Origin: Anthoceros angustus
Taxonomy: Eukaryota > Plantae > Anthocerotophyta
Length of the DNA: 64,000 nucleotides
Direction of reading: 5' to 3'
Assembly: GCA_010909165.1 (NCBI GenBank)
Contig: VJWM01000288.1
Location: 62,001 to 126,000, forward strand
The notes beneath the pieces are model-generated. The model searched no databases. It saw only the letters and a list, made by a program, of their open reading frames with translations, and was not told where the DNA came from. A program made the translations under genes and the position numbers. Numbering within the stretch: position 1 is the stretch's first letter; the number at the start of each line of letters is the position of its first letter. Below, in pieces: positions 1 through 64,000 of this stretch.

Positions 1-225
1 TACACCACCCTGCTGCGCAGCCACCCGGACTGTCCACCGGAAGTGGTGGAGCGCGTGGTGGCACTCCGGGAAGGCATTCCCCGGAAAGACGCCAAGGAGG
101 TGGTGCAGGACTGTAAGGAAGTGTACAGCAGAAGCCTGGCCATGGCCAAGGGCCAGCCACCCAAAGCCGGCTTGCTCATCTTCAGCAGGCTCACCTGCTT
201 TCCCAAGGGCATCCTCAGGAGGTGA
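1..225 (+). CDS. SEC6: 3'-terminal exon of exocyst complex component SEC6 (gene starts upstream of the window)
   Basis: Frame 1 from base 1 reads YTTLLRSHPDCPPEVVERVVALREGIPRKDAKEVVQDCKEVY..KGQPPKAG..FSRLTC, matching the plant SEC6 C-terminus (YPDCPPEVVERLVSLREGIPRKD.KEVVQECKEIY). Stop TGA at 223-225. Confidence 0.88.
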   Translation, partial: YTTLLRSHPDCPPEVVERVVALREGIPRKDAKEVVQDCKEVYSRSLAMAKGQPPKAGLLIFSRLTCFPKGILRR

Positions 226-481
226 ATGTAGACATCTGCATGCCATTCTACTCTCCCAATGGAGCTCTGGCAGAGAGGCTTCTGGAGCACACAGGCAGGG
301 GAAGGCACGATGTAATGTGTGAGGCGTGTAGAGTTCAGGGGAAGCTGGTGATGGCGTTCAGGAGGAGTTTGCCCGGACTGGCCTGGCATGTTACGGCTCC
401 CTGGAGTCCGCGTCTCGGCTGTAAAGTCCGACCTGTGGGACTAATGAAGCAACGACGACACAGAGGCTAGCCAACCGGGAT

Positions 482-3034
482 TCAGCAACCCCAGGAGAAA
501 AAATTATGCTGCACTCCGTCTGTGTCAGTCCACCAGCTCTGGCCTGGCTGTTTCCGAGCCCTTGTGCCTGCTCGCATCGCTTCCATCTCTGCTGCCTGCC
601 CCCACATCTGGGCACCCGTGTATACATTCAACATCAACAAATACGCCGCGGCGTCTGTCTTGTCTAGTTTCACCGCCTCATCGAAGGCAAAGCGGCCGAC
701 CTCCACATTGCTCCACTTCCGACAAGCGCCTAATAGGGTGTGCCAAACTGCAACATCGGGGGGCACAGGCATCGTCCTTGCCATAACTAGTGCCTCATCC
801 AGTCGGCCTGCACGGCCAAGGAGATCTACCATGCACGTGTAATGCTCCAGCGTGGGAGTGATGCCATACCGTCTGCTCATGGCCTCGAAGTACTGTTGCC
901 CCTGGTTTACTAGACCTGTGTGGCTGCAGACTGTTAATATACTGAGAAAGGTGATGATGTCAGGCTGTATCCCATCCTCTCCCATTCTGGTGACCAAGTG
1001 AAACACTACCTCACTTTCTCCTTGACGGGTGTATCCTGAAATTAGTGCGTTCCAGGCAACAACGTCTCTGTCGGGCATTGCCTCGAAAGCTTGCTGTGCT
1101 TCAACCATGCTTCCACAGTTTCCATACATGTTTACCAAACTTCCGCCCAGAAGCACGTCAGCTTGAAGCCCTTGCTGTTTGATCTGTGCATGGAGTTGCC
1201 TCCCCAGATCCAAATCTCCCACACCTGCACATGCCTGAAGGAGGCACAAAAATGTCACGGAGTTGGGTGCAACAACACCTTCTTCTTGCATTAACCTGTA
1301 AAGACCAAGGGCTTTCTGCCGCATGCCTTGCTGCAAATATCCTGCTATCATGGCACTCCACGTCACCACATTCTTGGTACGAAGTCCGTCAAAAACTCTT
1401 TGAGCGTCCTCTGGGCTGCCGCACTTTGCATACATGTTTACCAAACTGCTGGCAAGAAAAACATCCGCATCAAGTTCTCGTTCTCTGATTTGTGCATGAA
1501 GCTCCCTCCCACTCTCCACAGCCGGGGCACCCACGCTTGCACATGCCTGGAGGAGGCACGCAAAAGTCACAGCATTGGGTGTAACAATGCCCTCTTCTTG
1601 CATGGCCCTGTAAAGACGGAGGGCTTGCTGCCCCATGCCCTGCTGGGAGTATCCTGCTATCAGGGCACTCCATGTGACTATATTCTTTTCACCAAGTTCA
1701 TCAAACACACGCTGAGCATCCTCTAGGCTGCCGCATTTTGAATACATGTTCACCAAGCTGTTGGCTACAAACACATCAGCCTGAAGTTCTCGTTTGCGAA
1801 TTTGCATATGAAGCTGCCTCCCGTTCTCCAAAGCTGGGCTGCCCACACTTGCACAGGCCTGCAAGAGGCACAAAAATGTTACAGAATCGAGAGCCACAAT
1901 GCCTTCTGTTTGCATAGCCCTGTAAAGACGAAGGGCTTCCTGCCCCATGCCCTGCTGGGAGTATCCAGCTATCATGGCATTCCACGTCACCACGTTCTTC
2001 TGACTCACTCCATCGAATACGGCCCGAGCATCATCTAGGCTGCCACACTTGGCATACATGGTTAACAAGCTGTTGGCCACAAACACATCAGCCTGAAACC
2101 CTCGCTGTCTAATTTGTGCATGCAGCTGTCTCCCCTTCTCCAACGCCAAGATGCCCAGACTTGCACATGCCTGCAAGAGACATACGAACGTCACTGAACT
2201 GGCTGCGACGATGCCTTCCTTCTGCATAGAATCATAAAGACGAAGGGCTTCCTGACCTAGACCATGCTGGGAATATCCTGCCACCATGGCATTCCACGTC
2301 ACCGCATCTTTCGAAGGAAGGCTATCAAAAACTCCTCGAGCATCATCCAAGCTGCCACACTTTGCATACATGTCCACCAGGCAGCTACAAACAAACAAAC
2401 TAGGCTCTACGCCACTAGCCAACACATCAGCATGTACCTGCTGCCCAGATTCCAGGTCTGCTCCTCTTGCACAAGCCTGAAGGGCTGCTACAAACACATG
2501 GCCATCTGCCTTCACTCGTGACCTGCGCATTCGCTGATAGAGTTGTATGGCCTGCTTATCCTGTCCATGTTGAACATGCGCAGAGATTATGGCAGACCAT
2601 GTGAAGGCATCTGGTTTGGCAACCACAGTGAACACATTCATAGCTTCTTGCAACCTGGCATGAGAAGCATACATGCGTAGTAGGTGGTTGCACAGGAACG
2701 TATCCGATTCATACCCTGTCATCACGGTCATGGCATGCACACGGCGAGCAAGAGGCAGGTCCTTCCTTGCCACGCATTCTTTTAGGACAGTGTAAATAAG
2801 AGATTTGGTAACACGATAATCTGTGTGTACCAGAGCTCCAAGAGCCTCAACAGCCTCAGTCACCTGCCCCTGCTGACACAGTTTGCACACTGATTCAGTT
2901 GTTAAGCAACTTTCATATCCTGCTTTGGAAGGAGGCGCCCAACGACCCATCTGTATATCCAAAGCAACCTGCTGCGAATCCATCCGAGCTGGCCTGTAGA
3001 CGTTGCCTCGCCAGATAAACTCCACGCACTGCAT
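482..3034 (-). CDS. PLS-class pentatricopeptide repeat protein with E1/E2 and a truncated DYW:WW domain (organellar RNA-editing specificity factor)
   Basis: 850-aa intronless ORF with about 20 P/L/S motifs (VTWNAMIAGY, VTFLCLLQAC, SLVNMYAKCGS), P2-L2-S2 (EHYTCMVDLLGRAG) and E1/E2. It ends with PGQSWWTDTDGVQHNF and a stop, with no HxE/CxxC. Confidence 0.97.
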   Translation of the reverse strand: MQCVEFIWRGNVYRPARMDSQQVALDIQMGRWAPPSKAGYESCLTTESVCKLCQQGQVTEAVEALGALVHTDYRVTKSLIYTVLKECVARKDLPLARRVHAMTVMTGYESDTFLCNHLLRMYASHARLQEAMNVFTVVAKPDAFTWSAIISAHVQHGQDKQAIQLYQRMRRSRVKADGHVFVAALQACARGADLESGQQVHADVLASGVEPSLFVCSCLVDMYAKCGSLDDARGVFDSLPSKDAVTWNAMVAGYSQHGLGQEALRLYDSMQKEGIVAASSVTFVCLLQACASLGILALEKGRQLHAQIRQRGFQADVFVANSLLTMYAKCGSLDDARAVFDGVSQKNVVTWNAMIAGYSQQGMGQEALRLYRAMQTEGIVALDSVTFLCLLQACASVGSPALENGRQLHMQIRKRELQADVFVANSLVNMYSKCGSLEDAQRVFDELGEKNIVTWSALIAGYSQQGMGQQALRLYRAMQEEGIVTPNAVTFACLLQACASVGAPAVESGRELHAQIRERELDADVFLASSLVNMYAKCGSPEDAQRVFDGLRTKNVVTWSAMIAGYLQQGMRQKALGLYRLMQEEGVVAPNSVTFLCLLQACAGVGDLDLGRQLHAQIKQQGLQADVLLGGSLVNMYGNCGSMVEAQQAFEAMPDRDVVAWNALISGYTRQGESEVVFHLVTRMGEDGIQPDIITFLSILTVCSHTGLVNQGQQYFEAMSRRYGITPTLEHYTCMVDLLGRAGRLDEALVMARTMPVPPDVAVWHTLLGACRKWSNVEVGRFAFDEAVKLDKTDAAAYLLMLNVYTGAQMWGQAAEMEAMRAGTRARKQPGQSWWTDTDGVQHNFFSWGC

Positions 3035-3384
3035 GTGTAGGAAGTCAAGAACGTGGTAACTCTATCCTATTTCCTGTTAAACCGCCAACGTAAGCGACGT
3101 GAGAAAAAGCTGTCACCACAAGAGCGATTGCAGGGACTGTTGCTGGAAGGTTATCCACAGCCAGGACTAGCTGCACTTCGTGCTACCTCGTGTTGTTCAA
3201 TGTTCAGCGTTCATTTCCACAATGTGGTGCTTTTGTTTTGCATTTGCGCTATTCCGAAAGTCCGTGAGTCCCTCTCAATCACCAGTTGACCCAAGATAAA
3301 AAAGAAAGAATGAAAAAAAAATTATTTAGGGGAAATTTTTGATGGGAGAAGCCCATCCAAGCACAGGACAAGCGAGAGGGATCA

Positions 3385-3604
3385 TGAGGGTCGAAGTGAA
3401 GAGGAAAAGTTACAAAGCTCCCTATCCGAAGTTATTGACTGTGCCTGAGGGTCGAAGTGAAGATGAGAAGTTACAAAGCTCCTATCGGCAGTTATTGACT
3501 GTGCCTACGATGTCATATGCGGGAAGAGAAAACGGCCTACATGCTACGGAGGTAGAGGAGGATGCAGAAAATGGCCTACAAAGGTACGGAGGTAGAGGAG
3601 GATG
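3385..3604. repeat. Two adjacent short tandem duplications (about 61 bp x2 at 3385-3505; 39 bp x2 at 3527-3604)
   Basis: TGAGGGTCGAAGTGAAGA..GTTATTGACTGTGCC occurs twice; AGAAAA(C/T)GGCCTACA..TACGGAGGTAGAGGAGGATG occurs twice. Confidence 0.85.
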
Positions 3605-3849
3605 TGTCACCTGCTATCGCTGCTCTGTGGATGATCGCCGTAGAGAGGGCCCGTTGAAGAGCAATTGACACTCTCTATTTGAAGAATGCCGTAAAATAGG
3701 AGAGGGACAGCTCCGCTTCATGCCTGCGAGCATGATAAGCCTTAGCGCAAGACTTGAGAAAAGTATCGAAGTCCTTAGCCAACGCCCCTTTTGTTTTTAA
3801 GGGCGGGCAGAATGAATTGGTAGCCCGCTTGCATCCCACTATATTTCTT

Positions 3850-4790
3850 AACTTTGATAGCTGTTGCTCCAGTAGCAGCCCAACCTAGATGGTTAGTATG
3901 CAGAGATAGGGTCGCGTGCAGGGACACTGACCACCTTGTTCACGATGTGGGAGAGGTCTTCTACGAGAGTCTGGTCGAGGAAGCTCCCTATGAAGTCAAG
4001 GAATCGAAGGGGACCCCCAAAATCCGCAGGCCGGGGGGCCGAAACAATCTCCCCTGTAGGTAATCGCAATCCCCTATGGAGACTAGACATGGCACTTGGA
4101 TAGCTTGATCTTCAAGCCCACCAAAGAAAGCTCATGAGAGAAGAGCTCAAAGGCCTTCTTGACCATGTCCCTAGACTCGAGGATGTGAGAGTCATCTTCC
4201 AGCGAAGGGCAGACACAATCACGAGCTGAGGAGGCAGCCTTGGAAAGGACCCTATAGTGAGCGATGGCGAAGAGAGCACCAGCTAGAGGTTCGCCCTGCC
4301 TGGTACATGTGGCCGACTCCAAGACATAGACGGCAAATCCCGATGACACATTCTTGTTTTGATAGTAGAAGTTGGAAGACCTCATGTAGAAGCACCTAGC
4401 GAAAGGGATAAGGCTCCCAAGACACCGCCAGCGTCCATGAGCTCCTTAATGATGACGCCTCTGGAGATGGTATTGAAGGCATTCTCTACATCGACCTGCA
4501 AGACCACCCTCTCCAAGTGGGTGTCGAGGCATGCCTTCACTCCAAACACCATGGAACCCCTCGGAGTGGCAATCCCAAATTGGGAGGATTTAGCTGTAGC
4601 TGGAGAAGGGAGCGGCATTGCATGCTGAGAAGCTGCATGAACGCTTCCCCAACCGCAAGGAGACGCACGCCTGAGGAGGGAGCGGGCTTGTCCATAGTAA
4701 CTAGCCTGCTAACTGCGAGAACATGAGAGATCCGATGAGGCGTCTCTCCCCCGTCATCCTAGGATAGAAGAGTGCTAAGTTACACTTGAG
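3850..4790 (-). mobile_element. Decayed non-LTR retrotransposon reverse-transcriptase fragment, CRE/SLACS-like (RLE clade)
   Basis: Minus-strand frames give VLAVSRLVTMDKP..GVRLLAVGEAF, QFGIATPRG..LDTHLERVVLQVDVENAFNTISR, TRQGEPLAGALFAIAH and CPSLEDDSHIL (decayed YxDD), with frameshifts and stops. Confidence 0.8.
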
Positions 4791-4935
4791 ACCGCCCCCG
4801 TCATCCTAGGATAGAAGAGTGCTAAGTTACACTTGAGACCGCCCCCGTCATCCTAGGATAGAAGAGTGCTAAGTTACACTTGAGACCGCCCCCGTCATCC
4901 TAGGATAGAAGAGTGCTAAGTTACACTTGAGACCG
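4748..4935. repeat. Perfect 47-bp tandem repeat, 4 copies
   Basis: CCCCCGTCATCCTAGGATAGAAGAGTGCTAAGTTACACTTGAGACCG starts at 4748, 4795, 4842 and 4889. The copies are identical and have no spacers. Confidence 0.97.
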
Positions 4936-7900
4936 AGATATGCAAGGGTTTCTCTACCACCGTCATCCATGATGGTAGCAGCTCACAGGGGAGGAGAAGA
5001 ATAAGTTTATTATAGTGGAAGAAAAAAAAATCTATTGTGAACCACTTGGACGAAAATTTTCCCTTACGAGACTTCGTACTTAACAACTTACAACTTATGC
5101 TATGTTGTGTCTAAACTACAAGGGCATCCTATGGAATACTGATCTGGTCACAAGGGAGCGTGTATGTGACTTTGTTTTTTTGGGTATACGCTACGGAAAT
5201 ATGCCACTGCATCTTTCAGATATTTGCCAATACACATATAATACATGCCACATCAACTTCTGTAAGTTCATACGTGGGGCAAAGACTTTCTATGACACGA
5301 TCATAGGCCTGGTGTTCCGATTGTGTCAAACACATGTTTTCTTGTTTAGGGGTTTAGGGTTTCGATCCGATCACCATACATATATGTTAAACAGGCGGGC
5401 AAGACACACATACACAAATTTTGTTCGCAAGTATGGCCCGTTGGCCGGCGAGCATAAATCCTCCTTAGACGCATTGCTAGAAGATGAGAGTCATTTGAAT
5501 CTGGCATCCATGGTTGCTGTCACGGCAGCTGGCCCAAACATCCAACACCTTGTTCCTCATGCTGCATCTGTGCCCGCTTAGAGTGACCTTGCGTCTCTTA
5601 GGAGACGGAACATGTGAGGACAAATTGTTACGCTTTTTGTGCACTGAGCATATTAGGTGATTGTGCGGCGTAGGAATGTGACAATTTTGTTGCTGCTTGT
5701 CTTGGGGCTTGTGTCAACAGAGTCAAGGACAAGGACAGCAAAAAGGAGAGCTGTCATGGAGCTGGAGATGATCAGAAATTGGACTCTGACACACACAAAA
5801 TCTCGCAGAGACACCGGTGTTCATGCAGCTGCGCGTTGTATCCTTAGCATGTGCCACCTTTGTTTCACGATTTTCGTTTAGTCGGGCAGCTAGGACTGAC
5901 TTGGTGCAAGGGTCTTGCTTTTCAGGCAACTTCAGAAGGATTTCACATATGAGATGGTCCTACAGGCTCGGCAAATGCAGGAAACCATTTTTATGATGGA
6001 CCATTCACTACGTGATACGGGAAAGGTGGCGCCTGTGATTCTCAAGTTCAACGTTTGTTGGCCTCTGTGAAGTTGTGCAGGTCACAATGATTTGCCTTCA
6101 CACTGATTACGGTGTCGTTGTCTCAATAGGATCTGGAATCGATAGAACGAGCCATAGAGCACAGTCTTGAAAGCAACAAAACAGACCGAAAAGCTAGCAC
6201 TTGTGCTCACTCACTCATGCTTGCACAATTGCAGCCACAAAAACCATATGTTCAAGCTTGCACTCCCATGGTGGGAGGTCTCAAAACACCTACCTACAAA
6301 AACACCTACAACCCACCTACAAACCCTGCTCCGCTCAATCTGGAAAGAGCCGTAGAGGAGGGCTTTCATCCTCTTCTGCCCCAGTGCTTGGCCCCTCCGC
6401 TTCCGAGTTCGGAGGCTGCCTCGGCCCAGCCTGAGGGGGAGGAGCCTGCAACGGGGAAGAGGCAACTGCAGCCGGCTATGGCATACCATAGCGAGATGCA
6501 GCCGGCTGCGCCTATGGAATTGGAGGTGGAGGTGGAGCAAACGGCATTTCCTGCATGAAATGGAAAGGTTGGGTAGGGGGAAAGGGGAGAGGTGGGTAGG
6601 GCTGGTAGGAAGGGGAGGGGACCAGAGATGGAATATTGCGTGCCGCAATGGCGCGGCAACACAAATGACCTAAACGCAACCCTAAACCCGAGAAGAAAAG
6701 TTTTTGTGTATCGTGAAATCTTTTCGTGCATCATGGGGTAGATTGACGATATCGGGACACAGGGGAGCTGCAGCCCCAACCGATGTGATCATGCGTAACA
6801 TACCAAAATAGTTCCGCTGTATGCGATGAGACTATTTTTTTCTGTCCACAACCCTAAAAAAATATGGAACCAGATCGTTATTCCATAGCATCCACTCCTT
6901 TTAAGCACCCCGTTGAAGTACTTAAGCGCATGATGCTTAACGGCAATATTCAACAAATTTGCCATTTGGTCCGCGTTTTTTTGGGCGGACGGATGACCGC
7001 CATGGCATATTGACATGGGCTTTGGATGGGCTAAGTGGTGAGTCCCACATACTTCGGGAGGGATACCTGTAAGTTTGTGTGGAGATTTAGCACCTGCCAT
7101 TCTTTGATTTCTCTTGTCGAAAAACCTCAGATACTATAATGCCGAAGGAGGACCATGAAGATCAGTCCACTCCTGAAGTACAAAGTGTAAGGTCATGGTA
7201 CCCCCAAAGCGCTCAAAGGCACCACCCAATGAGTTCATAAAAAGTGATTAGGTCGAGATGCCGTGGTAATAGGGCGGACATCCGGGTTTCTGATATACAG
7301 TGAGGCTTGCAACAAAAGTGAACCGTAGCTTGCCTAAGGAGCATCGATGCCCCAAATGCCCGTACTCGAGTGACTTCAAAAATAAGATCCCGTGACTCCA
7401 GGGCAACTGTTTCAGAAAGAGCGAGCAAAGATAATCAGTAGAGCAATATAAGTCGCTGAACTAATCATTTGAGACATTGAGAACACTCACAAATAGCAGT
7501 CCCCTAGGGACCTATACACAAAGGTCCAATTAGTCAAGCCACTGCACTCCACTTCCCTTCCTTGCTGTAGGGCCGGCTGCTGATTCATCCTGCCAGTTGC
7601 CGGGATAAAGATCTTACAAAGCATACAGAACCAATGATGCAACAGTCAATCCACAAGACCAGATACAACTACTTTTGGCATCCAGTAAGTGCATCCCTCA
7701 CTAAGCCTCTCCCGAATATAGTCCACTCCAGATCCAAACACTAAACAGATAATGCCAGAAGACAAAATTTACAACTTAATTCCAACAACCAGGCTTTAGA
7801 CTGGCAGCCAGCATCCCGAAGGCAATCCCCCAAGCATCAGTTGGCAAAGCAGGCTGTTACAAATAAACTTCAACACTAAACTGCATATTGCTCTCCCCTA

Positions 7901-8153
7901 ATTGTTTGAGGAAGCAGAGAGGTGGTGCACTCTCCAATATTTTTCTAAGGATTCTAATATTGACAAACTAGCAACTATACGAATTCTAAAAATAATCAAG
8001 TGGCTTTAGACCAATACAAGTAAACCATGAGAAACCTGTGCCAATATCCGTCTTAATAAGAACCTTTATCGCCATGGCCGCATAATTCAGAATGCTGAAA
8101 GTGGCAAGGATCTGGCTACGGAATCCAACGAGTCCACCCAGACACCAGACGCC

Positions 8154-11100
8154 CTAAGATCGTCTTGGCCCATCCTCTCCAAAATCATCGTGAGATAGTC
8201 GACCATTGTCCTCCAATGTAGGGGGTACAGAAATAATAGGTGGGGGAGACCAACACTGGTCAGGGACCATCAAAAAGTATGTTGACATAGCTTTCCGAAA
8301 TCGCTTCTTGTACTGCTTGGGTGAAATAACAGTCGGTGCGGCATTTTTTGGACCACCAAGGATCCCTGATGCTTTGACCCAAGTCTCAAGCTGCTTGTCC
8401 CACGTATATTGGCGTATAAAATCAATAATACCTATGGCTAACTCCTGTCGTTCTTCATCAATCCCAACTAGAAGGGAATAGTCCATTACGTCTACAGTCT
8501 GCGGGACACATCAGCAGACAAGGTCAGCTCTCACAGAACACAAACAACGTGCTAAAGAGGGGAAAACAAGAGACCATAGCTCTCAATAAACTAGGTTTAG
8601 GTTGAGCTTATACCGCAAGAAACGCGGTGTCATTCCAAACAGCGCGTTCCAACAGACGTTTAGCCTTGTTGCCGACAAAAATTGGAGCAGTAGGCATTGC
8701 TTCCAAAAGGTTCTGGTCCAATAAAACAGCATTGCTTCCTTTGGAGTCGTTATAACGGGAGCGAACTGATCCCTTCAGGTCATAAATTCGCGATACAGAC
8801 CTTCCATATAACAGATTCTCCATCACCAGAAGATCCATCTTCTGTATCTCTTTGCCTGCTTTCTTCACCGTAACCTGCAGGACCAGGAAAGCAACTTCAG
8901 AAGGCCTGCAGCAAACAACGTTGTGAATTCCATCACACATCATTGACAAAGAACAAAACTTTCTTCCAACCTGATAAAGACCCAAAATTTTGGCCAAACA
9001 TGTTGGGCTCCCAGAATCGATATATTCTGAGAGGTAATTAAAGTACTCAAGGGCAAAGTCCCGAAATGAGACAGATTCTGTTCTCGTGACCTGCTTCACA
9101 ACAAACCGGTCATCCGCAGTCTTGGCAAAAAATACATTGCTCTTGCCTCCTTGTGCTCCCCACTTCTTGCATCGGCATAAAGATCTTAGGAAACTCAGGT
9201 CTCCGTCACAACATTTCTGCCTCAGTATGGCAAACTGCTTTGCATAGTATGACCTGACAGAGTACTTCATTTTACCCTGACCACTTCCATCCTCAAACTG
9301 TGTCAAAATATGAGGATCACCAGATGCTGGCTCTCTGGAACTAAACGATCTGTCCAGGTTATCAGATGAACCTCCATCACTTGACTGCAATGGGTGTGAG
9401 GCACTCCCATCTTGAACACTACTATCAGGAAACTCCCTGCTGTTCTTTAAGTCCCTATGATAATCCTCTGAAGCAAGTGCATACGCTATGATGGTTGTGG
9501 GCTCATCATCATACACTGCTATTATGACGTTGTCCTGACCTGGAGGGAGGAGAACCCTAGCAGTCCCCTCAGCTGCAGTTCTAGATATGCTCAACAGGGA
9601 AGGCGGCCCGCGAGCTTCACTCCTTGGAGGTGAACCAGCAATGGAACTGGAAGTTCGGCTGCTGTAAGTCCTGTAAAGATTGTGGAAAGGCGTTGCAAAT
9701 TCACGATCAGCCACACTCTTTGATGGTGATGAAGGGGTACTCTGCTGCACTGCGTCAGTCACATCCCTCTGTTCAACATTGAGTATAGCCACAGTAGGCA
9801 TTGCCCCGTCCAGACCAGGTCCATCAGTCTGTACACCAGATCTGTCATAGATCATAGATTGTTCCATCTCTGCAGCCTGTCCACCTGTAGTAAGGAACTC
9901 ACTACTTGCAGCAGGGAGACTGTTATTGAGAGTCAGTTCATCAGGCACAGCCTGAGCCACAAGGTTGTCTGAGGAATTGGCATTCCCTGATACATCCAAG
10001 TGTGCAATCTCATTAGTAGGCTCAGATTCTTGTTCAACAACCTCCACTGAACTACCCGCTGGCTCATCTTGTATTCCAGAAGCAGCTTCAACTCCACCTT
10101 GCACAACATGCTCAAGTCTAGGGCCCAACATTTCTCTAACCTTCTCATCGAGGGCAGGCACAGGACTACCGAACGCCTCAACGATGCTTGGATCCAGCGG
10201 AATTGTGACAGGAGGAGCCTTGGAATCTGCAGAGATGGGCAGTAACGTTGTTGAAGCCATGTCTGGAGGTGCTTGTACCGCCCCAACCCCCGAATCAGCA
10301 CTTATCCCCGAATGTTCATCCCCATTCATCAGATTTCTTGCAGTTCCACTACTTCCACTAGAATCTGCACCACTGTGCGATCTGGAAAGACCACTTCCGG
10401 ACCCTTCTGAATCAGCCTCTCCATCTTGACTACCCATCGACTTGCCACTGATACCCCCAAAACTCATTTGTTTTGCCAGCTTGACGGAGGAATCATCCAA
10501 TAAATTTGCTTCTGAGCCACCTAGACCTCTTTTTGCCTTGAGATGGGTGTTTAACTTATTAAACTGATCTTCCCAGTAGATGGCACATTCCACAAGTATC
10601 CGTCTTAGGAGGTTCAATTGTAGAATGTCTGCAATAGGTTGTCCGGGCTGCGGATTTGGGTTTGCTGCCTTCTGCAACTCGCCCTGAAATGCCAGTAAGA
10701 AAAAAGACTAAGAAACCTGAGCTCATCTATTGTATCACGTATCTGCGACTCACAAACAAAGAACACAAAGTGTGTGCCAAAATAGATATAGCACATTGAT
10801 AGCAGCATGTGCTGACCTCAAAACCCGCCTTATAACTTTGAGCCAGTGTCTCTAATTCCACATATCGCCTCCTTGCCTCCGGACCTTTGACCCCACACAA
10901 CCTCTCCAGAGATCCAGAACTAGCAATCCTCTCTCCAATCACGCGGAGAGTATCGAACACCTCCGCAAATACTTGGTCTCCTCTCTTACCAATCTGAGCA
11001 AGACACATTAGTTAACAGGAATTCTGCAACTGAATTGCTCGAATCTGGCCACAAGGAGGAAACAAAACGGAGAACTACCTCGTCCAGTTCGTCCTGAAGC

Positions 11101-14100
11101 CACTTTGTGGCTGTCGGTGAAGGGTTATTGAAGTCCAACCGAGCGGGAGGAACATGAACAGCATTCAGTATTATAGGAGCATATCGGAAACAAGCTACTG
11201 CATTGCCGAACCTGCATTGGTCACCACCACCAATCATCAGCATTTGCAACGATGACAAAGGCAGAGCACATCTGACAGGCTATGTTCAGATGTGCTGTGT
11301 AACTGCACCCGAAGTGTCCTACCCATAGAATCGGAGGCAGTCCCTGTGCAAAGAGTGCCCACAGGCAGCAACCCGGCTTGCTGCTGCATGATTTGAGAAG
11401 CTCAGCTCCAAAAACTTCCCAAAGGAAAGGCCCCATGCAGCATCTGACATGACTCTGCTGCGTCCAGCAGGAGGCAATCCATCAACTCTTGGACACTTTA
11501 AGCAACGGTGCCACATCCATATTTTTCCTTCAGTCTCCCCTGGTAGCGCAGGCTTGTTTTGAAATCGCCGAACAGAGATAGTTAAGCTGCCCTGACGATG
11601 AGTAAAACAATGGATATGCGCATCAAGTGGCTCCTCACAAGATTGACAGTTACTCTGCATTCACATGAAAAGAACACTGAAATCAACAAGCTGAAACATT
11701 TTCAAAGCCTTCACTGTGTTGATGGCTATTGACAGCCAAAAAGACAGTTTGCCAGACAGAACGTACCGTATCAAACAAAGACTCGCGTAAATATCGTCCC
11801 AATGGCTTATCGCTGTTCCCATAGTACTTAATCCGGAAAAGGTGAGCCCGTTCGCATACAGTCCCCTTTTGAAGACACCGGCTAGACATTGAAACCAAAA
11901 TACTTTGATGATCAGACGGAGAGGGAGGAAAATCCTCCTTGCCGTCTTGGTCCTCCACCTGCCAGTTACTTGCGGGATCCATCTGAGGTATCTGCTCATC
12001 ATGGGAAACCAAGGCGTGCTCACCGCTAATACCATTGGATACAGATATCTGGTCTACAATACTTGCAGAATGATATGGAAAATGGGATCCATCGCTGACA
12101 ATTGAAGTACCATAACTACCATTAGCCAGACTGGAAACTAGTGCTTCAGATCTAGGCATCCCAGAGCCCTGCGATATAACAGTCACAGCCAATGGCAAGT
12201 GCCCATTCTCCTGAGGAATCTGTCGCAACGAAGCGGACAAACCAGAGACACCATGGCTGGGTTGTCTAGGCAGGGATCCAGTTCGGATGCCATTATTGTT
12301 ACTGTGAATCCCAGCAGAAGAAATTGTTGTGACAGCTGTTTTGATGACTGTTGAGCTAAAACCGATAGTTGTATGAGCAGGACTTGTACCCGGGGTGTTC
12401 ACCACTGAAGAGATTTGAGAAGATGCTGCAGAAGGAAGAACAGTACTCCACGTGGACGCTGTGCCAGGAAAGCCTTGTGGAAGCGGTGAAACTGACATGC
12501 TGCTCACTGAAGCCATACTTCGTGAGTGATCATCAGCAGTTGGAGTCTGCAAAGTGAACCCCGGCACCGAAGATATGGACCTGTCTGCAGCACCCTGGGT
12601 ATTTGGGAGAGCAACACTGACCGCTTGATTGAAGGCACAGTCTGGAAGGGTGGCACCTTCATCAGCCAAGAATGACGTCTCTAAGGCCAAGTGATAGGCT
12701 GCAAAAACTGCATACTGCACAACAGCTTTGACTTTCTTCAGTACATCTCCATTGGCTCCTTGAAGCAAGACCTAAAGAGGAGACAGAGGTGAAGACACGC
12801 TTAGCTGACTTGAAAAATCGAGAAGGAACACTACCTGGCTACAGTGACTGAACCACAAGAGAAGTGGCTCCACTTACTGTGCAACCAACTGGCCTGGGAC
12901 ACTCCTCAAAGAACATTAAAGTCTTTGACTTCTTCTCTCCTGCACATCCAGCACTCCCAAGCTCCTCGACGTATTTCTCAACATGGAACCACTCACAATG
13001 CCCGCAGTGTCCAGCTTTGGGTATATTGAGGCTCTCACATGACTGGAAAATCTGCGAACCAGTGCATCTTGCAATGCGGTCCATAACACATTTTTTGACG
13101 TTCAAAACTAGCGATATATCTTTGTTGAGAAGAAGCGTCTGGGCATGTCCTGATACGGTTTTCTCCACAAGAAGAACATTCGGGTGATGTTGCTCTATCC
13201 TATCAACCGTCATCTTGATATGGGCAATTTCCTGCACAAACAGAAAGGTGTCAACATCTGACTGCACACTTGTATTACAAATGGTGCACCCTAGGCCAAA
13301 GGATGTCAGTTTTCCAAAAAAAAACAGAAAAAGACAAAGAAAACCTGTTGCAGAAGCGTTTCTATTGATGAGAGCTGATTGGAAACGCGCTGGTATTCAA
13401 GGGCACCACCCAGCAAAAGAATTCTTGGATTCTTGTATCGTGATGACATACGCTTGTTATGCACGTTTTTCTTGCACACAACACCTTTGACAACAAAGCT
13501 GCAGGAATGAAAAAAGTAACAAGCAAAGGGGTCAATACCACTGACGCATAATGTCACAGGTTAGAACAGGAAACAAGGCAAGACGAGAAAAACGAGAGGG
13601 AAAACGTGCACTTAATTCCATGAGACAAGTGCAATTAGCCGACCTGTCCCGCCTATGTCCAGAAGCTAGACATTTCACTTTGACATAGTTTCCAGGATCC
13701 ATTGCTCCACCTCCCTTGTCAGGTTTGACAAGACTGGCCGCTTCCATGGACAGTGAAGAAACAATGGAAAGCCAGCTGTCAGGATCGACTTCCTCCTCTG
13801 GCACCTCAAGACCTGCTCCCTCAAGCAGCTTTGCAACCAGAGCTCTGAAATGGCCACCAACAAGACTTCGCAATGCTGCCTTCTCTTTGACTTTAAACTC
13901 GCTGCTACTGACACTGCCCTCCGACGGAGGTAACCCCCAACCACCCTCATCATCCTCGTCTTCAACATCCTCTTCGTCGACCATATTAGTATCTTCCTCT
14001 TCAGGCGGTGGCGGATCCCAGAGAAGGGCATTGTTCTCAAAGTCGACGGGTTTCAGCCCCTCGCTATTGTAGACCTCGTACAAGCCTGGCTGCTGGGGAG

Positions 14101-14987
14101 GATCACCAGACAGCAGTTGAGGCTCTCCACTTTTTCTAGAACCATCCTCACTCCTTGAGACTCTACCCTCTCCATCGTCTGGAGGCAGAGGGCTGCCATC
14201 AAAGCTCTGAGAGGAATTGAACTTGTCGGAATGACTTGTGTGCTGGTTATCAGTGAGCTCTAGGTCTATCACACTGTCATCTTCAAACTCCTCCCCTTGA
14301 AGCCTACTAAGGTCGGCCAGCCGTGAGTAACGTGCATGATCATCATAATCATTATCCTTGTTAAAGAAATCGTCTTCATCGTCACTTCTGCATACGTAGC
14401 CGAAACAGAAGGATCCCGTTCAGGCACCTCACACCACCAGTGAAGCAAGCAGTGCAGAAAGCAGCTAGACAGCGCAGGGACGAAAACGTCACAACTCACC
14501 GGTTGCCATAAGTCGTAGGCGGGCTGGAGGGCTGATAGTCCACCTTAACCGAGCGCTGAGCCATGGTCAAGTGGGCAGAGACACCATCCAAATCAAGGTC
14601 CACCTCCTCGGAGGCGATGGCTGTCATCGGAGGATCCTGAGAGTCGGCATGAAGCTGGGGAAGGTCACCTGCATCGGCACTGTCCTGCGTGAACACCTTG
14701 TAGCAGTAATTGCAGACCCGCACTCGGTGTTCGGCCCCCTCCTCATCAGCACCGTTGGCGTCGGGAACAGGTATGGTATTCACAGAGCAATTTCCACAGA
14801 AAACCTTGCCGCATCTGCGACAGTGATGGCGGCGATTGAAGATGGTGAACGCAACCTCGCACTCGTAGCACAGGCGGCAATTCCGATCGGGCATCCAAAA
14901 CTCACGGGCCGAAGGCTCTGGCTTGTGCGGAATCCATGCGCGAATGCGTTCGAACAGGTCGCTGAAGACATTTACCGAGGCCTCCAT
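8154..14987 (-). CDS. FAB1: 1-phosphatidylinositol-3-phosphate 5-kinase FAB1/PIKfyve (multi-exon; span given)
   Basis: FYVE ([27 protein letters not shown]), Cpn60/TCP1-like ([25 protein letters not shown]), CCR ([17 protein letters not shown]) and PIPK ([44 protein letters not shown]) appear in order. ATG at 14987, TAG at 8154-8156. Confidence 0.97.
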
Positions 14988-15379
14988 CTACCGTCATACC
15001 TACGCCTCCGCAGATGATGCAGCTGACAAAGCTACACCACCAGCCGTCCCAATTGCGCTGCCTTGCGCCGCGCGTCCCAATTCCGGCTTCCCTTCCCCTC
15101 TCCACCTCCGGCAACGCCCTACCCAGTACACACACCTCCCTCCGAATTGCGCCTCAGGGATGCTTATTCTCAGAGCCCCGGTCTCCCAGATCCGCAATTC
15201 CACTCCCAATCCAATTCCCTTTTTCTCCAGGCACGAGAAGCCGGACGTCGTCGTCCTCCTCCTCCCCTCCCTACATCCACAACCCGGAAGCTGCAAGATC
15301 CCTCCTGCGGGTCCAGCAGCTGGCGCCCGCTCCCGAGCTCAGATTGATGCAAGAATTGGATGCTCGATGCTCGAGGGCG

Positions 15380-15550
15380 GCAGGGCAGGGCAGGGCAGGG
15401 CAGGGCAGGGCACACAAACGGGGAGCGGGCGGAGGCAGGAGCGGAGTGGATGCGGGGCCGAGGGCGCAGGCGCAGAGGCGGCAGCGGCAGCCGGGACAGG
15501 GCGCAGGCTCCAGGCTCCAGGCTCCCGGCTCCAGGCTCAGGCGCAGACTC
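15380..15550. repeat. GC-rich simple repeats (GGGCA)n and (CAGGCTC)n in the probable FAB1 5' leader/promoter
   Basis: Visible GGGCA and CAGGCTC runs. They explain the many overlapping spurious ORFs at 14.9-15.8 kb. Confidence 0.75.
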
Positions 15551-16214
15551 GGGCTCGGGCGCAGAGAGAGGTGTGGGCCGCGGACCCTGGGCGCAGCAGC
15601 AGGGTGGTGGAAGGGGGAAGCGAGCAAGAAAGGGCATCCGCCATGTCCATGCGGTGGGCGCAAGCCCAGTATGCCTGCTTCCGTGGCACTTCTTCAAACT
15701 CTCTCTTTCCCCTTCGCTTGGCTTTGCTTTTGGATGTATTCGTACTGTATTGAGATCAAGGTAAACAGTACTGTACAAGTGGTAAAACCCTAGCTTCCGG
15801 GAACATATTTAGAGTGTTTCCTTCTCGGGAACCAAAAACCGCTTGTTTTGCAACCTCCAGCATCTACAAATCGTTGCTTCTGCCGCCTAATACGCCCATC
15901 GCACACCGCAGTTTGACATTTGCCTCCCCAGTTACATACGTTCCCCGACGCCCCACTTGTTTGTTTAGGTCTCGCCATCCAAAACCGTTATTACTCTCCC
16001 TCTACAACATATCTCGATCGTTACAAACAGGTGGGGCGGGATATATTTCTCATGTGGAGGTCTCACCAGGAAAAGAAAATCAGATGCTTTCCAAGGACGG
16101 ATGGATTAGTGATCATTTTTCAAATTATATATATATATATCATGTAAATCATGGTAAAATATTAAAATAAATTATTTCAATATTGAACTCTCTAAATAAT
16201 CCCATCTCTTGATT

Positions 16215-16839
16215 GACTGACAAGTTCATAGGTCTCTTTCATTTTCACTCAAAAAAGGAACAAGTTCATATGACCGGTGAGATTGCGTACAAGGAATAGC
16301 ATACCTATTCATGTTGTCGTGAAACTTTTATGCGAGTATGTTCACGTGGGGGGTCGTGAAACTTTGTGCGAGTATGTTCACGTGGGGGGTCGTGAAACTT
16401 TCTGCGAATATGCTCAAGTGGGTCGCAGTACTCGTTTGATTGTCGCACTTCTGTGGTTATGGTATGTACTATACAATTCAGATGTCTCTTTCTCGATAGT
16501 GGAGTAGAGCGGTGGTGTTTCATATATGTCTTGTGCAATTTGGATTTGTCTTTCTCGGTAGTGGGAGTAGGGAGATGGTGTTTTCATGTATGTACTATAC
16601 AAGTCCGGATTTGTCTTTCTCGATAGTGGAGTAGGTATATACTGTACAATTTTGGATTTGCCTTTCTCGGTAGTGGAGTAGGGCGGTGGAATTCCACGTG
16701 AATGTGCCAGAGATAAGTACCATGGAAGTGTCACATTTAGTACATACACATGTGACCTTCTGACTTGGGTCGTAGAGTGACCTATGTACATATGACAGAT
16801 GTGCTATTTTACGTCTAGATACATATGAACTTGACAGTC
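16215..16839. mobile_element. Possible non-autonomous element bounded by a 16-bp inverted repeat, with internal tandem repeats
   Basis: GACTGACAAGTTCATA (16215) versus TATGAACTTGACAGTC (16824-16839), 1 mismatch. Internal 36-37 bp repeats contain CACGTG, and TTTCTCG(A/G)TAGTGG(G)AGTAG occurs 4 times. No TSD found. Confidence 0.4.
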
Positions 16840-18089
16840 CACTTGGTGGATGTTCGTGCCGAGATCAATAATGCATCCACCATCAAGTGGATGTTCGTGC
16901 CAAGATCAATAATGCATCCTCCGTCATAACAAGATACCAATGAGTATATGGTGTCTTCACTATTGGACCAAAGTACAATCATGGTGCATTCACCATGGAA
17001 GTGAGGTACAATTTAGTAGTGTGTTTGAAGTATGGACATGCAATATTGCATTCATCAAACTACTAAGTGTATACAATCAACCTACAAAAAATAGAGAAAA
17101 AAAAAGAAAGGAAAAGACCTAGGATATAAATAATAGAGGAATGACAACAAGGGATAACTAGAACATCCATCCATATGAGCACAAAAATATCCCTTACAAG
17201 CAAAATCGCACAAAACCATAATCACAAATAACCAAAATCCCACCAAACCAAAAGCGCACCAAACCTAAGTCGCACCCCGACAAGCCAATCCATTTCAAGA
17301 AATATTCAGTATTACAATCAAACGCTTGAAAAGCTGCAATCAACCCATCCCACAGCCTCGCTGCAAGGAGAGCAATACTAAAGCTTAAACCTTCTAGTTC
17401 AAAACTAGAAAAAGATTATAATAAATTTTCCAGATATGGTACATAATCTGAGCAACTACCAAACACCTAGAGAGAACAACCATGGAATACGGGCGAAAGC
17501 GGCTGGAACTAGCGAAAAGCGCAAAGGGGTTTTGACGACCTAAGAAGCTGATGAGGGCCCTATGAAGCCGTGTGACGGTTGGCAAAATAACGGCATCTTT
17601 TACTGGCGGTTGTTGATCACGACTTAGAGCCTACCCTATCCCCAAGGCAGCGACGAAAACGAGCCAATCACCATATACATAATCCGGCGATAGAACCTAC
17701 CCGTTGAAAAGATCCCAACGTCGGGCTGCCGGCAGGCTGATCTCAAAGAGCATGACAAAAGTTGCGGTTGCAACTGTGGACCCGGCAACAGTCAGAACGC
17801 TGGTGGAGACCGCACTACGAGGCCACGAATGCGAACAGTCGTCACAGCTCCACTCCACTGCGCCGCCTCCATCAAAGGCACAAAATTAGAACTCTGCTAC
17901 GTCTAAGCATCGATACATACAACACAGTCCCCTCCCACGGCCCACCGCATCTACCCATTTGGCTGAGCATGTACCCCACCATAACAGTTGGAATCCGCAA
18001 ACAGGAGACAAGGCATCAAAATATGACCTCAAAGTGCTTGCAAGCTAGTTTGCATCCTAGGATACGTCTGTGGTACACGGGGGGGGGAC

Positions 18090-19574
<1,485 letters not shown>

Positions 19575-21114
19575 TTCAACCGGCCCCAACAAAGATGGAA
19601 TTTGAACAAGCGTTTCCCGCCGGCATCGACTCTCAAACAGTCCTAAATTCACAGCAGGTATCACTGCAACTCCTGCAGCCTGGGCCCTAAAACTAATCTA
19701 TTTACATGTCAGCCATCATCGCCCATCTCCACACCCGCTAGCCACAATCTACCGTGAGGCCCCTTCTTGACATGTATCCTTCCATACAGCGTATCGCTCA
19801 TCCCGAGGCATGTCATTTATGGAAACGTTTATCCTTAAACGTTATATACATACCAGATCGCCAAATAAGCCTTTACCATATATGTGAACTACAAGAGCTG
19901 CTGCTTGGATTGGATCACGCGGAGGAGAGCAGGAAATGAAGCCACATGGCAAGATCGTGCATTGATTTTCGAAGAGCTTAGGTCCACCTTTGACGTCAAT
20001 GTCAAATCAAAGTCCCATTAAGCTTACACATTAGCAGAAGTGAGACCTTCGATGGGCAAACCTAGGAAGCTTGGGACACGGCGACATCGAGAACCAGCAG
20101 CAGCTATGACAAAAACAATTGCTCTATGTACATTGGGTTTTAGCAGTGAACATTGTCATACCATCCTGAACCACTGGAACGGGATAAGTGCCTAGGATTT
20201 TGCACGCTGGTACACTATCCAGGTCATGCCAAGACAGTGTACCAGCAAATGCACAAAATACTGGGTACTTATCAGACAACCGTGTTGGAAATCGGCTTTG
20301 GGAGTTCAACTTTCAGACAGAAACAAATCCGCAGCATTCCCAGCCATTCGACATGCCAGATAGCCAATGCCACTTCCCCCTGACAGACTAGACACTCACC
20401 ATGGAAAGGTCCCCTTCCGCTGAATAAAGTGCAAGGATCAGTGCAAGGATGAGGTCTCATCGCAGTGTTCAGAGCCTAAGCCCCCAGGATCTCACAAGTG
20501 CAAGAAAGTGGGGGCTCGGCATTCACTCCTCAAGGTACTCATGCTTGTCATCATGTCTCTGCATCCAGTCGCACCTAGCAGCCCAAGTTACATAATCTCC
20601 CAAACCCCGTTCCCACAAGCTTACAGAAGACGGCTCAGATCAAGTGTAAATAGATCACTCATGGAAGGCAATAACAGCATGTGCCAGGGCACCCTCTCGG
20701 ATACCTACCGGCACAGACCAAACCTCGAGTGTCCTTCCTCGTTCCAATCCTCGCCGAAACATATCAAAACAACCCTCGACAGCACGAATAAGTACTGGAC
20801 TACGAGAGACAGCTTAACGAAGGGGCAACGTGGTCAGTCCAGGATTCTCGGTTACCACGGAATACCAGGCCCACAGCACTCAAGGAGCAGAACCAAAGAA
20901 GGCAATCCCTGTCGGCCAAACTCACGCCAATGCACGCTCACCTTCTCATCAACCTAGACGCTGCAAAACTGCGTACTTCGACACAGCTCAACAAGAAACT
21001 CTAGAGCCAGTCCGCGTATGTGGACAGAACTCGAGAATCTGGCCAGCCTGAGTAGAACGCTGGCATGCTCCAGACACGGAGACCAGTCCCCAAGGCTTGA
21101 GAAAGCGCTCAATT

Positions 21115-21240
21115 ATGGGCTATGCTCCATGACTGTGCAATTCAGACGCCACTCTTCACTTCTTCTTCTTGAATAACTGGTGTGGGGTATTTCATAGTTC
21201 AGCAGCACTCCTTCTGCCACCCAGTGAACCCTAAACCTAA
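21115..21240 (+). promoter_or_regulatory. RPS19 upstream region with site-II-like TGGGCT and telo-box-like AACCCTAAA motifs
   Basis: TGGGCT near 21116 and AACCCTAAACCTAA near 21228. Site II plus telo-box is an established signature of plant ribosomal-protein promoters. Confidence 0.45.
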
Positions 21241-21305
21241 CTTATATATATTTTCGTCCCTCCACTCGGAATCTCTTTTAGCGCACAACTCTTCCAGACC
21301 CAGCC

Positions 21306-22072
21306 ATGGCGGCTACTGCGAAGACGGTGAAGGATGTGCCATCGCACGAATTTGTGCGCGCCTACGCTGCGCACCTGAAGAAATCCGGCAAGGTATGCTG
21401 TGTTCTGTTGACGCGATTCCGCAGCTGGAGTGATTGGTGACAGCTGGGGTGGGTTCGTTCTGACTCCTTGCTGCGTCGTACAGATCAACGTCCCAGCTTG
21501 GGTAGATATCGTGAAGACAGCAACCTTCAAGGAGCTGGCACCATATGACCCTGATTGGTATTACATCAGGACGGGTACGTTGACGTTGTTCAGCCCGAGT
21601 CAGGAGGCATGTTGAAGGGATTCATACTTGTTGAATGAAAGCAGTATGTTGATTTCTTGGAGGCCTGTGCTTCCCCTGAATCCTGTTGTCTAACTCTGGA
21701 TGGGGTGGTGCTGATCTGAACAGCTTCCATGGCCAGGAAGATCTACCTTCGACATGGCATTGGATTGGGTGCTTTCCGCAAGATTTATGGAGGTCGCAAG
21801 AGCAACGGTGTAAGACCCTCGCACTTCGCCAAGAGCAGCGGGGCCATTGCAAGGAGTGTGTTGAAGCAGCTGGAGACCCTTGATATTATTAACAAGGACC
21901 CGAAAGGGTTAGTCTCTGTTCATCCTTTTCGGTAACCGTGCATGCTGTTAGCTTGCTTTTCAAAAGCGTCTGATGTCGGTGTTTTCTTCCCCGCAGAGGA
22001 AGGCGTATTACATCGAGCGGACAACGGGACCTCGACCAAGTCGCAGGCCGCATCGCCGTGGCTCCCGCCTGA
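21306..22072 (+). CDS. RPS19: 40S ribosomal protein S19 (eS19), 4 exons
   Basis: [29 protein letters not shown] / [29 protein letters not shown] / [27 protein letters not shown] / [23 protein letters not shown] introns; TGA at 22070-22072. Confidence 0.98.
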
Positions 22073-22673
22073 GAATCGTTTACGAATTACTTCTATGGGA
22101 ATTTTGCCTGCGACTCTCTGTACCCAGCTCTGAATTAGGTTGAGGATGAGTAGGCAGTTAGTGGAACGAGGTTTCGGTTTGACGATACAACTACTCTCGG
22201 GGTGGTCTCTCCTGCGGACCTCACGAGCTGCCAGTTTCTGGAAGTAAACATGATTTTTGGGGAGTTGACGAGGGTTGGGAGTGTACAAGCAGGGCCTTCA
22301 GACCTCGTAAAGAATCGATGGCGAGATCACAACCTGGGGGGCTGGCAGTTGGAGGACGTGACATGCCTATCAACCCAGGGAGGTATCAGCAAACACCAGG
22401 GGCGTGGTGGTGGATGAAGCCGAGAGCTTGTCGCAGCGGGAAAGGCAGAAGTCCTGACTGCGGCTACGACAATTAAGGAGAGCTAATTGTTGGTCTTTGT
22501 TTCAGCGGGTCAGTTCTAAGAGTTCTGATTCGACGTGTTGCGCATTATCACAAGTACACAAACCTCGCCCTCGTTTCGCCCGTCGCTGGCGCGTCACACA
22601 GAAAACAGAAAATTCGCCTTGAACTCTCTGCGAACGCTACGCTGTTGTGTCAGGTGAAGGACGGGAGAAGGTA

Positions 22674-23195
22674 CAGTCGGCCCCCCCTAATTGGGAATTC
22701 TATAAATGGGATTCCTCTCTAAATGGGACCTCCCATCCTACTCCCTTTAGTTTATAATGTAACAAATGGGACTTTTCCTAAATGATAATTGGGACCTTTT
22801 GAAGCATACATTCATGTTAGTTTCACCTCCTAAATGGGATTTCTCATTTTTTTACTAAAAATCTAAAAAGAAAAAGAATCCATTATTTCAGAGCTTTATA
22901 GACTTTTAGGTGTGATTGAAGACTCTTAAGCTAAGCTTTTCCTTTATGATAGGTAGAGGTTTTTGATGCTTAGAGAGAGTGCTAGCTTTCAAACAACTAT
23001 ATAAAGAACTGGTAAAAGTTATTTTAGTGAAACCTATCAATCAAAATTTAAATTTTCTTTTTGGGTATTTTTTGATTTGTTTTAAAGTTTATAACATTTT
23101 ATTATTTTTAAATAGGGAAAATACAATCGGGACACCTCCCTTAATGGGACCTCTAAAGGCACTCCGAACCAGTCCCAATTAGGGGGGGTGGACTG
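22674..23195. mobile_element. Tc1/mariner (pogo-like) MITE, 522 bp
   Basis: TA|CAGTCGGCCCCCCCTAATTGGGA ... TCCCAATTAGGGGGGGTGGACTG|TA: 23-bp TIR with 2 mismatches and a TA target duplication. AT-rich interior with AAATGGGA subterminal repeats. Confidence 0.88.
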
Positions 23196-23764
23196 TAGTT
23201 TGCTTATCAGATATCGTTGATGGACTTTTTACCACTGAGGCAAACAGCCACACAGGGGTGGGTTGTGTCTGCAAGTTGTCATTATTTTGGAGAGGGTCCA
23301 CGAGGAACCAGTTGGCCTATTCGTACGACATCCTTACGCCGCTGGAAGACGTTTTTCTTAATATCCACGTTTTTGTAAGGCATTTGCACATAGGTACCTA
23401 CTCATTGGACCAGGGGTCGAATTTCGGTAGTAGGCATGCCTTTGTCAAATAAGTTTCTAGTAAGAAAACCATTTACGACACAAATCCCAATGGAGGAAGG
23501 TGAACAATCTATCAGACTCCCTCTCGCAGAGCTGGTCCTGATCAACACTAGATATGCTCAAGCGTTGGTCAGTTCTGGTTCTACCAAGTACCTAGTAGCA
23601 CTCTAGGCAACTGGGTACTTAGTTTGTCAATTTAACGTTCTAAACTCCTTGTGACTACGTAATCCAGGATTCTAATGTAGGCTAATTTACCAAGAGTTTT
23701 CAGGGCTCCAATCGCTGTAAAAATATAGGCCGAACCACTGGTTTCAGATAGTGGTTCACGTACA

Positions 23765-25503
23765 CTATGACGCATCGGGAGGACTCCTGCGACTGTTGGC
23801 ACTGCCGAATGCTGCCAACAGTCTGAGTAACTCGGTGACGGAGAACTCTATACGCTCCCCTGATGTGCCGCGTGTTTGGGCCTCAGTTGCTGCCCGCCTG
23901 GCGTTTTGGTACTCGAACGCGGCTACCTTGGACGTCCGGGACTTCCGAAACACAGTCTCGAAGTCCTCTTGTTTCAATGGCCTGGGTTCCTGCACACATG
24001 GAATACGCCAGATCAGTCCAGGAGATCAAGTCTCACCTCTCCGAACAATCTCGAGTTTTAAGAAGCCACTCACAAGTATCTGCACCCCTTCCCCGGCCTT
24101 TTTTTCATCTTCGAGGAGATCCCTTATAGGCAGGTAAGCAGCTTCCTTGCAAAGCTCTGTTAGATCCGAGCCACTATACCCTTCACACATTGCTGCGAGC
24201 CGATCGATGTCAATTTGCTCCTCAACGTCTTCGTCCTTCAGGATGACTTTTAATATGCTGGCCCGCTGTTTCAGGTCCGGCAATCCAACCTCAAAAGCTC
24301 TTGGCAGGCGCCTCAAAATAGCTTCGTCCAGCTCCCAGGGTCTATTGGTGGCAGCCAGTACCATGACACGGGCATTCTCTGGATAACACAAAGCAGACAA
24401 AATTACAAACAAACCTGAAGTATCCACTTCAAAACAGCAAAAAATCTGCAGGCTACAGAATTGACTTTGCCTGGGGTAAAGAAATCAGAAACCCTGCTCC
24501 ACAGCGCAGCAACAGAACTTACGGTCTGTAGTAAAACCATCCCATAAAGCCATGAACTCAGTCTTCATATTTGTCAGGGCCTCATGCTCAGTGACTTGAC
24601 GCTGCCCGAGAAAGCTGTCAACTTCGTCGATGAATATGATAGCAGGTTGGAGCTTGCCAGCAAGGGTGAAAACTGCTGTAACTGCAATGTGGATGCACAC
24701 GCATGTTAAGTCCTAGCTGCCTCGACAAACCAAATCGCACTTGGCTGCAACAGACTACTCGCCCAAAGCCAAGCAAGCAATAAACACACCCAAAATTCAG
24801 ACAGGACATTGAGCCTACAGCTCTCCATACCTAACTTTTGCGAATCCCCGAACCACTTGCTCATAAGAGTTGCGATGCGCACGTTGATAAACACAGCCTG
24901 AGACTCCTTGGCAATGGCCTTCGCCAGCAAAGTCTTGCCTGTTCCGGGCGGGCCGAAAAGCAAGACACCCTTCTGGGGCCTCAACAGCTTTCCATGCTCA
25001 AATAAATCAGGCCTTTGCAAGGGCAAAATCACCAATTCAATCAGAGATTGCTTTACAGACTCGAGCCCTCCGATAGAGTTAAACGTCACGTCGATATCCT
25101 CCGGATTGACGACATCACACGCAATCATATCCTGCAACAAATCGCATACCCACAATCAGCCAATGTGAAAAACGATTAAGCCCGGTCAGCTGCCGACATC
25201 ATCAGACACGCTGATACGAACGACGACAAAAAGCAGGCAGTCCAAAACCCCATCCCGCGTTGCCACCCAATTCTCTCCACCGTATTACAAGGGGATCACC
25301 TCATAGGTGTTGGTCTGTATCAGCGGCCGATTAAGCCTCTTAGCTATCTCCTTCTTGCGCTCTGCCGCCTTCTTGGCCTGGCCCCGGTTGGGATCCAAAT
25401 GGCGTAATCCCACGAAGAGCACCAGGCAACTCAGAGCTGCGCTAACGGCATAAAGAAACAATTCCTGCCCAATGGAAACCGCCCGCCTCCCGGCGGCCCC
25501 CAT
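23765..25503 (-). CDS. MSP1: MSP1/ATAD1-like membrane-anchored AAA+ ATPase, multi-exon
   Basis: N-terminal TM segment ([20 protein letters not shown]), [13 protein letters not shown], Walker A ([13 protein letters not shown]), Walker B ([16 protein letters not shown]), [10 protein letters not shown] and [18 protein letters not shown]. Confidence 0.93.
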
Positions 25504-26109
25504 TCCCGCTCTGCTTCCACTCACTCACGCAGACATGGAGAATGCAAAGCGCCATGAACAGATCATCCTGGAGCGTTGCGACGGGTTCCACCTACCCAGG
25601 ACCGACACCTAGCTGCGGGTCTCCAGACCCAGCCTGCCGCCAAGAACAAGAATCAATTCATGAGCTCCAAGCGAGACACGCAGGGGAGTGTGCAATGCTC
25701 AGCCAAACCCTACCAAACTCCCTGCCAAGAGGGTTTAGGGTTGAAGTAACCATGGCTTCGGCGAAGCATCCTCCTAGGGTCCTCCCTACACCCTACAAAG
25801 TACAGACCTATTGCACTCCACCCGTTGTAAGAACGTAAATTATGCCCCTCAAGATCGAGAGTTTCCCGACCTGGCCTACCTACTCTGTTGAATTTGCAAC
25901 GATTTAGATGAAACCCTTGATCGACATATAGGCAATTGGCACAAACATAAGACCGTATGTACCTAGTCGATAACTGGAAACCTGTATATCATAAGGTCAA
26001 GCAACGTGGGTATCTAACAGGTGAGAAGGAAAGGAATCGCTGGAAAGTAGAAGCAGGGGGGCTCAAGGGGAAGGCGAAACCAGGCAAGAGTCCCGAGTCA
26101 TTCTGCGCC

Positions 26110-27019
26110 ATGGCGGGTGCGGGTCCTCCACCCGTGTTAACGCAGCAAGGTCGAGACGCACTATGGGAAGGTGTGCGCCTCTACTTGTGCCGTTGGGAGG
26201 CCCTGCAACTTGCTTTGGAGCATAACGACGGCAATCCTGCTTACGTGCAGCAGCTTCATGGCGACATCCTCAAGTGGCTCACCACTACCAAAGGTCTGTT
26301 ACTGCCTCCGAGGGGTCGAGTATCTCAGGCTGGGTCAGTGTTCAGCTGCATCTTTTGCGGGTAGGTTAGGGCGAGGATCTGCGTATTGATGCCGTGTTTG
26401 TTGGATCTCTTTGGCAGGAACGCTGTATGTGGACGAGCTTGAGAATCTGCTTGACGACAGGTTGTTGCAACTATTTGGGACTGAGGCAGACGATGGCAGC
26501 ATAGAGGAGGTATGGAAGTGCAGGTGCTCTACTTCTCGCTGGAGGCTCGTCTTGGAAGCCTTGTGTCAGAGTGTTTATCGGTGGACTGTTCTTGTCGTCC
26601 AGGTTGCTGAGAAGATCATGGAATTACACGAAGATTGCCTCGTCGGTGACTTCAGGACCGTAGAAAGGCTTGCTCAAGCTCCTCCTCCGCCTCGACGCTC
26701 GGTTGGGCCTTTACTTGTTCGCTTTCCTGCATGCGGATATTGTAATACTTAATTCTGTTAGTGTCATGTTGTTGACCCTTAAGTGGCGCTTTTCTTCCAG
26801 GTTGCTGTGGCAAGTGACACCGAGCAGGCGAGTGATGAGGAGGACGACGATGAAATGGAAGACGCTGCCAGTGAGGATGTTGAGCAGAAACTAGATCCCG
26901 CCCCTTCAAAGAGTGCTGTTGCCTCTAAGAGCGCTGGACATTTAACTGCTGAAGAGCGAGAAGCTGGCTGGCAGACAGTCCCAGTGAGCGGGAGGCGGAG
27001 GACTAAACGTGACCAATAA
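26110..27019 (+). CDS. TSR2: Pre-rRNA-processing protein TSR2-like, multi-exon
   Basis: EGVRLYLCRWEALQLALEH, LYVDELENLL..TEADDGSIEEVA..IMELHEDCL.GDF, an acidic tail and the terminal GWQTV..RRR motif. Confidence 0.87.
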
Positions 27020-27234
27020 CTTGTGTTTTAGTAGGGCTGGCTTTTCACTCGTCGCGGGAAATTCTGGACTAAACTCCACTATGGGGAAGAGGTGACGAAA
27101 GTAACTTGACGAGACCTATCACAAAGGTGGGCAGCAGTATCCCTAGTCATCCAGGGGACTCACTTTCCGATATAAGAAAGGATCCCAATAAATGAGAAAC
27201 CGATACATGGTGTGATCCGTCTACGCTTTAGTCC

Positions 27235-30136
27235 TTACAATGAGTTATACTTCGTTCTTCGATAGAACGAGAACCAGCAAGGAAGACGACGAACCAGATC
27301 ATCATCATAAAGCTTAGCTTTCAGATTTGTGGTAGCCGGTCCATCCATCCGTTCCATCTGCATTAGGAAGCAGCATAACCCTGTCAGAAAACGGGCATAC
27401 CACTGTCAAAACGTGCGTGGGTTCGACTCGTCACCTTCGAAATTTTCCCAGAACGCAGCTTGTATCGAACACCAGACCACTCTATAGTTTGAAAGATGTG
27501 CGAATGAAACGCAGAAATAGGGTACAAAAAATTATCCACGAACATAGCAATAAAGACCTGCACAGATGATGTCACAAAGATCAACCCAAGACCTCGCTCG
27601 GTACACGGGCCAACCCCAACAACGAGGCACACAGAGGAGAGTAACACCCTTACATGCAGCCAATTGTAATTCTGAAAAGACACGGGTCGTGCTTCTGGTG
27701 ACAATGCGTTGCACAAGCTGATTTCCACTTTGGACAGATGTCGAATGGTACAAACTTCAACCACAGTACATAATACTACCATCGCTGCCAGTGTCAAGCC
27801 TGTTGTACAACAGATCAAGCACGAGAATCCAATGCCAATGAACAACAGGCAACGCTAAGGTTCAGAAGGTAAAACCTGAGACAGAGGAGGCAACAATGAA
27901 GGGAGAAGTCCCGAAGAGTGTCCTCACTGCAGCCAATAGGTGCACAACCACTGTAATGTATTGGAAGCAAAAGCCCCAAGACAACCAGCAATGGGAGGAG
28001 AACAAAGCACGATTCATCATCCAATTAAATGGCGTGTTGTATGTCTCAAGAACGATAGTCTGCTTTCTCAAGTAGTTCCAATACCTAGGCATTTGTAACC
28101 AAGCAACAACATAAACCCAGTCAGGCAAAATGCAGCCCGTCAGACACAGAAACCCAGATCAGCCAGAGACGAGTGAAGATGACTCTGTAGCTTAGTCTCA
28201 CCGAGGAAAGCTCAAGTTTTTTGCAAGGGGATGAATGAATATAGCCCTTGGTGGGGACCAGATGACTTGTTTGTTTGCCCCTGCGTAGCATGATCACTGC
28301 AATCGTTATAAACGTGGGAAAGGGTTGATACATGAAACTGGAGCATGTGCTACTAGGAGAGAATTAGAATCATTGGAACAAAAAAGACCTGAAACTGCAG
28401 CAAGTGTCATGTCATCAGAGTAGCCCCCATCACGCAACCCAGAGACCATTCCAAAACGATCTGTCCTGAAATCTGCGGCATGCATCTGTGCAGTGAACCC
28501 ACAAGCATTCAGGCTAGACTAAGTGTGAAGCGTGGCTGATTGGTCAAGAACACACAGTATGATTCCATGTTCCTACTCACCATCATGCATCCACCCCAAA
28601 GGAAGATGGTCCTCCCACCTGTAGCGAAACCTATTGAGCATGGCTGTGCAAACTCTAGCGTAAGTTAGGAAGTCCCGTAGAAGTAAAGCAACAGAGAAGC
28701 TCTTGAACTCAATCTCACCATGTGATACTCGTAAATGCAATAGCTCCCCAAACTTCCTGAAGGTACATCAAAAGGATAACCTGTTTGTATAAATATCTGT
28801 CAAAAGCAAATTGTGCCCCCGTTCCTTAAGTACCTGCAATTGGTGAGGACCGAGGTTGACATAGACACAGCACCTGGTAACAGGACAGACTTAGTTCTCA
28901 TGCCCACATCGTTCACAGGCTTAAGGATTCACACCTCCGGGTGCTCTTCCATATTTGCCACAAGGCAGCCTATAGTTCCCGGATGAAGACGTACGTCATC
29001 ATCCAGGAAAAGAACATATTTTGTATCTGGATGCATGGACTCCACACCTGCCTATAACCATCGCACAGGTTAACAGAGATCACTTGATGCTTGTTATTGA
29101 GCCAAACCTGTACTACCCAGATGCAATGTCATACCAGCTGATTGTGGATCTTTTGACTGCATGTAGATGCCAATCCAGCGACTATTATTCTGGCTTGCAA
29201 TTGCCCCTACAATAAACACAGAACCTGAGATTAGTAGTCTTGCAGTTCTTGCTTGATTGTACCGCCAAACAAATATTTGCAAGACCGAAGGAACAGAGGG
29301 AGTCTTGAACGTAACGACCTTCAGGTCCAACAGAAGCTGTGAAGCAGCATCATAAGCTGGATCATCCACGCTCTCGACAACGAACAAAAACTCAAGAGGC
29401 CCTCCATATAGAGAAATAACCTGCAGGAGATTCTTTCCGACAGATGTCCAGAGAAGGCAGTTCTAGTGAACATGCTTGAACGTGCTAATGCCCTGAGAGC
29501 AGCTTTGCTGAGCGCACCTGGCTATGCCAATTGCTGAAGCTGTACTCCCCTACTCCTTTCACTGGCATCACGACTCCCACCCTCGGCAACCTTGCCTGAA
29601 CTGAATGCTCCAGGTCATTTACGTCAGGGTACAAAAAAGAAAGACTGTTGCCACCCTTCTCCCTGTCCTTCAGTTCCTCAAGCTCTCTTGCCCTGCAATG
29701 CGAGCCACACCATGGTCCACGCTTAAGCGCATTCTCAGCTACGTCCTATCCGACGATATCGGAAGCCCAAACAACGGTGCACGGGCAATGCGGTACCGTG
29801 TGCGTGATGCATACACAAATCCTGCTGAGAAAAGTAGGCAGATGAGGCATCCCTGCGCCATGGGACAAACACCAGGTGTTAAAATCCCAGAAAACAAGCA
29901 CGCTTGTAGACCAAGGAGGGGGGCAGGAGGAAGCAGATTCTAGCTTATTCAAATCGACCAAGCGTCCCGACCCAGCAACCCTGGACACATGGAGCAGCCC
30001 AGAACAGAGACCACATTGTAAGGCCCCCATGAGCCAGAGCAAAGCATACCTGGATCTGAAATGCAATGGCCATAGGATGCTGGAACAGAAAGCTCGCCGC
30101 CGACAGCCAGCAGTCGATGGTGTTCCAGAGGCCCAT
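27235..30136 (-). CDS. GCS: Glucosylceramide synthase (ceramide glucosyltransferase, GT21-like), multi-exon
   Basis: MGLWNTIDCWLSAASFLFQHPMAIAFQIQ/GCLICL, DLEHSVQARLPRVGVVMPVKG, FVVESVDDPAY, YWNYLRKQT.VLE and FVDNFLYPISAF..WSGVRY match plant GCS in order. Confidence 0.93.
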
Positions 30137-30689
30137 CCTGCCAATCGCCTCAAGGCCGCATCTAAGGGTAAAGCGAGCAATTTGTGAGCGAGGATCAGCC
30201 GTTCAGCTCGCTACAGGAGAGGAAGACGGGTCATTTGGCACCCGCTGCCAGCCTGGTGGGTCTCTTCCAGTCAGCGTCATACACAGCCGCCGAGACCGGC
30301 CAAGGGGGCCAGAAATTACATACGAATTTTCTTCACCCGTAAGATCCCTCTGTCTGGAGTACAGTATTTGCCCACCTCGAAGTCCTGTCCACATTTTGCT
30401 CTGGATCGACAATCCATACCTGGTATCAGATTGATCCCGCGAATCAGATTGATCGGTATCCACTGTCCATGATCTCATTACATCCTTTTTGTTTTAGCGG
30501 AAACAATAGGTACATCTTATAGGCAACGAAGCGGAAACAATACATCTTATAGGCAACGAAGACTATTAAAAAGAAGAGATGGGAACCCATCTACCCCGAA
30601 CCGGTCCTTTTGAGGTGGATTGGTTAACAAAGCGAGGTGAGACAACCACTAAAGGGCCAAGGGGCTAGCCCCACGAATGCCAACCCCAA

Positions 30690-31720
30690 AGCTACCTACT
30701 GAATATCGTAGTTCAAGATGAGGAAAGGCCTACCTACAAGTGGTGTCGATGATGCTACGTTTCCTGCACTCCTTGCCCATAGGTCCTTGAGTCTCAATGG
30801 CAAGCCGTCCTGCAAAGATGTGTACTTGTGTACCTTGGCAGTCGCGCATCCCTCCGCCGCCCAAACCGGAGGGTTGATAATGACGTGCTCACAAATGGAG
30901 TTTCGGATAGGATCCACTACGACGACATCTGCAACAAAGATTTGGTGCCCCCGATCAGAAATAGATTTGCCCTGAGTGGACACCCCATGGCACAGGGTGT
31001 ATGGATGCTCCCTGTAGAAAATAACTGCTCTCCTTGGCCATCGACAACATGACATCACGATTGGCGTCATGCGGAGCGATACGATGCCCTTCAATTGGAC
31101 AACAAGCTAGGTGGGACCCTGAGTCGTCGAGGGGCCCCTACCGCATCTTTGAGAGAGCAGGCGAGGCCGGATCAAACCAGTGAACCTCGTTGCGATGAAA
31201 ATTTTGCTTCTAATGCTCTGCCTCTCCACGACCATCCAATGCCCGCCAAATCTGCTTTTGGCTGACACCAATGTGCTTTGCCAGTATTGGAACCAGGTTA
31301 ACCGTTCAATGTCTTTCGACAATATGAGGCTCCACAACGTGTTGCGTGCTTGCAAGTGATCGCCCACTTGCACATCCCTCAGATTTCCGCAAGCCGTCCT
31401 CAGGTTCTGCATTACAACACCAAACAGCTGCGCATCTTTGGCGTCCAGAGGGAAAGGAATCCAAAAATCCTGAAGGAGAGGAGTACGCTGAAACCACTCC
31501 AAAATCTCGCGTCGACATGGACTTGAAAACTGCTTTGTCATCTTCAAAAACTCTTCTGCCAACGCCTTGGCCACTTGCTGCTTCCTTCGCACTGTGCACT
31601 CCTCCCTTCCCAAGGTAGTTGCTACTACCCGCTGCATTGCCCGCCACACACGTAATCTCACTATGGAAGTCGAAGGACGTGTTGGCACTTCCACATTCCC
31701 CTCTTCTCCAACAACCTGCA
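30690..31720 (-). mobile_element. Decayed 3' part of an RLE-type (CRE-like) non-LTR retrotransposon: zinc-knuckle remnant and restriction-like endonuclease
   Basis: VGDHLQARNTL (knuckle remnant) followed by IFVADVVVVDP..AAEGCATAKVHKY..LPL (PD-(D/E)xK RLE pattern). Frameshifted. Confidence 0.7.
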
Positions 31721-32049
31721 AGTTGCTTCTTCGATGTGCCTCTTCCCTTACAACAGCTTGCCTCTCATGCTACCTACGTTTGTTGGCTGCCCAAGACGGG
31801 GGCTGGCCGGATCGATCTCTCGCCTTCATACACACTTCCTCTCCGCTAGCACATCTGCTGTCCACGCACACCTCCAATAGCCCTGTGATCCGGGGCGGGA
31901 AAAACTTTGCGCCCAAAACTGCAGCAAAAACCCCCATCGCCTAACCCAATTCGAAACGTCAAACTCAATTGACTTTTGCGGTGATGGCATGCCACCGCTT
32001 GGTGGCCGCTTGACAACTTAGCTACTAGCACGTTTTTGACCACCAAAGC

Positions 32050-32575
32050 GGGCAACTACCCAGTTGTGGAGAATCCGCAGGCAATTGTGGAGATGCTGGA
32101 TAGGCTTCTATGTTGCTTCTGTTGGCACATATCCCTTCCACAAGACGAGGAAGCGGGACGGCGACGAACAAACTTATCCGCGAGGACGTCTTCAACCTCG
32201 TATTCGAGGGCTTAATGAACAAGCTCAAGTGGGGGGCAAGTTGGGGGGTGCCGATGTAGGGTTTGAGGAGCCCCGCATGGAAGACATCGTGGATCCGCCG
32301 GGTGGGGGGGAGTTGGAGTTGGAGTTGGTAGGCAGCAGGCCCGATGCGTCGGCGGATAGGAAAGGGACCGACCCAACGGTGTTGGAGTTTGCGAGCGCCA
32401 AGTGTGTTGAGGTTGCGGGCTGAAAGAAGGACGAGCTAGTCTACTTGAAAGGTGATATCAGGGTGATCAATCTCAGCAGATTTTTTCTATTGGTTATGAG
32501 CTTTCTAGAGGTTGCATTGAGCTTCCTAGAGAATCTGGACATGGGTGTGGATGGTCTTTGTGGTTGATTGATTGG
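32050..32575 (-). mobile_element. Ty3/gypsy chromovirus integrase C-terminus (GPF/Y module) plus chromodomain, decayed
   Basis: QIL*EAQCNL*KAHNQ*KK..ITFQVD*LVLLSARNL..KLQHRWVGPFPIRRRIGPAAYQLQL.P..RIHDVFHAGLLKPY, then EYEVEDVLADK..FLVLWKGY.PTEAT. The stops are TAG where CAG (Q) is expected. Confidence 0.9.
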
Positions 32576-35500
32576 TGTGAAAGACCACATGTACACTAAC
32601 CCCTCTCCGAAGTGTCGGGATGAACGATTTTTTTTGTTTTGGGTGTGTTAGTATAGCAAAGTGCTTTGAGAATCGTCTGGGTAAGGCCTTTTATACGGGA
32701 ATGGTCCTTGGCCCTTGGTGATAATAATAATTTTTTTCGGTCCTTAGGTTTTGACCCCGGATAGGTAGGTCGGAAATAGAGTCCTTGGGTTTTGGTGATT
32801 TTTGGAATAAGAGGTGTCTATATATGCTAGGAATGCTCACAATATGCCACAGTTGGGTAGTCAAGTGGGGAGGTGGCTAGTTCCACCAGTGGCGAAGAGC
32901 AGGACGTCTGAGACCGAGGGGTTACAACCCTAGTGGCGGAGGCGGGGGTCGGGGCCTTGGCGAGAGAAGGACACACCCGGCCGGTGTGAATTTCGGGAGG
33001 CGTCGGAGGCGGGCTGCAGCAAGGCTGCGCGCATGCAAGCTGCTGGGCGAGTCTGTTTGTCAGGTAGAAGGCGTCAGTCAGTCGAGGCGGCGGCGGAGGA
33101 AGACAGTAGCAGCGGCGAAGGAAAGAGGCGAGGCAAGAGGGCCCGGTAGGAGTGGAAGAAGCGTGCAAGGGTGGTGTTCCTTTCGACTGGCCTCGCAGGG
33201 GTCGAGTTTTTTCTAGGAAACAAGGAGGAAGGAGATGGCGCCCAGCTGGTGAAATCCCTGTGGCCCAACATGGACCCTTTGGAAGGTGAGGCGAGAGTGC
33301 GGGAGCTGGGCTGGAATTTATGGAGAAGAAATGGTGTTCTGACGACATTGGTGCAAGAGTGCGCCTGCAATTGAGAACCAGTCGCAAGAGGCGAGGAAGA
33401 GGCATAAGCGGGATTTGGGGCTCTTTCGAGGCGATGTATGGGCGAAGCATCGAGGATGGGAGCTTGGTAATTGACCCCAGAGAAAGAAGACCCCGAGAGT
33501 CGCAGCCACGCCATGAAGCCTGGGAAGTGAGGGTGAACAATGGATGGGTGACTCGCCAACTCGTGTCTGCGCAGCTGGTGGGATTGGCCAAGTGGATTTT
33601 GTGTTTCCTGCAGAACCAAAAGTTGGATCATATGGCAGACCACTTCCTGGTCTTTCTTCATGAGGTGGTTAAGGGTACACAAATCGATTGGGGGAGGATG
33701 ATCTTTGAAAGAGCCTGTGAAGAGAAGGCGAATTTGCTCTCCCCTTCCCCTCGGCCCTCCTTGATTTCACCTTTTCTGATTCATGTATTCATTAAGTGTC
33801 TCGGAGTTGGAAGTTGTATACGCCTTCATAGGCGGAAACGGTCGGGGAACTCAAGGTAGAGGAGGAGGAGTGTAAGGAGGATTAGGGAAGGATTCCGGAT
33901 TGGGAATCGCCTCCCTAGAAGATTCGGATGAAGGTGGGAGGTTTCAAGGGCAAGCGGGCGGCGGCGAGAAGCATCGAGGATGGGAGCTTGGTAATTGACC
34001 CCGAGAAAGAAGACCCCGAGAGTCGCAGCCACGCCATGAAGCCTGGGAAGTGAGGGTGAATAATGGATGGGTGACTCGCCAACTCGTGTCTCACACCGGT
34101 GGGATTGGCCAAGTGGATTTTGTGTTTCCTGCAGAACCAAAAGTTGGATCATATGGCGGACCACTTCCTGGTCTTTCTTCATGAGGTGGTTAAGGGTACA
34201 CAAATCGATTGGGGGAGGATGATCTTTGAAAGAGCCTGTGAAGAGAAGGCGAATTTGCTCTCCCCTTTCCCTCGGCCCTCCTTGATTTCAGCTTTTCTGA
34301 TTCATGTATTCGCGCATTCCGGGTGTCTAACGGAGTTGGAAGTTGTGTCTGCCCTTCATAGCTGGAAACCGGTCAGGGAACTCAAGGTAGAGGAGGAGGA
34401 GTGTAAGGAGGATTAGGGAAGGATTCCGGATTGGGAATCGCCTCCCTAGAAGATTCGGATGAAGGTGGGGAGGTTTCAAGGGCAAGCGGAGGCGGCGGCG
34501 AGAAGCATCGAGGATGGGAGCTTGGTAATTGACCCCGAGAAAGAAGACCCCGAGAGTCGCAGCCACGCCATGAAGCCTGGGAAGTGAGGGTGAATAATGG
34601 ATGGGTGACTCGCCAACTCGTGTCTCACACCGGTGGGATTGGCCAAGTGGATTTTGTGTTTCTGAGCAAAAGTTGGATCATATGGCGGACCACTTCTGGT
34701 CTTTCTTCATGAGGTGGTTAAGGTACACAAATCGATTGGGGAGGATGATCTTTGAAAGAGCCTCAAGAGAAGGCGACTTGCTCTCCCTTCCCTCGGCCCT
34801 CCTTGATTTCACCTTTTCGATTCATGTATTCGCGATTCGGTGTCTAACTGAGTTGGAAGTTGTATACGCCTTCATAGCCGGAAACCGGCAGGAACTCAAG
34901 GTAGAGGAGGAGTGTAAGGAGGATTCCGGAAGGATTCCAGCTGGGAATGCGCCTCCCTAGAAGATCTTGGATGAAGGTGGGAGGTTTCAAGGGCAAGAAG
35001 CGGAGGGGCGCGACGACCGAATGGGGGTCGGCGAAGGAAGAAGACAGCGTGAGAAGAGGAACCTGACTACACCTAGGGTCACCAGTCGAAATCGGCGGGG
35101 AGCGGGTGAAGGAGGAGAAAATAAAGGAAGCGACAAGTTGTTCCCCTCTCGGTCAGGGGATGAGTCGCTGCCGCTAGGAGATTGGAGGCGGAGGAAGAGG
35201 CGTGGCAGAAACCCCTAGAAGAGAGGGTTAGTTTGGACCAAGTCATGACGGACTCGGGACATTTTGGCGACATTTCAACGGCCGTCCATGAAGTGGAGAT
35301 AGGTGACACCGCGTCGCGAAATTGTTGTGGAGGATGGGCACGAGGACAGCCCAATTCGATCTGAGCCGACTTGACCATGGCTCGAGGCAGGCGGATCTCC
35401 TCGACCAGCGACCATGGCTCTCACCGGCCGAGTGTGCGGGACAGGAGAAGTTGCTCAAGGAAAGTTGGAGACAGGCGAGAACAAGGTGGCGGAGGCGGCG

Positions 35501-38500
35501 AGGCAAGAGGCGGCCCTATGCAAGGCAGGAGGCGGCTAAGGGCCATGTCCACCCAGGAGGCCTTAGTGAATCGAGGTCAAGGGGCGCATGCTACAATTGA
35601 GGAGCTTCAAGATGAGGTCTCGAGTCCAGTGAGCAGGAAACAATGGCGCCCGAGAAATTCAAGAAGTCAAGAGAGATACAAGGAGAGAGACGAAGCTAGG
35701 CCAGAGTCAAGAGAGAGGCCAAACCAAGAAAGGCCGAGCAACGCCACGCAGAGCCAAGCAACCACCGTGGGGAAGTAACCACCACGGTGGCTAAACCGCC
35801 ACCGTCGGGGAAGGAGGAACCGAGGTGGGGAAGCCACCGGCTGTGAGTACCGCAGATGGGGAGATCCTCGAAACCCGAGCAGGCCCTGTGATTGTCCACG
35901 GGAGGAGAGGTAAGGACCTCAGACGAAGGGCGATTGCGCGCGCCCGGATGAGGATGCTCATGTCCTGCCGCTCGCATGGTGAGCGGTGCTCACTCTAAAC
36001 GTGTATGTGGTTGTTGGGACAGAGGGGCGTAAACCATCTGCACATCTTGACCGCCATGCTGCCACAAAGTGGTTCCTTCGAATAGGAGCTGGCGCCTACC
36101 TCCGCAAGTAGTGCCGGAGGAGATGAGCGAGGCGAGGCCGAGCATGGAGGGAGGAGCATACTGCATGTCCAAAGGAGGAGGAGCGGACAACGGATGTAGA
36201 GGCTAAAGCGCACGGAAGGCGCGAGGAAACCGGTGAGGTGAGAGCCGCACCGTGCGTGAGCTGGGCCCGAATTTATGGAGAAGAAATGGTGTACCAAAGA
36301 TTGGTGCAAGAGTGCGCCTGCAATTGAGAACCAGTCGCAAGAGGGCGACGCGAGGAAGAGGCCGAAGCTGGATGGGGCTCTTCGAGCAGCAGAAGGCGAG
36401 AAGCATCGAGGATGGGAGCTTGGTAATTGACCCCGGAGAAAGAAGACCCCGAGAGTCGCAGCCACGCCATGAAGCCTGGGAAGTGAGGGTGAATAATGGA
36501 TGGGTGACTCGCCAACTCGTGTTCACACTGGTGGGATTGGCCAAGTGGATTTTGTGTTTCGCAGAACCAAAAGTTGGATCATATGGCGACTACTCACTCG
36601 TCTTTCTTCATGAGGTGGTTAAGGTACACAAATCGATTGGGGGAGGATGATCTTTGAAAGAGCCTGTGAAGAGAAGGCGAATTTGCTCTCCCCTTTCCCT
36701 CGGCCCTCCTTGATTTCAGCTTTTCGATTCATGTATTCGCGCATTCCGGGTGTCTAACGGAGTTGGAAGTTGTGTCTGCCCTTCATAGCCGGAAACCGCC
36801 GTGAACTCAAGGTAGAGGAGGAGGAGTGTAAGGAGGATTCCGGAAGGATTCCTAGCTTGGGAATGCGCCTCCCTAGAAGATCTGAATGGGTGGGAGGTTT
36901 CAAGGGCAAGAAGCGGAGGCCGACGATCGAACGGGGTCATGAAAAGGGAAGGACAAACAGTAGAAGAGGAACCCACAGCTACACCTAGGGTCACTGTGTC
37001 GAAATCCGCAGGAACGCGGGTGAAGGAGGAGAAAAAAAAGGAAGCGACAAGTTGTTCCCCTCTCGGTCAGGATGAGTCGCTGCCGCTAGGAGAGATTGGA
37101 GGCGGAGGAAGAGGCAAGGGCAAACCAACCCCTAGAAGAGGAGGGGTTAGCAGCCAAGTCCGCGACGGAGCTCCGGACATTTTGGCGACATTTCACCGAC
37201 CCCCCCAAATGGGAGATAGGTGACACCGCGTAGAATTGTTGTGGAGGGGATGGGCACGAGGACAGCCCAATTGGAATCAGGAGCCCGACGCCCATGGCTC
37301 GACGCAGTGATCTCCTCGACCAGCATACCCATGGCTCTCACCGAGTGTGCAGGACAGGAGAAGTTGCTCAAGGAAAGTTGAGAGCCCGAAGGCGAGAACA
37401 AGGTGGCAGAGGAGCGCAGACGGAGCGGCGGCCCTATGCAAGGCATGGAGCGGCGGGCCATGTCCACCCAACAGAGGCCTTAGTGAATCAGTCAAGGGGC
37501 GATGCTACAATTGAGGAGCTTCAAGATGAGGTCTCGAGTCCAGGAGCAGGAAACAATGGCGCCCGAGAAATTCAAGAAGTCAAGAGAGATACAAGCGAGA
37601 GAGCTAGGCCGAGTCAAGAGAGAGGCCAAACCAAGAAAGGCCGAGCAAGCAACCACCGTGGGGAAGCCAAGCAACCACCGTGGGAAGTAACCACGGTGGC
37701 TAAACCGCCACCGTCATGAAGGAGGAACCGAGGTGGGGAAGCCACCGGCTGAGTACCGCGGATGGGGAGGCAGATCCTCGAAACCCCAGCAGCCGCCCGG
37801 ATTGTCCACGGAGGAGAGGTAAGGACCTCAGACGAAGGGCGACAGTCACGGTCTGATGAGGATGCTCATGTCACAGCCTGCATGGTGAGCGGTGCTCACT
37901 CTAAACGTGTATGTGGTTGTTGGGATGAGGGGCGTAAACCATCTGCACATCTTGACCACAAGGCCACAAAGGTTCCTTCGAATAGGAGCCGGCGCCTACC
38001 TCCGCAAGTAGTGCCGGAGGAGATGAGCGAGGCGGAGGCCGAGCATGGAGGGAGGAGCATACGTATGGCCGGCTGCATGAGGAGGAGCGGACAACGGATG
38101 TAGAGGCTATAGGCGCGCAACGTCCACGGGAAGGCGCGAGGAAACCGCAGGCAGCGAGAGCGAGGTGGACGTTTTGGGGGAAAATCGCTCGGATCAGAGG
38201 CGATAGGGGGATAGGGTGTTCTGAGAGCCTGCAGAGCTGTAGTTGCCTAGATTGGTAGGGGTGCTCGTGGTAGGAGCTACAATTTTTAGACACTGGAGAG
38301 AAGTGAGTTGTGCTTAACCACAGCTAGATGTATAAGAGACCCTTTGAGTGTCTCTCAATGATTTCGTGTGAACTTCCGTATCGAATCCTCGCGGGGTTGA
38401 TTGGAGACGTTCGTCAAGACCGAACGGGTTCGCACATCGCTTTCACAAGAAGACCGGAAGATCCCCGGATGGTCGAGAGCGAGTGGCCAAGCTCCACGTC

Positions 38501-39229
38501 TGGGACAAAGAATTGGTGAGGGCGCCGCTACCGAAAGGCAAAGGTTGCCGCGGAAAGTCGGGTGAGATCGCCAAGCAGTGAATCGCCCATCCGACCGTGT
38601 CTCGCCTCCCAGAAAGCTGCCCATCGTAACGTGTTTAATTCTATGAGGGGGGTCTGTGGCCTGGTGAGGTCTGTGGCCGAGAAAGAGGAAGAGAGGGGGT
38701 ATCCATGGGGTGGAAGGTTCTGAAGAAGGGGTGAGCGTGATCAGAGGGAAGGGGAATGCGTGCTTTTGAGAAAACGCGAATGATAGAAAGGGCGGGCGAG
38801 GTGAGGTCAGTGAGGGTCGGCGCCGGAGCGAGACATCGCGGTATTCGGGGTCGTGGTGCCTAATTCCTGGAAAGTTTTGAGCACGGACTTCCCTGTGAGA
38901 GAATTAGAATAGGTGTGAGTATAGGTGTGTGTGTGTGTAAGGCCATAACTTCCTCGTGAGACCCCGCTGTGGAGCCGGTGACAACCACAAGGACATACAA
39001 GGCCTGTGGTGGGAGCTCACATGTTGGTTGAATCAACCACTACGGTGGCTGAGACCTCCACGGTGGCTGTTTCTGGTAGGGTAAGGATCGGTTGTGGCAG
39101 GGCTCGGACCCATAGTTTAGAACATCTTGACACAAAACCATTCCCTTGGGATCGAATCCTAGGACTATAATGACATAGAGGGTAATGTGGCCTCTTTGCG
39201 CCTTTGGGACGCAAAAACCCCATTCCACA
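32576..39229. mobile_element. TG..CA-bounded LTR-type unit (solo-LTR-like) with internal ORF modules and internal tandem duplications; TSD ATTGG
   Basis: ATTGG|TGTGAAAG (32571-32583) ... ATTCCACA|ATTGG (39230-39234). Plus-strand ORF module FLHEVVKGTQIDWGRMIFE occurs 4 times. No paired LTRs and no gag/pol seen. Confidence 0.85.
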
Positions 39230-39392
39230 ATTGGCTAGGGTGGGGAGGGCAGCAGATGCAGGTGTTCATGGATGAGGAGCTTAGAGCATGAAGAAAGGGA
39301 TGTAACTGGAAGACATAGCTAGGAGCGTTATTACACGCGAATTCAACAAGATGAAGATAATTCTCCCATGACTCTTGGTGACACGCAACAAA
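39230..39392 (-). mobile_element. Upstream continuation of the same chromovirus integrase (catalytic-core end)
   Basis: FVACHQESWENYLHLVEFACNN..PFFML..HP*TPASAALPTLAN. It joins the 32575 segment in frame when 32576-39234 is removed. Confidence 0.85.
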
Positions 39393-42300
39393 CAATACAA
39401 GGGAGGGAAGGGTTTTACAAAACCCCTTTTGTAAATGTCCCAATTTTTACATTGTCTAAAAGCCCTGTAAATTGATTTAAGTTTTGCTGATGTGGCAAGT
39501 TTTAAGACGCGGTTTACAATGGGGGTTTCTATTTGGATGAAGTGAGTGCTCATTTACAACAAAGTGGATTGATGACGTGGCTCCTGTTGTAGATTACATT
39601 GTAAAAGTCTTTTCTCTTTTGATCTTCATTTTTCTAAAACTCTTTATTACTATTATTAATTAAACAAATATGATTAGAGTCCATTTACAACAGCAATTGA
39701 TGACGTGGGTCCCTTGCTATAGATTACGTTGTAAAACCTTCTACTCAAATCTTGTTTTATTTTAATTTTTTTTAAAATATTTATTATTATTATTATTCAC
39801 AAAAAATGTGATTGGAGGCCATTTACAACAAAGATTGAAGACGTGGATCCTTTGTTGTAGATTACGTTGAAGTTCCTTTTACTCAATTTTTTTATTTTTT
39901 TCAAAAATCTTTATTATTATTATTATTATTATTATTTACGAGACAAAGGACAATCTAGGTGCGTATGATAGTTGATGACATACATGCAACTACGTAAACA
40001 TCAAGAAAACATGCAGGGCATGAACACCAAAAAGACGTGATCCTTTGTTGTAGATTACGCTGAAGTTCCTTTTACTCAATTTTTTATTTTTTCAAAAATC
40101 TTATTATTATTATTATTATTATTTACGAGACAAAGGACAATCTAGGTGCGATGATAGTTGATGACATACATGCAACTACGTAAACATCAAGAAAACATGC
40201 ATTTATGAACACCAAAATGCACGATAGGCACTTAAAGAACACAAAGCAATCGAAAAATAGCATGCCATAGTGGTCGGATTCGATTTCTTCTACGATCGCA
40301 CCCGCACTACGCGCACCGTGGGTGCCGGGCATGAACTTGTCGGCTCTAGGAGCCGGGAGCTTTCAAGACCGGCTTCATCTCTACATCCCACTTCATGAGG
40401 AACGAGAATCACGCATGGGTGGGCAAACATCAACCTCCTTGGGATAACCCCATCGGTTCTTGGCCATCATAGATGTTGTGGATGTCATTGTGTTTCGCTC
40501 ATGGCTTCCACAAATGCTACAAGTAGGTGAGACTTGCTTTGTCAGCCGCATTGAGCTTGGTCTAGAAAAGAATCATCCACCTCAATGAGCTGTCCGATTC
40601 TTGAACAACCAACTGGCCTTTTATATACATTTTGTTAGGTCTCTGCTCCTACACTTCCGAGGTCATCGCATGACCACCACAAGATGAAGATAATTCTCCC
40701 ATGACTCTTGGTGACACGCAACAAACAATACAAGGAGGGAAGGGTTTACAAAACCCTTTTGTAATGTCCCAATTTTACATTGTCTAAAAGCCTGAATTGA
40801 TTTAAGTTTTGCGATGTGGCAAGTTTTAAGACGCAGTTTACAATGGGGTTTCTATTTGGATGAAGTGAGGTGCTCATTTACAACAAAGTGGATTGATGAC
40901 GGCTCCTGTTGTAGATTACATTGTAAAAGTCTTTTCTCTTTTGATCTTCATTTTTCTAAAACTCTTTATTACTATTATTAATTAAACAAATATGATTAGA
41001 GTCCATTTACAACAGCAATTGATGACGTGGGTCCCTTGCTATAGATTACGTTGTAAAACCTTCTACTCAAATCTTGTTTTATTTTAATTTTTTAAAATAT
41101 TTATTATTATTATTATTCACAAAAATGTGATTGAGGCCATTTACAACAAAGATTGAAGACGTGATCCTTTGTTGTAGATTACGCTGAAGTTCCTTTTACT
41201 CAATTTTTTATTTTTTCAAAAATCTTATTATTATTATTATTATTATTTACTTAGACAAAGGACAATCTAGGTGCGATGATAGTTGATGACATACATGCAA
41301 CTACGTAAACATCAAGAAAACATGCATTTATGAACACCAAAATGCACGATAGGCACTTAAAGAACACAAAGCAATCGAAAAATAAGCATGCCATAGTGGT
41401 CGGATTCGATTTCTTCTACGATCGCACCCTGCACTCGCGCACCGTGGGTGCCGGGTGATGAACTTGTCGGCTCTAGGAGCCGGGAGCCAAGACCGGCTTC
41501 ATCTCTCTACATCCCACTTCATGAGGAACGAGAATCACGCATGGGTCTGGGCAAACATCAACCTCCCGCCTGAGCACCCCATCGGTTCTTGGCCATCATA
41601 GATGTGGATGTCATTGTGTTTCGCTCATGGCTTCCAAGTACAATACTACAAGTAGGTGAGACTTGCTTTGTCACCGCATTGAGCTTATTCAGAAAAGAAT
41701 CATCCACCTCAATGAGCTCACGATTCTTGAACAACTCGCAAACTCGCTCTTTTATATACATTTTGTTAGGTCTCGCCTTACACTCCGAGGTCATCATGAC
41801 CAGCCCACAAAGATGAGATGCGGCACCGCCTTCTTCATCGGGCCTCGCTCAGGATTTACATGGCTTGCAAGCGCACCAAGATTGATCAACACAAGAGTAG
41901 ATGCAAGAATGAGAGGGTACACGTGACGCATCGCGGGCCCGGCCATGCGGAGCGCGCGGCGCCGATGGCCGTCTGGCCGCTGCCACGCTGGTCCGGTGCT
42001 TGGGGCCAATGCCTTGAGCTCGCACATTCTGGATGTGTGTGTTTTGGTCTTCCTTTTTTCGGTTTCGATTGTGATGGCGTTTGGGGGGTCATCATGTACT
42101 ACTAGGGAGAGGGGTGTTTTACAAAACCCCTTTTGCAAATCTCCCAATCTTTACAACGTCTAAACACCTCCATTGTAAATTGGTTTAAGTTTCGCTAATG
42201 TGGCAAGTTTTAAAACTCGGTTTCCAACGGGGGTTTTTAGTTGGATGATGTGGCACTCTTTTGGGTGCTCATTTACAACAACGGATTGATGGCGTATTCT

Positions 42301-43744
42301 CCCATGACTCTTGGTGACACGCAACAAACAATACAAGGGAGGGAAGGGTTTTACAAAACCCCTTTTGTAAATGTCCCAATTTTTACATTGTCTAAAAGCC
42401 CTGTAAATTGATTTAAGTTTTGCTGATGTGGCAAGTTTTAAGACGCGGTTTACAATGGGGGTTTCTATTTGGATGAAGTGAGGTGCTCATTTACAACAGT
42501 GGATTGATGACGTGGCTCCCTTGTTGTAGATTACATTGTAAAAGTCTTTTCTCTTTTGATCTTCATTTTTCTAAAACTCTTTATTACTATTATTAATTAA
42601 ACAAATATGATTAGAGTCCATTTACAACAGCAATTGATGACGTGGGTCCCTTGCTATAGATTACGTTGTAAAACCTTCTACTCAAATCTTGTTTTATTTT
42701 AATTTTTTTTAAAATATTTATTATTATTATTATTCACAAAAATGTGATTGAGGCCATTTACAACAAAGATTGAAGACGTGATCCTTTGTTGTAGATTACG
42801 CTGAAGTTCCTTTTACTCAATTTTTTATTTTTTTCCAAAATCTTTATTATTATTATTATTATTATTATTTACGAGACAAAGGACAATCTAGGTGCGTATG
42901 ATAGTTGATGACATACATGCAACTACGTAAACATCAAGAAAACATGCAGACGATGAACACCAAACAGACGTAGGCACTTAAAGAACACAAAGCAATCGAA
43001 AAAATAGCATGCCATAGTGGCTGGATTCGATTTCTTCTACGATCAGACCCCAGACCACATGCGCACTGTGGGTGCTGGCATGAACTTGTCGGCTCTAGGA
43101 GCCGGGAGCTTTCTCAGCACTGGCTTCATCTCTCTCACATCCCACTTCACAGAGGAACGAGAATCACGCATGGGTCGGGGCAAACATCAACTCCTCCCGC
43201 CCGGATAACTTCTACTGGTTCTTGGCCATCATAGATGTTGTGGATGTCATTGTGTTTCTGTTCATGGCTTCCAAGTACAGCTACAAGTAGGTGAGACTTG
43301 CTTTGTCAGCCGCATTGAGCTTGGTCTAGAAAAGAATCATCCACCTCAATGAGCCTGCTGCTGATTCTTGAACAACCTGCAACCTGTCTTATATACATTT
43401 TTGTTAGGTCTCTGCTCCTACACTTCCGAGGTCATCATAGACAGCCCACAAAGATGAGATGCGGCACCGCCTCTTCTTCATCGGGCCTCGCTCAGGATTT
43501 ACATGGCTTAAAGCGCACAAGATTGATCAACACAAGAGTAGATGCAAGAATGAGAGGGTACACGTGACGGCATCGCGGGCCCGGCGATGCGGAGCGCGCG
43601 GGGCGCCGATGGCCGTCCTGCTGGCCTACACGCGCGGTCTGGTGCTTGGGGCGCCAATGCCTTGAGCTCGCACATTCTGGATGTGTGTGTTTTGGTCTTC
43701 CTTTTTTCGGTTTCGATTGTGATGGCGTTTGGGGGGTCATCATG
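39393..43744. mobile_element. CACTA-like left arm with subterminal repeats and captured gene fragments, tandemly triplicated
   Basis: Starts CAATACAAGGGAGGGAAGGGTTTTACAAAACC, similar to the left end of the CACTA at 43745. Contains TTTACAAC..GATGACGTGG..GTTGTAAA units. The unit restarts near 40681 and 42296. No matching right end found. Confidence 0.6.
43014..43290 (+). pseudogene. Captured C-terminal fragment of an NRT1/PTR (NPF) transporter; further copies near 40266-40530 and 41393-41655
   Basis: GFDFFYDQTPDHMRTVGAGMNLSALGAGSFLSTGFISL..WVGANINSSRPDNFYWFLAIIDVVDVIVFLFMASKYSYK* (one frameshift) matches the last two TM helices of NPF proteins. Confidence 0.82.
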
Positions 43745-46700
43745 TACTACTAGGGAGAGGGGTGTTTTACAAAACCCCTTTTGCAAATCTCCCAATCTTT
43801 ACAACGTCTAAACACCTCCATTGTAAATTGGTTTAAGTTTCGCTAATGTGGCAAGTTTTAAAACTCGGTTTCCAACGGGGGTTTTTAGTTGGATGATGTG
43901 GCACTCTTTTGGGTGCTCATTTACAACAACGGATTGATGGCGTGGCTCCCACGTTGTAGATTACGTTGTAAAAGCCTTTTTCTCAAAATTTGATCTTTAT
44001 TTTTCTAAAAACTTTTATTGATATCACTAATCACAAAAATATGATTGGAAGCCATTTACAACAAAGATTGAAGACGTGATCCTTTGTTGTAGATTACGTT
44101 GTAAAATCCTTTTTCTCAAAATTTGTTCTTTATTTCTTCAAAACTCTTTATTATTATTATTAATCATAAAAATATGATTAGAGGCCATTTACAACAGAAA
44201 TTGATGACGGGGCTTCCTTCTTGTAGATTACGTTGTAAAATATTTTTCTCAAAATGTGTTTTTTATTTTTTTAACTCTTTATTATTATTATTATTCACAA
44301 AAATATAATTGGAGGCCATTTACAACAGCGATTGATGACATGGCTCCCTTGTTGTAGATTACGTTGTAAAGTATTTTTCTCAAAATGTGTTCTTTATTTT
44401 TTTAAAACTCTTTATTATTGTTATTGATCACAAAAAATGTGATAGGAGGCCATTTACAACATGCGATGACGTGGCTTTGTTGTAGATTACGTTGTAAAAC
44501 CTTTTCTCAAAATTTGTTCTTTATTTCTTCAAAACTCTTTATTATTATTATTAATCATAAAAATATGATTAGAGGCCATTTACAACAGAAATTGATGACG
44601 GGGCTTCCTTCTTGTAGATTACGTTGTAAAATATTTTTCTCAAAATGTGTTTTTATTTTTAACTCTTTATTATTATTATTATTCACAAAAATATAATTGA
44701 GGCCATTTACAACAGCGATTGATGACATATCTTTGTTGTAGATTACGCTAAAAGTATTTTTCTCAAAATGTGTTCTTTATTTTTTAACTCTTTATTATTG
44801 TTATTGATCACAAAAAATGTGATAGGAGGCCATTTACAACAGCGATTGATGACGTGGTTCCCTTGTTGTAGATTACGTTGTAAAGAATTTTTCTTCAAAA
44901 TGTGAGGTGGAGGGTATTTTAAATTTGGTGGGGTTATTTTGTGGGGCATGATGAACGTGTCCATTCAAGAGTACGGAGGCGTGCCACTCTAAACAGACTC
45001 CATTAATCCCAGCCCTTACACACACCGCATGGAGAGGGAAAAGTCGAGGGGGCGCTTAGTGCTCTAATACTAGTACGTCGCGCTCTTTAGCATTTTCTTA
45101 AGTGTTCTTATTGTGAGCAGGTACCACCTCTATGCCTACAAGCAAGTGCGCACTGCCCCGATGGTACATGTTCGTACATGCCCACCTTTCGCAAGCCATT
45201 GTTGGGCGTTTGGGCGCCATTGTTAGGCGGTAATTGGGTGCCATTGTTGGGCGTTGGGCACCATTGTCAGGCGTTAATTGGGCGCTACTGTTAGGCGTTA
45301 ATTGGCCGCCATTGTTGGGCGTTGATTGGGCGCCATTGTTGGGTGTTGGGCGCCATAGTTGGGTGTTGGGTGCCATAGTCGGGTGTTGGGCGCCATAGTT
45401 GGGTGTTGGGCGCCTTTGTTGGGTGTTGGGCGCCATTGTTGGGCATTAATTGGGCGTCATAATTGGGCGTTGGGCGCCATTATTATTGAGCGTTATTTGG
45501 GCACCATTGTATGGCCAGCCATTGTCGGGCGTTGGGCTAAGGCTTTGGGGCAGACAATTTGGTGGAAGGTGTCCTCTAGACCCGACTTTTCTTTACCATT
45601 TTGTGGGGCTGCTTGTAGCGTGTCAAGTTCTTTACCATTTTGGTGGGGTTGCTTATGGTGTATCAAGTTCTTTACCATTTCGGTGGAGCTGCTTGTGGTG
45701 TGTCAAGTTCTTTACCATTTTGGGTCATGGTCCGTCAAGTCCGATGTCGTGAAGCTAATCTCGCTTGGCTCTATTGGATTTTGACTTGCATCTTATATTC
45801 CTCTTCACATGCATGTTGCTGTTGACCCTGCACATATGATGGCCTTCAAATCCAGGAGAATATCTAGTAGGAGGATCATCACAACCTTCAAGTGCAAGTG
45901 CAAGCGCATTCTACAATGCACTGCCTTGTAAAGATCGCACGAACTTACAAGGCATCGGCGGATTATGTTACAATATATATTGCCTTCATTTATCCTAATT
46001 TTAAGATTTTATGTATGCATTATTTTATGTAAATCTGGTCCCTAATTAGGGGCCCAATTTAGTTAAAATAATATGTATATATATACTGCCCAAACATTAG
46101 GATTTAAATGAAATGGATATAATATAATTAGATACGGTAATTATCATAGATTTATAATCTTAATTAGATACTTATTTAGTTAATTCCATCATTATTTTAT
46201 CAATATTATCATATATTGAATAAATACTCGTGTATCGTATAATATATGTGTATAATTTGATCTTCATATATTATACAATATAGTATACCTTATGTCAGTA
46301 CCCGTATGTATGAAAAAAAGATGTATACTATTTTTGTAGAATACGTATATATTTTAATGTATAAGCAATGTTGTAAATCATTGAGACGTGAATTTTCCAA
46401 GTTGTAATCTACCTTGTAGATTGTGTTGTAAAACTAGCGATTCACAAATTTTTGAGATTGTAAATGCGGTTGTAAACGACCTTGTAAACCACGTCGTAAA
46501 CGACGTGGTAAACGACGTCATAAACCACGTCGTGAACAACGTCATAAACTACGTCGTAAACAACAACGTCATAAACTACGTCGTAAACAACAACGTCATA
46601 AACTACGTCGTAAACAACAACGTCATAAACTACGTCGTAAACAACGTGGTAAACCACGTCGTAAACCTCGTAATAAATTACATTGCAAACGATGTTGTAA

Positions 46701-47144
46701 ACGACGTTGTAAATGAGGTTGTAAAGTAAGGGTATATGAAGGTTGTAAATGAGGTTGTAACGTATATTATAAAATACGTCGTAAATAGACCTACTTTACA
46801 ACCTAGTTAAGCTGTCAGACTACAACCTCCTATTAACAACCTACTTTACAACCTAGATTACAAGGCAACCACGTTGTAAATGGCGTTGTCATTTAGGTTG
46901 TAAACGAGCCCAACGTTGTAAATGGCGCTGTCATTTAGGTTGTAAACGACGCCATAAACCACGTCAGAACGACGTGGTAAACCACGTCAAGAACCTGATG
47001 ACGTGGCAATCTTGCCTGCCACGTCATCAATTTTACAACCTAGTTAAGCTGTCAGTTTACGAACGTGTAAATGCCCATTTTCACAATGTGAGGTTGTAAA
47101 TTATGTTGTAAAATACGTTGTAAAACACCTCGATTCTTGTAGTG
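43745..47144. mobile_element. Non-autonomous CACTA (En/Spm) element, 3.4 kb, TSD ATG
   Basis: ATG|TACTACTAGGGAGAGGGGTGTTTTACAA ... TTGTAAAACACCTCGATTCTTGTAGTG|ATG. The right end reads CACTACAAG on the minus strand. Dense TTTACAAC/GTTGTAAA subterminal repeats at both ends; no transposase. Confidence 0.88.
45200..45720. repeat. Minisatellites inside the CACTA: about 20-bp TTGGGCGCCATTGTTGGGCG units and 3x about 41-bp TTCTTTACCATTT..GTCAAG
   Basis: Direct inspection. Confidence 0.85.
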
Positions 47145-47577
47145 ATGACAGTTATGGGCATTTATCAGGATGCCCAAATGCATCACATGTGCCATATTTG
47201 GCTTATAGACGGTATATTCCGTATGAATTATATGCCTTTAGTAATCCCATATATATATATCATTTTCCTTTACTAATTTAGCTTCTTTATTTCAGCTCAT
47301 TAGTTTAAGTTCAACTTTCTTTTGAGCAACATATTTTCTTTCCCAACAGGAATTACGTAGCTATATTAGGCTTACTTTCTAGCCTATTTTCTCTCCTACT
47401 TCATAGTGAGAGGGAGTGATAAAATAATTTATTAATTAGGGCATCTAGAAATCCCTAGAATTAAACATTATTTAATTCATAGGGCTAAAAGTAGTTACTT
47501 TATTTAGTTATTAGTTATATTGGTTACAACCACCTATAACCACCTCTACTTTTTAAACACTTGTACTTTCTATCATT

Positions 47578-48396
47578 TTATGCAATGCTACAAATATCTT
47601 TGAGCAAGTGTGTGATTTTCATCATCCCCATCCGAAGGAAGCGGTATCGCTGCTTCTGAAATCGCTCTTTAGTCAGCTTTAGCAAACACATTTGGTTGCA
47701 ACAAGGCTTTCTAAAATCCACTGTGATTATGTCCCCTTCACTTTTTTTCAATGACACTCCAACTGTGCGTCTCCGTCGAGATACAACGACTACCTCTGTT
47801 GAGGCCTTCAAAGTCTCACTCAAAGGCTTCGAATGGAAGGAACGACACGCATCAGGTGTCTGGCAGTCGTCCGCATCGTCTTCGTCACCAATGGGCCCTT
47901 CATGAACCGGTGAGTGCAAGCGACCAACATTAGCTGCATGAAACAAGCTCCGGCATGCAATCATCGACCCATCTCCCCGGGGAACGTCATTCACACCTCT
48001 CGAACTAGAATCTGGATGACGTTTAGATGGGCTTCCCTCCAAAGCACCGTAAAGATGCAAATTCCTAGGTGTCCGAGGAACACCCTACAGAATACTTGGC
48101 GACGCCAAATGTCGACGTCTGCGTCTGGTATCTACATGACCAATATTGAAGCATTCCACATGGATCACACCATACGGACTCTCACAACCAACAACAACAA
48201 TTCCCATATGAAGGGAACAAATTGAACCTTCGTCATGGCCGAAACCACCTTCGGGAATTGGAAAGCAGACACGATGCGGAGAGAGAGGTGCAGTTGCTGT
48301 GGCGTCCAATACAGCTTGCCTCTTCCCTGTTCTGACTTTATCTAAAGACCTCATACATTGCGAAGGGATTCCTTGTTCCAACTCTTCATCCTGCAC
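47578..48396 (-). pseudogene. Truncated ORF (about 270 codons, one in-frame TAG) ending in a CCxxxC motif; possible transposase N-terminus
   Basis: ORF 48085-48396 continues in frame through a TAG into 47578-48060, ending RKPCCNQMCLLKLTKERFQKQRYRF. Family assignment is uncertain. Confidence 0.35.
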
Positions 48397-49269
48397 GCCA
48401 ATCCATTGGCTTCAATCAGATGCAACAAACAACATAGACTAGGAATAGCATGTGAGTGTTGCAAAAGATAAGAACTCCAACCTCCTCTCCTTCCGGCATG
48501 TGGGTTAGATTCAACATCGCATGCCCATGGCGTAGTAGAGAACCTCGACTTTGAGGGCCCTGGTAGTGTGAAAGGAAGACGCCGGGAGCGGAAGAGGCTT
48601 GCCTTAGCAGACCTTGAACGACGAGGATGATCGAAAAGGAAGACGCATGCAAACGGTGGCTACCTGCCTTAGTAGGCCTAGAGCAAAGAGGGAGAGGACA
48701 TTATTTTGCTAACTAATTACTCGAACATGATTGAGTATCCACAAGAGATCTCCAACTGTAGATCATGCCTCCATTCCTTTTTATTGACGTAAATTAATGT
48801 GCCATAGCCAGCCGCCACCTAAGATAGTGTGATTATGGGTCAGTTGGAGTTTAAATTAGGGCCTGCGTAAATATGGTGTCCTACATCAATTCAGCAGTGA
48901 TTTGAGCTATAAATGTATCGGGGCAAGGAAACCCTACTAACCCAACGTTTTGTTTCGGCGGTTCGTGTTACGGTGTGGCATGCTTGCATGTAAGTCCGAT
49001 CCGAGTAACGCGTGCCAAGCTTGCGCCTTTGTTTTGCTCTGATTTCGAGCATGATCGTGCAATCTCAGGCATCTGAGCTTCGTGGCAACACGATGTGGAG
49101 CGTAGAGCAACCCTTGTCAATTGACTTGGAGTTAAGAGGCAAGCACAAGACATTCTTCAAGTACGCTAGGTAGCAGCTGTTGTGAAAGAGGTTCTTCTTT
49201 CATCCTTGCAATCAATTTTGAACATCCGCGCTATTGCATATTGTGCTTAACGTTTGCAAGTTTGTTTGC

Positions 49270-52200
49270 ATGAAGATGGCAAGCGCGAGGAGGAGCAAGA
49301 AGGACCAAGCAGACCCAGTCGCCAATCCGCCAATGCCGCCCCAGAAGCCAAAGAAAACTAGGGCTGCAAACAAGGCAAATACGGGAGCTCTCACCGGAAC
49401 GGAATTGTTCGAGGTGCAACCCACCATGTCTGCATATGAAGGCACTTTGCCAACACAATCTGCACACCCTGCAGGTGTGGGAGGGCATATTGCCTCTGCG
49501 GGGCAGGCAAAATTTGAGAGCATGTCTTCAGTGAAGAGTAACAGAACAAAGGTTGGTGGCGGACAAGGTGTGGAGAAGGTTGTGAAAAGTACGAAGCAAC
49601 CCGTGTCAGCCGCAATTCCTTCTCCATTCAGCTACGAGGACACGGTGCTCATCCGACGACTTGGTGGCCAGATTGACCCTGTTGTTATTGTGGAAAAGGA
49701 TTGGATGCTCAACCAGGATCCACATCTAGATGAGGAAAGTGTGCCATGGACGCCCTTGCTAAAACTGTGGATAATGGGGTACATGGGGGCTTTGCCCAAT
49801 CAAAGAGCTAGGGCTGGTTGGGTTATATGGGCAACAATGGACATCTATGAGGGAGAGCCGAGTTTACCTTGTTTTGCACCACCAAGCCACATGAGTTCGA
49901 GGCAGTAATCCAGGACCCTGATGTGTATAGGTCGTATGTTCTTAGTTTGAGAGGGTTTCACTCCAAGAAATGTGCACCTCGATCACTTGTCAAATAGTTC
50001 CGTTAATGCATGCGCCAGCATACTGTAAGTTGTCTGAAATGATAGTCTTGTTGGTTGCCCTTTGACTTTGATCAATGACCCATCTTTCGGTTTTTCGTTT
50101 TGTAGCGACCCTTAGTCGGAAGGGCACTCATCAGGGCTATCTGTAGGAAGATTACAAAGACAATTGTGGATCACAGAAGGGAGGTGTCCATGAGATGGGT
50201 GAGAGCAACAATGCATAGAAGTAATGAAGAGGCAGAAAATTGAGAGCCGAAGATTCCAGAAAGTGAGCTTGGCCCATCAGATGAGGAAGATGGCCCCATT
50301 CCAAATGTGCTAGGCCATTCGGATGAAGAAATGTTTGGGGGGCAGGATGAAGAACGGGATGCTATTGACCTACCCAGCTTGGCAATGCAGGGGCCGTCCA
50401 TGGTGGTCCCAACCATTGCGTACAATCCACATGAGATTCATGGGCGCCGGCCAGCCGGCGCCCATGCTGTGCTTAAGGTTGGAGCGGGTCCAGACTTGCC
50501 TACACGTGATCCAAACTGGTTCATCTAGTTTCAACAGGGGGATGCTGGACGGCGGCAGTCGGCCGGCACCCCAGTTAGAGCTTCTTCTGGCAGAACCCTT
50601 CCATGCGAGCATTGTGGAAGTGGCAGTGGTGGTGGCGAACCCGAAGATGAAGGCGATATAGGGGTGGAAAGAGGGGTTGGGCATGAGGTGGAAGCAAGGG
50701 GGCGCCGGCCAGCCGGCGCCCCCCACGGGTTTGCAAGAAGTGATGCCGGGCCGACGGCTGGCTTAAGAGGAAAGCGGACTGCAGCGACTTTGGATTCTAT
50801 TGATGGTACCAGGCAAACCCATAGTGGAGGCACAGAGGCAGGGAGGAAGAAAAAGAAAACAAAGAAGGTGGCAAGGCAAGAGGACCAGGATGCTGACATT
50901 TCAACTGTACATGTTTCTATAGATGAAGAATGGCTGGAGGACGCAATCAAAGATGCGGATCCCCTCACTCGCCCTAGGGATTCTGCATATGCGAAAGAGG
51001 GTGTCTTGGAGACATGTCTCCAAGCCTCTTTCGCATATGCAGAATCCAGAATGACCAATACTGTACAATATTGGTCAAATTGAAGAACCTAAGGCCAGCA
51101 CTGCACATAACTCCGGATGCGCAGATTTGCATGGTTGACGAGGCATGGGCCAACTATTTGGCGCATCTTATTTCTAAAGGAAGGACAGAAGAGGGTGTGT
51201 TGCCACTCCTATGTATGATTGATCCAAGTGAGTGTGATGCGCTGAGCAAGCTGGACTGGAAGCGATGACGGGGCGAAAAAATATGTCATGGGGGTTCTTG
51301 GTAGGAACCACAGTTATGCAACCATGAAACATCTATGTGATATCTCACCCAGGAAGAAGCGCTTCCAATATGTTGAAGCACATGCGTATTGTGGTCTTAC
51401 TGTTCCTGAAATATAAGTGTTTGCCACAGATCACAATACTATGTCGGACAAAAGAAAGAAGATGAACTTTATTGAGTAGGTCCGGTACTTGAGGGATGAG
51501 CTGCTGATTGCAAAATGGGAAGGAGTGTGGATGACCATGTCATGGAAGTTTAATCTGTACAAAGTGCTGGGATTGATTGAGGATGATGAAGGGCGTGAAG
51601 ACGACGTCTACAAGCAAAACAAATTGGACAATCAGACACACATTTTGTACATTGCCAAGCAGGAGGGTAAGGTGTGGGACAATGTAGACATGATTTTTTC
51701 CAAGTGGGAAGCGGGAGAACTACCGGAACAGAAGAAGCATTTACCAGCTAGGACAAGTGTTAGAGTACTTAATCAACACTCGCTTACTTATGGTTAGTTT
51801 AATAGGTCAGTTATATATTGAAGTGTCACATTAGGAGTATTTAGGTGAGAATGACTAATTTTATATTATCATTGCTTATTATTCAATACAACTTCTGTTT
51901 TTGTTCCTCTCTCCTCGCCCAGCTCAAGACCCAAACAACAAGCAAGAAAGGGAAAGGGAAGCTAAAGGTGAATGAGGAGCTGAAGCAAGTGGACACTGTT
52001 TACATGAAGCCTAAAGACATGTTGGCAAAGCCATGGAAATCCTTTCAAGGGATACGAGTTGGAGAGTGTGGGCAGCAAATTCTTATAACCACTACTGAAA
52101 AGGCGTTGATAAGACTTATAGATCTGAAGGGGAGATCACATTATGGAAGAAATTCCATGTCATACAAGTAGCGATGGTCAAATACCTGGGCTGCTCTTCT

Positions 52201-53498
52201 TTCGAAGAGGTTCAGGAAGAATATCCTTTGCATTCGACAGACCAGATGCTTGCACGCTTTCAAATTGCTTTTGCTAGAAAGGTGCATACCCTGCTCATAT
52301 GTGTCAACAAGAATGGGGAGGGCGCCAGCCGGCCGGCGCCCACCCCTTTGTTCCTTTGCGGTATTGACTAACAAACGTGTGATTGGCAATAACTCAAGGA
52401 TATTGAAGTTCTTTCAAAACTTCCAGATGTCTTCCAACATTTCATTTTTGAGGTTAATAATTGAAAAGGACTGGAAGACGAGTAGCGTGCTTTGGCGGAC
52501 AAGGACCTTGAGGAAGGATTGGAGAGCAGAGATGTTTTAGACATGCGAGGGTTTCTCAGAGGATGGAAGTACACACTTTTGGTGATAGACGCTCCAAGGG
52601 AGTTTCAAATCGGGGTTATGGACAAACGTATGGACAAGCAGATGATGGATACTGTTTTGCATAGCTTTGTTGAGAAAACCAATAGCGATGAGCTGAGGAT
52701 GATTGTGATACATGGTGTCGAGGAGACATACACTGTTAGGGAGTCCATGCGAAAGTGGAGCAGGAAAGGGGGCTTGGTCTCATTTGTGTGGAATAAGACG
52801 AACATGAACAATGATAGGGGTGGATTTGAAACCGTGGAGTATGTGATAGTGGGTTGGGGAGTGAAAGACGTGTGCACAAGGGATAAGGTTGCAATGATGC
52901 CAACTGCCATGCACGGGACTTTCAACAATGGAAGGTCTCCACATCGCTATGACACCGCTAAAGAAACAGTGTAAGGCGTCACATGACAAGTTGGTGGCGC
53001 CCATACCTGTAGGCTCGGGCTAATGATGAAACTTATCAAAACCTTCCAAAGAGGGATTGGGTTTGATTTGCTCGTAGTGGGACAACTTATCAGCCTTACT
53101 GTGGGGACGAAATTGTATTGCTATTGAGGCTGACTTAAGGTGTGCAGGATACATTCCACAATGAATCCATGGGTATGAGGTTCTGCCAGATGCTGACGAA
53201 GAATTGACCTTCAAGGCTCACCGCAGAGGATTTGCGCAATTCTAGGCAAAGGGGGTATCTCTTAGCGTGAAGGACTCTAAAAGTACAGGTGGTTTCTTTG
53301 AGTGCTCGTCGGATGAAGACCAAATCAGGAGCGTTCTTGGCAGAGGACCAACAAACCCTTCACAATGTGTGGCAACCTTCCCTGACTCCTTATGACGACG
53401 ACACTGGCGTGAACGAAGACTTAAGGGCTTTGGGTGAGAACGACAACTTCGATGAACAGGAACTAGAGCGGATTCAAATCACACTACAGGATTCGTAG
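49270..53498 (+). pseudogene. Decayed, probably intron-containing gene: low-complexity N-terminus, ParB/Srx-like domain, beta-class DNA amino-methyltransferase-like domain
   Basis: QICMVDEAWANYLAHLI..VLGRNHS (51300)..AYCGLT..FATDHN..MNFIE. Then LLVIDAPR (52588), FVWNK..VEYVIVG, LMMKLIKTF, DWV..FARSGTT (53067) and GRNCIAIEAD (53105). Multiple frameshifts and C>T-type stops. Confidence 0.68.
50978..51047. repeat. 70-bp near-perfect palindrome
   Basis: GGATTCTGCATATGCGAAAGAGG-GTGT-CTTGGAGACA|TGTCTCCAAG-CCTCTTTCGCATATGCAGAATCC: 23-bp and 10-bp perfect arms. Confidence 0.95.
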
Positions 53499-53760
53499 TC
53501 CGTGCACCATCGAGTCCATGTTAGCCCCGGCGAGTAGGTTTTTCTTTCTTTGGGCACCTAGATGTGCTTGTTCTCAGTGTTGGTTTTAAATTATATAATG
53601 GACGAGTTGCAGTGTGCCAATGGATTTCTTCATTTTGCCTCCTTTCTTAAAAACCCCGTGAAGGCGCCGGCCAGCCGGTGCCTTTACTGGATTTTATAGT
53701 CGTGATGTGTTCAAAACAGGCCTATACGTTTCCCATTTCCAGCCAAAGGGTCGTGATTAC

Positions 53761-56700
53761 TATAAACGATCTGGATTTGGAAACTCCCTGTTGAAAGGTG
53801 TCTTGGGGTGATTTTTTTTGTTTTCTTGTTAAGAATGGTGTTAAAATAAGTCAGGCTGACAGTAGGAGAGGGCATTTATGCTAAAAAGTGTCCTTGGCTT
53901 ATGGGGGTTTTTTTTGTTGTTTTTTAGGTTAGATAATAAATGGTCTTGAATTCGATGTTCCTTGGCCTTTGGTCTTGGGATATCCAATAGAAAGTCTATA
54001 TATGTGAGAGGGGATCCTCATATTTGGTAGAGGTTGCTAAGTCCATAGGTTGGAGGTCGACCCAACCAGGCGGTAGTCGAATAAGTGCAAGGTTGCGGAC
54101 CGAAATGGGTGGTGGCGATGTTCCGAGAACGGTCAGCGACTGGGACGGGCGGTCATGGAAGGAAGGAGCGGTCGTCGAAGGAGAAGTGGAAGCCGATCTG
54201 GGAGGGGAGGCATGTAACCCTAAGGAGACCGGAAAATGATGTATAAGTTCAAACGGTGGAGCGCAACGGCGGCTGGAGCGAGAGTGAGGGGAGCGCAACG
54301 GGCGGGAGCGAGAACGCCGAGGAGTCAGCTGGAAGAGTACTACGCGATCTGGAGGCGAGAGGGGGCAATCGCGAGGAGGACAGCCTCAACCCTCGCGCTG
54401 AGGAGCATGAGCTTGTCAAGGAGGACGGCCCTCACCGGCGGATTGCTGAGGAAGTAGGAACCCTGGGAGACTGACCCCGCCAGGAATTTTGAGGCGAGAC
54501 ATCACCGATTCGAGGCGCGAGGCAAGGGAGGTTGCTGCAGAGACATGGCGCCCAAAGCCGCAGCTGAAATTGTGACCGCCCAATGGCCAAACATGGACCA
54601 TTGGAAGGTCCGAGCTGGGGAATTGGTGAAGAAGTTGGGGCTTGGCTTCATGGAGAAGCGGTGGAATTATGCGAACTTGGGACCTGCAGAGGCGCCACCA
54701 TCCGAAGGACAAGCCCAGCGAGGGAATTAGAGCTAAGCCTCGTGGATTGGGACTCGGAATTGGTCAAGAAAGTGTATGAGCGAGGCGAGTGGTTTGGTAA
54801 TCGAGCCTTCTAAGAGGAGCAAAGAAGGCAGCAGCGCCTTGGTCAAGGCAGCGTAATTCGGGAGCCCAATGGTCGTTGACCCGAATTGGTATCAAAGACA
54901 GGTGATGGGCCGATGGCTCTCCGTTTCAAGACAAGAAGTGACTATTTGTCCGACCACTTTGTTTCTCCATGAAGTTGTCAAGGGGGCGAGGATCGATTGG
55001 GGGCGAATTCTCTTTGACAAGCTGTGTGAAGAGAGGTTGAATTTGATCCTCTTCCTCTCGTCCTTCTCTAATTATTGGTTCATCTGTATGCGCACACTAA
55101 CTGTCTGCTGGAGGTAGAAATTGTGGCCTCCCTTCACATGTGGAAGCCGGTTAGGGAGGTGAAGTGGAAAGCGGAGGAACCCAAGGAGGAAATAGAGGAG
55201 GAATTTGACAGCTGGGAGTCCGTGGCGACGGGCAGTTCAGAGGAGGAAAAGGAGATTGCCACCATCAAGAAGAGAGAAAGCCGAGAGGCAAAGTAGGCTC
55301 AACGAAGAAGGTGGAGACGCCACCAGAGTCGAAAGGCGCCGTGGAGAAAACCAAGAAAATGAGGGCCAAACGTGATTGATTCGAGGAGGAGGAGGCGCGA
55401 TCCGAGGAAGAGAATTTTGTTGACTTGGATGCAGATTACGAACCGACCCCGGAAGGATTAGGGTTGACCTCGTGGACCCTCCTGGATGGGAAGAGGTTTT
55501 CCGTGAACCCATTGGCAAATGAGGTCGACGCGGGAGAATTGGTTAGAGTGCGACCCCACCGGGAAGGAAGGTGCTTGACAGGGAATGGCGTCCGGAGGGC
55601 CTCCTCAGTGTGGATTTGAGCTAACCACATCTATGATCCGGGCCCAGTCAGATTTGTTGGACCAAGCTGCGTTGGCCCTCACATAGCTCAGCGTGCAAGG
55701 GCGGCGAGAGGAAGTGGTGAAGGCCCGATTTGAGGAGGAGGAGGCTAAGCGAAAGCAGGTGGAGGAGGATAAGCGGACCCTAGAGGAGATGAGGGTAAAA
55801 ATTCAGGAGGATTTGCGCAGTGCCCAAGAGGAGTTGCAGTCCATGACGAGCCAGGAAGCGCCATGGCCCAGATCAAGGACGCCCACGAGGCTAATCAAGA
55901 AAATGGGGAATTGGCGAGCCCAACAAGAGGCAGCCTGTGGAGAAGGCCCATAAGTTGGCGGACAGACAAGCGAGAGCATGAGGCACGTGGTTGAGCCGTG
56001 AAGGAGAAGGGAAAGGAAGGCAAAGATGTCCACCGGGTAGTGGAAGGACCATCAAGAAAGGAAGGAGCAACCGAGGTAGCCAAACACCTACCGAGTCGCC
56101 AATGACGACGGTCGTGGAGTCCACTACCGCAGATGAGAGCCACCGATTGGGGAGCCCAACTAAGGCCATGAGCGGCGCTCTGCCCGACGTAACATCTCGC
56201 GAGGGCATGGATCAGGGCAACCGTGTAGCCCACGGAGGAGGGGGCACCTCACCATGAGGGGTCCTATTATGTTGCGGCACATGGATGAGGAAACTTATGT
56301 TCCTGGTCTATATGTGAATGGGGAACGCGTGCTTAACCTCAGTGTCCATGTGCGTGTGGAAATAGGAGGGATCAGGGCCTATCTTCTACAAGTGAGGACC
56401 CGAAGTGGATACTTCTTCCACTGCGCCCGAGTGTGGGGATTGGCCCCCTATTATGCGGAGGCGATTTTGGAGGAGCTGACAAAAGAAGAAGTCCATGCAT
56501 GGGTGGACGAAGAGCCTGTAATAACCCTCAGCAATAGGCGACAGGCTGGAGTGGAGGGAGGTCAAGGGCAGGAGATACCCCCGATTAGGACGTCCACCAG
56601 CGATAGTGAGGTGGAGGTCTTGTGGAGGACCCGCTGATCGGGGCCGCGGGTGAGGGCTCGAGGCGGCGGCAGGAGGACGGCGTCAGGCGAAGTCTGGAGA

Positions 56701-57874
56701 AGGGCACGTAGATAGCGAGGGCAGGTGATAGCATCCAGGAATGGAATTTTGTTGGGGATGCCATCGGACCTAAGATCGCTTCAGAATTGTAGTGCGTCTC
56801 TTCGCGATAGTATTTTAGGACCGAAAACTGGGGCTATGTGACGCCTCACCGATGTGGTAATGTGCCCGCCACAACAGATAATTCCGTTGAGATCCCACGC
56901 CGCCTCGTGGCCGGTTGGAGATGTCCATTGGCTGAGGCGGGTGCGAGACGCCTCCAGGGGTGGTCGAGAGCTTGCTCCAACCGAGGGAGGGAGGATGATA
57001 GAGCAAACTCACGACAAAGGAGGAGGAAATCAAGGGATTGGGGCGGGGCGGTCCGGAGCTTGCTCGTAACGCCCGGCCAGGACGCGAGGGTTCTTCTTCC
57101 ACACCTTTGATCCCGAGATAGTTGTGTTCAAACCAAGAGTGTTGAGTGGATGGTTGGAAGCTTGTGTGTGCATCGAGAAAGAGGAGGAGAAAGAGAGAGA
57201 GAAGAGATCGGGTGAAGGGAGATCGAAAATCACGCTGGCGCGAGGTGAGATCGAAGTGGAGAAGGAGGAGAACGAACCGGTGAAAGTTGATGGGGAAATT
57301 GATGTGAGTAGATTGTGAAACTCAAACCGGTGCTGACAGTGGAAAGTGCGCAAGGGAAACAGTGTTCCTGTTGGAAATTGTGTGGCATGGCGCCTTTTTG
57401 TATGTGGGTGTGTGTGTGGAGCAGGTGTGAGGTGTTCTAGGAACTCCCGTTCCTAGAAATCGGTGTGAGCATGAAGTGTGAAGTGTGGAACAAAACCTGA
57501 TCCGGAAGCAGGGGTCGCGGTTCGTGACAGGGATCGCGGCGCCGTGCGCCCGAATTAAGTCGCTAGGGTTTGGTGTGGGACCCACCTCGGTCGTCGTAGC
57601 AACTACCCGGTAGTGGTGAGAACCGCCTGGTAGTAGCTCGAACGAGGTCATGGAGTGATTGGCTGAGGGAATAAGATCTGGGGTTGTAGTAGTCGAGAGG
57701 GTAGGAAGAGTAGCAATAGCAGGTGCAGTCCCAACTTGGGCAAAGGTCAGTAGTGATAGAAGTTAGCGTCTCTTGGCACAAACCATTCCCTTGGGAGCGA
57801 ATCCCAGGACTACAACGACATTGAGGGTGAATGTGGACCTCACGGTGTTCCTAGACACAAATTCACACTCCACA
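53761..57874. mobile_element. Second TG..CA-type unit of the same family (4114 bp), TSD ATTAC
   Basis: ATTAC|TATAAACG (TG mutated to TA) ... ACTCCACA|ATTAC. Its 5' about 250 bp and 3' about 100 bp (AAACCATTCCCTTGGGA.CGAATCC.AGGACTA) are homologous to the 32576-39229 element. Decayed ORF WPNMD.WKVR..FMEK.W..FLHEVVKGARIDWGRILF. Confidence 0.85.
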
Positions 57875-60442
57875 ATTACCCGCAAAAGAGCTAAGATGCA
57901 TATTTTGGGACTATGTGGGATGTGATAAGGGGGTTCGGATATTCACCCCTTCCAAAAATACCATGTTGCAGGCATCCATTCCCTTTAGACACCCCATCTA
58001 AGTATTCGAATTCCCAAAAAAGACAAAAAGTGAGGTTCCTCCCCATTCTAGAAATTTAACAAGTGAGAACCTTAGTCAGACGGTCTGGATAACATCTCCT
58101 CTTCAGATAGCTATGAGAATCCCCTAGTCTTCTTGGCAAGCTTGTCAGCGTCACAACGTCTGCTTCATCTTTGGACCCGGCAGCCTTATAGCCCTTCCTC
58201 TCCCCCTTTCAAAAATCCTTTGTTTTTTTTCCTTCTTAAAAGGACAGGAAGTCATTGTCCTGGATTGCTATAAATTTGTGGAACATCTTATTTCTGTCTA
58301 AGCACTAGGAAAGCGCAAAGAGGAAGCCCTGGAGGCGGCCAAGGTCTTTGCAGAGGCAGCGACGTCCAGCCCCCGAACCGTGCTACATCCATTCGACCAC
58401 CGCAATATGCCTCTTAGTTACCTTCAGTCCTCTCCCGTAGATTGCAAGAGCGCATCAAAACGAAACTCCTGCATATGTTCGTGGACAGTTGACAGGATGG
58501 CCTTCACTAGCTCGAGTTTATCACCAAAAAGAACTCAGTCAGACGTGGGCACCTTCTCATAGCATTAGAAGATAAAGAAGTGTATTAGAGTCCACTTGGA
58601 TGGAATTTTTCCTATCATGGAACTTGGTACTTAACTACTTGTACCATGGTGAGCCTAAGCTACTACCACCAAGGGCATCCACTCCTCTTAGGCACCCCAT
58701 CTAAGTATCGATTGAAGTGCAAGATGCTTAATAGCTACGTTCTCTAACACATCTCATCATCAGAAACACATCTCCAACACCATGAACAAGATGATATACA
58801 TCATCTCGAAGAAAAATCTTTGAAAATTTTTGTTCTTTTTGATCTGGAGTAACTCGTAGCGCATTAAAAACCACCGGCCCCACACGCTGCAAAGATAAAG
58901 ACATGATGTTAATAAGAGGTAGCCCAACAGCCCATAAAGCTGGGGATGGGTGGCACCCCATCCAAGCACTGATCCATCCAAAGGATGCTTAATTGGGGAG
59001 TTATAATGAACTCTGTCTGGATGTCACTCCTTGAAGGACCGAATGTTTGTTTTTGAAGTGCTAGTTATATTACTTTACTTTAATTTTTACATTCAAAATT
59101 CACATAAATGGGAACCTGACATGCCTCGTGATGGGGGGGGCTTTTTTTTATGTGGGGGACGTGATGCTAGTTAAAGGTTCAAAAGAACGTCTCAAGTCCA
59201 AGAAAAGTTTCTTTTCTAACATAAGCTTGTTTATTGATCTTTTTATATCAAAATATCACACAATATCCTCAGATATTATAAAATTGTACAATCTCCACCG
59301 TGAGAGCACGCATAATTGCATCGTCCCCGTAACTTTGTGAAGTTGGTCACGGGATGGACTCCTGCTATCATATTGCAATACTTGCTATCCATGAGCTCCA
59401 AATCAGCACTAACAAGGTATCAAGAGAAACGATCAAGCCTCGGCTTCATAAGTCAAGCCTATATTTTACCTGGCCAGAATAGAAAAAATACTATAAAAAT
59501 CAAATAAAAGCTACTGTTACATCCAGCGTTTGAAGAAATACACCTAGCCAGAATAGAAAAAAAATACTATAGTAGTCAAATAAAAGCTGCTATTATATCC
59601 TGCAGCCTTTGAAGCTCTTCACATGATACAAGCCCTTTACGTTTATGGGTTGTGATAGCAATTTTTACTATTTTGCGTATTGGTATGGCAGTAGATCTTT
59701 AACTGGACATATGCAATTTTTAAGTTGGAAAGCTTATTAATAGTTGTGTGGTTGGATGTTGTTCTTAGAAAAAAATAGTTCATTGTACACAATTTTAGAT
59801 TAAAATATTTCCCAAAGAAAATCAATGACTGTGTGGTTGCATTTAGTTCTTCAATAAGTAGTTTCTAAATAGAGAAAGGGTCCTAAGATATAAATGAAAC
59901 AGGTTCTTGAGAGAAAAGGAAGGTCTCCCAAAAGCTAAATAGAATAGGATTTATGAGAGGGGGCAGACAAAGTGAATCTCATGCATAGGTTAAAAACTTT
60001 GTTTTTGAAGGCTTGTTTCGAAGGAGGAGGGCTGTCAAAGTGAAATCTCTTGCCTTGGTTGAGAACTTGTTTTGAAGAAGAGAGGCAAACAAAGTCAATC
60101 TTGTGCCTAGGTTGAGAATTTGTTTGAAGGCTTATAGATTGTAATCAAAGTGACATTGTTATAGTTTCTCTGGTACAAAAGCTGCGTAACAACAAGGGTG
60201 TTCACTTGGCCTTAGTTCTTCTTTTAACTTTTTTTCATTTATCCTTGGGGTTTGGATAATTGTTTGCATAGGGTGTTCACTTGGCCTTGAACCTTTTTTT
60301 CTAACTTTTTAATTTTTTCTTGGTGTTTGAATAATTATTTAGTGTTGAAAAATTCAAAGTCAAGGCGCTATAATTTTGGGATACAAATTTTTTTTCTCTT
60401 ATGATTGGCTCTTAAATGTTTTGATAGGTTTTAATTCTCGAA

Positions 60443-62224
60443 ATGGTGAGGTGGTTGGGGAGTTCAGCGTGGATTTGTGTGCTGTTTGCGGTGCTGGCGA
60501 CCCTAGCAGAATGCTCAGGGCATGCTATTGGAGTGAATTGGGGGACTCTTTCTTCGCGGCCACTGTCACCGCAAAGGGTGGTTAAGCTCCTTAAGGACAA
60601 CAACTTTACGAAAGTGAAGCTCTTTGATGCGGATGAGAAAGTGTTGTTGGCTCTTGTAGGGAGTGGCCTTGAAGTGATGGTAGCAATTCCCAATGGTATG
60701 CTTCATGAAATGCAGAGCTTGGAAAGGGCCAAGAGCTGGCTGAGGGCCAATGTGTGGTTCTTCAGGCGATATGACAAACTGAACATGCCCACCGTGAACA
60801 TCGCGTAAGATTCGAGTTTTCCTGGCGTGCTTTCCACTGTCGCCTTGGCCAGACGCCTCTTCAGAGCCTTGGGAATTGGATTTCTTTCAGGCTTGTTGGA
60901 ATCGAGAGAACGTTAACGGAGTGGTTTGCTGGCTAGGTAGCTGGCGAGCAGAGCTGTAGAGCCTGCCTTTCCGGACTGTATGCTAGCTTTTGTCATTGCA
61001 AATTGAGTTTCTTGTTTAATTTAGAATGAGCTGTAACCAGACGGATTCTTCCTGTTCAGATCTTGTTCTCATGTTCAAGATGTTTTTTCTTGTAGGTATG
61101 TTGCAATAGGAAACGAGCCATTTCTCAAAGCCTATGACGGCTATTATGTGCCACTGGTCCTACCTGCCATGCGGAACTTGCAGCAGGCTATTGAAGAGGA
61201 CTCGTTGTGCAAAGGTTTTGTGAAGGTTGTGGTGCCCATGAATGCTGACGTGCTGACTGAGCAGTCAAATCGTCCGAGTGAAACAACATTTAAGCCCGAG
61301 TATATTGAGGATATGACCGGCATAGTTTCACACCTCAAGCAACACGGGTCCCCTTTCATCGTGAATATCTACCCATATTTGAGTCTCATCAACGATCCTG
61401 AGTTTCCGACGTCTTTCGCATTCTTCCTTGACAGCTATGCTGCTTTTGATGATGGAGGCTACAGGTACACAAATGTGCTGGAGGCCAGCCTTGACCAGGT
61501 TGCAAACGCCCTGGCTCATGTGGGAGCACCCGAAATGCCCATAGTCTTGGGGGAAGTTGGTTGGCCCACAGACGGTGAATTCAGTGCAACTCCTCTCTAT
61601 GCTCAGAAGTTCAATCAAGGTTTACTGGATCACTTCTTGCAAATGAAGGGCACCCCTAGACACCCCAACACAAGTTTTGATTTCTACCTTTTCGCACTTC
61701 TTGACGAAGATGCGAAGAGTCTTGGGCCTGGGAACTTCGAAAGACACTGGGGTATTTTTGACTATGCTGGACAGACGAAATACTCGCTTGACTTATCAGG
61801 CCGAGGCTTGAAGGTTCCTCTTGTTAGTGCTGGTCTGGAGGTCTTGGAAAAGAAGTGGTGCATTTTGAAAGAAGGAGCCGATGATCCTCGCGCGACCAAC
61901 TTCACGAAGTTACGAGCAGCCTACAATTATGCGTGCTCTCACGGTGGAGATTGTACAGTCACAAATGTTGGAGGGTCTTGTGTGTCTTTGCCTTTATCAG
62001 GTATGCTCTCCTATGCATTCAACAGCTACTACCAAGCAAAAGGGCAGGCGCACGAAGCGTGCAATTTCGATCGTTTGGCAACGGTCACGCGAGATAATCC
62101 AGAGACCAAGTACAAGTGTAAGTTTTCGATAGCTAACGGCGGCTCATCGACTCCACGGGTACTCAATTATACGTATGCACTGTTCGCGGCGTTATTGGTG
62201 CTTTCTGTCCAGCTTGAGGTTTAG
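60443..62224 (+). CDS. Glucan endo-1,3-beta-glucosidase (GH17 plus X8/CBM43, signal peptide, probable GPI anchor), 2 exons
   Basis: Signal peptide, IGVNWG, VKLFDAD, intron 60805-61095, [39 protein letters not shown]8 ([27 protein letters not shown]) and a hydrophobic C-terminus. Confidence 0.96.
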
Positions 62225-63592
62225 CGCGCTCCTGTTATTATCCTGCTTTTATTCCTCTGCCTTCACTCGGGCTGACCAGCAGTAGTGAGGATGAGTTCTT
62301 GGCAATCGCCATTGCAGGCATCTCACATAGACACATAGAACCATGGAACCCAGAACAGGTCATTTTGGTTTGAACAGGAGAACAGGTCATTTTGTTTGGT
62401 TTTTCTATAAATGGCGATTTCTAACCAGATTAGGTTCACTCCTGTCATGCTATGTAACCTGCGATCCATGCGATCCATTACGCTAAGTGCGATCAAGCAT
62501 AGCCCATTGAGCACTGACAAGAGGAACGTTCAAGCATTGGCCTGAGTCGCTTGAACGTTTCGTCTGTCCAGCATAGTAAAAAATACCTTGTCTTGCGCAG
62601 TTGCCAGGCTCAATAGCTCTAGCTACTCTTCGCGGCTTCGTCAAGAAGTCCGAAAAGGTTTAAGTCAAAAAATGTGTTGGGGGACCTAGGAGTACACTTC
62701 ACTTGCAAGACGCGATTTTTCAAAAAATAAAGTATTCTGCAAAGGGCCGCCAAAAAACAACGGACTCGACTTGCCTTGGAATTCACTAACGGCTGCACCC
62801 CGTAGCCAATTGCAAGGAAGAGTTACCAGCGAAGACCAAGACCCCTCTGAACCAAGGAAGAATCACCAGCATGAGCAACTAGCCGCCGCTCCCCCTGACC
62901 CCTCTTGGCATAAGCAGGGCAATCCAAAATGCAGCACAGCACGAACAGCAGACAAATGTGCCCCTACTTTCGCAATACACCGCTCCACAAATCCCCAGCC
63001 CCCAGTTTCCCACTCAATCCCTTGACCGTGAACTGCCGCATCAGCGCAAGCGGCCCGCGAGTCGCCGCGACCAAAACCTGTCGCGCTATCATCTCAGCTT
63101 TGGTTGCATCATCAACTCCTATACATTTTGGTTGTACCATATTCAATTAGCTGCGACCTAGAATTTTTATTATATAAGGTTTTATGTTTGTATTTCTACT
63201 CATTGTTGTGAGTTCATCCTTAGTAACAAACAAGGCAACATGACATAGGAAAGAACGGTTCAGGCTCCCGCAATTTTTTAACGGGTTCAGGGCCTCTTCA
63301 TAACATGGCATGGTCAGCACCAGTGAAATGGAATCCACATTCTACGATACATGTCAGCTGCAATGGACTACACTTTGATTCAGTGGTGATGCTAAGACGC
63401 TGATGCTGGTTCATACAAAGCTGCAGGCATACGGGCCCATACGGCAGCGTATGGTGGCTTGCTGGTCCCCACACATCAACACAAGAAGCGATCAGCTCAC
63501 AGAAACAAAGCTAGGCTCATCAGATGTGGACACACGACAACATGGCAAGTGGTCAGACGGCTTCTCGTTCCGCCCTCCTGCAGACAGTACAG

Positions 63593-63937
63593 ACTAATAA
63601 TCACGGTATGGAAAGCAAAACAAGATTATGAGACAATGCCAAGGACAAAGGCTCAGAAGTACATACTAATAATCACGGTATGGAAAGCAAAACAAGATTA
63701 TGAGAGAATGCCAAGGACAAAGGCTCTCTGAGCCTGGATTTCAAATAGCCATGAGAAAGTACAATTTAGAGGCTTCTCTTATAGTCTGCCTCTGCTTTTC
63801 TACACACGCTCAAGGTGCTCTCCTCTCTCCAGCTGAAGTTCACAAATCCCCAAGGACAGCGTAGAAGACCTAGATGCCCCATGGACAGCGTAGAAGACCT
63901 AGATGCCCCATGGACAAACGTAGAACACCCGGATGCC
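63593..63937. repeat. 72-bp-period duplication (63593-63726) and 29-bp tandem repeat x about 3 (63854-63937)
   Basis: ACTAATAATCACGGTATGGAAAGCAAAACAAG.. occurs twice; GGACAGCGTAGAAGACCTAGATGCCCCAT occurs twice plus a degenerate third copy. Confidence 0.85.
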
Positions 63938-64000
63938 ACTGCTACTAGCACACTCCCACTTGCCTTTCTAAGAACAACTTTGGGCGTGTGAAACGGACCT

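Follow-up and report, generated by a model that had tools for sequence, protein, structure and literature searches.

A decayed locus in Anthoceros angustus that probably represents a rare intron-containing eukaryotic gene family with a beta-class methyltransferase-like domain

We find that positions 51074-53206, and possibly 49270-53498, of a 64,000-nucleotide stretch of Anthoceros angustus contig VJWM01000288.1 (the window) probably hold a pseudogene that belongs to a rare eukaryotic gene family, one that contains introns and whose intact protein has three parts. The intact protein would begin with an N-terminal domain of ~130 aa, marked by the motifs YxMYVLGGNHSF and ATDHN and resembling ParB/Srx at the level of motifs, continue with a helical middle domain of ~150 aa, and end in a C-terminal beta-class amino-methyltransferase fold (PF01555, CcrM/M.RsrI-like). 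The relatives come from Logan runs SRR33208241 and SRR33208242 (contigs L001-L005, proteins P0001-P0003 and P0005), and the family is real and transcribed in another eukaryote. The window copy is intergenic, in repeat-rich sequence flanked by host genes (PPR, FAB1-like, AAA ATPase and GH17 genes surround it), and it matters as a pointer to the family rather than as a functional locus. The parts of the locus are:

49270..49908, plus strand: 212-aa ORF with an ATG at 49270 and a K/P-rich N-terminus, the longest ORF in the region and a candidate 5' exon
50443..50462, no strand: GC palindrome GGCGCCGGCCAGCCGGCGCC, copy 1, 20 nt, with zero copies expected by chance
50701..50720, no strand: GC palindrome, copy 2, exact
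50978..51047, no strand: perfect hairpin with a 23-nt stem and 24-nt loop, directly 5' of the first conserved coding segment
51074..51265, plus strand: first half of the conserved N-terminal region (LRPA..QICMVDEAW..VLPLLCMIDP), ended by a TGA at 51266
51270..51731, plus strand: N-terminal region, second half, with YVMGVLGRNHSY and ATDHN, plus the beginning of the helical middle domain; frame shifted by +1 with respect to 51074..51265
51793..51922, plus strand: AT-rich stretch, a putative intron or else an insertion, that has a polypyrimidine tract, a CAG acceptor and a GT donor at 51793 or 51846
51941..52284, plus strand: middle domain (WKSFQGI ... KKFHVIQVAMVKYLGC..EEYPLHST..FQIAFARK), colinear with P0005 residues 156-279 and with L002
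52285..52398, plus strand: GT-AG intron of 114 nt, phase 0, with a CTAAC branch-like site
52321-52340: GC palindrome, copy 3, inside the 114-nt intron
52399..52974, plus strand: methyltransferase-like domain, N-terminal half (motif IV D-A-P-R at 52588-52599, FVWNK, EYVIVG)
53023..53206, plus strand: methyltransferase-like domain, C-terminal half, in three frames (KLIKTFQRG / WV*FARSGTT / LSALLWGRNCIAIEAD...LPDADEEL)
53289..53498, plus strand: 69-aa acidic ORF, a possible C-terminal tail
53663..53682, no strand: GC palindrome, copy 4, with one mismatch, 3' of the last ORF

The similarity of the methyltransferase-like half is, at the level of sequence, far above chance. Searched against 1.84e9 proteins, the ORF at 52492-52974 has one relative, P0001 (E 1.2e-4; 1e-12 by pairwise BLASTP), and positions 53087-53206 are colinear with the C-terminus of the same protein. 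Pfam searches of the window ORFs and pieces gave no match, and the link to PF01555 runs through the relatives: P0001 and its paralogues P0002 and P0003 score 47.3, 30.0 and 50.1 bits, respectively, against a cut-off of 26.7, with further profile matches to M.RsrI, MboIIA, CcrM and DpnA. An AF2 model of P0001 (pLDDT 69.7, pTM 0.75) retrieved CcrM (6pbd) with Foldseek at E 2e-13, and HpyAVI, BceJIV, RsrI and MboIIA at 1e-12 to 1e-10. In every member DLPR or DAPR precedes D-x-C-S-G-S-G or FARSGTT (52588, then 53067 in the window), in agreement with the preliminary description, which had proposed a PF01555-type domain in the beta-class order of motif IV before motif I. The other motifs listed there were also recovered by three-frame reading where it had placed them (QICMVDEAW at ~51122, LGRNHS at 51297-51314, and YCGL, DHN, VEYVIVG and GRNCIAIEAD).

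The upstream half is likewise a conserved coding region, to judge from its alignments: positions 51074-52296 are colinear with L002, L004 and L005 (summed tblastx E 3e-26 to 3e-37), the segment 51074..51265 sharing 34% identity with L004:833-1056 (E 7e-9) and 51270..51731 sharing 35% identity with P0005 residues 1-147 (E 2e-22). Contig L005 corresponds to L002 minus a 198-nt GT-AG intron and runs from FQLSFANV directly into RVRSVGNL...DLPRGL; because this spliced contig joins both exons in one reading frame, the proposed fusion of the upstream region to the methyltransferase is genuine. The 114-nt intron of the window copy lies within ~3 codons of the L002 intron at 748-945 and has the same phase, so that one intron position is common to the window copy and a relative. 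Candidate GT-AG introns had been noted in the sequence before; besides this intron, AG acceptors are found at 50104-50105 and 51921-51922. At 51793..51922 the window copy has ~185 nt more than P0005, and the insertion is absent from L002 and L004. A chance coincidence of motifs is ruled out by the P0001 match together with the colinearity with L002, L004 and L005, and bacterial contamination is excluded because introns are present and plant genes lie on either side.

The extent first given for the gene, 49270-53498, stands for the portion that aligns with relatives (51074-53206) but not for the first 1.8 kb (49270-51073), in which we detected no relative. The 212-aa ORF had no Pfam match, and 75 of 1000 shuffles were as similar to the upstream ORF of L004, which places its similarity no higher than shuffles. 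For the 69-aa ORF at the 3' end, we found neither a relative nor a Pfam match.

The coding segments of the window copy are broken. In-frame stops interrupt the second half of the N-terminal region (51414-51416 and 51477-51479) and the N-terminal half of the methyltransferase (52462 and 52483, with the ORF ending at 52972); the middle domain is frameshifted near 52115-52147, and in the C-terminal half of the methyltransferase two frameshifts accompany the stops at 53061 and 53162. With at least five in-frame stops and at least four frameshifts, the window copy is, judged by its reading frames, functionless, and the earlier statement that it is dead was correct.

In the other organism, one sample contains four family loci, two of which (L002 and L004) are themselves broken by stops and frameshifts. 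Because identity among the paralogues is only 35-66%, they are old and do not reflect a recent burst. The comparison of L002 with L004 gave pN 0.22 against a saturated pS of 0.77, a pattern indicating that purifying selection shaped the family. Word-indexed protein searches matched five Logan ORFs only, with no named homologue among annotated proteins (15-billion-protein collection), and scans of IMG/VR and the JGI metagenomes for family members gave generic motif I matches only. The ancestor may have been a phage- or prophage-type methyltransferase gene, possibly already a ParB-methyltransferase fusion, that entered a eukaryote and gained introns, but the argument for a phage origin comes solely from generic similarity across the C-terminal motif region.

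The preliminary description had allowed for a dead DAPR site; the relatives show that DAPR is not a decayed DPPY. Motif IV is D-[L/A]-P-R family-wide, with DLPRGL at the DPPY column in all four intact or partial relatives (P0001-P0003 and L004) and D-A-P-R in the window; DLPR and DAPR align to the D-[P/I]-P-Y column, and (D/N/S)-P-P-(Y/F/W) is absent from 5/5 members showing the motif. The relatives retain the AdoMet-side motifs YQKP, D-x-C-S-G-S-G, VWxK and R; in the window copy the QKP/motif I region is disrupted by a stop and frameshifts. The intact protein would be expected to bind AdoMet still, its N-terminal part would direct it to nucleic acid, and it may be a methyltransferase with an altered active site in which Arg replaces the base-stacking aromatic. 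We know of no active beta-class methyltransferase with Arg at this position, and the retention of AdoMet motifs alongside an invariable Arg would, if the aligned sequences are a guide to function, make this a new active-site variant. A less likely alternative is a non-catalytic DNA-binding protein that binds AdoMet, a pseudo-enzyme whose fold lost catalysis together with the motif IV aromatic and now does no more than bind AdoMet or DNA. The presence of D-x-P-R in place of (D/N/S)PP(Y/F/W) in all five members showing the motif points in this direction, but we consider such a loss of catalysis doubtful, as conservation extends to motif I, QKP, VWxK and, within motif IV, Asp and Pro, and the Arg itself is kept among copies just 28-37% identical. 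Dead paralogues usually lose the AdoMet motifs as well. Inactive partners do exist in the wider methyltransferase clade, METTL14 being one (PMC4738411).

The N-terminal region had been described as ParB/Srx-like. In intact relatives, YVLGGNHSF...ATDHN falls in register of YDIVGGHHRHDAA of phage ParB proteins, with Ser at the Arg position. The N-terminal region of the relatives had no match in Pfam, NCBIfam, PHROGs or PDB sequences, nor by tblastn in 50,697 phage records. Comparison by hhalign with a ParB set of two and then 14 sequences was non-significant (P 0.43 for the 14), and an HMM built from the 14 scored the family at -1.7 bits, with 15-27% of shuffles scoring as high; the halves were searched apart and the ParB set was narrow, so these tests are weak negative evidence. 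Haloarchaeal ParB-methyltransferase fusions were collected by a contig scan. An AF2 model of L004:1038-1943, built from a three-row alignment, reached a pLDDT of 43, too poor for a fold search. With profile, profile-profile and structure tests all negative or uninformative, ParB/Srx homology is unproven, and the label denotes a motif resemblance in sequence.

The gene was first described as transposon-embedded: on this view a DNA transposon carries it as cargo, in the role of an accessory gene that marks or binds its own element against silencing, and it survives here as a dead copy in a dead element. Several features are compatible with this account, including the presence within one organism of several copies that have diverged and are in part broken, the position of the window copy amid satellites and other repeats, the restriction of four GC palindromes to the locus, and the lack of a named homologue among annotated proteins, which is typical of repeat-masked transposon genes. 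A published precedent exists in red-algal PAG2 and PAG3 (10.1101/2025.02.11.637652). However, no transposase or other transposon Pfam family was found in 60 ORFs across the window (including 45-58 kb), and the tested ORFs of L001, L003 and L004 contained no such family either, only a sub-threshold Helitron_like_N (E 0.0085). The locus is not bracketed by TIRs or other inverted repeats, there are no TSDs and no second copy of the gene in 64 kb, the flanks of L001-L004 have nothing in common outside the gene, and the relatives' ORFs contain no SET or 2OG domain. Together with the age of the paralogues, these results leave transposon cargo a hypothesis, and a rather improbable one, and a role in escape from 5mC silencing would be pure conjecture.

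The same absence of transposon hallmarks is what one rival account would lead us to expect, namely a lineage-restricted host gene family that was acquired horizontally, on a single occasion, from a phage or bacterium and later gained introns. On this account mobile elements play no part, and the window copy would simply be a unitary or duplicate pseudogene of the ordinary kind. Introns at a conserved position, strong purifying selection, a spliced transcript and paralogous loci with non-conserved flanks all suit such a family. Against it stand the broken state of the window copy and of two loci out of four in the other organism, the absence of the family from annotated proteomes and the repeat-rich setting; on balance we rate this account as rather improbable.

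A bolder proposal for the family, which we hold to be quite a long shot, is that a selfish element uses it as a self-targeting epigenetic module: its ParB-like domain would read the element's own palindromes (here the four GGCGCCGGCCAGCCGGCGCC sites), and its DxPR methyltransferase would leave an unusual mark on the element or close to it. The four 20-nt copies are confined to non-coding parts of the locus, and parS sites cluster around parB. The palindrome is absent from the relatives' loci, which have no short palindromes in common. That the locus is the relic of a viral insertion, whether of an integrated giant virus (NCLDV) or of another kind, which carried a ParB-methyltransferase-type gene is very improbable: PHROG methyltransferase profiles match P0003 and P0001, and PF01555 methyltransferases abound in the viruses of algae and prokaryotes, but no IMG/VR relative extends outside the generic motif I region, spliceosomal introns are common to the window copy and a relative, and no viral hallmark domains lie nearby.

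Read as a copy of an intron-containing eukaryotic gene family, the locus can be set beside several known systems. With CcrM, M.RsrI, M.MboIIA, M1.HpyAVI and M.BceJIV, beta-class enzymes of PF01555, the family has in common the fold, the order of motifs IV and I, QKP, D-x-x-x-G-S-G and VWxK, and the matches of the relatives are significant in Pfam, among PDB sequences and by Foldseek alike. It differs from them in being eukaryotic and intron-bearing, in its large N-terminal additions, in the broken state of the window copy, and in having D-[L/A]-P-R where these enzymes have (D/N/S)PP(Y/F/W).

Fusions of ParB to methyltransferases are a phage theme. ParB-N6_N4 methyltransferase fusions occur in phages, prophages and archaeal viruses and include the methyltransferases of PhiCh1, phiH and HSTV-1 (PMC12704722; PMC4738411). 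Fusions of the PhiCh1/phiH/HSTV-1 type have the same domain order as the family, with an N-terminal domain of ~130 aa, a linker and a beta-class methyltransferase, and hhalign places the family's GGNHS and DHN in register of G[GE]HHR and a downstream N, in an N-terminal similarity that is non-significant (P 0.43; HMM no better than shuffles). The viral fusions keep DPPY and the Arg of GxxR, whereas this family has Ser at the latter position.

Few cases are known to us in which eukaryotes recruited a bacterial-type amino-methyltransferase: N4CMT, DN4MT1, retrotransposon Dam-like enzymes and red-algal PAG2. N4CMT of bdelloid rotifers and MpDN4MT1 of Marchantia sperm are likewise beta-class enzymes of bacterial type, and the N4CMT structure 8s9m is a fold match to the P0001 model (E 1.6e-9). 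However, the link to these two enzymes suggested by the preliminary description is not borne out: their motif IV is (T)SPPY, TSPPY in DN4MT1 (10.1101/2021.02.12.428880), against DxPR here, they have no ParB-like part, and, whether the search is by sequence or by fold, N6A enzymes come out ahead of N4C enzymes.

The Plavaka, Mutator and Zisupton elements of red algae carry PAG2 (PF01555 plus SET) and PAG3 (ParB-like plus 2OG oxygenase), genes with many, mostly degenerate copies, and inverted-repeat arrays adjoin PAG3 (10.1101/2025.02.11.637652). Compared by description, these are eukaryotic PF01555-type and ParB-like modules with inverted repeats beside the ParB-like gene, for which the four GC palindromes here may be a parallel; PAG2 and PAG3 are separate genes with SET and 2OG partners, whereas the present family is one polypeptide with neither, and the transposon context demonstrated in red algae is a hypothesis here. 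What distinguishes the family is that it is eukaryotic, spliced and under purifying selection, and fuses a conserved N-terminal region with a putative targeting role to a beta-class fold. Were a transposon its carrier, the family would add to the cases of mobile elements with their own chromatin- or DNA-modifying toolkit, and should the self-targeting reading be true, it would be a land-plant counterpart of the red-algal PAG2/PAG3 cassette, fused into one protein.

The degraded copy at 49270-53498 (plus strand) led to a real and unusual gene family, and its methyltransferase-like half has genuine homology to DNA amino-methyltransferases (MTases). A three-frame reading recovered every motif quoted in the preliminary description, with the Asp of IDAPR (catalytic motif IV) at 52588 preceding FARSGTT (AdoMet-binding motif I) at 53067, the beta-class order that had been proposed. 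Since the window's own ORF pieces gave no match in a Pfam search even at E 1, relatives were needed for a domain test. Searched exhaustively with HMMER against 1.84 billion representative proteins, the ORF at 52492-52974 (160 aa) matched a single protein, P0001 (288 aa; E 1.2e-4; BLASTP pairwise E 1e-12), whose C-terminus is colinear with the degraded window sequence at 53087-53206. P0001 scores above the cut-off for PF01555, N6_N4_Mtase (47.3 bits against 26.7), as do its two paralogues, P0002 and P0003. A profile of these three relatives matched the solved structures of M.RsrI, MboIIA, CcrM, DpnA and rotifer N4CMT. The best matches of the P0001 AlphaFold model (pLDDT 69.7, pTM 0.75) are beta-class N6-adenine MTases (CcrM, E 2e-13), with the N4C enzymes behind them at E about 1e-9.

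The suspicion that DAPR is a decayed motif IV did not hold. When the sequences are aligned with phage and archaeal MTases, D-A-P-R of the window and D-L-P-R of P0001-P0003 fall in the D-[P/I]-P-Y column; the relative contig L004 has D-L-P-R as well. The Asp and second Pro are invariant, and VWxK, QKP, D-x-x-x-G-S-G and two Arg residues are also conserved. Members carrying the motif IV Arg are only 28-37% identical, and its presence in place of the aromatic residue is therefore a conserved family character; DAPR is a feature of the family and not decay. The second motif IV position varies in phage enzymes too: L007 and L009/L010 encode small phage PF01555 MTases with D-I-P-Y where D-P-P-Y is expected, so this position is already relaxed in some of them, and the unusual element of the family's motif IV is the aromatic-to-Arg change. 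In L009, D-I-P-Y is followed by CVWEKTN, close to VW[NE]K[TI]N of the family.

The upstream half is conserved coding sequence, and its fusion to the MTase is genuine. Window segments 51074-51256, 51288-51731, 51941-52144 and 52129-52296 are colinear (tblastx, tblastn) on L002, L004 and L005, contigs of another eukaryote. L005, from a second sequencing run (SRR33208242), is L002 minus two segments, the second of which is a canonical intron (L002 748-945, GTGAGT...CAG). With it excised, ...FQLSFANV reads in frame into RVRSVGNL...DLPRGL, and the N-terminal region and MTase domain are therefore one spliced product. The window has introns as well, as had been suspected: a GT-AG intron at 52285-52398 (114 nt, phase 0, with a CTAAC branch-like site) corresponds in place to L002 748-945. 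The AG acceptors at 50104-50105 and 51921-51922 are also present. The roughly 185 extra nucleotides between 51731 and 51941, with a polypyrimidine tract and CAG at 51920-51922, look like a lineage-specific intron. Over the upstream region, L002 and L004 differ with pN 0.22 and pS 0.77 (saturated), values that indicate long-term purifying selection. The other segment missing from L005, a 147-nt GT-AG stretch (L002 528-674), is coding and conserved in L004 and the window, and bears a stop and a frameshift in L002; its loss looks like a cryptic splicing event in a damaged copy that is transcribed.

The window copy itself is a dead pseudogene, as had been claimed, with frame changes at about 51266, at about 52115-52147 and twice within 52975-53087, and in-frame stops at 51414, 51477, 52462, 52483, 52972, 53061 and 53162. 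Between 51731 and 51941 the frame changes once more, perhaps because of an intron and not a frameshift. No homologue of the first 1.8 kb (49270-51073) was detectable, and the 212-aa ORF at 49270 is a candidate exon 1. Where the first half of the N-terminal domain gives way to the second, the window copy (51246-51268) and L004 (1038-1059) both shift frame by +1, in a shared interval of some 20 nt; there the old frame runs into a stop codon, CGA TGA C for the window and AAG TAG G for L004. The shared position is odd, but is likely a coincidence in a variable loop because both copies bear other lesions.

The ParB/Srx label for the N-terminal domain is a resemblance, not a result. The intact relatives read ...MLPLLVVIDP...YHMYVLGGNHSFIARSRL...WIEANVLAGLT..EM..LATDHN...RK.FTF.DKVRYIR, which by eye follows the ParB/Srx pattern. 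The motifs are present, and hhalign aligned GGNHS with the G[GE]HHR box in a set of 14 ParB domains from phages and haloarchaea, but at P 0.43; an HMM of those 14 domains gave 15-27% of shuffled versions a score at least as high as the family's. All available copies are broken in frame mid-domain, and the halves, searched apart, had no matches in Pfam, NCBIfam, PHROGs or PDB sequences. The sole model of this part has pLDDT 43. The statistics do not support the label, and with the split-half searches and the narrow ParB comparison set as caveats, we record it as unproven.

The window is land-plant nuclear DNA, and the intergenic stretch around the locus is repeat-rich.

Features of the window
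482-3034, minus strand: intronless PPR-E gene
about 8.6-15.8 kb: FAB1-like gene with FYVE, Cpn60_TCP1 and PIP5K domains
within the window: AAA ATPase gene
39300-47300: AT-rich satellite block of tandem and dispersed repeats, upstream of the locus
50443-50462, 50701-50720, 52321-52340 and 53663-53682: 20-nt GC palindrome GGCGCCGGCCAGCCGGCGCC
50978-51047: perfect 23-nt inverted repeat with a 24-nt loop, GGATTCTGCATATGCGAAAGAGG ... CCTCTTTCGCATATGCAGAATCC
54-57.7 kb: GC- and purine-rich repeat downstream of the locus, related to 33.3-38.1 kb
61148-62224: GH17+X8 glucanase gene

At 39.3-45 kb the repeat units of the AT-rich block measure about 130 nt and about 1.6 kb; the block also contains GC-rich repeats of 20-24 nt (45.2-45.5 kb) and a 12-nt repeat, GTAAACNACGTC (46.4-47.1 kb). 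A tandemly repeated unit, about 2 kb long and strongly skewed to G over C and to purines, occupies 33297-38147, and no Pfam domain was found in its ORFs. A weakly related sequence (66% identity) is present at 54944-55190, immediately downstream of the locus.

The proposed embedding in a transposon is unproven: 60 ORFs across the window yielded no transposase or other transposon-related Pfam family, no inverted repeats were found bracketing the locus, and the 64 kb hold no second copy of the gene. The palindrome GGCGCCGGCCAGCCGGCGCC occurs four times (two exact, two with one mismatch; none expected from shuffles), all within 3.2 kb and only where the locus is non-coding, namely ahead of the first conserved exon, within the conserved intron and beyond the last ORF. 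Conservation does not extend into its flanks, which makes the unit the palindrome by itself, and it is absent from the relatives' loci. The inverted repeat at 50978-51047 lies 27 nt before the first conserved coding segment. The other organism has at least four loci (L001-L004; protein identity 35-66%), two of them with stops or frameshifts, and their flanks have nothing in common outside the gene. No named family member appeared in the collections searched, and IMG/VR and the JGI metagenomes contained nothing closely related. This pattern of copies, decay and distribution is consistent with an old gene of a selfish element and also with a gene family that is dispensable and confined to its lineage. 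L001 carries, upstream of the MTase-only paralogue P0001, two tandem paralogous ORFs (3361-4053 and 4537-5094; MEPPNKRA...GGD[ED]KFT[KR]QT...), one with a sub-threshold Helitron_like_N match (E 0.0085; 16.7 bits, cut-off 28.9).

For the MTase half, the relatives show that the fold is beta-class, that the motifs on the AdoMet side are intact and that D-x-P-R is conserved. The intact protein would bind AdoMet, be carried to nucleic acid by its N-terminal and middle domains, and transfer methyl through an altered active site, where the motif IV Arg may stack on, or hydrogen-bond, the flipped base. The main alternative to catalysis is a non-catalytic binding role.

A special closeness to N4CMT or DN4MT1, two enzymes named in the preliminary description, found no support: both carry SPPY (10.1101/2021.02.12.428880), whereas the family has D-x-P-R. 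Phages and prophages commonly encode ParB-N6_N4 MTase fusions (PMC12704722; PMC4738411). Red-algal Plavaka, Mutator and Zisupton elements carry the accessory genes PAG2 (PF01555 plus SET) and PAG3 (ParB-like plus 2OG oxygenase), with inverted-repeat arrays adjoining PAG3 and most copies degenerate (10.1101/2025.02.11.637652); these elements are a real precedent for the transposon reading.
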